DNA of 63,610 nucleotides, counting the filler, from Licmophora abbreviata (taxonomy: Eukaryota): the NCBI GenBank assembly GCA_900291995.1. It is 13 parts of 13 records of this genome, joined end to end, with 100 filler letters (N's around TTAATTAATTAA, not from the genome) between each part and the next. Parts side by side here need not be neighbours in the genome. Positions count along the whole stretch, not along the records: positions 39,714 to 55,320 come from OLMU01004443.1; 12 more parts are not named here. One strand, 5' to 3'. Each line of letters begins with the position of its first letter. Position 1 is the first letter of the stretch. The translations under genes were made by a program, and so were the position numbers. The notes under the pieces were generated by a model that saw only the letters and a program-made list of their open reading frames with translations, ran no database searches and was not told where the DNA came from. Positions 1 through 63,610 of the stretch are shown here, piece by piece.

Positions 1-411
1 TGTGCTGAATGTCAGTGGTCATCGCATTGGCACTGCCGAGGTGGAGAGCGCGCTTGTACTTCATCCAGCGGTTGCGCAGGCCGCCGTTGTGGGAAAGCCC
101 CACGATATCAAGGGCCAGAGCATTTGTGCCTTTGCTATGCTAGCTGTCGGGTACGAGGAAGCGGAGTCGCTTGTCAAGGAGCTTCGACAGATGGTACGCA
201 CGGAGATTGGGGCGTTTGCATCTCCCGATATGATTGTTGTGTGTCCGAGTCTTCCCATGACGCGAGTGGGAAGATCATGCGGCGCATTCTTCGCAAGATC
301 GTCGCGGGTGAGACAGATAGCTTGGGAGACACCAGTACGTTAGCAGACCCAACAATTGTCGACACCTTGATCGAAAAGGTCAAGGCGATCGAGGCAGGCA
401 AGGCTTGGTAA
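1..411 (+). CDS. ACS: Acetyl-CoA synthetase, C-terminal part (5' truncated; apparent 1-nt deletion at ~263-265)
   Basis: [17 protein letters not shown] and [11 protein letters not shown] in one frame; [17 protein letters not shown]...[10 protein letters not shown] continues in another frame. The LPxTRSGK motif is restored by adding one base at 263-265. Confidence 0.93.
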
Positions 412-630
412 TTCTAGTAATGGCGATTGATTTCATCTAGGCGATTGGGTGATCTCATGTCATGAATGAGGGCGCGTGGAATCACTGGTAACGAACACGC
501 GAGTAATTGTGATAGTTAAAATGGTAACGTAAACAAACCGAAACATGGTAACGTTAATGCATGCGCATCGAAAGAGTCCCTTCTGGTCCCATCTATGTAG
601 CTCTACGAATGTCTAGCTTGCTATTACTTG

Positions 631-2034
631 CTAGTCACCCTTTCCTCCTTTGGTGCCAAAGACGTCAGGGAGTTCCGCCCAGCACCTGGCATACTCCAAA
701 TCCCGATGCGGACACGACAGCGCATATCGACTCGATTTCATCAAGCAGCTCGTTTCAAACATAAACGCCAGTCCTCCTTCAAACTTGGTTGGTTGTTTAC
801 ACTCATCTTGAACTGCCTTTTGATAGGACACTGCATCTGGCCCATGCGGTGTCATCGTAGGGTGCAAGGTGGCTCCGCCAGGCACGAACTCCACCTTGGC
901 ATCGTACGACCCCGAGATAAGACCCATAAATTCACTCATAGTGTTGCGATGAAACCATGGCGGCCGAAACGTGTTGGAGTCGGTCGCCAATATGCGGGGC
1001 GGAAAAATGACAAAATCCGCCAAGGCAGTCCCACTCTCGCCATTGCCCACCACAGTGAGGACGGTGTAAATACTGGGGTCCAAGTGATCGAACGAAACTG
1101 AATTGACGGCACAGAACTTGCTTAGATCATACTTGAAGGGCACATAGTTTCCATGCCACGCCACAACATTGTAGGGAGAATGCGAACTCGCGCGAGCAAA
1201 GAGTTGTCCTCCAAACTTGTTGAGGATGGTACACGGCTCGCTGGAGACACCATCGTACCAAGCAGTCGGATGGTAGACATCTCTGACATTCACAAGTCCA
1301 TTCGATCCAATCGGACCCAATTCCGGCAGCTGAAAGTGACCCTTGAACACTTCTAGGACATAACCACGAGCATACTCTTCTTGAACTTTGTACCGATGCA
1401 CGGAAAAGACCACGCCTCTGGGAATGACCGAAATTTCTCCCGGATGCACAATGATTCTTCCCATTTCCGTATATATCAGTAACGATCCCTGCTGAGGTAC
1501 AATGAGAAAGTCCCCATCGCTGTTGTAAAGGTGCTGGTGATTCATGTTTTGCGTAAAGGTGTATAGCGAAATGCTGAGGCCATTCTTATCAAGAGGAGAT
1601 CCACTCATACTGTAAGTATGGAGGCCAGTGACAAAATTGGTGTGGGTCTCGTGCGTCGTCATCACGGGTGGCTTCCAACGGAGTGGATTGGGGTCAACGA
1701 CAAAGTCTTGCGATGGATCCGCGTGGCCAAAGTACTTCAGCAGCGAGTACTCCTGCAGCGCGTGGTGTGTCCCCACGACGCTGGGCAGACGACGGTACAA
1801 CCAAACGCGTCGATTGGCACTGCGCGGTGCCGTAAAGGCGGTGCCACTGAGCTGTTCGGTGTAGAGATCCAAGGGGACCAGTCGGGGATTGTTGCGACCG
1901 CGGGGGAGCGAGCCCTGGACGGCTTCGCTTTCGAACGAATTGGCAAAGCCGGTCTGATAGGGAACGCCATCTTGTACAACAACACTCGTGCTCAAAGGTG
2001 CCTCGTCGGAAGCGCGAGACGCAGCAGTAGACAT
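631..2034 (-). CDS. HGD: Homogentisate 1,2-dioxygenase
   Basis: LYTEQLSGTAFTAPR, NSDGDFLIVPQQG, LPELGPIGSNGL, DHLDPSIYTVLT, TFRPPWFHRNTMSEFMGLI, PHGPD, LAFMFET motifs. Confidence 0.97.
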   Translation of the reverse strand: MSTAASRASDEAPLSTSVVVQDGVPYQTGFANSFESEAVQGSLPRGRNNPRLVPLDLYTEQLSGTAFTAPRSANRRVWLYRRLPSVVGTHHALQEYSLLKYFGHADPSQDFVVDPNPLRWKPPVMTTHETHTNFVTGLHTYSMSGSPLDKNGLSISLYTFTQNMNHQHLYNSDGDFLIVPQQGSLLIYTEMGRIIVHPGEISVIPRGVVFSVHRYKVQEEYARGYVLEVFKGHFQLPELGPIGSNGLVNVRDVYHPTAWYDGVSSEPCTILNKFGGQLFARASSHSPYNVVAWHGNYVPFKYDLSKFCAVNSVSFDHLDPSIYTVLTVVGNGESGTALADFVIFPPRILATDSNTFRPPWFHRNTMSEFMGLISGSYDAKVEFVPGGATLHPTMTPHGPDAVSYQKAVQDECKQPTKFEGGLAFMFETSCLMKSSRYALSCPHRDLEYARCWAELPDVFGTKGGKGD

Positions 2035-2325
2035 GAAAGGGACAGTTGAAGGATGAAGAGAGAACAGATCAACACAGCAAGCAATCGTGACAATGATGAC
2101 GACACCCGAAGAGAATTCTCATGATCTGCGTCGTGTCATCAAGTTCAAAGTTTGTGTCCCAAGTTTGTGTTCGCATACAGGTCGAATGCTTCGACTCAAT
2201 CTGCCAGATGTGATGACCACTTCGACTCACTTTCATGGCGAAGTCGCGCGCCATTTTTTTCGAAGACGATGGCATTGGCCACCGGTGGGGGAGAACCGGT
2301 GTAGGAGCAGCGACACTTCGCCATC

Positions 2326-3939
2326 ATGCATGCTTCTTCCACAGACGCCGATGCGGCGAGAGCCGTGTCTGATGCTGAGACGCAAGCCACCCTGGAGGTA
2401 TTGCAAGCACAGATTCGAAGCACCTACCGTCCTCCGGGCCCGTCCACGGGAGCCGTCGTGACCTACAGCAGCAGCGATCAGCCGCAGCCGTCCGCACAGC
2501 CCTTGGAGATGGAGTACGTCCGTAATCCCGACGGATCAGTCTTGCTGGACCACACGGGAGTTCCTATCACCATCGCTCGTCTTCTCGCTACGAAACCGCT
2601 CAAAGCCGAACTCAGCACCCGACCTGGACCGGGCAATCGCAAGCTTACGTACATTTCTGGCGACGGCGTGACACGCACCCTCAATGACATTTTCGGCTTT
2701 GATGGGTGGCATCTCCAGATCGTCGAGACGCATCGCGAGTGTTGCGAAAAGGAAGCAAACAAGTACTATGTCGTCTTTCGAGCGACGGTGCGAGTGACAC
2801 ACGCCAAGACGGGCACTCACAAGGAAGACTGTGGGGCCGGGGATGCCACGGATCGGAACTTGGGAACGGCGATTGCCAATGCGCTCAAGGCGTCCATCAC
2901 AGATGCCATGAAGCGAGCGGCGCGGCATTTTGGAGAGAAACTGGGGAACTGTGAGTCGAATCATGACGAGTGACATGTGGTGCTGCGTCGCTGCGTCGTC
3001 GTGTTGCCAGTACTGACCATCACTTCTCTGATCGTAGCTCTTTACTCAGGAAACTTCAGTGTCAACAAGGCCCCCAAGAACCTGAAGGATGCACTGGACC
3101 AAGCGGACATTGAGCGGGCCAAGAGCAAGTTTGGATTCCCGAAGGATCGAGTGGCGGCGCTCGATGCTGCCGCGTCTGCCGCAACGCATCCTCCTCTGAC
3201 TGGACCACTGGGAGCACCGACCAGCAACCCACGCGGCTCAATTACGTCACTTCCTCCCCCACCGCCAGTCCTTTGTCAGCCTCCTGGCTGTCCCGGACTC
3301 CCTAGCGCGACTGCTCTCCCTTCAAGTACCGTAACCCAGACGCCCCGCCCGCATAATTCTCGTATCCCTGCACTCCCTACGACAGGCAAAGTAGGCACCA
3401 ACGGCCCAGTCACCGCTACCAACGCGGTCACACCATCCGTTTCCAGCGCATCGAGCTCCATGGGCCCAGCTGCAGGGACTCGCTACAACGCACGACCAGT
3501 CCCCACCTTTCAGCACCAGACCTCGACAGAATGCAAGCCAGCGGATGGCATATCGGCAGCTCACCCTCTCGACGGCCACACACTTCTTCTTCCGCCCATG
3601 GACGCTCTCAAGCAAGGGGGGTCGAAGAGCCAGCCGTCTCAGCGCTCATGCCCCCCTCCAACAGCAACAGAAGGCTTGCAAACCAGCACTCTATTTGGTC
3701 TCTCTCAGTTCGCGGCCGGAAACAAGCATCAGCCAGCGAAGGAAAACGAGGCAGCTTCAATTCTTTCCATGAAACGCCCAAGTACAGCGACGGGACGTAA
3801 ATCGAGCGACGCCATTACTTCCATTGCCACCAAGCGCCCGTTGGTGGCGCTTCCTGCCAATGCGGCCGACCCCTCCCATCCGGCGAACAAGAAGACCAAC
3901 GTCAACCCATACAAGAATGATGGTGGGACGACTGTGTAA
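2326..3939 (+). CDS. RAD52: Rad52/Rad22 DNA annealing protein; intron 2951-3037
   Basis: STRPGPGNRKLTYI, LNDIFGFDGW, HKEDCGAG, KASITDAMKRAARHFGEKLGN|SLY. Intron GTGAGT...TACTGAC...TAG joins the two ORFs in frame; disordered Pro/Ser-rich C-terminus. Confidence 0.92.
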
Positions 3940-4053
3940 CAGCCAAAGCGCCTAGATCCATCTCAGTCGGTCAGATTGACCCGAGGCAACTACATGCTTC
4001 TATAATTAGATCCATACGTACCGAACTACTGTACAACGAAAATCAAGTGCTCC

Positions 4054-5721
4054 TTATCTACATAGTAAATCATACAGTGACGCCGCCTCGTCTGGGTCGT
4101 AGGTTTGCCTTGTATATTCGTCCATACGACTCACCGCGTCTGGCGTAATTCTCCCCGCGGCCACTTCTTTTGCCAATGGTATGGAGAGGACACTGGGGTC
4201 GGCTGGACGCGCATTGTCCTTGGGCAATACTGACATGCGACGCGTGTCCGCGCCACCCACAGGCCAGTATTCGTCCATGTGTTGCCGCAAGAAGCCAACC
4301 CATACGTTCCAGTCTTCGGCACGAACGTACTCGAGAGGACATTTCTGGAGTTGATCTTCTATCAGAAGTTGGTTGGCATCGGCATCAAGCAGCACCTTGG
4401 CCGATATTTGAGAAAAATTGCCTGACCAGGCGACATGGTGGAGAGGCGTTCTTCCAAAACTGTCAGCAACCTGGAGGTCGCTTCCGTGATCGACCAGGCA
4501 CTGAAAGACCTGGGAGTTTCCTCGTTTGCAGACGAGATGAAGACTGTCGTCACCAAAGTTGTTGGTAGGATTGGGCGACAATCCACAGTCCAACATAGAG
4601 GACAGAAGCTGAACATCCCCTGTATTGCAGGCCTTGACGAGCTCGGAACCAAAACTTGCTCGCTGTAAAGGTGAAGCCTTCTTGTAGTACCCAGCATTGG
4701 CACTGGACATGTGCTCCATGGGATACCCGCGTTCCTTCAGAATGGCTGCGAGGTAATCCTGTGGCGAGCCGGAGAATGAGAACTTCTTCTTGTCCGATGG
4801 CAGGTCGGGTCGACCTGGCTTGGTCTTGACAATACCACAGACGGCACGAGCGGGAGGTTGCTTTGTCATGAGCTGATCGACATGCGATTTTGCAGGTTTC
4901 CTTATCGGTACCGGTACCGGTATCGAAACCACCTGCATCGGAGCTGATTCCTCCGGGTCCGGTAGGCCAAGGCCAAAATCATCACTTCCAATCGACGAGC
5001 AGGGCCGCATTAGAAAGCTATCTTCCGATACAGGCGTGTCTCTAACCACGGTTAAAAGCTCGCTCACTCTACATTCGTCAACAACAGAAGGATACAAGGA
5101 TGACGATCGAGCACCTTCAATCCGTGGCTCCACATCTGCCCCAAGGAAGAGCGCCTGGCGGCCCTCCTGTGTGGGCGATTGCAAAGAGCCGACAATGCCA
5201 CTAGACGTAGCGTTCACAGGAGGCGCTCCCACAGCCTTTCCAGTGGGAGTTGTCGTCGTGGGTGAATCTGAAGAAAGAAGAGAGAGAGAAAGAGAATAAA
5301 CGGGAACCACCGTCGGATACATGAGATATCGTAAGCATGTCGACGCCGCCTGCATCGACGTCAAGAGAGCCATACCTGCAGGAGCGAACTCTGGATTTTT
5401 CATTGCCTCCTGCGCTGCATTTGCCAATTCATTGATCTGCTGATCCACTTTTGCTTTCTCCGACTGACTTGGTGCGCTCACTGTGTCCACTACTCTGGCA
5501 GGAATAGCAGCGTTCATGTCCTCTACTGAAGAAGGCAAAGCCGTGTCGAGGAAGCTTGATATGTTGCTACCCAGCTGGGGCGGCATTGGAGCACAGACTT
5601 GAGCAGCCATGGGCACCGGTAATGTTACCGCAGTCGGCTGAAACATTGGCAGAACATTTGTTTGTTGAAGAGAAGCCAGGGCATTCACAATCTGCGGAGA
5701 CAACTGCTGATTGGACGGCCC
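4054..5721 (-). CDS. Ankyrin-repeat protein (5' end lost in gap; probable in-frame intron 5268-5375)
   Basis: NNFGDDSLHLVCKRGN, DSFGRTPLHHVAWSG and KCPLEY ankyrin-like repeats after a low-complexity N-terminal region. Confidence 0.8.
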   Translation of the reverse strand, partial: GPSNQQLSPQIVNALASLQQTNVLPMFQPTAVTLPVPMAAQVCAPMPPQLGSNISSFLDTALPSSVEDMNAAIPARVVDTVSAPSQSEKAKVDQQINELANAAQEAMKNPEFAPAGMALLTSMQAASTCLRYLMYPTVVPVYSLSLSLLSSDSPTTTTPTGKAVGAPPVNATSSGIVGSLQSPTQEGRQALFLGADVEPRIEGARSSSLYPSVVDECRVSELLTVVRDTPVSEDSFLMRPCSSIGSDDFGLGLPDPEESAPMQVVSIPVPVPIRKPAKSHVDQLMTKQPPARAVCGIVKTKPGRPDLPSDKKKFSFSGSPQDYLAAILKERGYPMEHMSSANAGYYKKASPLQRASFGSELVKACNTGDVQLLSSMLDCGLSPNPTNNFGDDSLHLVCKRGNSQVFQCLVDHGSDLQVADSFGRTPLHHVAWSGNFSQISAKVLLDADANQLLIEDQLQKCPLEYVRAEDWNVWVGFLRQHMDEYWPVGGADTRRMSVLPKDNARPADPSVLSIPLAKEVAAGRITPDAVSRMDEYTRQTYDPDEAASLYDLLCR

Positions 5722-5821
5722 NNNNNNNNNNNNNNNNNNNNNNNNNNNNNNNNNNNNNNNNNNNNTTAATTAATTAANNNNNNNNNNNNNNNNNNNNNNN
5801 NNNNNNNNNNNNNNNNNNNNN
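5722..5821. other. Artificial scaffold spacer N44-TTAATTAATTAA-N44 (also at 13780, 15724, 17403, 22241, 25345, 26684, 36479, 38204, 39614, 55321, 60987)
   Basis: Twelve identical 100-nt blocks with a palindromic six-frame-stop core. Confidence 0.98.
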
Positions 5822-5846
5822 AAAAGTAAGTTCTCGACCACCATCC

Positions 5847-6491
5847 ATGACCATGACGGAAACAGCGTCGATACGGCAGCGGCTGGAAGACCCAGACACA
5901 CCAAATAAATCGAAAGAGGACATTTGTATAGTAAAAGAGGAAGAGAGGCTGTCATGTGTAGTAGAAGTACCGAATGACAATCCACAGAGAGAAAAAGTCG
6001 ACACGACTAACACAGGCACTACAAGTGTTACAACAGCTGCACATCAGGAGGACACCTCCACTACTACTCTTTCGACTTGCAGGTTGTATATTGGTGGTTT
6101 GCACCCACGATTAGCACAAGTACACTTGGAGAAACTGCTACAGCCCTATGGAACGATTCGACAGCTATCGCTATGCCGCCCATCCCAGGCAACCACACCA
6201 AAATCAGCCCACTGCAGCTACTACTATGCCTTTTGCGAGTACGCGTCTACCGATCAAGCGCAGGCAGCCATGAATCAATTGCACAACCGAACGTTACTGG
6301 GAAAGACATTGGTGGTGCGACCTGCCAAGGAACGAACTGGTAGTGCTGCTGCAGCGAGACAACGCACGGTGTACTCTACTAGTACTTCTTCTTCTTCTTC
6401 CTTGAACAAGCCGATACATCAACTACAAAAGGCGATTGACTCTCGTATACGAGCAGTCAAGCGGAAATTACAAGAAAAGCGGGCGTCATGA
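5847..6491 (+). CDS. Single-RRM RNA-binding protein, RBM18-like
   Basis: RNP2 LYIGGL, RNP1-like YYAFCEY, LHNRTLLGKTLVVRPA and C-terminal SRIRAVKRKL resemble RBM18. Confidence 0.8.
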   Translation: MTMTETASIRQRLEDPDTPNKSKEDICIVKEEERLSCVVEVPNDNPQREKVDTTNTGTTSVTTAAHQEDTSTTTLSTCRLYIGGLHPRLAQVHLEKLLQPYGTIRQLSLCRPSQATTPKSAHCSYYYAFCEYASTDQAQAAMNQLHNRTLLGKTLVVRPAKERTGSAAAARQRTVYSTSTSSSSSLNKPIHQLQKAIDSRIRAVKRKLQEKRAS

Positions 6492-6624
6492 AGTATTGGT
6501 GTGTAGAACGTTTGCCAACTGCTATTTTAGTAATTCTCAGATGAAAATGTTTGCCTACTTCCGTCACGTGCTCGCGCCGTGTTTACTCGAAGCCAAAACT
6601 CAACAATCAAGACGCATGCGCGCT

Positions 6625-7371
6625 CTACCATCCTCCATCACCTTCCAGATCTGCCACTGGTGACACAAACGACGCACTATCCCACGACGTTTCCAATTCA
6701 TACGGTTCGCTAATCAACGTTTCACCCGCATCGTTGACCTTGGCAATCTGAATCCGATTCGAGGCTCGACAATCACGATAAAACAAGACACGCATGCAGT
6801 CTTCCAATAAGGCACGCGCTTCTCCCTCTTGCAAGTCCGGCTTGTACTTTTCCCGCAGCAAGGGAATGGCAAGGTAGGAACCGAATCCCGTCGCCACCAT
6901 GTTGTCTTCAAACGTCGTTCCGATCTTGTCAATCCAGCCCAAGAAGGTCTTGCCGGTCGCATCTCTTCCCGCAATGACCAAATCATTCCAGAGTGGATCC
7001 ATCTTGTTACGACGATTGTACATGACCGCACGAAGGTAGTTCCAGAGCTCCTTGGCATTGCTGTTGTTGTCCTCATACAAGGAACTAGCCGTACAGTCCT
7101 CTTCGAGCGCATTGGCCTTTAGCAGATCAATGATCGTTTGGAAGTCACTGTACTCTCCACCCGCACCCACGAGCGTACCCTTGATGGATTGAAGGCGTCG
7201 GGCGTCCTTGTATTTGGCCATGCTTCCGTAGGAGCAGAGCGTATCGGCCGCGAGCATGACGCCGCCGTCGTACTTGAGGCCCAACACGGACGTGCCCGTG
7301 ACGATGGGACGTGTCGTGCGTTCTTTCGAGCCGGCAGAAGCAGCTGAAGTTGTCGACAGAGAAAGAGACAT
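6625..7371 (-). CDS. PSMB4: 20S proteasome subunit beta-7 (PSMB4/Pre4)
   Basis: PIVTGTSVLGLKYDGGVMLAADTLCSYGS, YNRRNKMDPLWN, ATGFGSYLAIPLLR, CMRVLFYRDCR; ATG at 7371. Confidence 0.95.
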   Translation of the reverse strand: MSLSLSTTSAASAGSKERTTRPIVTGTSVLGLKYDGGVMLAADTLCSYGSMAKYKDARRLQSIKGTLVGAGGEYSDFQTIIDLLKANALEEDCTASSLYEDNNSNAKELWNYLRAVMYNRRNKMDPLWNDLVIAGRDATGKTFLGWIDKIGTTFEDNMVATGFGSYLAIPLLREKYKPDLQEGEARALLEDCMRVLFYRDCRASNRIQIAKVNDAGETLISEPYELETSWDSASFVSPVADLEGDGGW

Positions 7372-7853
7372 GACGACGACGAACCACAGGAGCAAGGGGG
7401 AGAAGAGTGAAGGAAGAATGGTGTCTAGAACCAGGAAAGCAAAGACGACAGGGGACAGTGCTTGTGATGGTCGGCGATCGAGTGGAATGAACAAGTCGAT
7501 GGTCAATGTTGTGTAGAACTCAGTACTATTTCTACGTGGATCTATCACGATCTTTGGCCTTCTCTCAATTTTGAGGGATTTTTGCAAGAAAACGAGCTCG
7601 AAGGTGTGCCGAATGAATCGAATCAATCGAATCAGGCCGCGGTCTAGTTCGATTGAGTGAGACTGATTGCACTACATGTACCCTCATATGCTCTCTTTAA
7701 ACAGAGAAGCCAGACCCGCAGTATGACCATATAACATAAGAAAGTTTCAGCAGAAGACAACTCGAACAAAACGCGGGAAAGCGTTCATTGCAATGAGTGC
7801 TAGCTAGGTGTACAGTTAAACTATGTAAAACTTTCTCTACGAGTAGTAGTCTA

Positions 7854-9131
7854 CTACGACTTGGAAGAACGTGTAGCATCCTGCCCACCATCCTCCTCTT
7901 CCTTGTCAAAGAATTTGTCTTGCTCATACCTCCAGTACTGAACTTTGACTTCTTCTGTCTTTTGCCAGTACACCGACACTTGATCGATGCGATTTATGTT
8001 GACCTTGTGGTTGTGAACGGCAAAGAAATGAAGACATGCGCGTTTGCTCGGGAAGCCGTCCCAGTCGTCCATAATGACAAAGCCGCCAAGGCTGACTTTC
8101 TCATACAAGTGATACAGAACATCGACAGTAGACTCGTACATATCACCGTCCAGTCTCATGATACTGATTTTGTCCAGCTTGGAAGCAAGTGGCCTCATGG
8201 TTTCATTGAAAAAACCCTTGACAAAAACTACATTCGGGTCCATGACTCCCGCTTCACGGAAGTTCGTGGCCACTTGCTCGTCAGACACTTCGAGATAAGG
8301 TGCATTATCCCACCCTTGATCTTTTTCATCCAGCTTCTTATCCCCAGGCGGCAGTCCCCGAAACGAGTCGCATACAAACGATCGACGATGTCCTTGTCCC
8401 AAACTTCGAAATACGGCACGCGCCAAAATACTACTCCCACCCCGCCATACGCCCGTTTCCACGTAGTCACCCTCGACACTCTCCTTCGCTACTTTTCGAA
8501 TCAATTCTTCTACATTGTCCAGTCTTTTCCGTCCCGTCATGGTGACGCCCAAATACGGCCAGTCATATCCTATATCTCGTAGTTCGGGATGGAGCGTTAC
8601 CAGCTTGCCTTTTGGTTTCGTCACATCAGTTGGAATGCTTTTTTCGTTCCCTCCAAAGACATAGCCTATGACGTGTTGCTTCAACATCTCAAGATAGGTC
8701 GTCACAGCACGGTCGTGAGGAGTTTCCTGGTACCCATGGGTGCGGGCATCGAGCCACTCATAGCGTTGTGTGAGTTGTCGCGTCCATTGTTCGGGGGAGG
8801 CGAGAAGAGGCGTAATGATGACAGAGGAGTCGCTATTGTTGAAATTGTGGTAGAAAGGGTGGTATATTTGATAATGTTCGCCTTGCATATCCGGAAAGGG
8901 AGAATAGGTAATGTCGGATGATGGTGAGGGCATATCAGCTGTAGCGACATTTCCCACGGAAAGCCCGCGACGATCGGTATATCGCAGCAGAGCGAAATTT
9001 TCCACACTGTTTTCCGGCGACCATGTTATTACAATCACAGCAAGAAAGAATAGCAGACTGCTAATCGCCTTGAGGAGCTTGGAGGGGCGAGCAGCATGCT
9101 GCTGTTGGTGGGACCGGGTGACATTCACCAT
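7854..9131 (-). CDS. TylF/MycF/NovP-family O-methyltransferase with N-terminal membrane anchor
   Basis: TMTGRKRLDN, GDYVETGVWRGGS, DSFRGLP, VKGFFNET, RLDGDMYEST, GGFVIMDD; hydrophobic segment near residues 24-37. Confidence 0.9.
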   Translation of the reverse strand: MVNVTRSHQQQHAARPSKLLKAISSLLFFLAVIVITWSPENSVENFALLRYTDRRGLSVGNVATADMPSPSSDITYSPFPDMQGEHYQIYHPFYHNFNNSDSSVIITPLLASPEQWTRQLTQRYEWLDARTHGYQETPHDRAVTTYLEMLKQHVIGYVFGGNEKSIPTDVTKPKGKLVTLHPELRDIGYDWPYLGVTMTGRKRLDNVEELIRKVAKESVEGDYVETGVWRGGSSILARAVFRSLGQGHRRSFVCDSFRGLPPGDKKLDEKDQGWDNAPYLEVSDEQVATNFREAGVMDPNVVFVKGFFNETMRPLASKLDKISIMRLDGDMYESTVDVLYHLYEKVSLGGFVIMDDWDGFPSKRACLHFFAVHNHKVNINRIDQVSVYWQKTEEVKVQYWRYEQDKFFDKEEEDGGQDATRSSKS

Positions 9132-9350
9132 GGCAAAATTGTGAGGACAATCCCAAATGACCGAAAAATTCAGAAGTGTGCTGGGCCTTTTTTGATTATG
9201 GGCCTTCCGAGAAAATGTCTGACATTCTCAGAATGCCATGCACAAGAAGCAAACGAAGGCAAGCCCTTTTTTCGGTACCGTACCTATCATATCATATTCA
9301 TATAGTGTCGGTCTACTCTAACATGTGTTAATAGATTTGCCTATCTTAAT

Positions 9351-11087
9351 CTATGTCAGCAGTCCATCATCCTCGTCCTTGGACAAACTCCGAGGATCGT
9401 AAGCATCCCGACTGCCCTTGTAGACGGCTCTACCTCCTCGTAGGTGCAGAACGTGTCCGATTGACGGTAGAGCCTCTTCCAAATGATGAGTAATGTAAAT
9501 CAGACCCATATCGGTGCTCTGACAGACACGCTCAACTAGACCCAGAAACGTTCGACGATGGACCCAGTCCAATGCCTGACATGGTTCGCCGAGCACCAAC
9601 AGCCGAGGCCGGGACGCGAGGCTAGCCGCAAGGAGGACCAGCTTTTGTTCACCTTGAGAAAGGGCGGAGAAGGGCCGAGACCTAATACCAGGGTCATCCA
9701 ACCCCATCCACATGCAAACGGTCTCTGCGACTTCTCTAGAGGAGGCTGTTCCCTCCAGTACTTCTCTGGAGGTTTGACTAGACCGGGCTAGCGCCATATG
9801 AAGCTCTGTCGACACCCATCCAACGCCTGCGCGACGATGGTCATCTGCGCTCAGGCTTTCCAGTTGCGTCGCCGTCGTCACCGTGATCTTCCCCGATGCA
9901 ACTCCCCCCTCGTCCTTTGCCAATAAACGACTCAGTGTGGATTTACCAGCACCATTTCCACCGGCCACAAGCCAGCGCTCGCCTCCCTGTACCGTCCAAT
10001 TCAGATCTTGCAGCAACACCGCCTCAGTTCGCTTGACACAGAGATCCGTCGCCTGAACTAGGGGGGCTTCTGTCTTCTGCCACTGAGAAGAAAGACGATC
10101 TCGGTCCCACCATGCAGCAACGTCATTGGCGCTCGGAAGCGACGTATCCTCACAAGAGAGATCCAAATCCCACTCATTCTCAGAATCCAGTCCCAGTGCA
10201 CTCGCCAGCAGTTCCTGTCCTTTTCTTCCATTTCTACTTTGCGTCACCACCTCACTTGGCTGCTTCGTCGTCTTATCTTCACGTTTCAAATAAGTCACTG
10301 CCTCGATTTCATCCACAATCTCTTCTGGCCGATGAGTTAACAACAGCACTTGCGTATGCGCGGTTGCCCTAGCATCTACGCCTTGTACCAAAATATCCGG
10401 CCGAAAGCCCTTGAGCGTACGCGACACCAGCTCAGCCAACGACTCACGTGATGGGACATCGAGACCGTCAAAGGCATTATCTAAAATTAACAGCCGAGGA
10501 CGCCTCGACAGTGCTCGTACCAATAGTACCTTTCGAATCTCCCCTGTACTCAATGTCGACACCTCCCGATGTAGGAGTGGAAACAGACCAAATCGCACCA
10601 CCAAGAACTGAGCTGCCTTATTGAGTTTATTGGATCCAAACGAAATTGCGTGATAAGCGGGTCCTCCTTGTGCGAGCAACGCCTCGTGTGATTCAAACGA
10701 AACGTGTGCGACGTGGTGCTGGGGGCGCCAGTTCATGCTGTCCGTGTGAAGTGATCCCTCGTGGAGGTAGTCGTCTGTGTGTGAAGCCAAAGCATTGGAA
10801 AGTAGAGTCTTCCCAAGACCGTTGCGGCCCAATAGTGCGTGTCCACCCATGGAGGGATGCTGTATCGTCAAATCAAAAGGAGGAGTAACACTAGTATCAG
10901 AGCCCGGGTATCTGAGTCGGGCACGCTCAAGGCGAAGCAGCGGCGGAGGCTGGTTCGTGTCGTCTGAACTGTGAGACGCCTCCGTACTGCTGCTAAACAA
11001 CGTAGACAGCGGCAAGCGACCGTCAGGCCGCGGGCGACGACCCAGAACAGTGCAAGTTAGCAACGGAGACGGCCGCACCATTCTCAT
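9351..11087 (-). CDS. ModF-like soluble ABC protein with two nucleotide-binding domains
   Basis: Walker A GRNGLGKT and GGNGAGKS; signatures LSTGEIRK and LSQGEQK; VAHVSFESH; THRPEE and THHLEE switch motifs. Arg/Ser-rich presequence; start chosen at ATG 11087. Confidence 0.85.
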   Translation of the reverse strand: MRMVRPSPLLTCTVLGRRPRPDGRLPLSTLFSSSTEASHSSDDTNQPPPLLRLERARLRYPGSDTSVTPPFDLTIQHPSMGGHALLGRNGLGKTLLSNALASHTDDYLHEGSLHTDSMNWRPQHHVAHVSFESHEALLAQGGPAYHAISFGSNKLNKAAQFLVVRFGLFPLLHREVSTLSTGEIRKVLLVRALSRRPRLLILDNAFDGLDVPSRESLAELVSRTLKGFRPDILVQGVDARATAHTQVLLLTHRPEEIVDEIEAVTYLKREDKTTKQPSEVVTQSRNGRKGQELLASALGLDSENEWDLDLSCEDTSLPSANDVAAWWDRDRLSSQWQKTEAPLVQATDLCVKRTEAVLLQDLNWTVQGGERWLVAGGNGAGKSTLSRLLAKDEGGVASGKITVTTATQLESLSADDHRRAGVGWVSTELHMALARSSQTSREVLEGTASSREVAETVCMWMGLDDPGIRSRPFSALSQGEQKLVLLAASLASRPRLLVLGEPCQALDWVHRRTFLGLVERVCQSTDMGLIYITHHLEEALPSIGHVLHLRGGRAVYKGSRDAYDPRSLSKDEDDGLLT

Positions 11088-11468
11088 TGTGTGATGAGTT
11101 GTGAGTTTCGAGCCACACACCACCGCCGAGGCCGAGCTCATTCGTGACTGATGCTGACTATGTACGGTTTCCGCACAGCTCGCGCACGACTGGATGTGAC
11201 CAATCACGAACAGAAATCGCCCTTCCGCTTTCACGCATGACATCGACGCCCGGGCTACAAGCGAAATACCCCAGGCCTGCTCGTACCCAAGAACGCCTTC
11301 AAAGACGTAATTGCGACACCTAACGGCATGCAACATTGATACCTTTCTTATGTGAATATAACTTATCCCAAATCCCATATTAAAGAGCTCCCCGAACGAA
11401 GACGTTTCGGTCCGGCCCTAATCTCCATCCCATAAGCTGTATGAACGAAGGTTGTTCAGTCCAGCTCT

Positions 11469-14400
11469 CTACACCCAATCAAAGTTCATTTTATCCAACT
11501 CTTCCTTCGCTCGTCGAATATCCTTGACAAGACGTCGTTCCAGTCTTTCCGTCTTGGCTCGGTCGGCAATCGTGATACTGGCAATACCCCGCAACGCCTT
11601 GAGCGACAAATGAAGTTTGTCTAGTTCGGCCTCCTTGTCGTTCTGCTTGCGATACACCCGAGCCATCTTGTACAGTAGAATCGCATCCGCCTTTTGGCGC
11701 CGCAGGCTACCATCGGCGTCACCAGTGGAATGGCATCGTTCCAAGATCTCATTGTAGTAACGCAGAGCGATAGCGCAACTGCCGCTCATCGAGCATGCCT
11801 CGGCGAGACTATCCATCGTGGAAAGGACAGTGGGGTGGGCCGGTTCGAGAAGTGACTCTTGAAGCTGTTCAACGGAGAGAAAGGGAACGGACAGACGAAG
11901 CTTAGCATGATCCGCACGACAATGCTTGTATCACATCGCTCCAAGCAAACTTACTCCCAAAGCTTCCTTGAGAACCATGACGGCCTTTCCCGGCATGTTG
12001 CGGTAACGATACAGGTACCCGAGATTGCACAGCGTCGTAGCAGTCCCAAACATAAGCGGGCCACAATCCGGTTCACTACATAGGGAGTTTCGCTGCACGT
12101 CCAAGGCAGCTTCAAAGGCCCGACGCGCGTCTCGGAGCTCATTGAACTCGACATGTACACAGCCAATGTTGTTGTAAACGCGCGCAGTTGCTGGGTGCAG
12201 AGCACCCAGTGAGTGACGGCGGACTGTGAGAGCATCATGGAAGGAGTGCAGAGCCATTTCAAAGTTGTGAAGCAGCAAATAGCAAATGCCCACTTTAACT
12301 AGGGATATCTGTGTCGGAGAGAAGTGGAGCAGTGCAATGGTTAGATTATCGAATGAACAATGGAGGCCAAAGGCATGCTGCGTCGCTCACGTACCGCAAC
12401 CTCGTGGTGGTCCTTTCCAAGGGAACCCTTTCGTACACGTGAAGCTTTCTCGAAGTATTCGAGAGCCTTCTCATGGCGATTGATTCGGAGATAGACAATA
12501 CCCACGTTATGCAGCGCCGCGCCCACATCAGAATGTAGTTCACCATGCACCCGTCGCTGACAGTCCAACACTGTTTGGAATAGATGAAGCGCCTCTTGAA
12601 ACTGATCCCTCTGTAAGCCCCCAAAAAACAACAATGCATTAGCTCGCAAGCGATCCCATTCAAGAAGTAAGACTACGATAATCGGACATACCTTTAAGTA
12701 TGCCGCTGCTGCATCATAGATGTAGTTTAGGTTCGAATGGGGCCTTGCTAGCATCTCTCGTCTCAGGACAATCTCATCTTTGGCTTGACGTGATGGCGGC
12801 CAATCGCCGCCCAATGGTGCTATCCCATCGTCGTAGTCATCGCTGATTGACTTCGTCTTTTTGTCACCGACCGGACTCCCGGTATATAAGCTGAAATCCG
12901 GGTTGAGAATTACTGCTGGAGAATCGACGCCATTTCTCTTCGCGCTTTCGATTTCTCTCGGATCTACCGCCCCCTGCCGATTCTTGCGCACAGCCCCACT
13001 CCACGACGACGTCTTCTTCGACGCAGCTTTCCCGTCGGCAGAGCCCTTAGGACTCCTCAAATGCTCGTCTCCTTCGTATGGGCGCACAACCATAATCTCG
13101 TGTGACGGCGAGCGCAAATTGTCAAGCGACTCCTCCATCTCAATCATGGACAGAAAGTTGGCAGTCGCTCGCTCACTGATGCCGCCGGAATCACTAATGA
13201 GACAACTTTCCTCTGCGTCATACTGGTAGGGCTCCCGCAACGCAACCTCAATGCTTCCATCCAAATTTTCACGACGAGAATTAATTGCGCGCGTCCTCGG
13301 CGAGGAAGAGGCCGAGGAGTCAGATCCGCTACTAGCTGCTAGGTTCGGAGGGATTGATCCGAACTCAGCGTCATCCACGCGCTTCTTCCCTGGTCTCTTC
13401 GGAGAAGTCCTGGGGATTTCGTGTGGAGAGAGCCAGATGTTCGTTTCAGCTGGCGCACTGCTCTTCCGCTGCCGACCACGACTCGGGGAATTCGTCGGCG
13501 ATTCCATCTTCGGAGCGGAAAGAGGAAGCGCGACTTGACGTGTTACGTTTACCGTTGCATCGCGTCGAGCTCCGCCAATGATGCGGTGCGCTCTGCTCTT
13601 TCGCATCAGTTCGGGCGATGTCTCCGCGATTCGACCAGGAGGAGAGGGAGCTCTGCGGCGAATCACGCGATGTGCCTCACTCTTTCGCAGCATAGAATCT
13701 TGTTCAGACTCCTGGTTCCACACTGGCGCAGGAAGGCGAGAATCTTTCGCCATGTTGTGAAGCATCTGAACCTGTTGAANNNNNNNNNNNNNNNNNNNNN
13801 NNNNNNNNNNNNNNNNNNNNNNNTTAATTAATTAANNNNNNNNNNNNNNNNNNNNNNNNNNNNNNNNNNNNNNNNNNNNAACGAGCGAGTGGTCGGGGCC
13901 AAGAACAGTTGTTCGAATCTACAGGACCAGGACATCACAAGTGTCAGTATACGCTCAGAGACATTTTCCACGCAGCACGTGACCAAGACGCACCTCTAAC
14001 GCTTCAGCAAAAGCTTTCTCCCCTTCTAGAGCATGGCGAGCATCCGGTCCCTGCCGCTTGACCCACTCAAGGTGAAGCCCTCCAACGTTGCAAAGCGTGT
14101 CTGCTACCTCCAACAAACACGTTCGCAGTTCCTGCCTCGCAACCTTATCGTCTTGCCGTTTCACATGTAAAACCTTCCTCTGAATTTGCAAAGCAGTCTC
14201 CAATTCTTCCTGCCCTTCGTCATACATTCCCAGGTGCATGTGGCAGACGCCAAGATTGTTGTACAGGTTCGCGACCAGTCCATGTGGTTTATCTTGTCCA
14301 TAGTGCTCCAAGCGGATTCTCAGTGCCTCTTGAAACGTTACGATTGCATTCTGATACTGTCGCGCCTGCAACAGTAGAAACCCGATACGAACAAGCGATA

Positions 14401-15909
14401 CGGCAACATTTGGATGGTTCCTTCCCAAAGAATCCCGCGCCGTTCGCGAGGCAGCCTGAAAACACTCTAGCGATTGTTGACGGCAGCGGCTCTGCTGCAA
14501 AGTGCCTTCCATGAGCATCGATGCTCTCTTCGAGTGCACCATACCCAAGTTGTGATACGTGCTGGCTACCGACGAATGTTTCTTGCCGTAGCGGTGAACA
14601 TATTCTTGCAATACTACACCGAACGCAACAAGAGCCTTGTCATACTCGCCTCGTTCGACGTGCGCAACAGCGGCGGCATTGCGAGACTCAATCTCCGCCG
14701 AAGACAGTGTCTGTTGTGAAGACCCCCCAGTTCGGGAGCTCACGTGCGAAGTTGAGTCTCGCTTGTCGTCGTGGTATGGGGAACTCCGATTACGTGTTGG
14801 GGCCAGATCAGGCATCATTCGTCGAATGTCCTCCGAGCTCGTGGTGCTGTCATGGGCCATATCTCGCTGTCTTTGACGGGAGGACATCATACCGTGACTC
14901 GGGGGCGACATCAAGTCTTCCATCATTCCATCGAGATCCTCCGCAGGACTCGTACTGAAGGATTTCCGCACTGGAATAGGAGAGGGACCTGGGCTAGAAG
15001 TATCTTCCTCTGCGACCTCTGGAATAGCATGATGAGTCAGTGATCCTTGAATGCGATACGAGCTTCGTTCATCGGTTAAGACACTGGAAACAGATGGTTC
15101 CGGGGATACCCGGCTCTTCTTCTCATTCCAAGCCGAGTTAGCCACTGATCTTGGGCTGGTCGAGTCGGGGGTCACAGTACGACTCCTCGATTCGGTCTTT
15201 CTACCATTAGTCGACCGCTTTCCGGAAGAGAAGTCTCGAATGCTAGGAAGACCTGTATCTGTGGGCGGAGCGGCGCGAGAGTCGACGACTGCTTCCTGCC
15301 CTCGAGTGCCTTCCGGCTCCTGTTCTCCGTCATAGAGCTTCCCTCTACGACTTGTCGAAAAGTTTCGCATGCTACGAACATTTCCATCCGTCTGCGGGCC
15401 GTGATCAATCGCTGCTTCCTGACCTCGTGTCCCTTCTGGCTCCCTCTCCCCCTCATAGAGCTGCGCTCGCCGCCCATGTCGATTCGACGGGACTGGTAGG
15501 TGCAGGATATTACTCGTCCGTCCTGGACTCGGAGTCTTGGAAGTGTCGTCGTCTGTCGTGATTTCCGCTGTGTCTGCCCACGACCCACTGTTCAGGATGA
15601 GTCCAGCTGGTTCAGATGCCTTCAGCAGAGGCGTGTGCTGCACGTTTTCTTCGCGAACTACGGCATGAGACTTGCGGTGAACCTTCGGTGTCCGCCGAAA
15701 GCCGATGGCCAAACAGGACTTGCNNNNNNNNNNNNNNNNNNNNNNNNNNNNNNNNNNNNNNNNNNNNTTAATTAATTAANNNNNNNNNNNNNNNNNNNNN
15801 NNNNNNNNNNNNNNNNNNNNNNNATGGAGCTCACTGTTGGAGGAGCGCGCCCTTGTCTCCCCCTCTGTGATGCAGGACCGGCCGGCTGATGCGGCTGCGC
15901 GAACACCAT
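11469..15909 (-). CDS. Large TPR protein (kinesin-light-chain/nephrocystin-3-type TPRs), multi-exon, interrupted by two assembly gaps
   Basis: Repeated H-x-x-VAxxxxNLGxxH TPRs in ORFs 13955-15712, 12341-13765, 11931-12293 and 11469-11816. Introns 11865-11954, 12309-12394, 12611-12691 and a donor at 13993. The 5' start (15909) and the single-gene assignment across the gaps are inferred. Confidence 0.72.
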
Positions 15910-16331
15910 GGTGTCACCCCTGTGTCTTGTGTTAGCCGTTGATTTCCGCTTCAGCAACACTGTGGGCAAAACGAGTGAGTCGCGAGTCTTGTAAATTTTT
16001 AAATGCTTTCAGTACTGGAGATCGTGAATGATTTGAATCCCGGTGAATTTTTGATTTCTCGTGATCCAACGCACGTCCGTCCGTTCTTCGTTTGACCAAT
16101 CGAGACGGCAGAAGCACCCTATTCGATCATTAGAGGTTACCAGGCAATGGTCCAAAGTGTAAAACCGTTACTAGCAAATGGAAGTCACAGACGGTTACAT
16201 TTTACTAATGGACTTCGACAAAGGAAAAGCCGAAACCTAAATTCTATTTGCTATTTTATTGATAGAGCTCTGATTCATCATGAACTGGCGTTGGCAAAAC
16301 GTAACAAACGTAGCTACCGGTACTTTGTGAA

Positions 16332-19300
16332 TCATACCCCCCGGACAAACCTCCGGATACGGACAGTTCCATCCCAGGAGCTCGTTATCATACCACCGAC
16401 ATCTGGCTCTACTCCGGAACTGGGTTCTACACCCGCTGCCGAAAGTGAGTTCTGACAGTCCGAAAACGTAGTGAAACTCGACACATGATCGCAGTGTCCC
16501 GTTGCCTCGCAGCTCAAGAGACGCCCGCTGGTAATGTCCCATTCGCGAATGGCAGCATCCACACCAACGCTCAAAACAGTCTGACGGTCACCAGCCACTC
16601 CACGAGAAAGCAACACAGGTCCAGATTGCTTGATGCCCCTGCCTTCGGCGCAGTGACTCATAGTGGCAGCTGGGTTGCGAACTGATGTACACTTCTTTCC
16701 GGGATGACCCGTTGTCGCTTCGCTGGTGGACGTCTCGCCTCCATCAGCTCCAGATAGTGATCGGAAATCCCACGTGGCGACTGTGCCATCTGCTGATGCG
16801 CTTACCATGAGAGGGTCCGTTCGTGAACCAACGAGAATATCAGAGATTGGCGAATGATGATGTCGCAGAACGAACAAAGGAGCATGTCGGACTCGCGCGT
16901 CCCACAATGCGACAGATCGATCCGTCGACGCAGAAACAATCGTGTTTGGTCCCCAGTAATGGGCATGTGTCACCCACCTGCACCAACTCAGAAAACAACG
17001 GACGCGCATCAGAAAACAATAGACATTATCACACGGCAAATTACAGACAGTGGGAACGCACCCTAGATGACCAGACAGAGAGTGAATGCATTTCCCGCCG
17101 CTCCCAGCAAGATCCCAGATTCGTAACGTTCGATCGGAACCCCCACTGAGGAGACGATCACCATGCCAAGCTGTTTTAACGCAAAGCACTCTGCCCGTGT
17201 GGCCTGAAAGTATGCTCAGCGCATCGCCACTCCTCCCAGCTTTTCCTTTTGAGTGTACCACACGATCGGTGTTCGACGAGCCAACAATTGAGGACGTGCT
17301 GAACAAATTCGAACTTGATCCACCGAGAGTTTCACCACTACCTCGACGCCCCGAGCTTGGTTGTCTCAGAGACCAGAGCTTGATGAAGCCATCCCCACCG
17401 CCNNNNNNNNNNNNNNNNNNNNNNNNNNNNNNNNNNNNNNNNNNNNTTAATTAATTAANNNNNNNNNNNNNNNNNNNNNNNNNNNNNNNNNNNNNNNNNN
17501 NNCGGGACGATACACATGAGAGGGAACATCGATACAGGCGACGCCTCCTCTATGTCCTGACAGTGCCCTTCCGCGCAGTGAAAACTTTAGCCTGCTGAAC
17601 GCGTTCCCTGCCGCGATCTCCGTGATGCTGCCTCTTTTTGCTCGGGAGACGAAAGTAGACGACGCCCCCTCTCCACCTGAATGCGTCAACCGCATCTTAC
17701 CCAGGGCTGCCGTGGCATCGCTGAGCGAGGCCTCTTCACTTTTTCGAGCAAGGACCGTAGCAGCGTACACATCCTTGATGGACCATACGCGTAAATCACC
17801 AGCAGTAGTCCCCGCAGCCACCCGACAGCCTTCCATAGCGGAAAGCATGTCGTCTTCAGTCGAAAGTCCGCCTACATCGCCATTCGTACTGCGGCTACCG
17901 GCAAGAATCGACTGACGAAAGCCTGTCCCTCTTGCAGCGGCCAAACAGCTCACCGCCCCAACTCCATACTCGCCATCCATGGACGATGAACTTGAGCTTA
18001 TACCTGAGCTTCTACTTGCAGAGCTGCCCCAGTCGAGTCGTACTCCGCGGACTGCACGCTCGCTGACATTCTGGTCGCCATCAGACCCAAAGTCGATAGT
18101 GTGGGCGACAAAAACACCACCGTCCAAACCTCCACTTGCAATGATTGATGCACCGAACGATGCAAGAGATGTCACGGGCGATCGCTTTTGCCGAGCAGGT
18201 CCCTCATCAGCTCTGGATGATTCTCGCGACGACACACGACTGACTGAATGAGCAGCAGGGTGGCACCAACCAATCTCTTCCCATTTCATTTCCCGATCGA
18301 TCGCTTTGTCTATCCCATCTGTGATTCCCTTTTCGCTGCGAAGTCCATTCGTGTGCAAAAGGGACTTTGTCGGCGACTTTCCACTCTTGCTCAGTATCTG
18401 AAGATCGCCTGCTGTGAAAGCAGTCTCATCGCCATGCTCCCTTCTAACAGTTAGCCGTCTCGCCAGCATAAGAAGAGAATGGCCTCTTTCCGAAGAAAAC
18501 CACCCTCGCTGTTCGCTCACTCGGGTAGCAAAGCGTGCGAGCTCTTCGGCCGGGATACCAAAACCCAACATATCGTAAAGAGTTGCAACAGCTGCTTCGT
18601 ATTCGGCTACATCTGAGGTATTGCCAACTGAAGAAGTCTCGATACCAACAGGAGTACTCCTTTCGCCATCATGCGCACTGCTCGCGCCTCCAGCTGATTT
18701 GTCATTGTCACGCTCCTTCAGGTGAACTGATAGCACATCTTCCCACAAGCTGAGATCCGCGAAAATAGGGTGTAAACCGATCCTAGCTGTCATGTAGACA
18801 ACTTTGTTACCATGCTCATGAGATAGTTCCAGATCTCGGGATGACACTGGTTCCCCTTCTTTGGAAAGGATGGTACAGAAACCGGCTGTTTGCTTCAATA
18901 GATCATATGCCGGTTCGTAGTCCTCATACTCAAGGCATGCATCAAGCATCGCGCAGCTGAGGCGGGCAAGACATTCAAAGGCGACAGGCTCGAGCCTTGA
19001 AACACTCAGCTGGTTCCCTTGCCTTCGGCTTCCGTTGCTTTCTTCATTACTTTTCCTTCTTTTCCGTTGGTCTTCGAGACGCGACCTCTGGCTCAGAACG
19101 TTGAGAAGGAACTTCTGGGCAGCTGAATTCCGCAGGGCCGCCTCAGCATCGGAAATGAGATCTCGTCCATTTTCGAAGAATGTATCTGGTGGCTGAAGAG
19201 GCATGGTAGGTAAGCCATGTCGCCCAGATCGTCCCTTCGACTGCGTTCCCTCATACGCGCGCTCCAAACAACGCCGTATAACGTCTCTGTCCTTTGCGTC

Positions 19301-22300
19301 AGAGAGCTTTTGCTGCTCTACCGAGAGGCTCGAATTTCTTCTCGACACATGGCTGGACAGAGAGGCTATCGACTGAGCCATCGACGATGCGTCTGACGTC
19401 ATGTCATCAGTTGCAGAAGTCAGGAGGCTGGTCAAATCCAGTGAAATGTTTCCATCGGTCGCCATGAGATCTCCACTCAAAACGAGAGTCGTAGACTCTT
19501 CTGCTTCGTTCTTTTTATCCTGAGCTAGCTTCCAAGCGCGATATCGACGTTCTCCGATAGCTTCTCTTAGTTTCACCTTATCCCATACCTCGACAAAACG
19601 GGGTACGTTTTCCTCTTCCCCAGCTTTCTGAGTGCCCTCAGACATATCCAAGATGGGAGTGTACCGCCAGTTATTTTTTTCGAGCTCCATCAGATATTGA
19701 ACGCTCAAGCTACGGATGCCATCAGAGGACTGGTTCGAAGCGGTGGAAACCTCGTCGTCACTTCGCAAAGTTGGAGTTTGTTTCGAAGATACGGATGGAT
19801 CCACAACCTGTTGCAGAAGGGTAGTGGTGAAAGACGGGGTCAAGTGCCCATCTTCGACGAGGCTGTTGTCACGCGGTCTATCCCGGGGCTGAGTCAGACT
19901 TTCGAAAACGGTGGCTGCATCATCGTCGACGTCTAGTCCACTGGGGTTCGATCCAGTTTTCGCCTTGCGTTCGACTCTGTAAGTCGGAATTTTATCCTCC
20001 ACTTTCTGCAAAACCTTGGACAAGTATGCGGTGGCTTTTTCCAGCCGTGATGTGCCAAAGTTTCCAATAAGGCTGTTGGCTACTGGCTCTTCTTGCTTGT
20101 CTTCATTCATGTCAAACGTATAAATGACCTCATTGAAAAATGCGCACTCGTCGTCATCAAGAGACTCAAGAAACTGATGGAAATGCTGACAATTGACGAA
20201 GAGCGACAAGAATCGCTTTGAGCGAGGCGACAGCGTACGTTGCGGCGTACTCTGGCCGTGATTAGAAGCGCTCAGTGGAGCATTCCCCCGTTGTGCATCG
20301 AAAAGCGCAGGAGCGGTTCGAAGGAATTTGTCTCTATTGAAAACTGGCTGCGAGGCCGATACCTTGAACAGACAATCGTCATATCCCCTCACGAGGCTGC
20401 ATATTTGCAGGACAATGGCAATTCGGAACTCTCGTTCGGCAAGACTTTCAGATTCTAGTCTCGGCAAGGATCGACTCCCGGGGAAGTTCGATGCTCCATA
20501 TTCCTCCTCGACCTCTTCTTCTTCACGAAGAAGCCTAAACACAGCTTTCGATATGTTCGATGCTACCGGCGAGGGAAGTGGCGTAGGAACTTTCGTGGTC
20601 CGCCCTCCTCTCCTGTCAAAGGATGAAGAAATACAAGTTTGAGCACATATTTCAAGCGGGACAATCTCAAACACAGTGTTGAAATCGAGACACGTACCTT
20701 CCTTCGAAAAAATCTGGAGAAGAAAAGCCGCTGTCGAGATCAACAACGACAACGTCTGACAGAATGCTTGGGTCAACCAATTTCATACTCGATGTTGGGA
20801 CGCCAAGTATGTACGAGAGAGGTGCTTCTATGAACTCCAACATGGCATCCGGAAGAACGGGAATGTATGGTAGAGCCCATGAGAACGGGTAGATCAACGC
20901 GGTGACCACTTCGGCGACCATCGCAAGATTCGCAACTTCATGTGAATGCAGAAGAATTTTGCATTCCGTCAGAACTGCTGCAAGTAGAAGGTTTAGGCCC
21001 TCGGAGCCCAAAAGTCTGCACGCCGCAGTAATAGCTGATCCATGGGGCAAGGCAGGGAGCCCTGTGGGCGGAGGGCGAGTTAGATGAAGCCTCTCCCCCG
21101 GGAGGAAAGGGATCGAACAGTGCAGCACACCAGGGATAGGTTTCTGAAAGTTGATGATAAGATTGGCGAGATCTTGCTTGATCAAACTTTGTATTTTCAA
21201 TGATTGCACTGACTGCAGCCCACTACCAGCGCGTGCCGCCAACGCCTCGCAGAGTCGAAGAAGCATGGCTTCAATAACCCCGATAATTGGAACACTTGTG
21301 GTCATACAAATTCCCATCGGGACCCAAAGTCGCTTTGCGCTTGTTTTTCCTTTGCTTCTCGTCTCCGCCTTAGTGAGTCCAACCAGCGGTTGCGCGTAAT
21401 CATCCTGAGTCAAGTCAATACCAGGAGGAGCGGGCGCGTAGAATCTGATGACTGCACCGTAAGTCTTCATCGTTCGCGAGCCATAGGAATCAGCGTTCGA
21501 AGAGATGACAAACCACGAAAACGAAGTGGTGCAATTTAGACAGGCGTCAAAGGCCGGTATAGACGCGGCAGCAGTTGCCGGAGATGAAGCGGAAAAACGT
21601 TTAAGATTCAGATCCGAATGAGAGGGAGGTTCGGATCCCCTCCAAAGTTTCCAGCCATCCGGGAAACAGAACCATTCTACCTTGTCCATCAGGGAAGCAT
21701 TCCTTCCGTTTCGAGCGTGAAATTCGTCGTTAGGGGGGAACTGTTCAAGAACGCAGCAATCCGGTGCTGTATGGATCCACCCAATCGTCCCATCGTCGTC
21801 TTTCTGATCACCGATGTTTCTAGCGCCGACGATAGCGACGAAATCAACAACACCAGGCTGGAGTACTGGATCTTCGAGCTGCGGCTTCTTTTCAACGGCC
21901 GCAGGTTCAGATGGCAAGATTTGAGCAGCCTTCCTCTCGTTTTCGTCTGAAGACACCCTGGAGTGAGGCATGCTATCCCTGTGGTGATGGCGACCCTCAT
22001 GAGGACCGTGTTCACCATCGCTTACCTCGTCCATCTCATCTTCGCTTTCATCAAGCACTTCAGGTGAAGAGAAGCTGATTTCGAGAAGAATGCTTGGGTT
22101 ACGACGAGTGGCAGGTTTGACCATACTATTTCCTCGCCAAGACGGAGTCGACGGAGCCTGAACAAGAGCAGCGCTGTCACACTCAAATTGATACCACTGT
22201 TCTATCCTTGCGGTCTCGTTCCCCTTATTGCCTTCTCCAANNNNNNNNNNNNNNNNNNNNNNNNNNNNNNNNNNNNNNNNNNNNTTAATTAATTAANNNN

Positions 22301-25221
22301 NNNNNNNNNNNNNNNNNNNNNNNNNNNNNNNNNNNNNNNNCTGTTCTATCCTTGCGGTCTCGTTCCCCCTTATTGCCTTCTCCAATGGGAGTCGTGACAG
22401 CGGAATAACGATGCTCCCAAGGTGAACGTCCCTGGCCATCTCGAGCTTCCTTTTCTTCCGTGGCCAAACAAGCGCAACGTTCTCGCCTCCGCCTGGAGAC
22501 GAGTTGTGGACTGGTGGCTGCCGCATTTGCTCTCGCGACACTGTCCCATCCTCCCCGGGACCGGCAGAGCTCTTTCGTATTGGAATAGCTCCAGGTTCAG
22601 AAGAATCTTCACATGAGACATCCATGAGCGCGCCATCGAGATCGGAATCGGAGCTCCGTTTAGCAGCCTGGCGTTGTTCAAATTGCTGTCTTCCTTTTCG
22701 CCAGAGGGCCCTCATCCCGGTTACGCCTGCAGCCTGGGAATCTTCACCGATGCTACTCGTGGATGTACCCGTGGACGCAAGTGACTTGCTCGACGTACCT
22801 CCCTTTGCAATATCATCAAGACCCAGCAATCCAAGACTCCTGGCTGCACCCGCCGCGCTATTCGATTCCAGCCCCCAAGAAGCATTTCTTTCTCCAGTGG
22901 GCTGTACAACAGTGCCTAGCGCTCCGCCACCATGCGAATATACACGGCGGAGATTCGACGTACTTGTCGGTCTTGGTGCAACGACATGCGGAGAAGGCAG
23001 CGCAGGCAAGACTTGTTCCTTGACATACGGACTCTCGTCAATGTTGAGCGGAGGTAGAACTGCCCTTGCGCATAGCTCAACGGCAAGTGCCGTGCCTTTC
23101 GGGCGCTTCACTTTGTCCCATCTCATTTCTTCATAGAATTCAGCGGTTCCATTGTCTCGTTTGCTCAAGACCTTGCTGTTTGAACATCGTACTCGGGCTT
23201 TGGGAATGGATGTAAGTCCCGATTTTTCTATTCTTGCCTGTACGGATCGACGGCCTTGAATTCCTTTCGTTTCGTCATCGCCGACCCCCGAAGCACTGGC
23301 AGGCAAGGTAACAAGTCCGAGCTTGACCACAGGGCAGAGAGGGACATTTGGGAGCATACTTAGGGGTAAGTCCGCCGCCGATATTATAGATACTCGAACG
23401 GTCCAAGGTTCACCAGCTTCGTCACCGGATGATGACTGGAGATCAGAATAATCGCCAGATGCTTCGCCATCGAATTCCGATTCAGCCGACTTCGCAGGAA
23501 TCACAGACAATCCTCCATCTCGCTCCCACTGTGACGATTCTTTTCTTCGTTCACTGCGAGCCAACGTGCCATTTTTTCGTTGCTCGGCCTTCGAAAACGA
23601 CGTCGTCGTATCTCGATCACCAGAAGATCGCGTATTGGACCGCGAAGAACTCTCGCGTTTTCTCCCTCCCGCACTACCACTCGATCGCTCGTTCGTCCAC
23701 TGCGGCCTCTTTTTCGGCATGGTTGCGGGATCTCTCCTCCCGCAAAGACGATGCTGCAAACGCGCTCGACTCGCGTCGAGAATGGCGTGACGACGAGCTC
23801 ACATCACGATGGAGAGATGAAGAGGTTGGGCGAGAAGTGTGCGAAGACGACTCATTTTCGTCGCCTGATGTACCGTATTTCGATCCCTCTCTCTTCTCTA
23901 CCCTTTCTCGTCGCAGCATGCGAGAACGCTCACTGACTGATCTCTTTCTTCCAGAGCTTGCACTGGATTCTCTTGAACGGCTGCGTGATATCCTTTCCTG
24001 CTCACGAGCAGTCGTTTCCTCAACGCGAGATTTTTCGTGATGTTCAGTTCGCGACCTACGATGACTGCTCTTACTGTCATGGTCTTTCAAGCTGCGATCA
24101 TCGGCAGAACGACGCCGGTGAGAGCTGCTCTCTCCGGTCTCTTTTCGATTCGAACGATCTGACTCAGATCGTCGCCTCGCTTCTTTGAGACGGCGCCGCT
24201 CCGCACGCTCCTCCTTGGACAGATGCCGATCCGCGTGTTTCCCGCGACGTTCCTGGTCGTCGCCCTTGCCCGGGTCGTCTCTGTGACTCCACGAGGCCTT
24301 TCGCTGCTCCGTCTCTTCAATGATCTCGTCCACTCTGTGGCTCCGTGACGATTTTCGGCGTTCAGAATGGTCCGCGTCCTTGCTCGAAGACGTGCGGTGT
24401 TCGCTTCTAGTGCTGCGTCTGCTCGAATCGTTTTGAGCAGACTCTCGACTCGACCTAACCGGAGACACATCATCCCGAGAGGAACGCTCCTTCTTCTTGA
24501 GAAGGCGTTCCATCTTGTCAGTACCATCGCGATGACGTTCGCTCCTGGAGGACTTCTCCTTATGTCCGGTTCGACGATGTTCACTGTTGTAGGTTCCCTC
24601 CCGAGCAGACGGGGCGATCGCATCCAGTTCCACGCCTGACGAAGGGAGAAGATGAGCATTCGGTGTTGGATCTGTTGTCAGCGTTCCTCCAGCATCGTCA
24701 CTGCTGACAGTCGATCGACGACCTGAACGTGAATCCTTGAGTATCCTGTCTACCTCTGCTTGCCTCCTACTTCGATCCTGTTTCTCAATCGTTCGAGAGT
24801 ATGCAGTCCTCTTGGAGGAAACGCCAGTCCTGTCACTACTCGCAACGACAGAACTTCCTGGAATTCGATACTGCTCCGTCATGGACGCTCTCCTCGTGGC
24901 GCGTCCGTACGTGGGAGGTTCCAAAGTACCAGAGCGATGCCCAGAGCGCACGCCGCCATTCGCCTCTTCCCGCTCTCGCATACGACGACGCTCATCCGTA
25001 TTCATACGATGCTCAAATCCCAAAACAAGTTCGTCGGCTCCACGTTGTCCGCGGAAGGAGCCGTCGTCACGATGAGAAGACGACCTGATGCTGGAAGACA
25101 CCACGTGATCGGACGAGTGCTGCAACGAATCCTCCCTCCCACCGCTAGAGCTATGTCGACGACGACTCGACGCAGCCTTGCTCCGACTCGACTGCCGGTC
25201 TTCATTCGTACGAGAACTCAT
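16332..25221 (-). CDS. Very large C2 + DENN + WD40 protein (DENN-type Rab GEF, SCD1/DENND3-like layout)
   Basis: Charged R/S/E N-terminus; C2-like WTVRVSIISAADLP...EQWYQF; DENN motifs VVDFVAIVG, WFCFPDG, AVLTECKILLHS, LIYPFSWALPYIPVLP, FIEAPLSYILGV, FVNCQHFHQF; WD40 GHRGGV, GHTGRV, GSDRTLRIWD, SSWDGTVR. Introns 16978-17061 and 20613-20697; frameshift ~23690; two gaps. Confidence 0.8.
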
Positions 25222-25803
25222 GATGGTGATCAAGCTGATGAATGAATGCCTGTCCACGCTGTATACACCACATTCAACATACCAAACCTGTCAATCCGGT
25301 GGGAGAAATGAAAATGACTTGCTGGTGACCCGAGGAAAAATTTGNNNNNNNNNNNNNNNNNNNNNNNNNNNNNNNNNNNNNNNNNNNNTTAATTAATTAA
25401 NNNNNNNNNNNNNNNNNNNNNNNNNNNNNNNNNNNNNNNNNNNNTAAATTTGGAAGGTGAATATATTGATATTCATTCACTTATTAAAAGTTATAATCGC
25501 CGGGGGAGTTCGCAAGACTTCCCTACAGATTTCCAAAAAAACTTGCACCGGAGACCATCATACCTGCTACTCCGGTATGATACATGGCAGGTACACTTCC
25601 TATACATCCGTCATCGGCGGCGTATCTCCAGGTTGCTGCATGCAGTTTCCTCACTTCGTTTTCTGATTTCCCTTTACCTGGCACGACCTGCCATCCTTTT
25701 AAACTGGTGTACTGGTACAGGTAATCTACAATCTGGCAGCGGTGCATGATCAGTTTTACTGCACGTTGATGGCGGATGGAAAAACCATCCTTCATCTTTT
25801 CCC

Positions 25804-26683
25804 ATGTTTAGGGCTCTCGTACGTCAACGCATTGCCCCTCGGCAAGTTTTAGAGTACCCGCCTGAAAATAACGAGAACGCGCCGGTGATACCCTATCATA
25901 GAAAGCGCAAGATGATACTCCTAGTATGGGCACTTCTTGCGGCTATTCCCTATCTTGCGCCTTTATTCGAAAGCCTCGCTCCTGGATTGGAATTTGAAGA
26001 GGTATGGTCTGTGTCTCCTCGCTCGGCTTTGGTTCTTGCCAAATCTTGTCCTCATTTTCTTGCTTTTCTGCCTCCAGTTTGCTCCCCGAGATATCAGTCG
26101 TGGAAGATGCACGCCCAACGATGACCTTTCGAGTCCACCTCGGCCTATCGTAGTGTTTGGAGCAACCCGAACCGGATCCAATCTTCTTGTCAATTTTTTG
26201 AAACTTCTAGGCACACAAGTCAACAATACCACCAGCGTCCTAGCGCTGTATGAGATCTATTCAGTAGCTAACTTGAGCCATGTCATGGAAGAGGAGTATC
26301 ATCGACTGTGTCCTGGAGGGTCGTCGGGATCTTTTATTCAAGGCGTCTTCGAGGCGTTCGACGCTCGTTGGACACACCCGATGGAACTCATTCGACACAT
26401 TTTGGACATTCGAACGAATGCACCCTTGGCGTACTTTGCAATCAAGCTGCTCCCCGAGCACCTCTTTTTCCGACTTCATATGCCTCCAGCCGAATTTCTA
26501 CAACAGTTTGTGCCGGTTGCGGACCAATCACGACAGGGCAAGTATATCATCCTGTGGAGGCGACGTATGATTGCTTCATGGGTGTCTCGTGCTATCGCCC
26601 TCCAAACAAAATCATGGAATGGAACACAAACTGCAAAGGAAAATGCTGTGCGCGCTGACCAACGAAGTGTGGAGCAGGAAATT
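25804..26683 (+). CDS. Stf0-like sulfotransferase, type II membrane topology; intron 26002-26077; 3' end lost in gap
   Basis: Exon 1 KRK-MILLVWALLAAIPYLA (basic residues then TM). Exon 2 has a PAPS-loop-like VVFGATRTGSNLL, FAIKL, and ILWRRRMIASWVSRAIALQTKSW. GT..AG junction is phase 0 and in frame. Confidence 0.75.
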
Positions 26684-26886
26684 NNNNNNNNNNNNNNNNN
26701 NNNNNNNNNNNNNNNNNNNNNNNNNNNTTAATTAATTAANNNNNNNNNNNNNNNNNNNNNNNNNNNNNNNNNNNNNNNNNNNNAAATGTAGCTAGAGAGG
26801 CATTGAATGCTTGAATCACCTCGTCAATTGCTTACTGTCACAATCTACTGTTTCACAGTCCATTTATACGTTCGTATCCTACTGCT

Positions 26887-28101
26887 TTAGGACCGTTGCA
26901 CCTGCTTCCACTTTTCATCAAAGACGGCGTCAAGCGGACGGCATTTCATTTGCTCATAAACTTGCTTTGCTGACGACAGTTCTTGATCATCGAGAGAAGA
27001 ACGACACGACTGATTCCGAAGTACAAAATAATGGTCATAGGGAACCGCGATACTGTGCTCCTCCTCTCCCGGAACAGTACTTCCTACGCACGATGTTATT
27101 CCTTCCTCCATGTCGCTCAGTGTAACGCCAGGAGGCGGGTACGCAAAGTACACCAAGGAAGCACGAGGTACGCCCCCCGTCGGACTGACGACGCGATGTT
27201 TGGGTGACGGCCAGCGAACGACTGGAACATTGGTGGAGGACTGTTGCGATGATGCGCCACTGCGCCAAGTAGTAGATAACAGCGCATTACCCATGGCCAA
27301 GCTCGTAACATCGCTGAGATGGACGACAAAGCAAAGCATGGAGTCGGCTGTAATGGTAGAAACGACATCGACCCATCTCTCATGATGTTGACAATAGGTC
27401 TGCAATCCTCCGACAGTATCTTGCCACACACATGTCCAAGAACCCCAATCGGTATGCGGAGAGGAGCCCAGAGTGTCAGTCTCATCCACTGAGTCATAGT
27501 AAAAGACCCGCATCAAGTCGACATTGCAGCGACGAGCATGATGGAGTGCTGGACATGGATCATTCTTCAACAGTAGATTGGGAGGCAGGCCCAAGTCCAC
27601 CGTCACAGCCCGGACAATCGAATGCAGCGCCTCAGCCCAGTCGTGGAGCTCGTGCCTATCTTGGTTTCTTCCACGACGACAACACCGCTCAATCTCCCAG
27701 GACTGCTTGGGCTCGGCCCCCTTGGACGTGGCAGCTCCGCTTTCGGCCGATCGACCGCGATACACGGCGATGGGCTGTTGTCGGTGTGATGAAGATGAGA
27801 GACTCTTAATCGTTTTAGGTTCGAAAAGTTCTCTTATCTGTTCTTTCAAGGCTGTCGAGTCGAGACATCGGAGAGGCGAGTGTACCGGGAGTTTTCTTCG
27901 ATCTACAACCACTTTACACCAGCCCCAGTGACACAGCGCCTCGCGGAGCGTCGAGTTGTTCGACGGTTTACTATCATCATCATTCTCTCTACCACAGCAA
28001 GCATCTGTCAAGTCATACACCGGTGGAGGGAAACACGTACAGTGCCACATGTCGTCGTCGTCGTCGTCGTTCGATCCATCCACAATCAAAGCCTCCATCA
28101 C
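26887..28101 (-). CDS. 2-oxoglutarate/Fe(II) dioxygenase (IPNS/DIOX-like)
   Basis: HTD (PHTDWGSWT), QDTVGGLQ, distal His in KHRVV, RxS in RASLVYFAYP. Confidence 0.85.
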   Translation of the reverse strand: MMEALIVDGSNDDDDDDMWHCTCFPPPVYDLTDACCGRENDDDSKPSNNSTLREALCHWGWCKVVVDRRKLPVHSPLRCLDSTALKEQIRELFEPKTIKSLSSSSHRQQPIAVYRGRSAESGAATSKGAEPKQSWEIERCCRRGRNQDRHELHDWAEALHSIVRAVTVDLGLPPNLLLKNDPCPALHHARRCNVDLMRVFYYDSVDETDTLGSSPHTDWGSWTCVWQDTVGGLQTYCQHHERWVDVVSTITADSMLCFVVHLSDVTSLAMGNALLSTTWRSGASSQQSSTNVPVVRWPSPKHRVVSPTGGVPRASLVYFAYPPPGVTLSDMEEGITSCVGSTVPGEEEHSIAVPYDHYFVLRNQSCRSSLDDQELSSAKQVYEQMKCRPLDAVFDEKWKQVQRS

Positions 28102-28376
28102 TAAGCCACTGACCCATCATCGTCGCGTTTGAGACTTTCACACACGCCATCATCAGCGCCGCGTTTCGAATTCACGAGCTCTCAGTTTCTTGCGAGCTAA
28201 AACTTCTGGTGCCCGTGGAGTCAGTCTTCCACGTGGCTTTTCGTGGATTCCTGATTCCCCTCGCCGACTCTTGGGCAGCGACATCCCGATGCTTTCACAA
28301 CATGGCATTTTCGCAAGAACGATGCCGTTGCGTTTCTCTTTGATTCATTCTCATCGCGCTCCACCCACCCCACAGC

Positions 28377-29129
28377 ATGTCTTATTCCACCAGTCCTCCT
28401 ATACCCTCCTGGTACTTTTTAGTATTGGGACTTTCGCTGGGTTTCAATTTTGCATCTTCGGAACAACGAACCTTGCTTGACTTATTCGGTGCCTGGCAGT
28501 CTGTCGTCAACGCAGTCTTGGTTCCGCTCTACTCCCTGTGCGTCTGTTTGTACTTTTCGTCCTCTTTGCTGAGCGCATCGAACTATCGGTACTACTTTTT
28601 TCAAAGAAAGCAAGTAAAAGAGACTGCTTCAGCTGATAAAGAAGAAGCACTACAAGAACTCCCCGGCGCCTTTGCAGCGGGCGACGATGCTGAGCAACCC
28701 GTCGACATGAGCGGTTCCTTCAAACTCATCAAGAACGAAAATTTTGATGGCTTCTTGGCGGTGCAGGGTGTTCCATGGGCAGCCCGACGCGCTGTCGAAA
28801 AGGCTCGACCTGTCCACAGATTTACTCACAGAGGAAACATGATTCAAATCAAGATTGAAGGCGCATGGACGAGCAGTACGACCTACCAGATCAATGGCCC
28901 TCCACAGGAGTGCAACATTCGAGGGCGCATCTTTCGAGATCTCGTCAAGTATCTGGAATCGGGGGATGGTATCGAGACACATAAGAAGGCAGTGACGGAA
29001 GATTATGACATTATCGTGACGCGAAGACTATCGGAAGATCGAAAGAATCTAACCATGACGAGTCGCGCCGTCTTCAACGACGAGCGAGAACCCATTGAGT
29101 CCGTACAGGTTTTTGAGCGTGTAGAGTAA
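28377..29129 (+). CDS. FABP/lipocalin-like protein with N-terminal hydrophobic segments
   Basis: MSGSFKLIKNENFDGFLAVQGVPWAARR matches the FABP N-terminal signature (GxWKLxxxENFDxxxxALGV); beta-rich remainder ending VQVFERVE. Confidence 0.7.
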   Translation: MSYSTSPPIPSWYFLVLGLSLGFNFASSEQRTLLDLFGAWQSVVNAVLVPLYSLCVCLYFSSSLLSASNYRYYFFQRKQVKETASADKEEALQELPGAFAAGDDAEQPVDMSGSFKLIKNENFDGFLAVQGVPWAARRAVEKARPVHRFTHRGNMIQIKIEGAWTSSTTYQINGPPQECNIRGRIFRDLVKYLESGDGIETHKKAVTEDYDIIVTRRLSEDRKNLTMTSRAVFNDEREPIESVQVFERVE

Positions 29130-29735
29130 TGTGCTTGAAAATTAGGAAGCCCTGAGATTGTAATCCTTGTTTGTCGCGCTATAGCATCCGTCTATTCTGG
29201 CAGGACTACCCCAATATCAGGTTGTCTCTAGAATCCGTGATCACCTGCCGCGGTCGTCAGCCCCTACTGAACATTCGAAGCCTTGAAAGTCGAATCCAAG
29301 ACTGAGACATCTTTGCAGACCATGGAGATATTCAATAGAGTAGAATTCACTTTGCTTCTAGCCAATGAATCGTCGCAGAATGGCACTCGTACATCAGAGA
29401 GCGTCTCGAACCATGGACTGCTACCCTCTTCATCTTCTCCGCTGATACATCCAGTTTCGCTAGCGACGATGGTGTTGGGCTAACAAGACAGATGGTGTGG
29501 TCAAGAGCCGGAAGATTGTCGCCACGCTTGACACAACACGGAGCAGTTGCCGTAGAAATGCACTTCTACAGGACAATCATACTGTAGAGGAGACGAGAAG
29601 TCTAACCAACGATGGACACAAACGTATCAGCCACAGTACTACGACAAGTTAAAAAGAGTAGCGTCTGTTCATTATATTTAATGGAAGACATGGATATGTA
29701 CATCAGAGGGCTCACCAGTTGAGCAGTATAGTTTC

Positions 29736-30170
29736 TTATTCGAAGTGTTCAAAGTCTATGGCAACAATCACGGGTCTTGATAATGACTTGATTCGAGCGG
29801 ATTTCTGACATCTTATCGATGTCTTTTCACGTGAATCTTCGTTGGGTTCCTCCAGACAAAATTGACCCCACTCCTTGTCATCATCTTCTCCAGCCGAGGA
29901 AGTAGTAGTACTAGAAATAGTAGATGCAACAGTGATGCTGCCGAGAGATTCGTCGGAGGAGCATCGACGCCGTTTCGCTCGAGGCGCGTGATGGGAAGAG
30001 CTGCTCTCGCGAAGATCTGTGAGACACTCGTAGGCCTTGCGGGATTCGACGCTTCCCCACCCCCGTTTGCATCCCAGTTTCGTTCGTCGGATGACAGTGG
30101 GCGAATCCTCGACATCGCTGCCTAGTGACAAGCGTGCGAGAGATATACGTGAAGAGTATGTTCGATTCAT
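29736..30170 (-). CDS. Small Ser-rich hypothetical protein (acidic WGQF motif)
   Basis: 144-codon ORF from ATG 30170; shares motifs with the divergent neighbour. Confidence 0.6.
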   Translation of the reverse strand: MNRTYSSRISLARLSLGSDVEDSPTVIRRTKLGCKRGWGSVESRKAYECLTDLRESSSSHHAPRAKRRRCSSDESLGSITVASTISSTTTSSAGEDDDKEWGQFCLEEPNEDSREKTSIRCQKSARIKSLSRPVIVAIDFEHFE

Positions 30171-30702
30171 AGCAGAAGTCAAGAAGGAGGTTTGGTATAG
30201 TTATGAGATAAGCGTGTCAAGGTCGAAATGACAAGATATCAAGATGGATGCGATTGTGAGAGAGGCGAGGTAGACAAAGTGAGTTGATTTGTTCTTGTGA
30301 TGCTCGCGGTGTCAGCGACTTGGCACCGAACGCACTTCGTCGTCGTGTGATTGGCCAAAGTTTGGCGCGCCGCACAAAGAACGACTGAAATTCAAGTTCG
30401 GTCGTAGGCAGGCATGTCATCGTGTCATCGCCACGTAGGAAGACGCAAAATTAATTAGTGAAGTTCGCTAAAATGTCGTAGAGGAAGTTTATCGTTAAGT
30501 AACTCCGATGACGACACTCCTTTCAACTTGCGTTTTTGACACTGGTTGCTCCACGTCACTTCTCTGGTCGCAAGAAAATGCATTCCACTTCAATTTCTCA
30601 CACGATCTTTCGCTCACAATCCAGTATTGAAGCTCATCCTCGCTGCTCCTGTCACCAAAGACTCACAAGAAAGGTCTCCTCCCTTGCATCAACGAACAAA
30701 CC

Positions 30703-31026
30703 ATGCCAGGAATCATGAACAACAACTTCACCGCCGCTCGTCGACGACGCGCGGCTACCAAAGCTCCAGTCCTGACCGGTTTGGCCAGTCTTAGCATTTG
30801 CTCACCAAGCACGTCTAGTACTACGAGTACAGCCTCATCCTCATCCTACACGGCGAAACCCAGTCTCTCCCGTTGTAGCTACTACACATCGCTCTCCACT
30901 ATGTCATCGGGAGACAACAGCGTTAGCTCAGGGGCATCTCGTTCGCGACGATTCATCGACACTGCCGGCGACACAGAAGAAGACTCATGGGGACATTTTG
31001 TAGACCTCGGCAACAACTACCGATGA
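30703..31026 (+). CDS. Small Ser-rich hypothetical protein (acidic WGHF motif)
   Basis: 107-aa ORF ending EEDSWGHFVDL; shares motifs with the divergent neighbour. Confidence 0.6.
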   Translation: MPGIMNNNFTAARRRRAATKAPVLTGLASLSICSPSTSSTTSTASSSSYTAKPSLSRCSYYTSLSTMSSGDNSVSSGASRSRRFIDTAGDTEEDSWGHFVDLGNNYR

Positions 31027-31278
31027 GAGGCAGTCACTCCTTCTACTACTGTTGAGTCACTGGCTTCAGCACTACACAAAAGATCATACAATAGAGTCCC
31101 CACCAATTTAAAGCTTCCCAGTTCGAGGGAGCACCATCTGGATTGGATCCGGTTTTCAGCACCTCGACCTTACATACATCATAGCAAATATACCATAGAA
31201 ACCATGCTGCTACGAAACTATCAAATTTTCTCTAGGAACTCTAGACACGTTGACTATTCCACGCTTTAGAAAACTTTG

Positions 31279-33503
31279 TTATCCCATGGCATTCGCGATA
31301 CAAGCTGTCAGCCCGTCCGTGTCATCGAGCGCGAGCGGGTCGCTGGTGGACTTTTGAATCACTTCTCCACCCGGAGTTACGTGCACAACCTGACGTACAA
31401 TTCGAACAACAACCTCCTGATGTACGCTTCCCGAAGCATCTATCGTTGCTTCCGTACCTCCTAGTATGCGTGTCGGTGTTGCAATCTCAGTTCGATAGTT
31501 GCCAGACAGGAACACAGCATAGACACCATAGCAGCCAAATAGAAACCACAAGAGATGTAGTATTCCAAAAACGCACTGTCGAATCGCTGCAACTTGTCGT
31601 TCCTCTCTACTAGTGAGTTTCTGGTGGCCCACACCAATGTCAGATGCCTTGTCCCGCATTTTTTGTCGCATGGCAGCGAGACGACTCTTGATGGTGTCCT
31701 GTCCGCGCTCGTTCCCAGCCCCAGCGGCCGCAGCGGCATGAGGATACCACGACAAATCCATCTCCTTGTCGTCTGCAAGGAGCTGATTGATTGTTTCGGT
31801 TCTCTTGTTGTTCATGATTTCGTCCAGATATCGATAGAATCGAGATGAAGCTGGTTCGTCGCCATTGGAAGGTGTGCTGTGCGGCTCGTGTGGTGGTGAC
31901 ATGGCACCCTCGATCCAAGAAGGTGCAGCGGGATCCATGGGGCTGGTTTCGTATGCCAACCCAGCTCGAGGGCGAGCTTGGTGATACTCTTGCTGTTCTT
32001 CCCTTTGGTCATCGTGCTCGACATCCCTTTCTATCTCGCCATTCTCATCAACAGTCTCAACTCGCAAAAGATCCTCCAAGTCGTCGTTGATGTCAGGCTC
32101 GTTTCGCTCGGACGGAATTTGAGAGACCGGACCTTCAGTTCTCCGAAACACTGTTCCCTGTATTCGATGCTCCTTTTGACGATCTATAGCAGCCGCTCGT
32201 TGCGATATGCGTTCATTGAGAAACTCAACATCCACCTCATCCTTCCATTCGTGCACCGTCTCTACGCGGTACTGTCCCGAGTTTGCATCGTTCGCGCCGT
32301 CAGCAGTAGCGTCAGTCTCTTCGGAGGCAGGAGAAGTATCCATGCGAATGTTACTTGGTACTTCGTCCTCATATCCCGGTGGTCCACCGAGACTGCTTAA
32401 TAGAACTTGTTCAACCGTACTATCCGGTTCGCCCAACAGATGAGGATCCAAAAACGTGTGTCGTTGATATTGATTCCGTTCATACCGTCGTCGCGCCGCT
32501 CCTTGGTCTGGCTTCCCGCGATGCACGGCATCTTCCATTTCCAGCGCATGGTTGATGTAGGCCGTCACTTCTGCTAATGCCAACGTGGCAGCAGGATCCG
32601 TCGTTACCTCCAGTCCGGCCCAAACCGTATCGGCAACATCGCACAAGAGTCGCTTGTTGCGTCCACTGCTCGCGACGTCGACCAACCGACAGCCCAAGAC
32701 CGAGAGCTGATCCAAGAGAGCCTTCATTTCTGGTGTACTAATTATGAGTGGCGTTCAGTGGAAAGTCAAGTTAGCATCGTGAAAAGAGCCAAACATACGA
32801 CGCTTCGGATGATACACACTCACTGCAAGGCTTCACTCAATTTCACCAGACTGGCCGTTGCATCAATCAAAGCCTGCCTCGATGCCTCACTCGCTAGTAC
32901 ATCGATCATATCCCCTCCCACTCGAACAACCTTTTCTCGAAAGACCTGTCCCCGTTGCGTACTTCGAATGACCGTCATGACATGATGCACACTGCTGCTC
33001 AGAATCCGAAACCAATCCTTGGCGCGGGTCGGCGTATGAAAATTGACATAGTCCACAAAGGCATCCCAGAGGGCCGGCAGTAAAATCGTTCGAGTCACAT
33101 GAATCGGGGGTGCTACAAGTTTTCCAGTAGTAGAAAGCGTCATGCCTCCAGCCAGTTTCAACAGTTCCAGCGTGCCACTCAGTGCGCTCTGGGCCAGCTT
33201 GTCTGGAAGACTGCGGGGAGGCTCTTCGTCATGTTGTTGTTGTTGTTGTTGTTCAGAGGATGGCCGTCGACGACGATGAGGTGTTCGAAGAGGAGGAGAA
33301 TGTAAATTATAATTTTGTCCGGCAGGAGCCGACGGTGCCCACGACGACGAAGTCGCAGAGGCACCGTCGTCGTGTTGGTGCAGTGCGGCAAAGAGGTCGC
33401 CGTCCGAATGGTGCCGTCGATGATGAGGTAACGAATCATCCGCTGTCGGAGACGATGCGTTTATGGACACTTCGTATTCATCACCAGGTTCAGGAGATTC
33501 CAT
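31279..33503 (-). CDS. Hypothetical protein with a C-proximal transmembrane segment; intron 32738-32823
   Basis: Two long ORFs joined in frame (LSEAL-H-TPEMKALL) by a GTGAGT...TAG intron; TM CVFGILHLLWFLFGCYGVYAVFL. Confidence 0.7.
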
Positions 33504-33820
33504 TGTTCTAGATTAGCACGACACTCAAAAAAGACTTCTACTCCTTGTCTGATACCGTCGTCGTCGCCATGGGGCGATGTCATTCTTCGTGAGCGACGGC
33601 AGATTGATGTCAGGATTCGTGCGAAACGAACACCAATCTTCTAGTCGAGTGAGTCGAGTCGAGTCGATTTGATGAAGGTTTCGATGCCACGGGGAGCTTC
33701 GCGATGGCATTGTGTTGTGTCATTGCGATGACGCGGATGCCCATGGATGGTTTGCGGGAGGGACGTAGAAAGGCATTGATGATCTGTTTCTGTTTGTGAA
33801 TTTACCAACAGCTAGTCATT

Positions 33821-35085
33821 ATGCTCTTCCGCACTGGTTGTAGAAGCCTCCGGCTGCTTGAAAGGCAGCGTCATCGGCAGCAGGCAGCAGCATTGGTTCA
33901 TACGAACGGTCCTCCTCGGGTGGATGCCACGACATCCGTAGAGGGAGTAGGGTCGCGACCTGGTCTTGGTTTCGCACCCATTGTGGATCATATGCTTCCT
34001 ACGAGTCAGAAGGCTTCCGGACACTTTTTCCAACACACCAAGTACCCCAAGACGGCATCTCTGATTGGGTAAGTTTGGTCTTTTTGGAAGATTCAGCAGA
34101 AAAAGAGAGCGTAGCTTTTGAACGCTCATTCGGTTCTCGTTTCATCCCACACAGCGCTCCCATGACGTACGGACAGCCCTTTGTTGGCACCGACTCTGGA
34201 CCCACGCGTCTTCGAGACGCTGGACTGCGTGGCATGCTGACCGCCTTGGGCTGGAGAGTGGAAGACCTGCCGGATATTGACTTTGAACGACTGGCACCAG
34301 CAACAAGCAATGCAGATTCGTCCAGCACTTCCGGCGTCAATGCCAAGAACTCGACCATTGTTGGAGCGGGGGCTTTGCACTTATCCCAGACTGTGGAAGA
34401 AAAGATGAATCAAGGTTACTTTCCGCTCGTCCTTGGCGGGGATCATTCCGTGTCATTGGGTTCGTTGTCGGGAGTCCTGCGTGCCAGACCCAACACGGGT
34501 GTCCTGTGGATTGATGCGCATGCTGACTTGAATACGCCGGAAACGTCTGGAAGTGGTAACATGCATGGAATGCCCTTGGGATTGCTGGTGGATGGTGTGG
34601 AAGCGGATCATGGCACAATACCCGGACTGGAGTGGCTGGCTGAGCCAGATGCACCACGCCTTTCTCCGGATAGATTGGTGTATATCGGCCTGCGAGATGT
34701 AGATCCCGGCGAACGCGCGGCGATTCGGAAGCTGGGCATTGCCGCATACACAATGTACGATGTAGATCATTATGGTATTGGAAGAGTCATGGATATGGCA
34801 CTGCAGCATTTGCTCAAAGATGATCCTCAACGACCGTTGCATCTATCGTATGATATCGACGCGGTGGACCCCGCGCATGCTCCGGCGACTGGCACTGCCG
34901 TGCGAGGTGGTTTGACGTTTCGGGAGGCGCACTTTGTGGCCGAGTTTGTGGCACAGAGCGGGAACCTCGCCAGTGCTGACATTGTAGAACTGAATCCCTC
35001 ACTTTCGGACGGCGATGGTGCCAAAGATACTGTGGATCTTGGACTGCAAATTGTCACGTCGTTCATGGGCAAGAGCATTATCTGA
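33821..35085 (+). CDS. ARG: Arginase with mitochondrial-type presequence; intron 34069-34154
   Basis: GGDHS, WIDAHADLN, SGNMHGMP, SYDIDAVDP, ATGTAVRGGLTFRE; exon junction SLIG|APMTYGQ. Confidence 0.95.
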
Positions 35086-35385
35086 TACAAACCTTTTAAA
35101 TACGGCTTACAGAAAGATATTGCAGCATACGTCCTGCTAAATAGAAGTGTTTGGATCTGAGTGTTTTGTTGACACTAGAATCCGTCTTAGAAGTTGGTCA
35201 TCAATCGATGTACTGTACTATTTTCGTTCAGAAAAAGTAACGCCAACTAGCTCAACTGGCGATGCTCTCTGAAGGAGTTGTCCGCTCACGACCGAACTCA
35301 CGCCTCCCTCTCTCTCCAAAATCAAATGTATTCTATGTATTATATTGCAGCTTTAATCCGAAATGTTCGTCTAAAAACGCAAGGT

Positions 35386-36375
35386 TCATTCATCGGCACA
35401 ACGACCGCACTTCAAGCCCCTGGAACGCTTAAACCAATCAACAAAGTCAAGATCAACACATTTCTCAATGCATCCGACTACAGAGTTACGGTGCATCACC
35501 ACTTGCCGACGGGGATCTGGGCAACCGTTTGTCGATTCAGCATGACAGAGAAAGTCCGACGGAAGGGGCTTGGTGGTGCTCAATCGTCCCTGCTGAAATC
35601 CTTCCAAGTAGAGGCAGTCCTGCCAGAGCTTGTTGTCTTCCAAAATTCCCGTGGCATGCATGTACCTTTCCATAAAATACTTCACCTCCGGTTCGATGGG
35701 CGTCGTAACGTTTTGGCGAAAGCCGGCCCCATGCAGTTCTTTCCAAAGAACTAGGGACGGTCGAATAATCGGCAAGCTCTCAGCGTCGGGGTCGCGAGCA
35801 TCGCCTTGTCCCCGAATCAATTTCAAATTGGGAAAGATATCGGGGAGGTGGGAGCGAGCATGCGCCTGGCAGTTGCCGCGACTCACGTCAAATGCTTTAG
35901 TATCCGGATCAACATTCTCCTGAGGGACGCAATCACAGGCAGCCTCGCAAATGGAGAAGATGAAGTAATCGAGTCGCTGACGCCCATTCTCCCTTTCAAT
36001 GGGATTATGCGAATAAAGCAAGTCCACAGCATTTGCGCGCGGTTCATCGCAGGGATTCAGTGAAACGTATCTTTGCCACTTATTATCGCATTTCTTACTG
36101 TCGAACGGCCTAGTGACGGCAAGGCAATTGTCATATCTACCATCGTTCTGCATAACTCCAACGCCACCGCAGGCGCCACAGAAGTCAGTTGGGAGAGTCA
36201 CTACGGAGCAATCTGTTGGCTGCCTCCTGTTCTCATCAAGAACACATGTCGATTTCCGTTTGGTGGGATCAGCTTCAGTTTCCGGTCCAGGGGTTGCCAG
36301 TAGCCGCTGTGTGGCGGTTACGAGCTGCATCCCGAGGAGGAACAGGAAAGCCAAGCGGGGTACACTGGTCGCCAT
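35386..36375 (-). CDS. Secreted cysteine-rich protein of unknown function
   Basis: Signal-peptide-like MATSVPRLAFLFLLGMQLVTA followed by about 18 Cys; start codon uncertain (36375 or 36393). Confidence 0.65.
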   Translation of the reverse strand: MATSVPRLAFLFLLGMQLVTATQRLLATPGPETEADPTKRKSTCVLDENRRQPTDCSVVTLPTDFCGACGGVGVMQNDGRYDNCLAVTRPFDSKKCDNKWQRYVSLNPCDEPRANAVDLLYSHNPIERENGRQRLDYFIFSICEAACDCVPQENVDPDTKAFDVSRGNCQAHARSHLPDIFPNLKLIRGQGDARDPDAESLPIIRPSLVLWKELHGAGFRQNVTTPIEPEVKYFMERYMHATGILEDNKLWQDCLYLEGFQQGRLSTTKPLPSDFLCHAESTNGCPDPRRQVVMHRNSVVGCIEKCVDLDFVDWFKRSRGLKCGRCADE

Positions 36376-37009
36376 GGTTGCGAACAATTGCATTGGTTCT
36401 AAGATATGACTGCTGAGTTCGAATTTTCCCAAGGGATGCGTTGGATGTGAGGCCGTGAGGCATCTGATCAACAAAAATNNNNNNNNNNNNNNNNNNNNNN
36501 NNNNNNNNNNNNNNNNNNNNNNTTAATTAATTAANNNNNNNNNNNNNNNNNNNNNNNNNNNNNNNNNNNNNNNNNNNNGACATAGCTCGACCTGACCGTT
36601 GCTAAGCCAACTCGTTCAACTTTCCCGCCAAAAAATGTCCAACTTTCCTCATGATGTCCTTCGTCGTAAAAAGCAAAATTATTGTGAATAAATGACCACG
36701 TAATGATGGTGATCCTTATCAGCCAATGTTCACTACCTGTACCTGGTACTGTGCCGAAACCGTCTTCCATACTGAAAAAATGGCTGCTGATATCCCTCTT
36801 CACTCATACCGTACAGTAGTATCGTACCTGGTATGAGTTAAAGTATTTTGTGCAACTGCTCTCGAGCGTAGCTCGGCGATCGCGACTGAGTTTCTGGAGG
36901 TATCGGGGGCGGCGAGTGCCGTTGCTGTAAGTTGATCGAAGAATAAAAACCTCCGGGGACCTAGGGCTAGGAATGAGGATGTACATGTCTTGCTGTCGAA
37001 AGACTTGAA

Positions 37010-38203
37010 TCATTTCGAGGAACCAGTTATTCTTCTTGCATAGTCTTTCAGCCCAGTCGCCCAAACTGAAAGGACTGCCCGCTGCGAGTTTCGTAGCGAA
37101 GAAGCCAGCTGCAAAGACGTCTCATCGAGCTCGCCGGATAGAGACTCTTCGAAATCTACTAGGTTCTCATAAGCGTTCAAAGCTTGCTCCGCAATCCGAA
37201 GAGCTACAGATGCTGATAGTGGGTTGGCAGTGGACTCTGCAAACTGTTCGACGTTTCCTTCCCTTTGCAATGCAGCAACGGCAGCCTCAACAAGCTCCAT
37301 GGGAACCGAATCTCTACACACTTCACTTCTAACTCCGTCCACAACAACTTCCGCCTTGGTATGCTCATCTGTTCCGGGCACAAATCCATAGAATACTAGA
37401 CATTTCCATGGTGTTCCCGCGGACGCCTCGCCATAGTCAATCAATACTTGCTCTGCCGTTCCAATAGCGCGCGTAGCTCTCACCACGAGATGAGATTCCT
37501 CCACTTGATACAGAGCGTTCGGCTGAAACTCACCGCCGCTGCCATGATTGATCATGTCAAAGACGGGCGCAAGTAAACGTACGGGAGTGTCGCTCCCTGG
37601 AACATCGACTTTACAGCACCGTGTCTGGACTATATCCAGTGCATTGTGGCACATTCTTTCCAGATCATCGTACTGGAACACGTCATATGGGCTGCGCTGG
37701 AGTGCACTCATAAGATCCTGAATTACCTCTGTCCTTGCAAAGTAGGCAGCATCGACAGCCAGTTCGAGAGCCGTGCACTGGCAGCTCGTGCGAATGTCGT
37801 CTGGCCAGTGGATCGGGAGTGAGGCACGTAACAATATCGAATCTGGAAGTAGCGTAAGCCATCGTTGTATCCCCTCGTCATATTCTGATTCCGGTGAAAG
37901 TTGTAAATCTAGGACACGGGCAGCCAATCGAGTCGCCCATTCACTTCCAGCACTGTAGAGTCCATTTCCGACCAAGGGATATAACTCCGACGAAGAGGCT
38001 TCGCCATGATTACAAGACAGCCATTCAGGCGGATCATTATCTCGTAGACAAGACGACAAGGGGATCTTCAGGAGAAGATCTCCATCGTTGGCAGACGGGG
38101 CATTCAAAAAGACGCCACGAACGTCATCTTCTGTTGTTCTCAGGCAGAGTCTATCAGGCGGCGCCACTTGCAAGAGATCACAGAGAAATGGGAGCATCGC
38201 TTG
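37010..38203 (-). CDS. SET-domain protein lysine methyltransferase (Rubisco LSMT/SETD3-like); 5' end lost in gap
   Basis: RGVF, LLKIP, LAPVFDMINHG, EQVLIDYG, YGFV. Confidence 0.85.
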   Translation of the reverse strand, partial: QAMLPFLCDLLQVAPPDRLCLRTTEDDVRGVFLNAPSANDGDLLLKIPLSSCLRDNDPPEWLSCNHGEASSSELYPLVGNGLYSAGSEWATRLAARVLDLQLSPESEYDEGIQRWLTLLPDSILLRASLPIHWPDDIRTSCQCTALELAVDAAYFARTEVIQDLMSALQRSPYDVFQYDDLERMCHNALDIVQTRCCKVDVPGSDTPVRLLAPVFDMINHGSGGEFQPNALYQVEESHLVVRATRAIGTAEQVLIDYGEASAGTPWKCLVFYGFVPGTDEHTKAEVVVDGVRSEVCRDSVPMELVEAAVAALQREGNVEQFAESTANPLSASVALRIAEQALNAYENLVDFEESLSGELDETSLQLASSLRNSQRAVLSVWATGLKDYARRITGSSK

Positions 38204-38319
38204 NNNNNNNNNNNNNNNNNNNNNNNNNNNNNNNNNNNNNNNNNNNNTTAATTAATTAANNNNNNNNNNNNNNNNNNNNNNNNNNNNNNNNNNNNNNNNN
38301 NNNGTCGCACTGTATATAG

Positions 38320-39075
38320 GCTGGTCTCCTGGAAAAGTGCGGTGGCGAGCTGCAACATTTGATTTCCGACGCTGCCACGATGCAGTTGATTCGTTGGACG
38401 GATGGAGGCTTTGGTATGGCTGCCCACAACTACGATGGTGACATGCTTACCGACCAGATTGCGCAGGTGCACCGCTCTCCTGGTTTCATCACGTCCAACC
38501 TGGTTGGAAAATCTGATGATGGAACGCTCATCAAGGAGTTCGAAGCATCCCACGGTACCGTGTCGGACTTGTGGCATGATCATCTGGCTGGAAAGGAAAC
38601 GTCTTTGAATCCGCTGGGACTCGTGGAAGCCATGATTGGCGCCATGCAGCATGCCGCCACGCTACAGGCTGAGACCAGTGGAGGTGACACGGAGAAGGAA
38701 CTTGTCAAGAGTCAGATCTTCAACTACACGGAAACCTTGCGAACGGCAATGCACAACACATTCCGTTACGGCCAGGGTACGCGGGACATGTCGGGACCCG
38801 ATGGGTACACGACAGAAGACTTTATCGGCAAGGTGGCGTGGCGTCTCCAGCGATACTTGGCGGCACAGCACGAGGAAGAGCCGCCACCGGAGTTGAAGGA
38901 ACCCAGCCGCAAATTCCGTCGCAACTACGAGGTGGACGAGGCGGCGATCCGGAAACTATTCGACAAGTACGACAAAGATGGCAGTGGCCACATTGACTTT
39001 TCAGAGTTCACCTCCATGTTGATCAAGATGGGCGTTGCGCCGCTCAAGGCGGACAAGAATCCCAGCAATGCGTGA
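38320..39075 (+). CDS. IDH: Homodimeric isocitrate dehydrogenase, C-terminal part, with EF-hand tail (5' truncated)
   Basis: HNYDGDMLTD, EFEASHGTV, ETSLNP, TRDM, TTEDFI; EF loop DKDGSGHIDFSE. Confidence 0.9.
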   Translation, partial: AGLLEKCGGELQHLISDAATMQLIRWTDGGFGMAAHNYDGDMLTDQIAQVHRSPGFITSNLVGKSDDGTLIKEFEASHGTVSDLWHDHLAGKETSLNPLGLVEAMIGAMQHAATLQAETSGGDTEKELVKSQIFNYTETLRTAMHNTFRYGQGTRDMSGPDGYTTEDFIGKVAWRLQRYLAAQHEEEPPPELKEPSRKFRRNYEVDEAAIRKLFDKYDKDGSGHIDFSEFTSMLIKMGVAPLKADKNPSNA

Positions 39076-39475
39076 GCGAGTTATTGAATGGAGGTTGCAT
39101 GTCGAAAGATGTAGATTGTGAGGCATGCACGATAACATTGGTAGTTGATACGATCTCTTCTTCTTGGATAGTCCACGGATGTTCTTCGCCTTACTTGGTA
39201 CCATACTTATCGCTTATCGGCGATGACACTCCAGCCCGCCATCAAAGAGTCAACAATAGACTACCGCAACCGCCGCACACAACCACACCGAAGCAAAAAC
39301 TATTCGCCCCCCATCGGAAACTTCTTGTGAGAAAAGCACCGCCGTACAAGCGCAAGGACGTTGAAAATGGGTTATGGGATATCTGTGATCGGCCGTCATC
39401 GCGCGGCTCCGTCAAAATTAAAACGTTTGGCGGCATCACATCACAGCACATCAGACATCAGAAGTTGCGACGACA

Positions 39476-40987
39476 ATGAAGCCGATGACAGCACTTTCTC
39501 TTGGGTTAACAGCGGCTATCCTGTCTATGAGAGGTAGCTATGCGTTTATTAGACCGTCCCTAGGAGTCCTGAATCGTCCCTTGCTCTCCCAAGGGAGTTA
39601 TGATTCTCGACCTNNNNNNNNNNNNNNNNNNNNNNNNNNNNNNNNNNNNNNNNNNNNTTAATTAATTAANNNNNNNNNNNNNNNNNNNNNNNNNNNNNNN
39701 NNNNNNNNNNNNNAAGCAGGCGAGACACTGTGCGTCTAGTATCTTCGTCTTCAAATGGGGACAAGAACGATGCTTCTATCTGGGAACGTGTCGCATCTCT
39801 ATTTTCTCAGACAGCGGCAGAGAAAGCGTCCGCTCCATACGCCGAAATTCTAACTGGTGCGGATCGGAAGCGAGTACAGCTCGTTACGTTGATTCGCGTC
39901 GGCATTCCCTCGGTGCTGGCCGGCATCGTTGCTACCTACGCGTTTCCCCTGTTTGCACTTGGCTTAGCCACAATTATGAATGATGCAGGCGTTTTTGCCG
40001 TCTTGTCTCAGGACTCCTCTCAGTTTGTTCAGAACTTCCTCACCGTTTCGGGACTTCTCTTCAGTATCCTCGTGGGTCAAACGTACTATTTTATGTACCA
40101 ACAGCAGGAAGCAGTCTACTATGCGCTGTTCAATGAAGTCACTGAGCCAAAAGCCTGTTAGAACAAGTCGCTCTCGTCTGCCAGGGTCGTGCTATGTATT
40201 CACAGGTTCTCAACTCTATCTCGCAGTATGTCAGAGACGACCTGAAAAAGCTGCAGGCTGACCCAGCTGTTCTGTTGAGCGCCCGGCCAATTGACGATCC
40301 CCTTGAAAGCATCATGTACATGACTAGTGTAGGCGTGCCTTCGTCGGTCTATGAGACTGTTCGAAGCTTACGACAGGCACGCGCCGGGCGACTTGGAGCC
40401 TTGCAACGCAAGTTGCCGGCTGTGCACTTGCTGCTCTTGTGGATTCTCGCTGCCATTGAATTAATTAGCTTCCCGCTTCTTGGTGCTGGTACTCAAACGA
40501 TTGGAGGGTACAACATTTTATCGGTAGAAGGATGTTTGTTTGGAGTAACTACTTTTGGGATCGTTATGACGTTAAGGGTGAGTCACCTGTTTCACCGACC
40601 GGTCGAGTCACTCATCCCGTGTACTGACAATCGATTCGATCGTTTCTTGCATAGGTGGTGGGTGAGCTGTGGCGCCCCGCAGGTGGAGCATACAATGTGG
40701 ATAGCGTACTGAGTGTCATGGTTAGTGGCTTGGAAGAGGAGCTACAGGCGCGTATGTCTGGGAACAAAGTGTATGCGGCAAGAGACAAGTCGCCTTCTCT
40801 ACCAAGCCTTGACAGATACCGTCTTCCCGAGGATACTCTGAAACTTGACGTTGCGACCCCATCTTTGAACCCGTCCTCTTCAGACGAACCTCCATCTCTT
40901 CCCGTGTTGAAGCAAGGTATGGACATAGGAGTTTTTGCAAGGAGGGCAAGGCAGTTGGTAAGGTGGGTGTTGCGAAGACAAAACTGA
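39476..40987 (+). CDS. Plastid-targeted multi-pass membrane protein (DUF4239/bestrophin-like); gap, frameshift ~40146, intron 40578-40654
   Basis: Signal peptide ending SYA|FI; hydrophobic helices; GLLFSILVGQTY...ALFNEVTE(A)KSLLEQ and RLGALQRKLPAVH resemble DUF4239. Confidence 0.62.
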
Positions 40988-41063
40988 CCGACCGACTGCA
41001 TATTCGGTTGTTCAGAAGCTATATAGTAAAACAGTATTGCTATTGATCTTTCTTACGCTTTGC

Positions 41064-42839
41064 TTACGATAGATTTCGTACTTTTGTCATTAGCTCATCG
41101 GATATGGCCTTGTTCTGCATGAACTCTCGCATGTACATGATTGGTTCCACTCCTAGATCAATAGCATTCACACCTCCGATCTGCTTTCCTCGAAGCCGAT
41201 CCGGTGGCAAATGAGACCGCAACAGCAGCTGATCCTTTGATGACCCCGCATTTGCTCTTTCAGTCATCTCAATTACATCTTGGAGAGCATTTAGATCATT
41301 CATCTTCATGAAGGGACAGGTAGCGCACCCGCCCGCCGTGCTGCAACCCTCTCCGCCACCAGCACCCGGCACCACGGCGAGATTCGTCGCGTCGTCACCT
41401 TCGACACCCATGACAGCATTCGATGATACTGGAAAGATAATTTCTGCCTCTACATCGCTCCCAGTTGCATCCAGGATGTCCTGTACGGACTTGACAATGG
41501 ATGTCACCATACCAGCCTCCGTTCCCAAGATAAACTTGAGTCGCTTTCCGTTCGCAGCGGAGCCTAGTTTCTTCGCTGATTCATCGACCTTGGCGGTGAT
41601 GAACTTTAAAATATCTGAAGTCGATCCCACAACACCTCGCCCTTCCATGCTCCTTTCCATTGCGATCTCGAACATTTCTCCAGGTACTTCAAGATGAGCC
41701 GTCACGAAGGCATCATCATAGTTGCGCTTGACAGCATCCACCACCTCGGAACCAAACATATGATGAACTACGCAATTCCCATGAGGGTACACATCCATGT
41801 TGTCCAGCAGGTCTTGAAGACTCTTTCGTGTATGCGCATGGTGCAGCTCTTTGGCAATCCGAGCATCGTCCCACGCATTCGCGCCCCCATCAGGCGACGT
41901 AGAACTGAGGACTGCCCTCAACATGGACACGAGATTTTCTCCCATGTACGTGTCAGGTCCATACAATAGCTTCAAGTCTGGTCCCACCTGTGCTGACGCC
42001 TGCAGTATTGTCTGAAGGACATTAGACGATGTGCAGGTAATTGTGGGCACGATCGACGTGCTGACCGCTTTGGTTTCCAGACTGGTGTTGATGTACACCA
42101 CATGCAACGCTGCATTTGCCGTTTCCTTCGCTGTTCGCAGCCAGGCCTGGTACGAGTCTCGCTCCGCCGACTCGGCCAACGAACATCCAATCGCGCTTGG
42201 CGTAGCGCGATATACGGGTACATGTCCAAGGCCATTGCGATCTAAAATAGCCGACACACTCTCCGACATGAAGTCCACTCCCAAGCACGCCACCGCGGTC
42301 ACAGAACTATCGGGATTCCGACACATGTCTACGGCAATATCTCCCATCCTGAGAGAATCAGCAATGCCCACACGGTGCTGCAAGTCTGGGTGGGAACGTT
42401 GGACAGCCGTCAGGACCCCCTGCAGCTCCACGTCCATGTAGTAGTGCGCCACAACACCCATGTTTGCACGTAAGAGCCCGTCGCTCAATTCGGCAACAGC
42501 ATCCGGATCTGGATCCAGGAACTAGAAAAGGGGCGACACACAAGTGTGACGAATGAGTTTACCATCTTGACGCACTCAATCGTCGGACACAGCTTGAACC
42601 TTTGTGCACGCTATACGTACCTGCGCCTGAGCTTCCGCAAAGGAGCCCTGTGGAACAATGGTCTTGTTGGGTCCAATCACAATGGACGGAAAAGTCTCGA
42701 CCGTCTGGTCATATGCAGCCGTGGCCCCCATGGTACTCTTGCTTCGAACAATCCGATTGGCTGCTACGACGGCCCGACCTGTCAAGGCGCCGGCACTTTG
42801 AGGAGTCGACAACAGGATTTTTCGGGAAAGAGCCTGCAT
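41064..42839 (-). CDS. nadA: Quinolinate synthase (plant-type NadA domain); intron 42522-42620
   Basis: FAEAQAQ|FLDP, VVAHYYMD, DSLRMGD, LGVDFMSE, YINTSLETKA, CTSSNV, ILGTEAGMV; [4Fe-4S] Cys in GCSLA, NCVVH, CPFMKMN. Confidence 0.93.
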
Positions 42840-43218
42840 TCTGGTTCAGACTGGAAGACTTTACCAAGGGAAAGTAGCAATGGACACGATAAGGGAAAGA
42901 TGAAGCTGCTTCCGGCAAATGATGGCATCAGCGCATCGCTCAGCAAAGAACAAGTTCGTGATATTTGGGACTGATGTTCATTTTGTGTGGCGGGAAACTA
43001 AAGTTTGTTTTCTACGGAATCGTTCCGTAAGATCTACGTAGCGTCTGTCTGACTACCAGACATCTACTTCTTTAAAGTCAAATTGGAGTCACATTTCATG
43101 CCGGTAAATGTCGACGCCCCAGCGCAGTTTCCACTCGACGTTGTTAAACTATATGTAAATATGCTTCACCTAATGCAACTATGTTTCGCCCGGCATTCGC
43201 TGGTCCCACCCGACGCTA

Positions 43219-45126
43219 TTACTTGCTGTCATCGTTCGCGCCATCGTCGTTCACGACGTCGTCGTCCGCAGCCGGTCCATTCTCGACGACTGTTGGTGCT
43301 TCCTCCACCCTATACGTGGGCTTGATGTGATCTTCCTCGTCCAGCTTGTCGTTGTCTTTGCAACAACACCAGATCGCCAGATAGAGCGACACCACTATCA
43401 TCATCGTCAAGCCAATGACAGCAATCTCAAACTGTTCGTACTGTGTGACGCCCTTCGAATACGGAATTCCAAGTCCGACGGCGATAGTCCCAACAAACCA
43501 AACAATGACGGTTAGCATGATGATCGAGTTCCATAGCAAACCCTTACCCAAGAAGCAGCTAATCGCCATGGAGAGACCGAGAAGCCCCAACGCCATACTT
43601 GACACAACCAGGACAGGGTCCGACCAAACCTGCGCATCACAGCTGCCTATCCCTGGAGAACTTTCTTCAAAAATCTGACCACAAACAGTCTTGTCAAGAA
43701 TCTGCTCAATGTTGCCCGTCCGGGCGTCGGTACTGTAGGACTTGATGACCAAGCACGGTTCTTCTCCGTCACCATTGAACTCGACTGTACTGTATTGATG
43801 GTTTCGCTCAAATGAGTAGGCATTGCAGCCATCGGAGAACGGACCACCTTTGACGCTTCCGGGACGATCCAACGGCCCAGACTGGAGAATGGGAAACGAC
43901 AGCGCCGGTCCTTCTTCCGTTCCATAGAACGTGTTGACCCCAGAATCAAAGGCTACCATATGAGCATCCGCTGAGATCGCAATGAGGTTCTGCGTTTCAG
44001 AGAGGGTCTGAGTTATGTAGTCAGAGAGCTCTTGACGATCCTCCGGTTGCCCGAACCACGAGTCTTGGCCTTCCTCAGCCTCGCCGATCCAAGGCTTGGT
44101 TGTTACCCATACCACAAAGTCGTATGAAGCCGCCTGTGACAATTCGTTAAAGAGCCACTCCTTTTGTTGCTGCGAGTAGATACTTTCAGTCGATGACTCC
44201 GCTCGGAGATCCGAAATGATGAATCGCACTGTACCAATGGTATACGCGTGGTATGTAGCATTCGCCGAAGGCAGCGGCGAGTAGTGCGGAAATGCAAGAC
44301 TGTAGCTGTCCAAGGCTGCTTGTCGGCCCTCTCCCTCACCACCACTGTTGTTTCCAAGCCAATCGTGGTCGTCCCACATATAGGACAAACCGGTCGTTTC
44401 GAACAGTTGTCGCTGGGAACTGCTTCCCATGACTTTGTCAATTGCTGCCACACGCTTGGGCACACTATCCTCGTTGATTCCCTCGTAGTGAAAGTCACCC
44501 AAGTGCAGGAAGAAGAGCGGATTTTCATCCCGAATCTGGTCAAAGATCTCGTGCTTCGTGCCTGTGTAGGCACATCCCGCCGTGGCAAACTTGAAATTCG
44601 TGCGTTCTCCCTCCGCTGGAGCCGTCTTGAAGCTTCCGCTTCGAAGCTCAACGCCATCCACCATTGTGCCGTAGAAGTATGAAGTATCCGCCTGAAGACC
44701 TTGAACGGAAATGACGTCCACCATTTGAGTGGTAATAGAAGACAATCTAAGAGTTTCTACCGCCGAATCAGCGTCTAGCAGGTCACTAGACGTGGAAAGG
44801 ATGAATATCTCGGTCGACTCGGGAGGATCCTCCGAACGACGAACATGAAAGTTAGCTGCCGTTGAGGTCAGACCGCCGACCAGAATCCAATTCTGATATT
44901 CGCTGGTGCTGTAGTTCTGATTCGTTAGAACAGCAGAAGTAATCGCAGAAACCGCGAAGAAGATAATCAGAATGATGTTCAATGTGATGAAACTAAAGAA
45001 AGGCGGAAAGCTGCACCAGCGGCACCGACCTCCGCCGTCGGTGGTGCCTTCGTCCGGCTCCCTCACCAGATCCAATTCGGACCCCACTGGGATCTCGATG
45101 GATTCGTCGTCACTCATGGTCGCCAT
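43219..45126 (-). CDS. PhoD-family alkaline phosphatase-like protein with N- and C-terminal TM segments
   Basis: LHLGDFHY, WDDHDW, SDLR, SADAH metallophosphoesterase motifs preceded by an FN3-like region (GLQADTSYFY). Confidence 0.88.
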   Translation of the reverse strand: MATMSDDESIEIPVGSELDLVREPDEGTTDGGGRCRWCSFPPFFSFITLNIILIIFFAVSAITSAVLTNQNYSTSEYQNWILVGGLTSTAANFHVRRSEDPPESTEIFILSTSSDLLDADSAVETLRLSSITTQMVDVISVQGLQADTSYFYGTMVDGVELRSGSFKTAPAEGERTNFKFATAGCAYTGTKHEIFDQIRDENPLFFLHLGDFHYEGINEDSVPKRVAAIDKVMGSSSQRQLFETTGLSYMWDDHDWLGNNSGGEGEGRQAALDSYSLAFPHYSPLPSANATYHAYTIGTVRFIISDLRAESSTESIYSQQQKEWLFNELSQAASYDFVVWVTTKPWIGEAEEGQDSWFGQPEDRQELSDYITQTLSETQNLIAISADAHMVAFDSGVNTFYGTEEGPALSFPILQSGPLDRPGSVKGGPFSDGCNAYSFERNHQYSTVEFNGDGEEPCLVIKSYSTDARTGNIEQILDKTVCGQIFEESSPGIGSCDAQVWSDPVLVVSSMALGLLGLSMAISCFLGKGLLWNSIIMLTVIVWFVGTIAVGLGIPYSKGVTQYEQFEIAVIGLTMMIVVSLYLAIWCCCKDNDKLDEEDHIKPTYRVEEAPTVVENGPAADDDVVNDDGANDDSK

Positions 45127-45569
45127 TGTCCTCCTTACTGAGGTTCATAAGGGCTCAACGCACGAGAAAGATGTGGGAATGAATCGAATCGAATCGCGTT
45201 GTGACGAAAGACATCAAACTTGCGCCAAACTTGCGACTTCGCGCTCAAATTTTCACACTCTCCAGCGCCCTTGAAGATGTCATTCGTTCTACATCTCTCT
45301 TCGCACATCATGACGCTGGGGCATGCCGGCTGGTGCGACATCCGTACGGCTCGCTCGCGCAGCACCCGGTGAGTGTTTACCGAGCTCGTTTCGGTAGCTC
45401 GCAAACACGACTACGTCATGAACAAGCGCGCGCTGCATTTCGAATCATCCGCGTGTTCCGCCACGTACTGCACCACAGTCGTCGCATCTCGATGATGGTA
45501 CAAATCAGACCATCTACTCATCACTACTTAAACAACGGCCGTTCCTTGTTACATTACAACAGCGTTACC

Positions 45570-46892
45570 ATGTGCGAACCAACGATTCAGGATACGGGTG
45601 CGCAGCAGCAATCCCGAAGTGCCGCATCGGGAGACCCAGAAGAAGAGGCAGACTTCAGCAAGCTTGCTTCCGCTGTCGGGGAAGACGCCCCCGCGTTTCT
45701 TCAAGGAGAAGATGACGACGAAGTAGACAAATCCCAACCAGACTGCTGGAAAAGAACCCGTCAATCTCTTGTTTCTTTCTATTTCGAGAACGAGTTTCTA
45801 GTTCTCGTCGTCGTTGCGATTCTACTCGCCCGTGCCTACCCACCACTCGGAGCCGACTATCTCCAGCCCCAAATTACAGCCACTTGGATTGCTGTCATTT
45901 TCATCTTTCTCTTGGCGGGTTTGGGGCTCAAGACTGCAGAGTTCTCGAAAGCCTTCCAGCGACTATATTTTAATGCTTTCGTGCAGTGCTTCAACTTTGG
46001 GGTCGTGTCAGCGGTCGTATTCGGCTTCTCACGCGCCATGGAAAAGACGGGAGCGATTTCACAGAATCTGGCAGACGGCATGGTGATCTGTGCGTGTTTA
46101 CCAGTGACCATCAACATGTGCATGGTTCTAACCAAGGCAGCAGGAGGAGATGAGGCGTCTGCAATCTTCAATTCCGCGTTTGGTAACCTAGTGGGCGTGT
46201 TCTTGGCGCCAGTGCTGATTCTGGGATACATTGGAGTCACTGGAGACGTGGATCTTGTCGAAGTCTTTTACAAGCTCGCCCTGCGAGTGGTCCTGCCCAT
46301 TGTGATTGGACAAATACTACAGAAAACGTCCAAAGGAGTCGTGGGGTTTGTCCAAAAGTACAAGAAATGGTTCAAGAAGGCTCAGATGTACACTCTGGTC
46401 TTCATCGTCTACACCGTGTTCTGCAAAACTTTCGAAGACGAAACTGTATCAAGTATCGGAGAGATCTTCATCATGATTGCCTTTCAGTTTGTTCTACTCT
46501 GCCTTGTCATGCTGTTAGCATGGTACTCTCTCAAGTTCCTCTTTCCGAAGGAGCCGCGCTTGCGAGTCATGGGGCTGTTTGGATGTACGCACAAGACGGT
46601 GGCCATGGGTGTGCCGCTGATCAACGCAATCTATGAGGGAAATCCGAATGTGGGGATCTACACGCTCCCATTGCTGATTTGGCATCCCATGCAGCTGGTC
46701 ATTGGCTCGGCTCTGACGCCTCGGCTGTCGGCCTTTGTTGATCGGGAAAAGGAACGACTGGGGAGTGTCGGTGATGACGAAGACGGAGGCGAGCTTCCAG
46801 TGTCAGACGGACAACCCGTAGAACCGAATCAACCTGCTACATCCGCTGAAGAGGAAGAAACGACGCAACATCGAGACGAAGAAGCACCATAG
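45570..46892 (+). CDS. Sodium/bile-acid cotransporter family (SLC10A7/BASS-like)
   Basis: [58 protein letters not shown]; about 10 TM segments. Confidence 0.9.
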
Positions 46893-47150
46893 AGAATAGA
46901 GAGCACTGTTAGATGACCGCACTACTATCAATTTTTGCGTTCGGCTGTACTCGTACCGTCTGGTAGTCTCCCGGTACTAGTCGAGGACGCACAGACCGCG
47001 GCGCCCAACACAGCATGCAGTGCCATGGCATTTTTTTTGACAATGGATCCTTGTTCACACCAAGGCACACATTGTGAACAAGCAAGCTAATGCGTGAAAG
47101 CCGATGGACACCAACATTAATAACGATCTAGATATCATAAACTGTTGCCA

Positions 47151-47852
47151 ATGCGTGACAGAAGCACCAAGCTACATTCAATCGATCTTCATGAAGCCGA
47201 CTCGCAAGTCGCTACTAATAGCGCAACCAGTGATACGCACCGTTTCGCGGCATTGGTGAACGGCATTCAAGGATTGAGAGTTCCAGGGAGCAAGGGCAGA
47301 CGGCACGGTGGTGTTCCAATAATTTCGGGCTTGGACAAGGTCGCCTTTGGCACGCAGGCTGCGTCGGAAGTCGTACAGGTTTGCGGTATTAAGCCTCCCA
47401 AGTACCTCTGGTACATGATTTCGGGAGCCCTTTGCGATGTTTTACAGTTTCTTATTGACTACGCCCTTCACTTCTATGTGGCAGATGCCAGCGCTTGTTG
47501 GGCGTTGAGTTTTACCATGAGCATCGCGGCGCGGCACACCACCCATCGCTACCTCGCTTTTGGAGACTACGTTGGCGGGTACTGGAGAAGTCTGCGTCGC
47601 ATTTACGCCGGCTACTCGTTGACCATCGTATTGTCGACGCTATTCAATATCTTAATGACGCGTGGGGTCAGTTTTCCTCATTACGTGGCGTGGGTCTGTA
47701 CACAGCTGTGGACTGGGATTGTGAACTACTTCATTCTCAAGAAGCTCTGGAGTTTTGGGGGCGCGCCACCGTCTTCTCGAAGACAGGGGAGGGCTTTCAT
47801 TTCCAAGACAAGTGCCGTAGAAAGCTCTCTGGAACTTACAGAAGGCCCGTAG
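47151..47852 (+). CDS. GtrA-like small membrane protein
   Basis: Four hydrophobic helices with YMISG..., HRYLAF and NYFILKKLWSF, the GtrA two-repeat pattern. Confidence 0.7.
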   Translation: MRDRSTKLHSIDLHEADSQVATNSATSDTHRFAALVNGIQGLRVPGSKGRRHGGVPIISGLDKVAFGTQAASEVVQVCGIKPPKYLWYMISGALCDVLQFLIDYALHFYVADASACWALSFTMSIAARHTTHRYLAFGDYVGGYWRSLRRIYAGYSLTIVLSTLFNILMTRGVSFPHYVAWVCTQLWTGIVNYFILKKLWSFGGAPPSSRRQGRAFISKTSAVESSLELTEGP

Positions 47853-48320
47853 AGTAGACCAGCTAGCAGCTTCTTTGTTGGGACTTAAGGTTTTGAGACC
47901 AAGATCTACTCACGATTGTGGCAGCCTGTGACAGACGCGCACCTTGCGTGCCGGCGCAAACACGATCCCTCCGAGCGTTGAGTCTCTACAGCGAACCAGA
48001 AACCGGTACCACCAGCAACTTACATGTATTCAAACAAATTTTTCGTTTTCCAGTGTATTGCCATGTACCTCGTGCTGGCTTGACCACAGCAAAATGCTGG
48101 ACTAGCAGCCAGTCTATGGTTGTTCCTTTCTATGTTAAAAGTGAGCTAGGCACATCTTCTCATCAACACCGGCAAAGTAGAGTTTCTATAGAGCGTCCTG
48201 ACAAAGGTATGTTGCGCTTAGCCAAAGGTTACACTCTGTATCTGCTAATGTAGTTTGTCTCTTTTCAGGACGGTCAGTGATTGTCTACTCCATCCGTCAC
48301 GCGTTGTAGCACGTCGCTCA

Positions 48321-48386
48321 ATCGCGAGATCACGAGCTCTCTGTGTTTTACAGCCATTCATCTTTGTATCGCGAGATCACGAGCTC
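48321..48386 (+). repeat. Perfect 19-bp direct repeat ATCGCGAGATCACGAGCTC (48321-48339, 48368-48386)
   Basis: Read directly from the sequence. Confidence 0.9.
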
Positions 48387-48603
48387 CTTGCGTTGCGCAA
48401 AACATTTTGAAAGCCGAGCCCACCGAGCTCGAGCCAGCCCCACTTTGCAAGATTGGAATACGTTAAGTAAATCGAAATATATTATTCATGACCGTATACC
48501 TATCGACCCCGATCTTCTCGCAACGAGCCGAAGGAAAGCTCACAATTTCGAGAACAAGTGCTTGTCACACCCCCCTTTTGAGTCTTTCTTTCATCAAACA
48601 ATC

Positions 48604-49269
48604 ATGGCTGCTTCCAAACTAAGCGTCTCTGAACGCCAGCACCGCAAGCGAACTGCAGCTAGGCTTCGTCAGCAGCGATGTAGAGCTCGCAAGCGCCTTG
48701 CGCAACTTCAAAAGCAGAAGATACCTCCGTCGCCAAGTACAAAGCAATCTCGCGTGAAGTCCCTTCCGCCGAAAAAACGGATTCCTTCGATTATCACCAC
48801 ATCATCTCCCATCACTCTCCCCTTAACTCAACCAGAGACTGTCAGTGGGGCCGTAAGTCTGGACTCCTGGAGCGATTACAACTTCCCACGCTCCAATCTG
48901 GATCGGTCGAACTCATTTGATTCGAACGAGTCCTGCTCTGACAACAAGACGGACTCGTCTTCCCTCTATTCCGCGAACAGCTCCCCTTCGCCTCTACCTT
49001 CATCCCCAAATTTGCCACTTCAAGAACCCACGACCAAGCTGTCCAACAAGAACAAGGAATTCCTGGCCGTCGATGCTATGCTGTCGCTAGGACGACCGAC
49101 CAACACTGGTTGTATGCATGGGATCGTCAAGCCCCTCTCCCGCTACCCTACTCCGATGTCTGCCTGGCTTCCATACATGTTGACAGAACAACCAACATTC
49201 TACCCCATGATCCAACATCGCGGTTCATTCTCTACAGAATACCTGTATCACGTCCCCCGAGCCGCATAG
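48604..49269 (+). CDS. Putative transcription regulator with a bZIP-like basic region
   Basis: RKRTAARLRQQRCRARKR basic helix, LPPKKR, Ser-rich tract, AVDAMLSL motif. Confidence 0.6.
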   Translation: MAASKLSVSERQHRKRTAARLRQQRCRARKRLAQLQKQKIPPSPSTKQSRVKSLPPKKRIPSIITTSSPITLPLTQPETVSGAVSLDSWSDYNFPRSNLDRSNSFDSNESCSDNKTDSSSLYSANSSPSPLPSSPNLPLQEPTTKLSNKNKEFLAVDAMLSLGRPTNTGCMHGIVKPLSRYPTPMSAWLPYMLTEQPTFYPMIQHRGSFSTEYLYHVPRAA

Positions 49270-49944
49270 CTCGAGCGACGGCCATAGCTATCCTCTAGCC
49301 AAACAAGCTGGCCGAGATCACGACGATCAAAAACAGCACTCGCCCGTGTTTATAAACACAATACATAGATCTTAACTTCCTTTTCGTGCTAGGCTACGCC
49401 TTTCATTGAAAATACTAGCGTCACTATCATCATAAAAGGTTTACTAAAGAGTGTTAGAATCAATTGGGGTATGTTCGCATGCTCGTCGCCAAACGTGACA
49501 TCCACGAGCTCTCTCTTCGATCCGGAACAATGAACACCCTTCCGTCTGCACAGCGCCCGTTCACCCTCCGGGTACTCTTGGTGCTGAGCGCTCTCCGCCA
49601 CCAATGAATGAACTTTTTCGATACACTGTACGAGGTTCTACGTAGAATCTACGCAACTCGGAATTTCGAAGTGTGTCTCTAGTCCATCAGTCACCATCAC
49701 ATCGGCACACAAAAAGTGATGGCTATGTTGTCATCAATGGCACGTAGTTGACGGTTGATTGATTGTCTTTCGAAACTTGTGAGAGACCTTGAGGTCCCAT
49801 ATTTGCTCTCTGGAGGTGCCAGGATATCTCTGGTGAAGCTGCATTGTGCCAGACGGACTGAGTTCCATTGCCCCATCCTAGCACACTCAACTCCAATCAC
49901 CCGCATTTGGTGTCGTCTCACCTGGACAGCAAAGCACAAGCAAA

Positions 49945-51754
49945 ATGACAATACCACCAAACTTCAGAGCATGTCGACGGAGAAAATCAATAGTCCAGAC
50001 TTCCAGACAAATACTGAGGCATACCATTTTGATGACCACGTTTGGCCTAATTTTACGTAATACTGCCACAAGCACGGACGCTTTTTCTCTCGACAGGATA
50101 TACCCGGCGCAACACAGGTATCGGCGTCCCCTGTTTCGCTTCAAATCTTGTCTCCGCATGAAATCTAGCGACAACGCTGAAGGGGGCGAACGAAATAAGA
50201 ATACGGGAAAGCGGAAAAAGAAGAAGGTTCTGAAAATCGACTCGAAAGAGGACAAGTTCACGGGGCCTTCACGAGTAGAGGCCGAGCTGCTGGGGCGTGT
50301 GGGGAAACTGGAAGAACTGGTGGCGCGACAGGAAATCGAACTTCAGAAGCTGAGGCATGAATGCTCAACCTTAGCAGAAGCAGCAACGGCCTTTGGCAAG
50401 GTCGTGGAGCTGCTACGACAAGCCGGACTGGAAACTCCCGAGGTGCAACCACTGACACAAGAAGCACAGCCAGCAGAAACACCATTGCCGGAGAGCACCG
50501 CGAACAAGACGACAACTCAAGTGGGGAAAACAACCATGGAATTCTTTGACGATAGCGAGATCTTCGGGACGGCCCCAGCATCCGTTATTGATGCGGCAGA
50601 CTCTGCGGGCGCAGCAATTTTGGCCGGAATGTTAGGTGGAAAGCAGAGAATGCTCGTAGACGTACGTGACGCCGAACTCAGTCGGGACCCCGAGACGCTG
50701 GTCCAGTTCATTGAACTTGCAATTCTTCCGGTAGCAGCTGGACTAGAGGGACTCAAGAGTGCTCGAAATCGCGTCAAGATTGTCTTTCCTACTGTCTCTC
50801 AGCTGTTACAATACCGCCGAACGATGGCCCTTGCCGCACCAGATGTTGTCACCCTCAGCACGTTGGGGTTTGATCCGATCGAGAAACAGGACAACATTGT
50901 CGTCATTGTTGCCCCGTCACCAGATGACGAAGAAGGTCTCATGGCTATGAACGAGCTTCTTGAGCCGACGGATCCAGAAAATATGTCCATAGGGCAACCG
51001 CTTGTGATTTTGAATCACCACATGGTGCCTGTAACAGGTCCAGCTGCCTCATTCGAAGTCGCATATCACCTGCGACTCCTAAGTGTTCAGTTCATGACTG
51101 GAAATAAGGCCCCTGAGAACTTTCAGAGATGGGACGAGGATGTCAAGGGAAATAGGAAGCAAAATCCAAAAGGCGAAGTCCAGAGCGGGGAAGTCATATC
51201 TGGAACGGAAGGTGAAGCTCCGGCAATTGGTTCCGAAGGACGCCAAGAAGATGACGAAGCCCTAGAAGCCGCAATGAAACACGCAGCTGAGCTGGGTGTG
51301 AATCAGGGAGTTACCCGCGCCATGGTCATTCGAGCCTTTCCCAGGTAAGGATTAGGGTGTAGCGGGATCCGTCTGCACATTCCTTGTGTTCATTCGGTCG
51401 TCCTCATTCATTTGTCATACCTGCCATTAACGATTCAGGCCATGGCACGTCTTTGTTGATACGTCGCCCGACAGTGACGCTGACTTTGAGGTTGCTGCCA
51501 CATTCGACGAGGAACCGTCCCAAGAGGCTGTCAACTACGCGATTGTGGAGTGCCTGGAAGGGAGCGAGCATGAAGATGAGATCGTCGCCCAACAGATGCA
51601 ACAAGCACTTGAAGAAGGCCAGCTCGATCGTGTATCGGAAATGTTAGGGACGATGTCAGCATTCGAGACATCGACAGACGACGAACAGGAGACTGACAAG
51701 GAAGACACTGAATCAGATGACTCAGACAACGATGGAGACGACGCTACGCCATAG
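49945..51754 (+). CDS. Plastid-targeted DUF1995/LPA3-like protein; intron 51345-51438
   Basis: TDA|FS cleavage motif; IVFP, VIVAP, PLVILN, AYHLR, RAFPR|PWHVF, ATFDEEP pattern; N-terminal coiled coil. Confidence 0.65.
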
Positions 51755-51813
51755 CTAGTATTTGTGTTTATCTGTAACAGTGCTATTGTACCAACATATT
51801 TATTCTGTACTCT

Positions 51814-53474
51814 CTAAGATACTGCATTGGTAGATAGGAGACGCTCGAGTTTGGCCTTCTCTGATAGAGCTTCGCTCAGCTGTTTCTGCAGTGCCTGCGT
51901 TTTCGCAACAGCCGCCGTCAAGCCCGTCATCATTTGAGCCTTCAGATCGTTGACTATCTGCTGGACACTAGCGTCAGATTCTTCTTTCTGCTTCCTTAGG
52001 TTATCATTGACCTCACGAAGCTTGCGCATCTGTGGTCACGCGAAAGGAGCGTTAGAGTCGAATTATACAATTGCGGGTGCGAGGCCGCACGGCGAGTCGA
52101 GCTTACTTGCCTCATCAAACAAATCACGGAAGGGAGTGACCCGCTGATCATAAGATCGTCGTATCACTTGAAGGTGACCTTCCAATCTCTTGTTCTCAAT
52201 ACGGAGCGAGTTGATCTGTGATCGAAGCGCGGCAGACTCTTTGCTGGATTCGACCGGATCTCTCTTACAAGAAAATTCCGGTATAGACTCCAGAATAGCC
52301 CTGTCGTTGATTCTCAACACTTCATTTGGCACCTCCAGTAGCTCTTCAGCCTCGGTATCTTCCGCTGTTGATATTTCAGAGGCGCTCGATGACTGCTTCT
52401 CCTCTGACTCGTTTCGGGCGAATCTTCCAGAGCGCTTGCCGCAGGTGGTGCTTGCCCAAAAATGGAGTCCTTCCTTCTCTGGTGACATTTCCTCCTTGTC
52501 GGCTCATCGTTCAGCACTTCATTGCGCCAGTCCAGTTCGCCTTCATCGTCATCAAAAGAGCCACTAGAAGTTTGTTCCGCAGCAAATGATTCAATCCGCT
52601 CCTCATCGATTGCCACCCCTTTCTCAGTTCCTGGAGCGCCTTGAACACATTCATCCTTTCTCGTCACAGACTTTCGAGTCGATTCCGCTGACGACTCATG
52701 AGATTGTGTGCGTTTGGACGACACGACAGAAAGTGGCGATGGAACTTCACGATTTTCCAAAGACACAACCATTCCAATCAGGTCGTCGGTATGCATCGCG
52801 TGTCCTCCAGTGCAGGAGTCGGTTGATGGTGACTTGGCTGAGGTTTCTTTCGATCCCATTGTTGCAGCGAGTGTCGATTTTGGACCAGAGCTCGCGGCCG
52901 ATCTTCCTAGCGGTACGTTAGCATCTTCGTTTTCACTGTCACTCAATCTTTGACGTGTGGACATGTCGTCTCCTTTAGCACTGCATTCCAACTTTCGTTG
53001 CGCAACTAGACTACCTCTCTCTTCCAATGAGCCACTACGTCGCTCCCCCCGGGCAACTTCACCCTTCCCCAGAGTCGAAAGCGGTCGCCTACGACTGGTA
53101 ACAAAACTGGGTCGAAGGCTGCTACTACTGCTGCTTCCGGTCGGATGCTGTTGTTGAGAGGCAGTCACGCTACTTCTTGCCGCCACGTATGGACTTCGAC
53201 TCTTGATAATGTACGGTCGAGGAAGTTGCACTGCCCCGCCAAACGACTTGGAAGCTGCAGAGTTCTCTGTGTTTTGAGACGACGCATTAGTGTAGCTCTT
53301 GTTGCTCAATCGTCGTGCACTTCCGAGACTCCGGGGTGTTTGGTAGCTGCTGAGGGTGATGGTGCTGAGAGGAGTGCCGCTGGAATTGCGTTTCTGTTTG
53401 CCCTGCTTTTTCTTCTTTTCGAGCCAGAACGCCAGTTGTTCTTCCCTTGACAGCTGCGGGGACGGTGTCGTCAT
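51814..53474 (-). CDS. Low-complexity protein with C-terminal coiled coil; frameshift ~52413; GC-AG intron 52030-52110
   Basis: Three consecutive ORFs joined by one homopolymer correction (SPE-NESEEK) and one intron (FDE|MRKLRE). Confidence 0.65.
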
Positions 53475-53799
53475 GATGAGAGGACAAAGCGTACGTTCGC
53501 TTTCGATGAGACGACTACGAGTATAGAAAGAGAGAGAGCACAAGTCAGGAGAGATTCGACATTCGATGAGACGGTTCGAACACGGCATTCAAATTCAACG
53601 TGCGTTTCGTACTGAGCTCTACGAAGAGCAACGACAAAAAAAGGTCCGTCAGTCATCGGTCGTAGATCGCGTGCGCGGCGTTGTTCGCGCTCTTGACGAC
53701 ACACTCTCACAAAGATCCAAAAACAAAAAGAGATACCACTGCATTCCCATCACAGATTACCGAGGACAGCGTCGACTGTCTAAGCTCATTACGATCAGC

Positions 53800-54195
53800 A
53801 TGATGCACGGAGGAGGATTCGGAGAGGAGCAGCCGGATCCTACAGAAGCCGAGGTCGGGCACTTCCTCTCGAAAAGTGAGCTTCTCGAATGGCACGGGCA
53901 GATGCAGGAGCGATACCCGCAGATCTTCACGCCAGACGACAAGCTGTTTGGTGACGATGGCGAGCAGCACCCACTGGGAACACAGCTGATGGCCTACTTT
54001 GACGATGACCCAGAGAAGCCAATGCGTGTGGAAGTGATGGGGTCCCGGTGGAAGATCGAGTTCCGTGACAGGTCGCCGGTGTACATCGTGAGATTCAAGG
54101 GAAGTGCCGAACTCACGCAGCTCGAGCTGACCAGTGCGCACGAGGAGGGAGGCTGGACGGTGGGATGGGATCGTCCTCCTCCTGCTGCCGGCTAG
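53800..54195 (+). CDS. Small hypothetical protein (131 aa)
   Basis: ATG-initiated ORF with GC3-rich coding-like composition; no family recognised. Confidence 0.6.
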   Translation: MMHGGGFGEEQPDPTEAEVGHFLSKSELLEWHGQMQERYPQIFTPDDKLFGDDGEQHPLGTQLMAYFDDDPEKPMRVEVMGSRWKIEFRDRSPVYIVRFKGSAELTQLELTSAHEEGGWTVGWDRPPPAAG

Positions 54196-54301
54196 TACTC
54201 ATCAGAACGTCGAACCAAGCTTTGTTAAAGGACACCAAGGACAGGATTACTACAAGTTTGTTGGCGATTGTCTTCATCAAAGCACATAGTTACACAACAC
54301 G

Positions 54302-54377
54302 GATCCACTGTCTTGTCACGGGAATAATACTGAATAGTTCATGCCATTCTTCAAAATCCCGGTCATTCATCAGTATC
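54302..54377 (-). promoter_or_regulatory. SECIS-like element in the 3' UTR of the DsbA-like gene
   Basis: Minus strand: ACTG..ATGAC-CGGGATTTTG-AA-GAATGG(catgaa)CTATTC-AGTATTAT-TCCCG-TGAC..CAGT, giving an AUGA/GA core, apical AA 11 nt after AUGA and a type-II mini-helix. Confidence 0.65.
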
Positions 54378-54397
54378 TGATTCCGCGAACGCAACTC

Positions 54398-55153
54398 TTA
54401 CTCTTCAGCGGCATCTTGTAAGCATTCAGCAATGATATCCGAGGGCTGTGCTCCCGAGAAGGCCACAGGGCGCCCGCCCTTGTTCTGCTCAATGATGAAA
54501 AAAGGGACACCGGAGACACCACCTTGTTTCCAGTTGCGATCCTTGTACAGGACGCCATCGCGACGCTCCTCGTCTGCCATGACTTCCTCCGCCGTTTCCT
54601 TCGGCACCTCGTGTTTGGAAGCAACCTCGGCAAGCAACGCACTGTCGTTGATGTTCTCTCCGTTTTCAAAGTAACGCTTGTACAAATCCTCCATTAGATC
54701 ATTGGCCGCATCATTCTTATTGTTTTCTTTCAGATACTCCACAAGGGTGTGCGCCTTGATCGTAGGATAAATATTCCGGTCGTTCGTAAACTCGATTCCC
54801 ACCGCACGACCACTCTGCCGCAAGGACGAATTCGGATCCCCAAATCGCCGAGTCGCACTGGGACCATACTTCTTCTCCAAGTGCTCCATGATGGGCTCTC
54901 CCTCGTCCGGAAGATTGGGATTCAGAAGAAAGGGCTCCCACTCGTATCGGACTCGCACGCCAGACTCTTCCACCGCCGTCTGCAAATGGCGCAGTCCGAC
55001 GTAGCAAAAGGGTCAGACAACGTCGCTGACAATCTTGACATTCACGGCTTTGGGCAGTGTACTCATGGCAGCGGCAGCGGCAGCAGCAGCAGCAGATGAA
55101 CTCATTCCTAGTAGCAGTAGTAGTAGTATGGTGAGGGACAGAGGCAGGATCAT
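54398..55153 (-). CDS. DsbA/FrnE-like thioredoxin-fold oxidoreductase, probable selenoprotein (UGA=Sec at 55013-55015, UPFC)
   Basis: MILPLSLTILLLLLLG...MSTLPKAVNVKIVSDVV-TGA-PFCYVGLRHL...WEPFLLNP...SGVPFFII...FSGAQP, continuous in one frame apart from the TGA at the catalytic Cys position. Confidence 0.9.
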
Positions 55154-55538
55154 GGGAGAGCTTGAGTAATGGGAATGGACAATAGACCAGGCGTCTGGCG
55201 TCGCGGCCCGGCCGACTGCTCGACGAACGACAGCGAAAGGAGTCGGTGAGTCGAGTCAGTCGTGACTCGGTCAGGCGTTGTTGGGACTCGACGCGGTCTT
55301 CTTCTCTTCACAATCAACATNNNNNNNNNNNNNNNNNNNNNNNNNNNNNNNNNNNNNNNNNNNNTTAATTAATTAANNNNNNNNNNNNNNNNNNNNNNNN
55401 NNNNNNNNNNNNNNNNNNNNGGTAGAGTAGGACAGTGAAGGTACCTAGACCTGGAATCGTTCGCCCATTCTAGTAGTATTTGCCGTTCGGAACACTACAG
55501 AGAAAGAGACGATGCGACGTTAGGAGTTCTAACATAAG

Positions 55539-57282
55539 CTATTTCTTTGCGCGGTAAAAGTTCAGGTAGCTCATGTGCCAGTCTCCACCCCCTTTGAGCT
55601 TAAGCACGTCCTCCGTTTTACAGGGGCTGACTTCGTCGTCATCAAAGACAAACCAGTCTTCGTTGTCTTCGTCCGTATCGGCGATCTTCTCGATTTTGGC
55701 GCCGCTGTGATCCGCTTTGACCCATCCCATGTAGTGCCCACCATCGGCGTCGCGTCCCTTGTGCGTGACAACCGCGAAAAGATCATACTGTCCTTGAAAC
55801 TGCTCTGGTAGTCCCGGGCCCACCACTTCATTTGTTTCCATGCTCATGGCAAGAGCCTCCTGCAACGCCGCAGCCTCTTCGGAGTCCTCCGTATCCATCG
55901 CGTCGTCACCATTGGCCTCTTTGCCCTCTTCGCTCTCGCCCTTGAGTTTCTTATTGATTCGATCCTCTTCTTCGGCCAGCGCTTTGTCACGGGACGCTTT
56001 TAGTACTTTCTGCACCTTCGCAGAGCAGAATTCGTAAACATCCAGCGTCCCCGAAAAGGCGACTGGTTTCATGACCTTACACTTGACCCCAGCATGATCA
56101 GCCGAATCGGGAGTACTCTTCCAGTAGAAACGTCCAAATTGAACGACAACGATGGGAGGAAGGCGAGCGATCCTCTGTGTTCGGGTCCATACCGCATCAC
56201 GACCCAGCACCTCCGAATGCTTTTCGATCTTGCCGCTCAACGACAACGCAATGCCTTCTTGAATATGACTGACATTCGTCTGCGCAGTTCCGTCGGCACC
56301 ACCCTGAATGTTGCAGACAAGCTTGCGATGCAAGTCCCGTTTCACAACAGGCGGCTCGACTGTTCCGTCCTCGTTGTTCTCCGTTGCGTTGGAGAATTCG
56401 TCACACGTGAGTGTTTCTTCCATTTCAATTCCAAACGCGGCATCCACCAAGTTCCTAGCTCCCATGAGTTCTTCCTCCGTGACTCCCTGCAGACCCATTC
56501 GGATCGTCTCTGCCGATACCGTTTCGGCAGCCGCAATCGTCAAGAGTCCAGAATAGAATTCCTCAGCATCCTGTTGCATGGGCTGTCCCTGCGGTCCCGT
56601 CTGCGCAAACTGCGGAAATGCCATTTTGGTCGCCTGCACAAGTCGAGCTGGGGGGACGGCATCTGCTGTGCGGTCGAGATTCTGATACACATCCTTGAGG
56701 GACGATAAGAAGAACTGGTTTGGACCTGGCGAAGCGCCGTTGCGGGGCGCGTACGTCTCGAGTCCCCTGCGCAAGGGGGGAACGGCACGGAGGCACTGTA
56801 CGACGGAGTTCATATAGCAGGTGTTTCCCAAGTTGACAAGACCGGACGGTTCCGCCACCTTGGCTATTTCTTCTGGTGGGAGGTCTTCTAGGAAGACAGT
56901 CTTTGTTTTGGGAGCCGCGAGTTTTGTGGCCGATCCCATGAGGAGAATTTGCAGTTCCTTGGATTTCGTCAATGCGGCAGCAAAGTCAATCGAGGAGAGG
57001 TCAAAGTCGTCCTTCAAGACGCCTTTCCACAGTCCTGCGGTGTCACACACGTGCAATAAGGGGTAAGATATCATCCTTGAAAAAAGTGTGCTAGTTTGCG
57101 TCGTCCAGGATGTCGTTTCCATACGCACCTTTACTCTTGGGCATGAGCTTCATGCGATCTGCCGGGACGCCCGTCTTTTCCTCCAGATCCATTTTAAGGC
57201 CCTTCACTCCTGCGTCCACCACAAGACTCGTTTGGATAGTCTCCTTGCCCCATTTGACGGTCAGTGGGTAACTATCTGCCAT
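55539..57282 (-). CDS. USP14: Proteasome-associated deubiquitinase USP14/Ubp6; intron 57035-57128
   Basis: UBL domain (VKWGKE...TGVPADRMKLM...LLMGS), Cys box GLVNLGNTCYMNSVVQCL, QQDAEE, His box HKGRDADGGHY, GGGDWH. Confidence 0.95.
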
Positions 57283-57773
57283 TGTGGTTGCGTTTATGGT
57301 TGGCGATTGTGGTCAACGACAATGACGAGACTGTGAGGCCGCCATCGTCGTTTTACCCCAGCGTCGTCATTCGACGAACTCGTTCGATACATCCGGGTGT
57401 CTCAACGGATCTTTCGTTTGATTGAGACGGCGGACGGACTACAGGAAAGCAGAAAGGCTGACACGTGGAGGATGATGGTAGCATGGAGAGGGAGCAACCG
57501 AAATCGAACGAATCGATAAGCAATCTTCTCCCGCATCTCGCTGCGTGATCATGGAGAGCTACAGTAACGCAATGATAAGAAAGCAACGATGAGAAACATG
57601 CGTTGTTAGGAGCCTATGCTTAACTTGCACGTGATTGCCACTTGACCATGGTTCCTTGTATTGCTGTACCATGATCCATGCTGCATGACGAATAAAATCG
57701 GCAGTTTACATACAAACGACTTCAGTACTCCCCAGACGGCCATGTTCACCCTCATTCCAATCCTTTCGCTGAT

Positions 57774-58654
57774 CTAATTAAACCGATGCTTTCGAAGCAT
57801 TGCCTTCAGCTCATCTGTATTGGCATTGTTGATGCCGTATTTTTCTGCACGAGCTAGGCGCTTCTCCACTTCTTCCTTTGGAAGTAGCTTGGGTTCTGAC
57901 TTTTTCTTTTCTTCCTTTGGACCCGTCTTTTGTTTCTTATTTGACATATTCTTTCGAGCCGACGGCTCAGTGCGCTTGGACTGCTTTTCCGGATTGTTCT
58001 TCTGCTTCTTTCCTTCCTTCTTTGGCTTTTCGTAGACAGGAATGTTGAAACGAGCGGCACGGGCCTTTTTCTTGTCCGCAAAGGAACTTCCATCGCCTGC
58101 AGGTTCCTCCGGGGCAATCTCTGTCTCGCCTGGCTTCTCCACAGCACTCTCGTCAAAAGGAGCTCCAGCCGCTTCCACAGCAGCAGCAACAGGTGCTTCG
58201 TCAGCAACACCCGTAGCCCCAGTAGCAGCAACTACAGGGTCTGCAGGTTTCTTCGCTTCCTCTGCAGCCACTACCATCGGAGCCACATTAGCCTCCACTG
58301 CGTCTACTACTACTTTCGGGGCGACGACAGCCGCAGCGACAGCGGCATCGACCGTCGGCTTCTCACCGACGGGTGTCGTCACCGCATCCACAATGCCAAA
58401 CTCCTCTTCGTCCAAACGTGCTTGCAAACGATTGACTAAGTCGGCCTTGAGTCCCTCGGTCGACAGGCCTCGATTTTCCAAGGCCACGCGGAGGTCCGAG
58501 ACTAAGAATAAGAAATCAAAATAACGGATAGAGTTGAAAAAGGTGAGAAGCACATCGGCACGACCTACGGTCGGTGCAAAATTCATCCGGCATGGCGCTA
58601 CATGTCATCATTGTCATCACGACCTTTCATTTTCTTGACGTTTTCTTCACCCAT
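57774..58654 (-). CDS. SAP-domain RNA-export protein (Tho1/SARNP/CIP29-like); intron 58502-58623
   Basis: KKMK|VSDLRVALENRGLSTEGLKADLVNRL SAP motif; KKKARAARF and RLARAEKYG C-terminal motifs. Confidence 0.82.
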
Positions 58655-58956
58655 GATGGATCTGATTGCAAAGATTGTAACAGGACGGCAAAGGTCGTTG
58701 TGTTGAATGAATAGTGATGGTCACACCAACGGCCACGATCAGCTCAAGGTTTGTGTGATGCATCGCCCATGGCATCTGGAGTTCGCTGATGCAATGACTG
58801 GCGTGCGAGAAATTTAGTTTCGGCGCGCCTTTTTTGGCCGCGACCAACTCACAATTTGCTGCTGGATGCATGATGCTGATGGTGACACGGCGACTTGTTT
58901 CTCTGCTGTCCACTCACTGAACCCTTACTCCTCTCTCTACTACTATCGTCCACATC

Positions 58957-59984
58957 ATGTCATCATCTTCCTCCAAAGGTAGAATGATCCTGGCCAAAAT
59001 GGCCGCCGGCGTCTTCCTACCGTCAGTCCCAATCTTGATTTGGTGGAAATCGGCTCTCGACGACCGGCAGCGACAAGCTCGCGACGTGCGCACCAAGATT
59101 CGCGTCCCCAATGTACAGTCGATTGACGACTTGATGGTAGAAAAGTGTCAGCCGGGCGATGTATTGTTGTTTGATCGACGATGTGAAAAGTGTGCTGCAG
59201 GGCCCATGGCGGCCCTGTCGTGTCTCGCGGCTCGGGCACTGCTCTGTGGAGAAGGGGATCCGAGGAGGCGTTTGGAGACGGGAAAGTTTGATCATTGTGG
59301 TGGGTTTTAAAAAAGGAGATTATAATTCGACAGCGGGTCTAGCGCTCGTGTGTGCTCGTCGTGTGTCTCACTTTGTTCTTTCGTTTCCTCCTTGTATATT
59401 CATCATCAGGCATTGTCGTACCAGGATATAGCAAAAACAAGGCCGAAGAACTAGATCCGTCGAACCTATTGTTACTGGAAGCAACAGCAGGAGAAGGCGT
59501 CGTCGCCCGACCCTTGTTGACTCGATTGGAAATGTCTCAGTCTCGATCCGTCATGCTGTTGCCCCTCTCCTCTCCCAACGAACGACGCTACGATGACACG
59601 ACGACGACAACTCCCGATGCCCGTCTCGTCCGTACACAAGAATACACGCGAAAACAGTTGGCTGCCTTTCGTGACCAGTGGATGACGGAAAGTCAGGAAC
59701 GTCATTACGAGGCCGCGCATGCCTCACTGGGAGTCATTGGCGCTCTGCTGCACGCGTTGCATTTGCCCAATCCAGGAGGCCCCACGTCCCCGTCGGCGTG
59801 GGCTGTCATGTCGGCCTTGCAAAAGGCGGGAATTGCAGAGCACCTGAAGGATCGGACGGTTATGGAAACCAAAGTGGAAGACTTTCTGAGGGATCATCGC
59901 TTTCATGAGACTGATACGGTGCGATTACGGCCTGGCTTTAAGTTTCTTGCGCCTGTGACGATGCGAGAAACGGCGAGGAGCTAG
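58957..59984 (+). CDS. Permuted papain-like (YiiX/YaeF-type NlpC/P60) fold protein; intron 59300-59409
   Basis: QPGDVLLF, FDHC|GIVV, LLEA..EGVVARPL, ALQKAGI; N-terminal TM. Confidence 0.6.
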
Positions 59985-60334
59985 CTAGATTTGACTTTTG
60001 TTCGCTTTAGAAGAAGGATGAAGGTAAAGACGCATCGTGCTAGACCCTACTGAACTTGCAAAAAAGAAATGTAGCAGACGTCTTCGATTAGTCTGCCGTT
60101 CCTCCAAGAAGACAGAGCTTGCTTCGGAGTAGGGTTGAAGATTAGAGATAGAGTGAAAGGGGTCAACACACGCGTTTCAGTACTTTTCTACGTACGATCC
60201 TACGTTGCAATGACTGTGATGGCGTGCCACACTCACTTTCTAGCCACACCGCACCGCCAACGCGTCTGTCGAACCCGATCTTGCCTCTCGTGTTTGCCCT
60301 TTTCGTCACCGCTTTTGTAGCAAAAGCTTCCACC

Positions 60335-61559
60335 ATGTCTGCCATGTCAAGGCAGCAAAAAGCCAAAGGCGAAGGCTTTATGAAGGAAGCGGAAAAGACA
60401 CTGAAGAAATCGGCTTGGTTCGCCTCATCCAAGGAACGCAAGTTCGAAGACGCCGCCGAGCTCTACGAAAGCGCCGCGAACGCCTTCAAAGTAGGCGGTT
60501 TCTTCCAGGAAGCCGGTGATGCGTATATGGAAGCTGCCAAGCTCCATAGGGATGAACTGAAGAACTTGGGAGAGGCCAGCAAGGATCTTTCGCAAGCAGG
60601 TAGGTCGACTGGGTCGTGGCTATGTATTTCGCTATTGGAAGCGGATAAAGATGTATTCTTGTTGACGACAAAACTGTACGACGCACAGAACCACATGGAC
60701 CCTCGTCTCATATCGACATGGCGCTCTCACCTCTATGGCTGTTCTATTTCTGCTCTCACCAGGGTCTTGTTACAAAAAAGGCAATCCCGCGGACGCCGTC
60801 AAAGCGTACAAAGCTGCCGTTGCGTTGATGACAGACGCTGGACGCCTCACACAAGCTGCCAAAATGTCCAAGGAGGTGGCCGCCATCTTTGAGACAGAAG
60901 ACGTTTGCAACAAGGAAAAGAGCAGCATTGTCTTGGCCATTGAATCGTACGAACAGGCAGCGGAGCTGTTTGGTATGGAAGACTCGNNNNNNNNNNNNNN
61001 NNNNNNNNNNNNNNNNNNNNNNNNNNNNNNTTAATTAATTAANNNNNNNNNNNNNNNNNNNNNNNNNNNNNNNNNNNNNNNNNNNNAGCTGTTTGGTATG
61101 GAAGACTCGAAATCGCAGGAATCGCAGTGTCGTGGCAAGGTGGCGGAGCTCTGCAGTGCAGCCTTGGATCCACCCGACTTGCTGCGGGCGGCCAAGATTT
61201 ACGACGACTTGGGACGGAGGTGCCTGGATTCCAACTTGTTAAAGTACAATGCAAAGGGATTCTTTCTGCAGAGTGTTCTGTGTCACTTGGCCAATGGCGA
61301 TTCCGTCGGGGCGGGACAGGCCTTGCAGCGTTACGAGAGTCTGGACTATACGTTCAGTGATTCGCGAGAAGGAAAATTTTGCACACAGCTGATTGAATGC
61401 GTAGAGGGCTTTGACAGTGAAGGCTTTGCGACTGCGTGTTATGAGTTCGATCGAATCTCCAAGTTGGATCCGTGGAAGACGTCGATGTTGGTCAAGGTCA
61501 AGAGGACGATTGAAGACGAGGACGGTGAAGGCGACGACGACGATGTGGATTTGACGTAG
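60335..61559 (+). CDS. NAPA: Alpha-soluble NSF attachment protein; intron 60600-60762; spans a false gap
   Basis: FEDAAELYESAANAFK, GRLTQAAK, YEQAAELF, NLLKYNAKG, FSDSRE, FDRISKLDPWKTSML, acidic DDVDLT end. Confidence 0.95.
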
Positions 61560-61664
61560 TTTCATGAATGATATGGACGTGACTCGGCGATAAGTCGAAG
61601 TCTAGAAATCACCAAGGCACGCTGGTCGCTTTGTACATCACAGAGGATTTTAGTCCATTGATGT

Positions 61665-62351
61665 TCACGCCACATGAGTATTAGGTTCATCATCATTGTC
61701 TAGCTGGAATCGCTCCAGACACCTCCAACGCTCCATCTTGCCCTGCGTACTCCACAATGCAATCCCCGTCACTCGTCGTCTACTCACGCTCGTCAGTGTC
61801 GGTACTCGATTCATTACCGTGAGCGAATAGTGTAGATTGCTTTGTGCCTGTTCGGGATTCTCATAGACAAGCGACAAATGGGGCATCCACTTTTCGTTGT
61901 TGATATGCTCTGGATCATGAACGACACTTCGCACCAACTTGAGTAGAGCTTCATGCTCCAGCGACGTGCCCAGTGTCATTTCAATCCACGCCATGGACAT
62001 GGTCTCTCCCTCGACACCGTCCAAAGTCGCATCTTGCAGAATACCCTTGACACGAAAGGGTGGCCAATGCTGGAGTTTGGGTCGCAGCTCTTGGACAAAG
62101 AGACGTCTCATTTCGGTTTCCGATAAATGAGTCATTCCGTATTCGACTGTCACATGCGGAGCCGGTATTCGATGGACACGCAGATCCTCGGCTGCTATGT
62201 CCAATGCACGATCGAGGTCCCCGTCGACTTGTTCCAGTTCCAACCAAATGCTGAAACCTTGAAATTCGAAACGGAGCGATGTTCGTTCGGGACCTCCTCT
62301 CGATGAACGAAGCATGAGTAGAACACTGCTAAGGAACCCAGCGATATTCAT
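61665..62351 (-). CDS. 2H phosphoesterase, cyclic-nucleotide phosphodiesterase (CPDase)-like
   Basis: Two HxT/S motifs (PHVTV, PHLSLVY), FSIWL at the N-terminus and ALWSTQG..W at the C-terminus. Confidence 0.8.
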   Translation of the reverse strand: MNIAGFLSSVLLMLRSSRGGPERTSLRFEFQGFSIWLELEQVDGDLDRALDIAAEDLRVHRIPAPHVTVEYGMTHLSETEMRRLFVQELRPKLQHWPPFRVKGILQDATLDGVEGETMSMAWIEMTLGTSLEHEALLKLVRSVVHDPEHINNEKWMPHLSLVYENPEQAQSNLHYSLTVMNRVPTLTSVSRRRVTGIALWSTQGKMERWRCLERFQLDNDDEPNTHVA

Positions 62352-62786
62352 GGCATGTGTGCGTGTGTCGAGAAGCTACAGATGGCCCCGTCGTTCGACG
62401 ATGCAGGCCATGGTGGTGAGGTTGTGATGATGTCGTTCGTTCGTTGTTCCGAATTCTGATGCAATGACAATGCCAGAAAGGAGAACGAGTTCGCATGAAT
62501 CGAATCAATCCTTTGGCGAGGTCTTGGCGGACAGAATCTCTTTTTGGAATTTCTACAACACAACTATACGTGGAATTATGTATGTAGGAATATACGTGAG
62601 GTTCAAGTATCATCGCGGTGCGCCATTTTCGGGGTTCCAAATTTCATGCATCCAGATATCTCTCATCTCTCATCGCGCAGTGTGATGGAGAGCCGAAGGT
62701 TGCGACCCAACGACGAGCATTGTCCATCGCTTCTTGGACCTCCCATCGCACCGTGTGCCTCATTGATCGGTGTAGACAGACACACA

Positions 62787-63610
62787 ATGCCGACATTGGA
62801 GACAATCCACGTCGACGAACTGGCAATGGAACCAGAATCAGCAGAGACTGCCATTTCCACCACACACAATGACACTCCACCCCGTCCCTCCGACAACAAC
62901 ACTACGAACGCACCCGCTTCCAAATCTGACCCTTCGTCAAAGAGCAACGCCTCGAGTGGGCGCAAGGTGACACCTGGGCACTCGCTTCGCAAATCTCCGA
63001 CTCGAGCAAAGCAGCAACAGAGCGCACGGAGTCAAGTGTCCATTGCCTCCTTTTTCAACAAAACCTCCGCAGCCCTGTCGTCTCCCAAAGCAGCCGCCAA
63101 ACGTCCTGGAACGCACATGGAAGGTCCGCACAAGACACTTCGTGCCTCCAATCCAACAGCGACTTCCTCCAAGCCTGACTCGAAGAGTACAGCCTCTTCC
63201 AACACGCCGAACAAACCAGCGGCAAAGCCACTCGCCAAGCACAAGAAGAGAATGACACCCAAGAAGACTCCCCCGAACGCAGATACTCTATTGGAAGACG
63301 AACGCAGGCAGCGTCAAATGCTGGCAGAAATCGTCATGGGTTCACGCTCCACGTCGAGCGCAACAATGCCGACCGCGATTGACCTCACCACGACTTGCGC
63401 TGAGGCGGACACAGAGTCGAATCCGGCGGTCGTGGAAGAACCTCTTGTCACTGTCGACCAGGAGTCTGCGAGCAGCCAAGGTGACGGAATCAAGGTAGCG
63501 GCGGTCGATGCGGTACAGGAAGACGAACCGAAGTCCGAATCAGCCTGCGGCGAAAGGAAGGAAGAGGTTTTCGTGCAAGAGGAAGTGACTGCTGGTACGA
63601 GTATGGACCA
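62787..63610 (+). CDS. N-terminus of a disordered nuclear protein with a PIP box (runs off the window)
   Basis: Open frame from ATG 62787 toward the window end (absent from the ORF track, apparently because it has no stop); QVSIASFF at 63033-63056 and AIDLT at ~63375-63389. Confidence 0.65.
   Translation, partial: MPTLETIHVDELAMEPESAETAISTTHNDTPPRPSDNNTTNAPASKSDPSSKSNASSGRKVTPGHSLRKSPTRAKQQQSARSQVSIASFFNKTSAALSSPKAAAKRPGTHMEGPHKTLRASNPTATSSKPDSKSTASSNTPNKPAAKPLAKHKKRMTPKKTPPNADTLLEDERRQRQMLAEIVMGSRSTSSATMPTAIDLTTTCAEADTESNPAVVEEPLVTVDQESASSQGDGIKVAAVDAVQEDEPKSESACGERKEEVFVQEEVTAGTSMD

Follow-up and report, generated by a model that had tools for sequence, protein, structure and literature searches.

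We analyzed a 63,610-nt stretch of DNA from Licmophora abbreviata (assembly GCA_900291995.1), referred to below as the window, in whose coordinates all positions are given. One of its contigs (39714-55320) carries a gene for a DsbA/FrnE-type oxidoreductase that is interrupted by a single in-frame TGA, and this is very probably a real selenoprotein gene. The gene and the features that belong to it are as follows.

54398..55153, minus strand: DsbA/FrnE-type gene in its longest frame, 251 codons plus TAA when the TGA is read as selenocysteine (Sec, U); the copy in the window is intronless
55067..55153, minus strand: optional N-terminal extension MILPLSLTILLLLLLGMSSSAAAAAAAAA, encoded by repeated CTN and GCN triplets; represents a signal peptide or else 5'UTR that is translated
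55064..55066, minus strand: third in-frame ATG, M30 ('MSTLPK'), giving a 222-aa product with no hydrophobic leader; this Met is conserved in relatives
55013..55015, minus strand: in-frame TGA, predicted Sec codon U47, aligned with the first Cys of CPWC in FrnE; TGA in six of six related loci
55004..55015, minus strand: active-site motif U-P-F-C, residues 47-50, inside D44-x-x-U-P; conservation assessed in 23 diatom-type sequences
54503..54511, minus strand: cis-Pro loop G215-V216-P217 of the thioredoxin fold; V216 and P217 invariant in 27 aligned sequences
54400-54398, minus strand: stop codon TAA
54306..54375, minus strand: SECIS-like element, form 2, in the 3'UTR; obtained by unconstrained folding, with GAATGAC in seven of seven genes and covariation in helix II
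55321..55420, no strand: contig linker N44-TTAATTAATTAA-N44 on the upstream side of the contig

With the TGA translated as U, the frame gives a protein of 251 aa containing ...VKIVSDVV-U-PFCYVGLRHL..., and only this one TGA interrupts it. Conventional ORF listing splits the gene in two, with 46 aa in 55153..55013 and 195 aa from a TTG at 54985 to 54398. An earlier, sequence-only reading of this DNA had placed an ORF from 54985, a single TGA at 55013-55015, and ATGs at 55066 and 55153; all of these were recovered, and a further in-frame ATG was found at 55105 (all on the minus strand). The contig ends 167 nt upstream of the ATG at 55153.

The window contains twelve identical 100-nt linkers, N44-TTAATTAATTAA-N44 (5722-5821, 13780-13879, 15724-15823, 17403-17502, 22241-22340, 25345-25444, 26684-26783, 36479-36578, 38204-38303, 39614-39713, 55321-55420, and 60987-61086), and thus consists of 13 joined contigs, so that neighborhood across a linker is not physical. 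A USP14-like gene on the next contig (55539-57128), whose best named relatives are from pennate diatoms (Nitzschia, Seminavis, Cylindrotheca, and Fistulifera; 65-69% identity, with further matches up to 76%), therefore speaks for the assembly and not for physical linkage to the DsbA gene. The other long ORFs of the window are ordinary eukaryotic genes. Downstream of the DsbA gene lie two ORFs without a Pfam match, at 53566-54195 (plus strand, 209 aa) and 52314-53588 (minus strand). The former converges on the 3' end of the DsbA gene, and the 3'UTRs of the two may overlap because its stop at 54195 is only ~110 nt from the SECIS-like element.

Family and fold of the read-through protein

The Pfam DSBA profile (PF01323) matched the read-through protein with 92.7 bits against a gathering score of 25.6, and residues 39-245 corresponded to profile positions 2-190/191, indicating that the domain spans the TGA. 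In a phmmer search against solved structures, the top matches were D. radiodurans FrnE (5cnw/5cp1; E 4e-19) and Streptomyces SCO1869 (3gl5; E 5e-18). In the alignment to FrnE, the TGA falls on the first Cys of SDIACPWCYIG, which agrees with the initial proposal that it occupies the position of the nucleophilic Cys. The GVP cis-Pro loop noted along with it was likewise located, at residues 215-217 with its V and P invariant.

An AlphaFold2 model based on 23 sequences had a mean pLDDT of 87.9 and a pTM of 0.80, with low confidence only at residues 1-30. When this model was compared with known structures by Foldseek, FrnE entries and SCO1869 ranked first (E 9e-14 to 1e-12; TM 0.69-0.72), with FrnE being the best (E 9e-14, TM 0.72). 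They were followed by cytosolic DsbA-like proteins, that is, a putative protein disulfide isomerase of Nitrosomonas europaea (2in3), YjbH, kappa-class GST, HCCA isomerase, and DsbM. Classical periplasmic DsbA (the E. coli type, a DsbB-dependent oxidase) was not closest by fold, appearing at rank 24 and lower (E 1e-4 to 1e-3), with TM scores of 0.40-0.53 as normalized to the model.

We assigned the protein to the FrnE subfamily (CDD cd03024, as described in the accessible text of PMC8945050) from its motif and top matches: the CP(W/F)C site appears as U-P-F-C, and FrnE and SCO1869 lead by both sequence and fold. The C-terminal CxxxxC motif of many FrnE members is absent from the protein, which has C244 as its sole other Cys and ends nine residues beyond the aligned domain. 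FrnE of S. roseofulvus and of D. maricopensis is likewise reported without CxxxxC (PMC8945050, accessible text), and the motif is therefore not strictly defining for FrnE. The gene was not assigned to the NCBIfam (seleno)lipoprotein family NF041057, which gave a sub-threshold score (17 bits; cut-off, 190).

The TGA codon and the SECIS-like element in relatives

We investigated the residue at the TGA site among related proteins. The protein search gave 242 matches at E<=0.001 among 984 candidates, and the named matches were from Nitzschia and Bacillariaceae (diatoms). Among the 120 matches listed, the site residue was W in 18 and C in 14, and the site was missing from the remaining 88, most of which start just past it; a 172-aa NCBI entry of Nitzschia inconspicua is one of the latter. 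In addition, one Nitzschia sp. gene model joins ...VKVVSDV straight to LASQ..., skipping the Sec codon. These cases bear out the prediction that gene callers would truncate such genes. The 14 listed relatives with C comprised six of diatom type (41-58% identity) and eight at 35-37% identity; the two of these eight that were aligned read CPWC.

A metagenome scan yielded 80 loci, from which six (L001-L006; 40-55% identity) were examined, the other 74 (28-36%) being outside the count. Because the query peptide patterns specified W or C for the codon in question, the scan was unbiased toward TGA. The aligned codon was TGA in all six diatom-type loci, a degree of conservation well beyond chance, and these loci together with the C forms among the 120 listed matches give the TGA or Cys that had been anticipated for relatives at this position. 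Both flanks of the codon are conserved as V.VKI(V/I)SD..-U-P(F/W)C, including the part upstream of the TGA, as expected of a read-through product. Among 23 diatom-type sequences, S43, F49, C50, and R55 were invariant, and D44, V46, and P48 were nearly so. The UGA thus aligns with the Cys of homologues and is conserved, with both of its sides, in every locus examined.

Short introns flank the Sec exon in some relatives: L002 has one (1357-1500), and L004 has two (around 1230-1500), with the Sec codon inside the small exon between them (...VSDIV-TGA-CCT|GTGAGT...); none are present in the window copy. The database protein P0021, in which W is printed at the site, is identical to the L002 product at 206 of 206 residues past the site, and the L002 intron is missing from it. 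This indicates that W can stand for TGA in the protein database. Furthermore, the intron-free P0021 keeps the site, indicating that the processed form retains the codon and that splicing does not remove it, in line with the first reading. TGA also terminates 6 of the 21 window ORFs of at least 250 aa, so it serves as a normal stop codon in this genome and is not generally reassigned.

The 3'UTR of the gene folds into a SECIS-like element. In the window, it comprises helix I (UACUG/CAGUG), a 5' core AUGA at 54366-54363, a 3' core GA at 54317-54316, and an apical part with an unpaired AA at 54351-54350 (11 nt past the AUGA), a 6-bp mini-stem, and a 6-nt loop. GAATGAC was found in the 3'UTR of all seven genes (window and L001-L006), 32-107 nt past the stop (32 nt in the window), and it was the sole invariant block when the seven 3'UTRs were aligned by MAFFT, the rest of which does not align. 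In all seven unconstrained folds, helix I leads into a large internal loop, which carries GAAUGAC on its 5' strand and (U)GA on its 3' strand, and beyond this lie helix II and the apical part. Because MAFFT aligned only the 5' core, base pairs were counted by a script whose register was anchored on the AUGA and GA core motifs. The fourth non-Watson-Crick pair of the SECIS quartet is expected at the position adjoining AUGA, and this position never held a standard pair in the seven genes (C.U in six and C.C in one). In the next seven positions of helix II, 41 of 49 cells were paired, and they covaried, with up to six pair types per position. By this comparative analysis, done by hand, the element has the AUGA/GA non-Watson-Crick core, helix II, and unpaired AA of a SECIS.

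Other measures of the element were less distinctive. Rfam covariance models, SECIS families included, gave no SECIS match at E<=10 in 53000-56000 or in 54050-54420 (371 nt); the sole match, an lncRNA at 10 bits, was judged meaningless. The fold of the window element was not more stable than that of shuffled sequence (z -0.38), and three of the other six folds were unremarkable in stability (z -1.46, -0.68, and +0.39). Only three of the seven elements, those of the window, L002, and L004, have the AA at the canonical spacing of 8-11 nt from AUGA; in L001, L003, and L005 it is farther out, and L006 has none. In L006, a more distant relative, the SECIS-like element (L006:2219-2259) has an apical part without AA and a loop with CC. 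Unpaired CC replaces AA in the DsbA SECIS elements of Ciona intestinalis and Branchiostoma, according to the accessible text of PMC2874816. GAATGAC itself is not enriched in the whole window (10 matches versus 12 expected), indicating that its position matters rather than its abundance.

An ad hoc SECIS descriptor, written after the candidate had been seen, found seven sites in 127,220 nt of the window, the one at 54306-54375 included, compared with a mean of 1.45 in 20 block shuffles. The six other sites, at 16857 (plus strand) and at 57814, 52699, 49003, 48605, and 32483 (minus strand), were rejected; three of them lie inside long ORFs, and no credible TGA-containing ORF was found upstream of 16857, 49003, or 48605. 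The site at 16857, an ATGA...GA hairpin whose helix has 7 bp (TGTCGCA/TGCGACA), is probably due to chance, since it is antisense to a minus-strand ORF (16314-17009) and has no credible TGA-containing ORF upstream.

The sequence-only reading had proposed a hidden DsbA/FrnE selenoprotein with a UxxC active site. This proposal is upheld by the alignment of the TGA with Cys, by the TGA in six of six loci, by the SECIS-like element in seven of seven genes, and by the normal use of TGA as a stop.

Start codon, leader, and alternative readings

We next consider where translation starts. In 24 of the 25 N-terminally informative relatives, a Met, in most cases as 'MS', precedes the SD motif by 8-26 residues (mostly 10-16). 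Ten relatives begin at this Met or one residue earlier, and L003, L005, and L006 have no in-frame ATG farther upstream. This conservation, together with the lack of an upstream ATG in these three loci, suggests that M30 (55066) is a conserved initiation site. Judging from the sequence comparison, translation from 55066 to give 222 aa with no signal peptide would be at least as likely as the long form.

Alternatively, the protein may be made as 251 aa from the ATG at 55153, with a Leu-rich cleaved signal peptide that would route it to the ER or into secretion, for a role as a PDI-like oxidase/isomerase; we hold this to be plausible, though somewhat on the doubtful side. The leader MILPLSLTILLLLLLGMSSSAAAAAAAAA has a 14-residue hydrophobic core with a 9-residue hydropathy of up to 3.38, followed by small residues, and its pLDDT is ~50. 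An in-frame upstream Met is found in 14 of the 25 relatives, and the upstream part exceeds a 9-residue hydropathy of 2 in eight of these 14; thus, about half of the relatives, L001, L002, and L004 among them, combine an in-frame ATG farther upstream with a hydrophobic stretch after it. The extensions of L002 and L004 have the motif M-x-x-L-G-(I/L)-(K/R)-S-L-F-x-L-L in common, and the 9-nt difference between their lengths is a multiple of 3; in addition, the upstream AUG is part of the spliced record P0021. Conversely, the pre-SD Met is nearly universal and three loci have nothing upstream of it, as described above. Moreover, the leader in the window consists of CTN/GCN repeats, and third codon positions are not favored among the substitutions that separate the L002 and L004 extensions, in contrast to the mature part. 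The nearest characterized relatives are cytoplasmic (PMC8945050, accessible text), and the C-terminus carries no KDEL-like signal. Of the earlier description of a 251-aa secretory or ER-targeted protein, the 251-aa frame therefore stands, whereas the secretory form is not established. Production of a leader-bearing 251-aa form, possibly alongside the short one, can be entertained tentatively, at slightly below an even balance.

A further, rather unlikely scenario combines these observations: the Sec-DsbA genes of pennate diatoms might have a dual start, in which an upstream AUG yields a fast-evolving signal peptide and a conserved internal AUG ('MS...') yields a cytosolic form, along with a lineage-typical GAAUGAC SECIS that is missed by current covariance models. 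If this were true, one selenoprotein gene would supply both the secretory pathway and the cytosol.

The codon itself could also be a true stop, in which case the locus would be a pseudogene, would give a product from a downstream start without the active site, or would reflect an assembly error. Conventional calling does yield the 195-aa frame from the TTG at 54985, and the database entries of many relatives are similarly truncated. However, the first ATG past the TGA is M89, and a protein begun there would be without strand 1, helix 1, and the CxxC site. The TGA is also kept in all six relatives at 40-55% identity, between strongly conserved flanks. Furthermore, a 257-nt contig from a marine-metagenome run, which may be the assembly's own source, matches 54848-55059 with zero differences, TGA included. 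Eight sequencing runs, with no RNA run among those listed, contain parts of the stretch as contigs, each a share of at most 0.26. Contigs from four of these runs span 54076-55059 piecewise and contain a single C>T, at 54602, in one run, and none of them fell on 53900-54075 or 55060-55320. The conservation of the SECIS-like element and of the TGA argues strongly against a true stop, which we regard as very improbable.

A reading of the UGA as Trp, Cys, or Arg, through near-cognate decoding or a lineage-specific code change and without Sec, would suit the W printed at the site in database translations of relatives, but it is just as improbable, given that this W is TGA in the DNA in the one matchable case (P0021 to L002), that TGA stops 6 of the 21 long ORFs in the window, that the SECIS-like element is conserved, that the site holds the redox nucleophile, a role open only to Cys or Sec, and that Cys-form homologues exist.

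Proposed mechanism and relation to known selenoproteins

Based on these results, we consider it highly probable that the locus is a functional nuclear diatom selenoprotein gene of the FrnE-type DsbA family, with U47 in place of the nucleophilic Cys, UGA recoded via a form-2 SECIS in the 3'UTR, and the main product starting at M30. In the proposed mechanism, the UGA at 55015-55013 would be recoded as Sec, with the 3'UTR SECIS (54375-54306) recruiting the eukaryotic Sec-insertion factors. The product would adopt a thioredoxin fold with an inserted helical domain, in which the N-terminal Cys of CP(W/F)C has become Sec, giving U47-P-F-C50. Analogy with FrnE and the DsbA family suggests that the U47 selenolate would attack a substrate disulfide or a glutathionylated thiol to form a selenenylsulfide intermediate, which C50 may then resolve, leaving an intramolecular Se-S bond. 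Re-reduction by glutathione or the thioredoxin system is proposed, again by analogy, because the CxxxxC relay is absent. The protein may thus serve as a thiol-disulfide reductase/isomerase resembling cytoplasmic FrnE, with its main product most likely made from M30 (222 aa, cytosolic) and a longer 251-aa form being possible.

Diatoms are known to use Sec: tRNA-Sec has been sequenced and 16 selenoproteins described in T. pseudonana (PMC2375036), and four diatoms have 20-44 selenoprotein genes each (PMC7539508), both as given in the accessible text. In the window, ARAGORN found no tRNA gene, and Pfam searches of the 21 long ORFs gave no match to the Sec machinery.

The diatom gene belongs to the Sec-DsbA selenoprotein family that has already been described. 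COG2761 we take to be the FrnE group. Statements below on earlier work refer to the accessible text of each source. In 2005, nine DsbA-like UxxC selenoprotein sequences of COG2761, labeled 'DsbA-like', were reported from the Sargasso Sea (PMC1088965). In 2010, Sec-DsbA was described in Ciona intestinalis, C. savignyi, and Branchiostoma (amphioxus), with earlier Micromonas finds cited, and the Sec exon of the Ciona and amphioxus genes was noted to have been mis-annotated as UTR (PMC2874816). A 2020 survey, in which four diatoms were included, placed DSBA among the most widely distributed algal Sec proteins (PMC7539508), and a 2026 review distinguishes DsbA-like form 1 (UxxC) and form 2 (DxxUP), both within PF01323 (PMC13188914). 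The accessible part of the 2007 T. pseudonana selenoprotein list names no DsbA (PMC2375036). The first reading's statement that Sec-DsbA is known from algae and bacteria thus matches the literature (PMC1088965, PMC2874816, PMC7539508).

Compared by description with the eukaryotic Sec-DsbA of Micromonas, Ciona, Branchiostoma, and algae, the present gene shares the DSBA-like thioredoxin domain, the replacement of the first CxxC Cys by U, and a 3'UTR SECIS, which in Ciona is of form 2; a further common trait is that annotation routinely drops the Sec exon or takes it for UTR. That literature, in its accessible text, does not describe the conserved GAAUGAC core or the hydrophobic extension that recurs at the N-terminus of the diatom copies. 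Bacterial DsbA-like selenoproteins are similar in that they belong to PF01323, and D44-V-V-U47-P48-F-C50 carries both the UxxC and the DxxUP signatures. Their recoding relies on a SECIS hairpin directly past the UGA and on SelB, whereas the gene studied here has a eukaryotic-type AUGA/AA/GA structure ~650 nt downstream, in the 3'UTR. D. radiodurans FrnE (DR_0659; 5cnw, 5cp1, 5xwh) and SCO1869 (3gl5) are the best matches by sequence and fold, but the diatom protein differs from them in having Sec for the first Cys, in its identity of 26-29%, and in its eukaryotic host. It also lacks the C-terminal CxxxxC tail of D. radiodurans FrnE, which regenerates that enzyme (PMC8945050, accessible text).

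Knowledge of Sec decoding and of the DsbA family is unchanged by this gene, and its main value lies in annotation. As 88 of the 120 closest listed relatives lack the active site and one model skips the codon, diatom proteomes and metatranscriptome catalogues under-count Sec-DsbA. The seven aligned SECIS elements, which Rfam models missed, could seed a better diatom SECIS model. The gene would add one more thiol-disulfide selenoenzyme to the already large selenoproteomes of diatoms, which bears on the selenium demand of marine phytoplankton.
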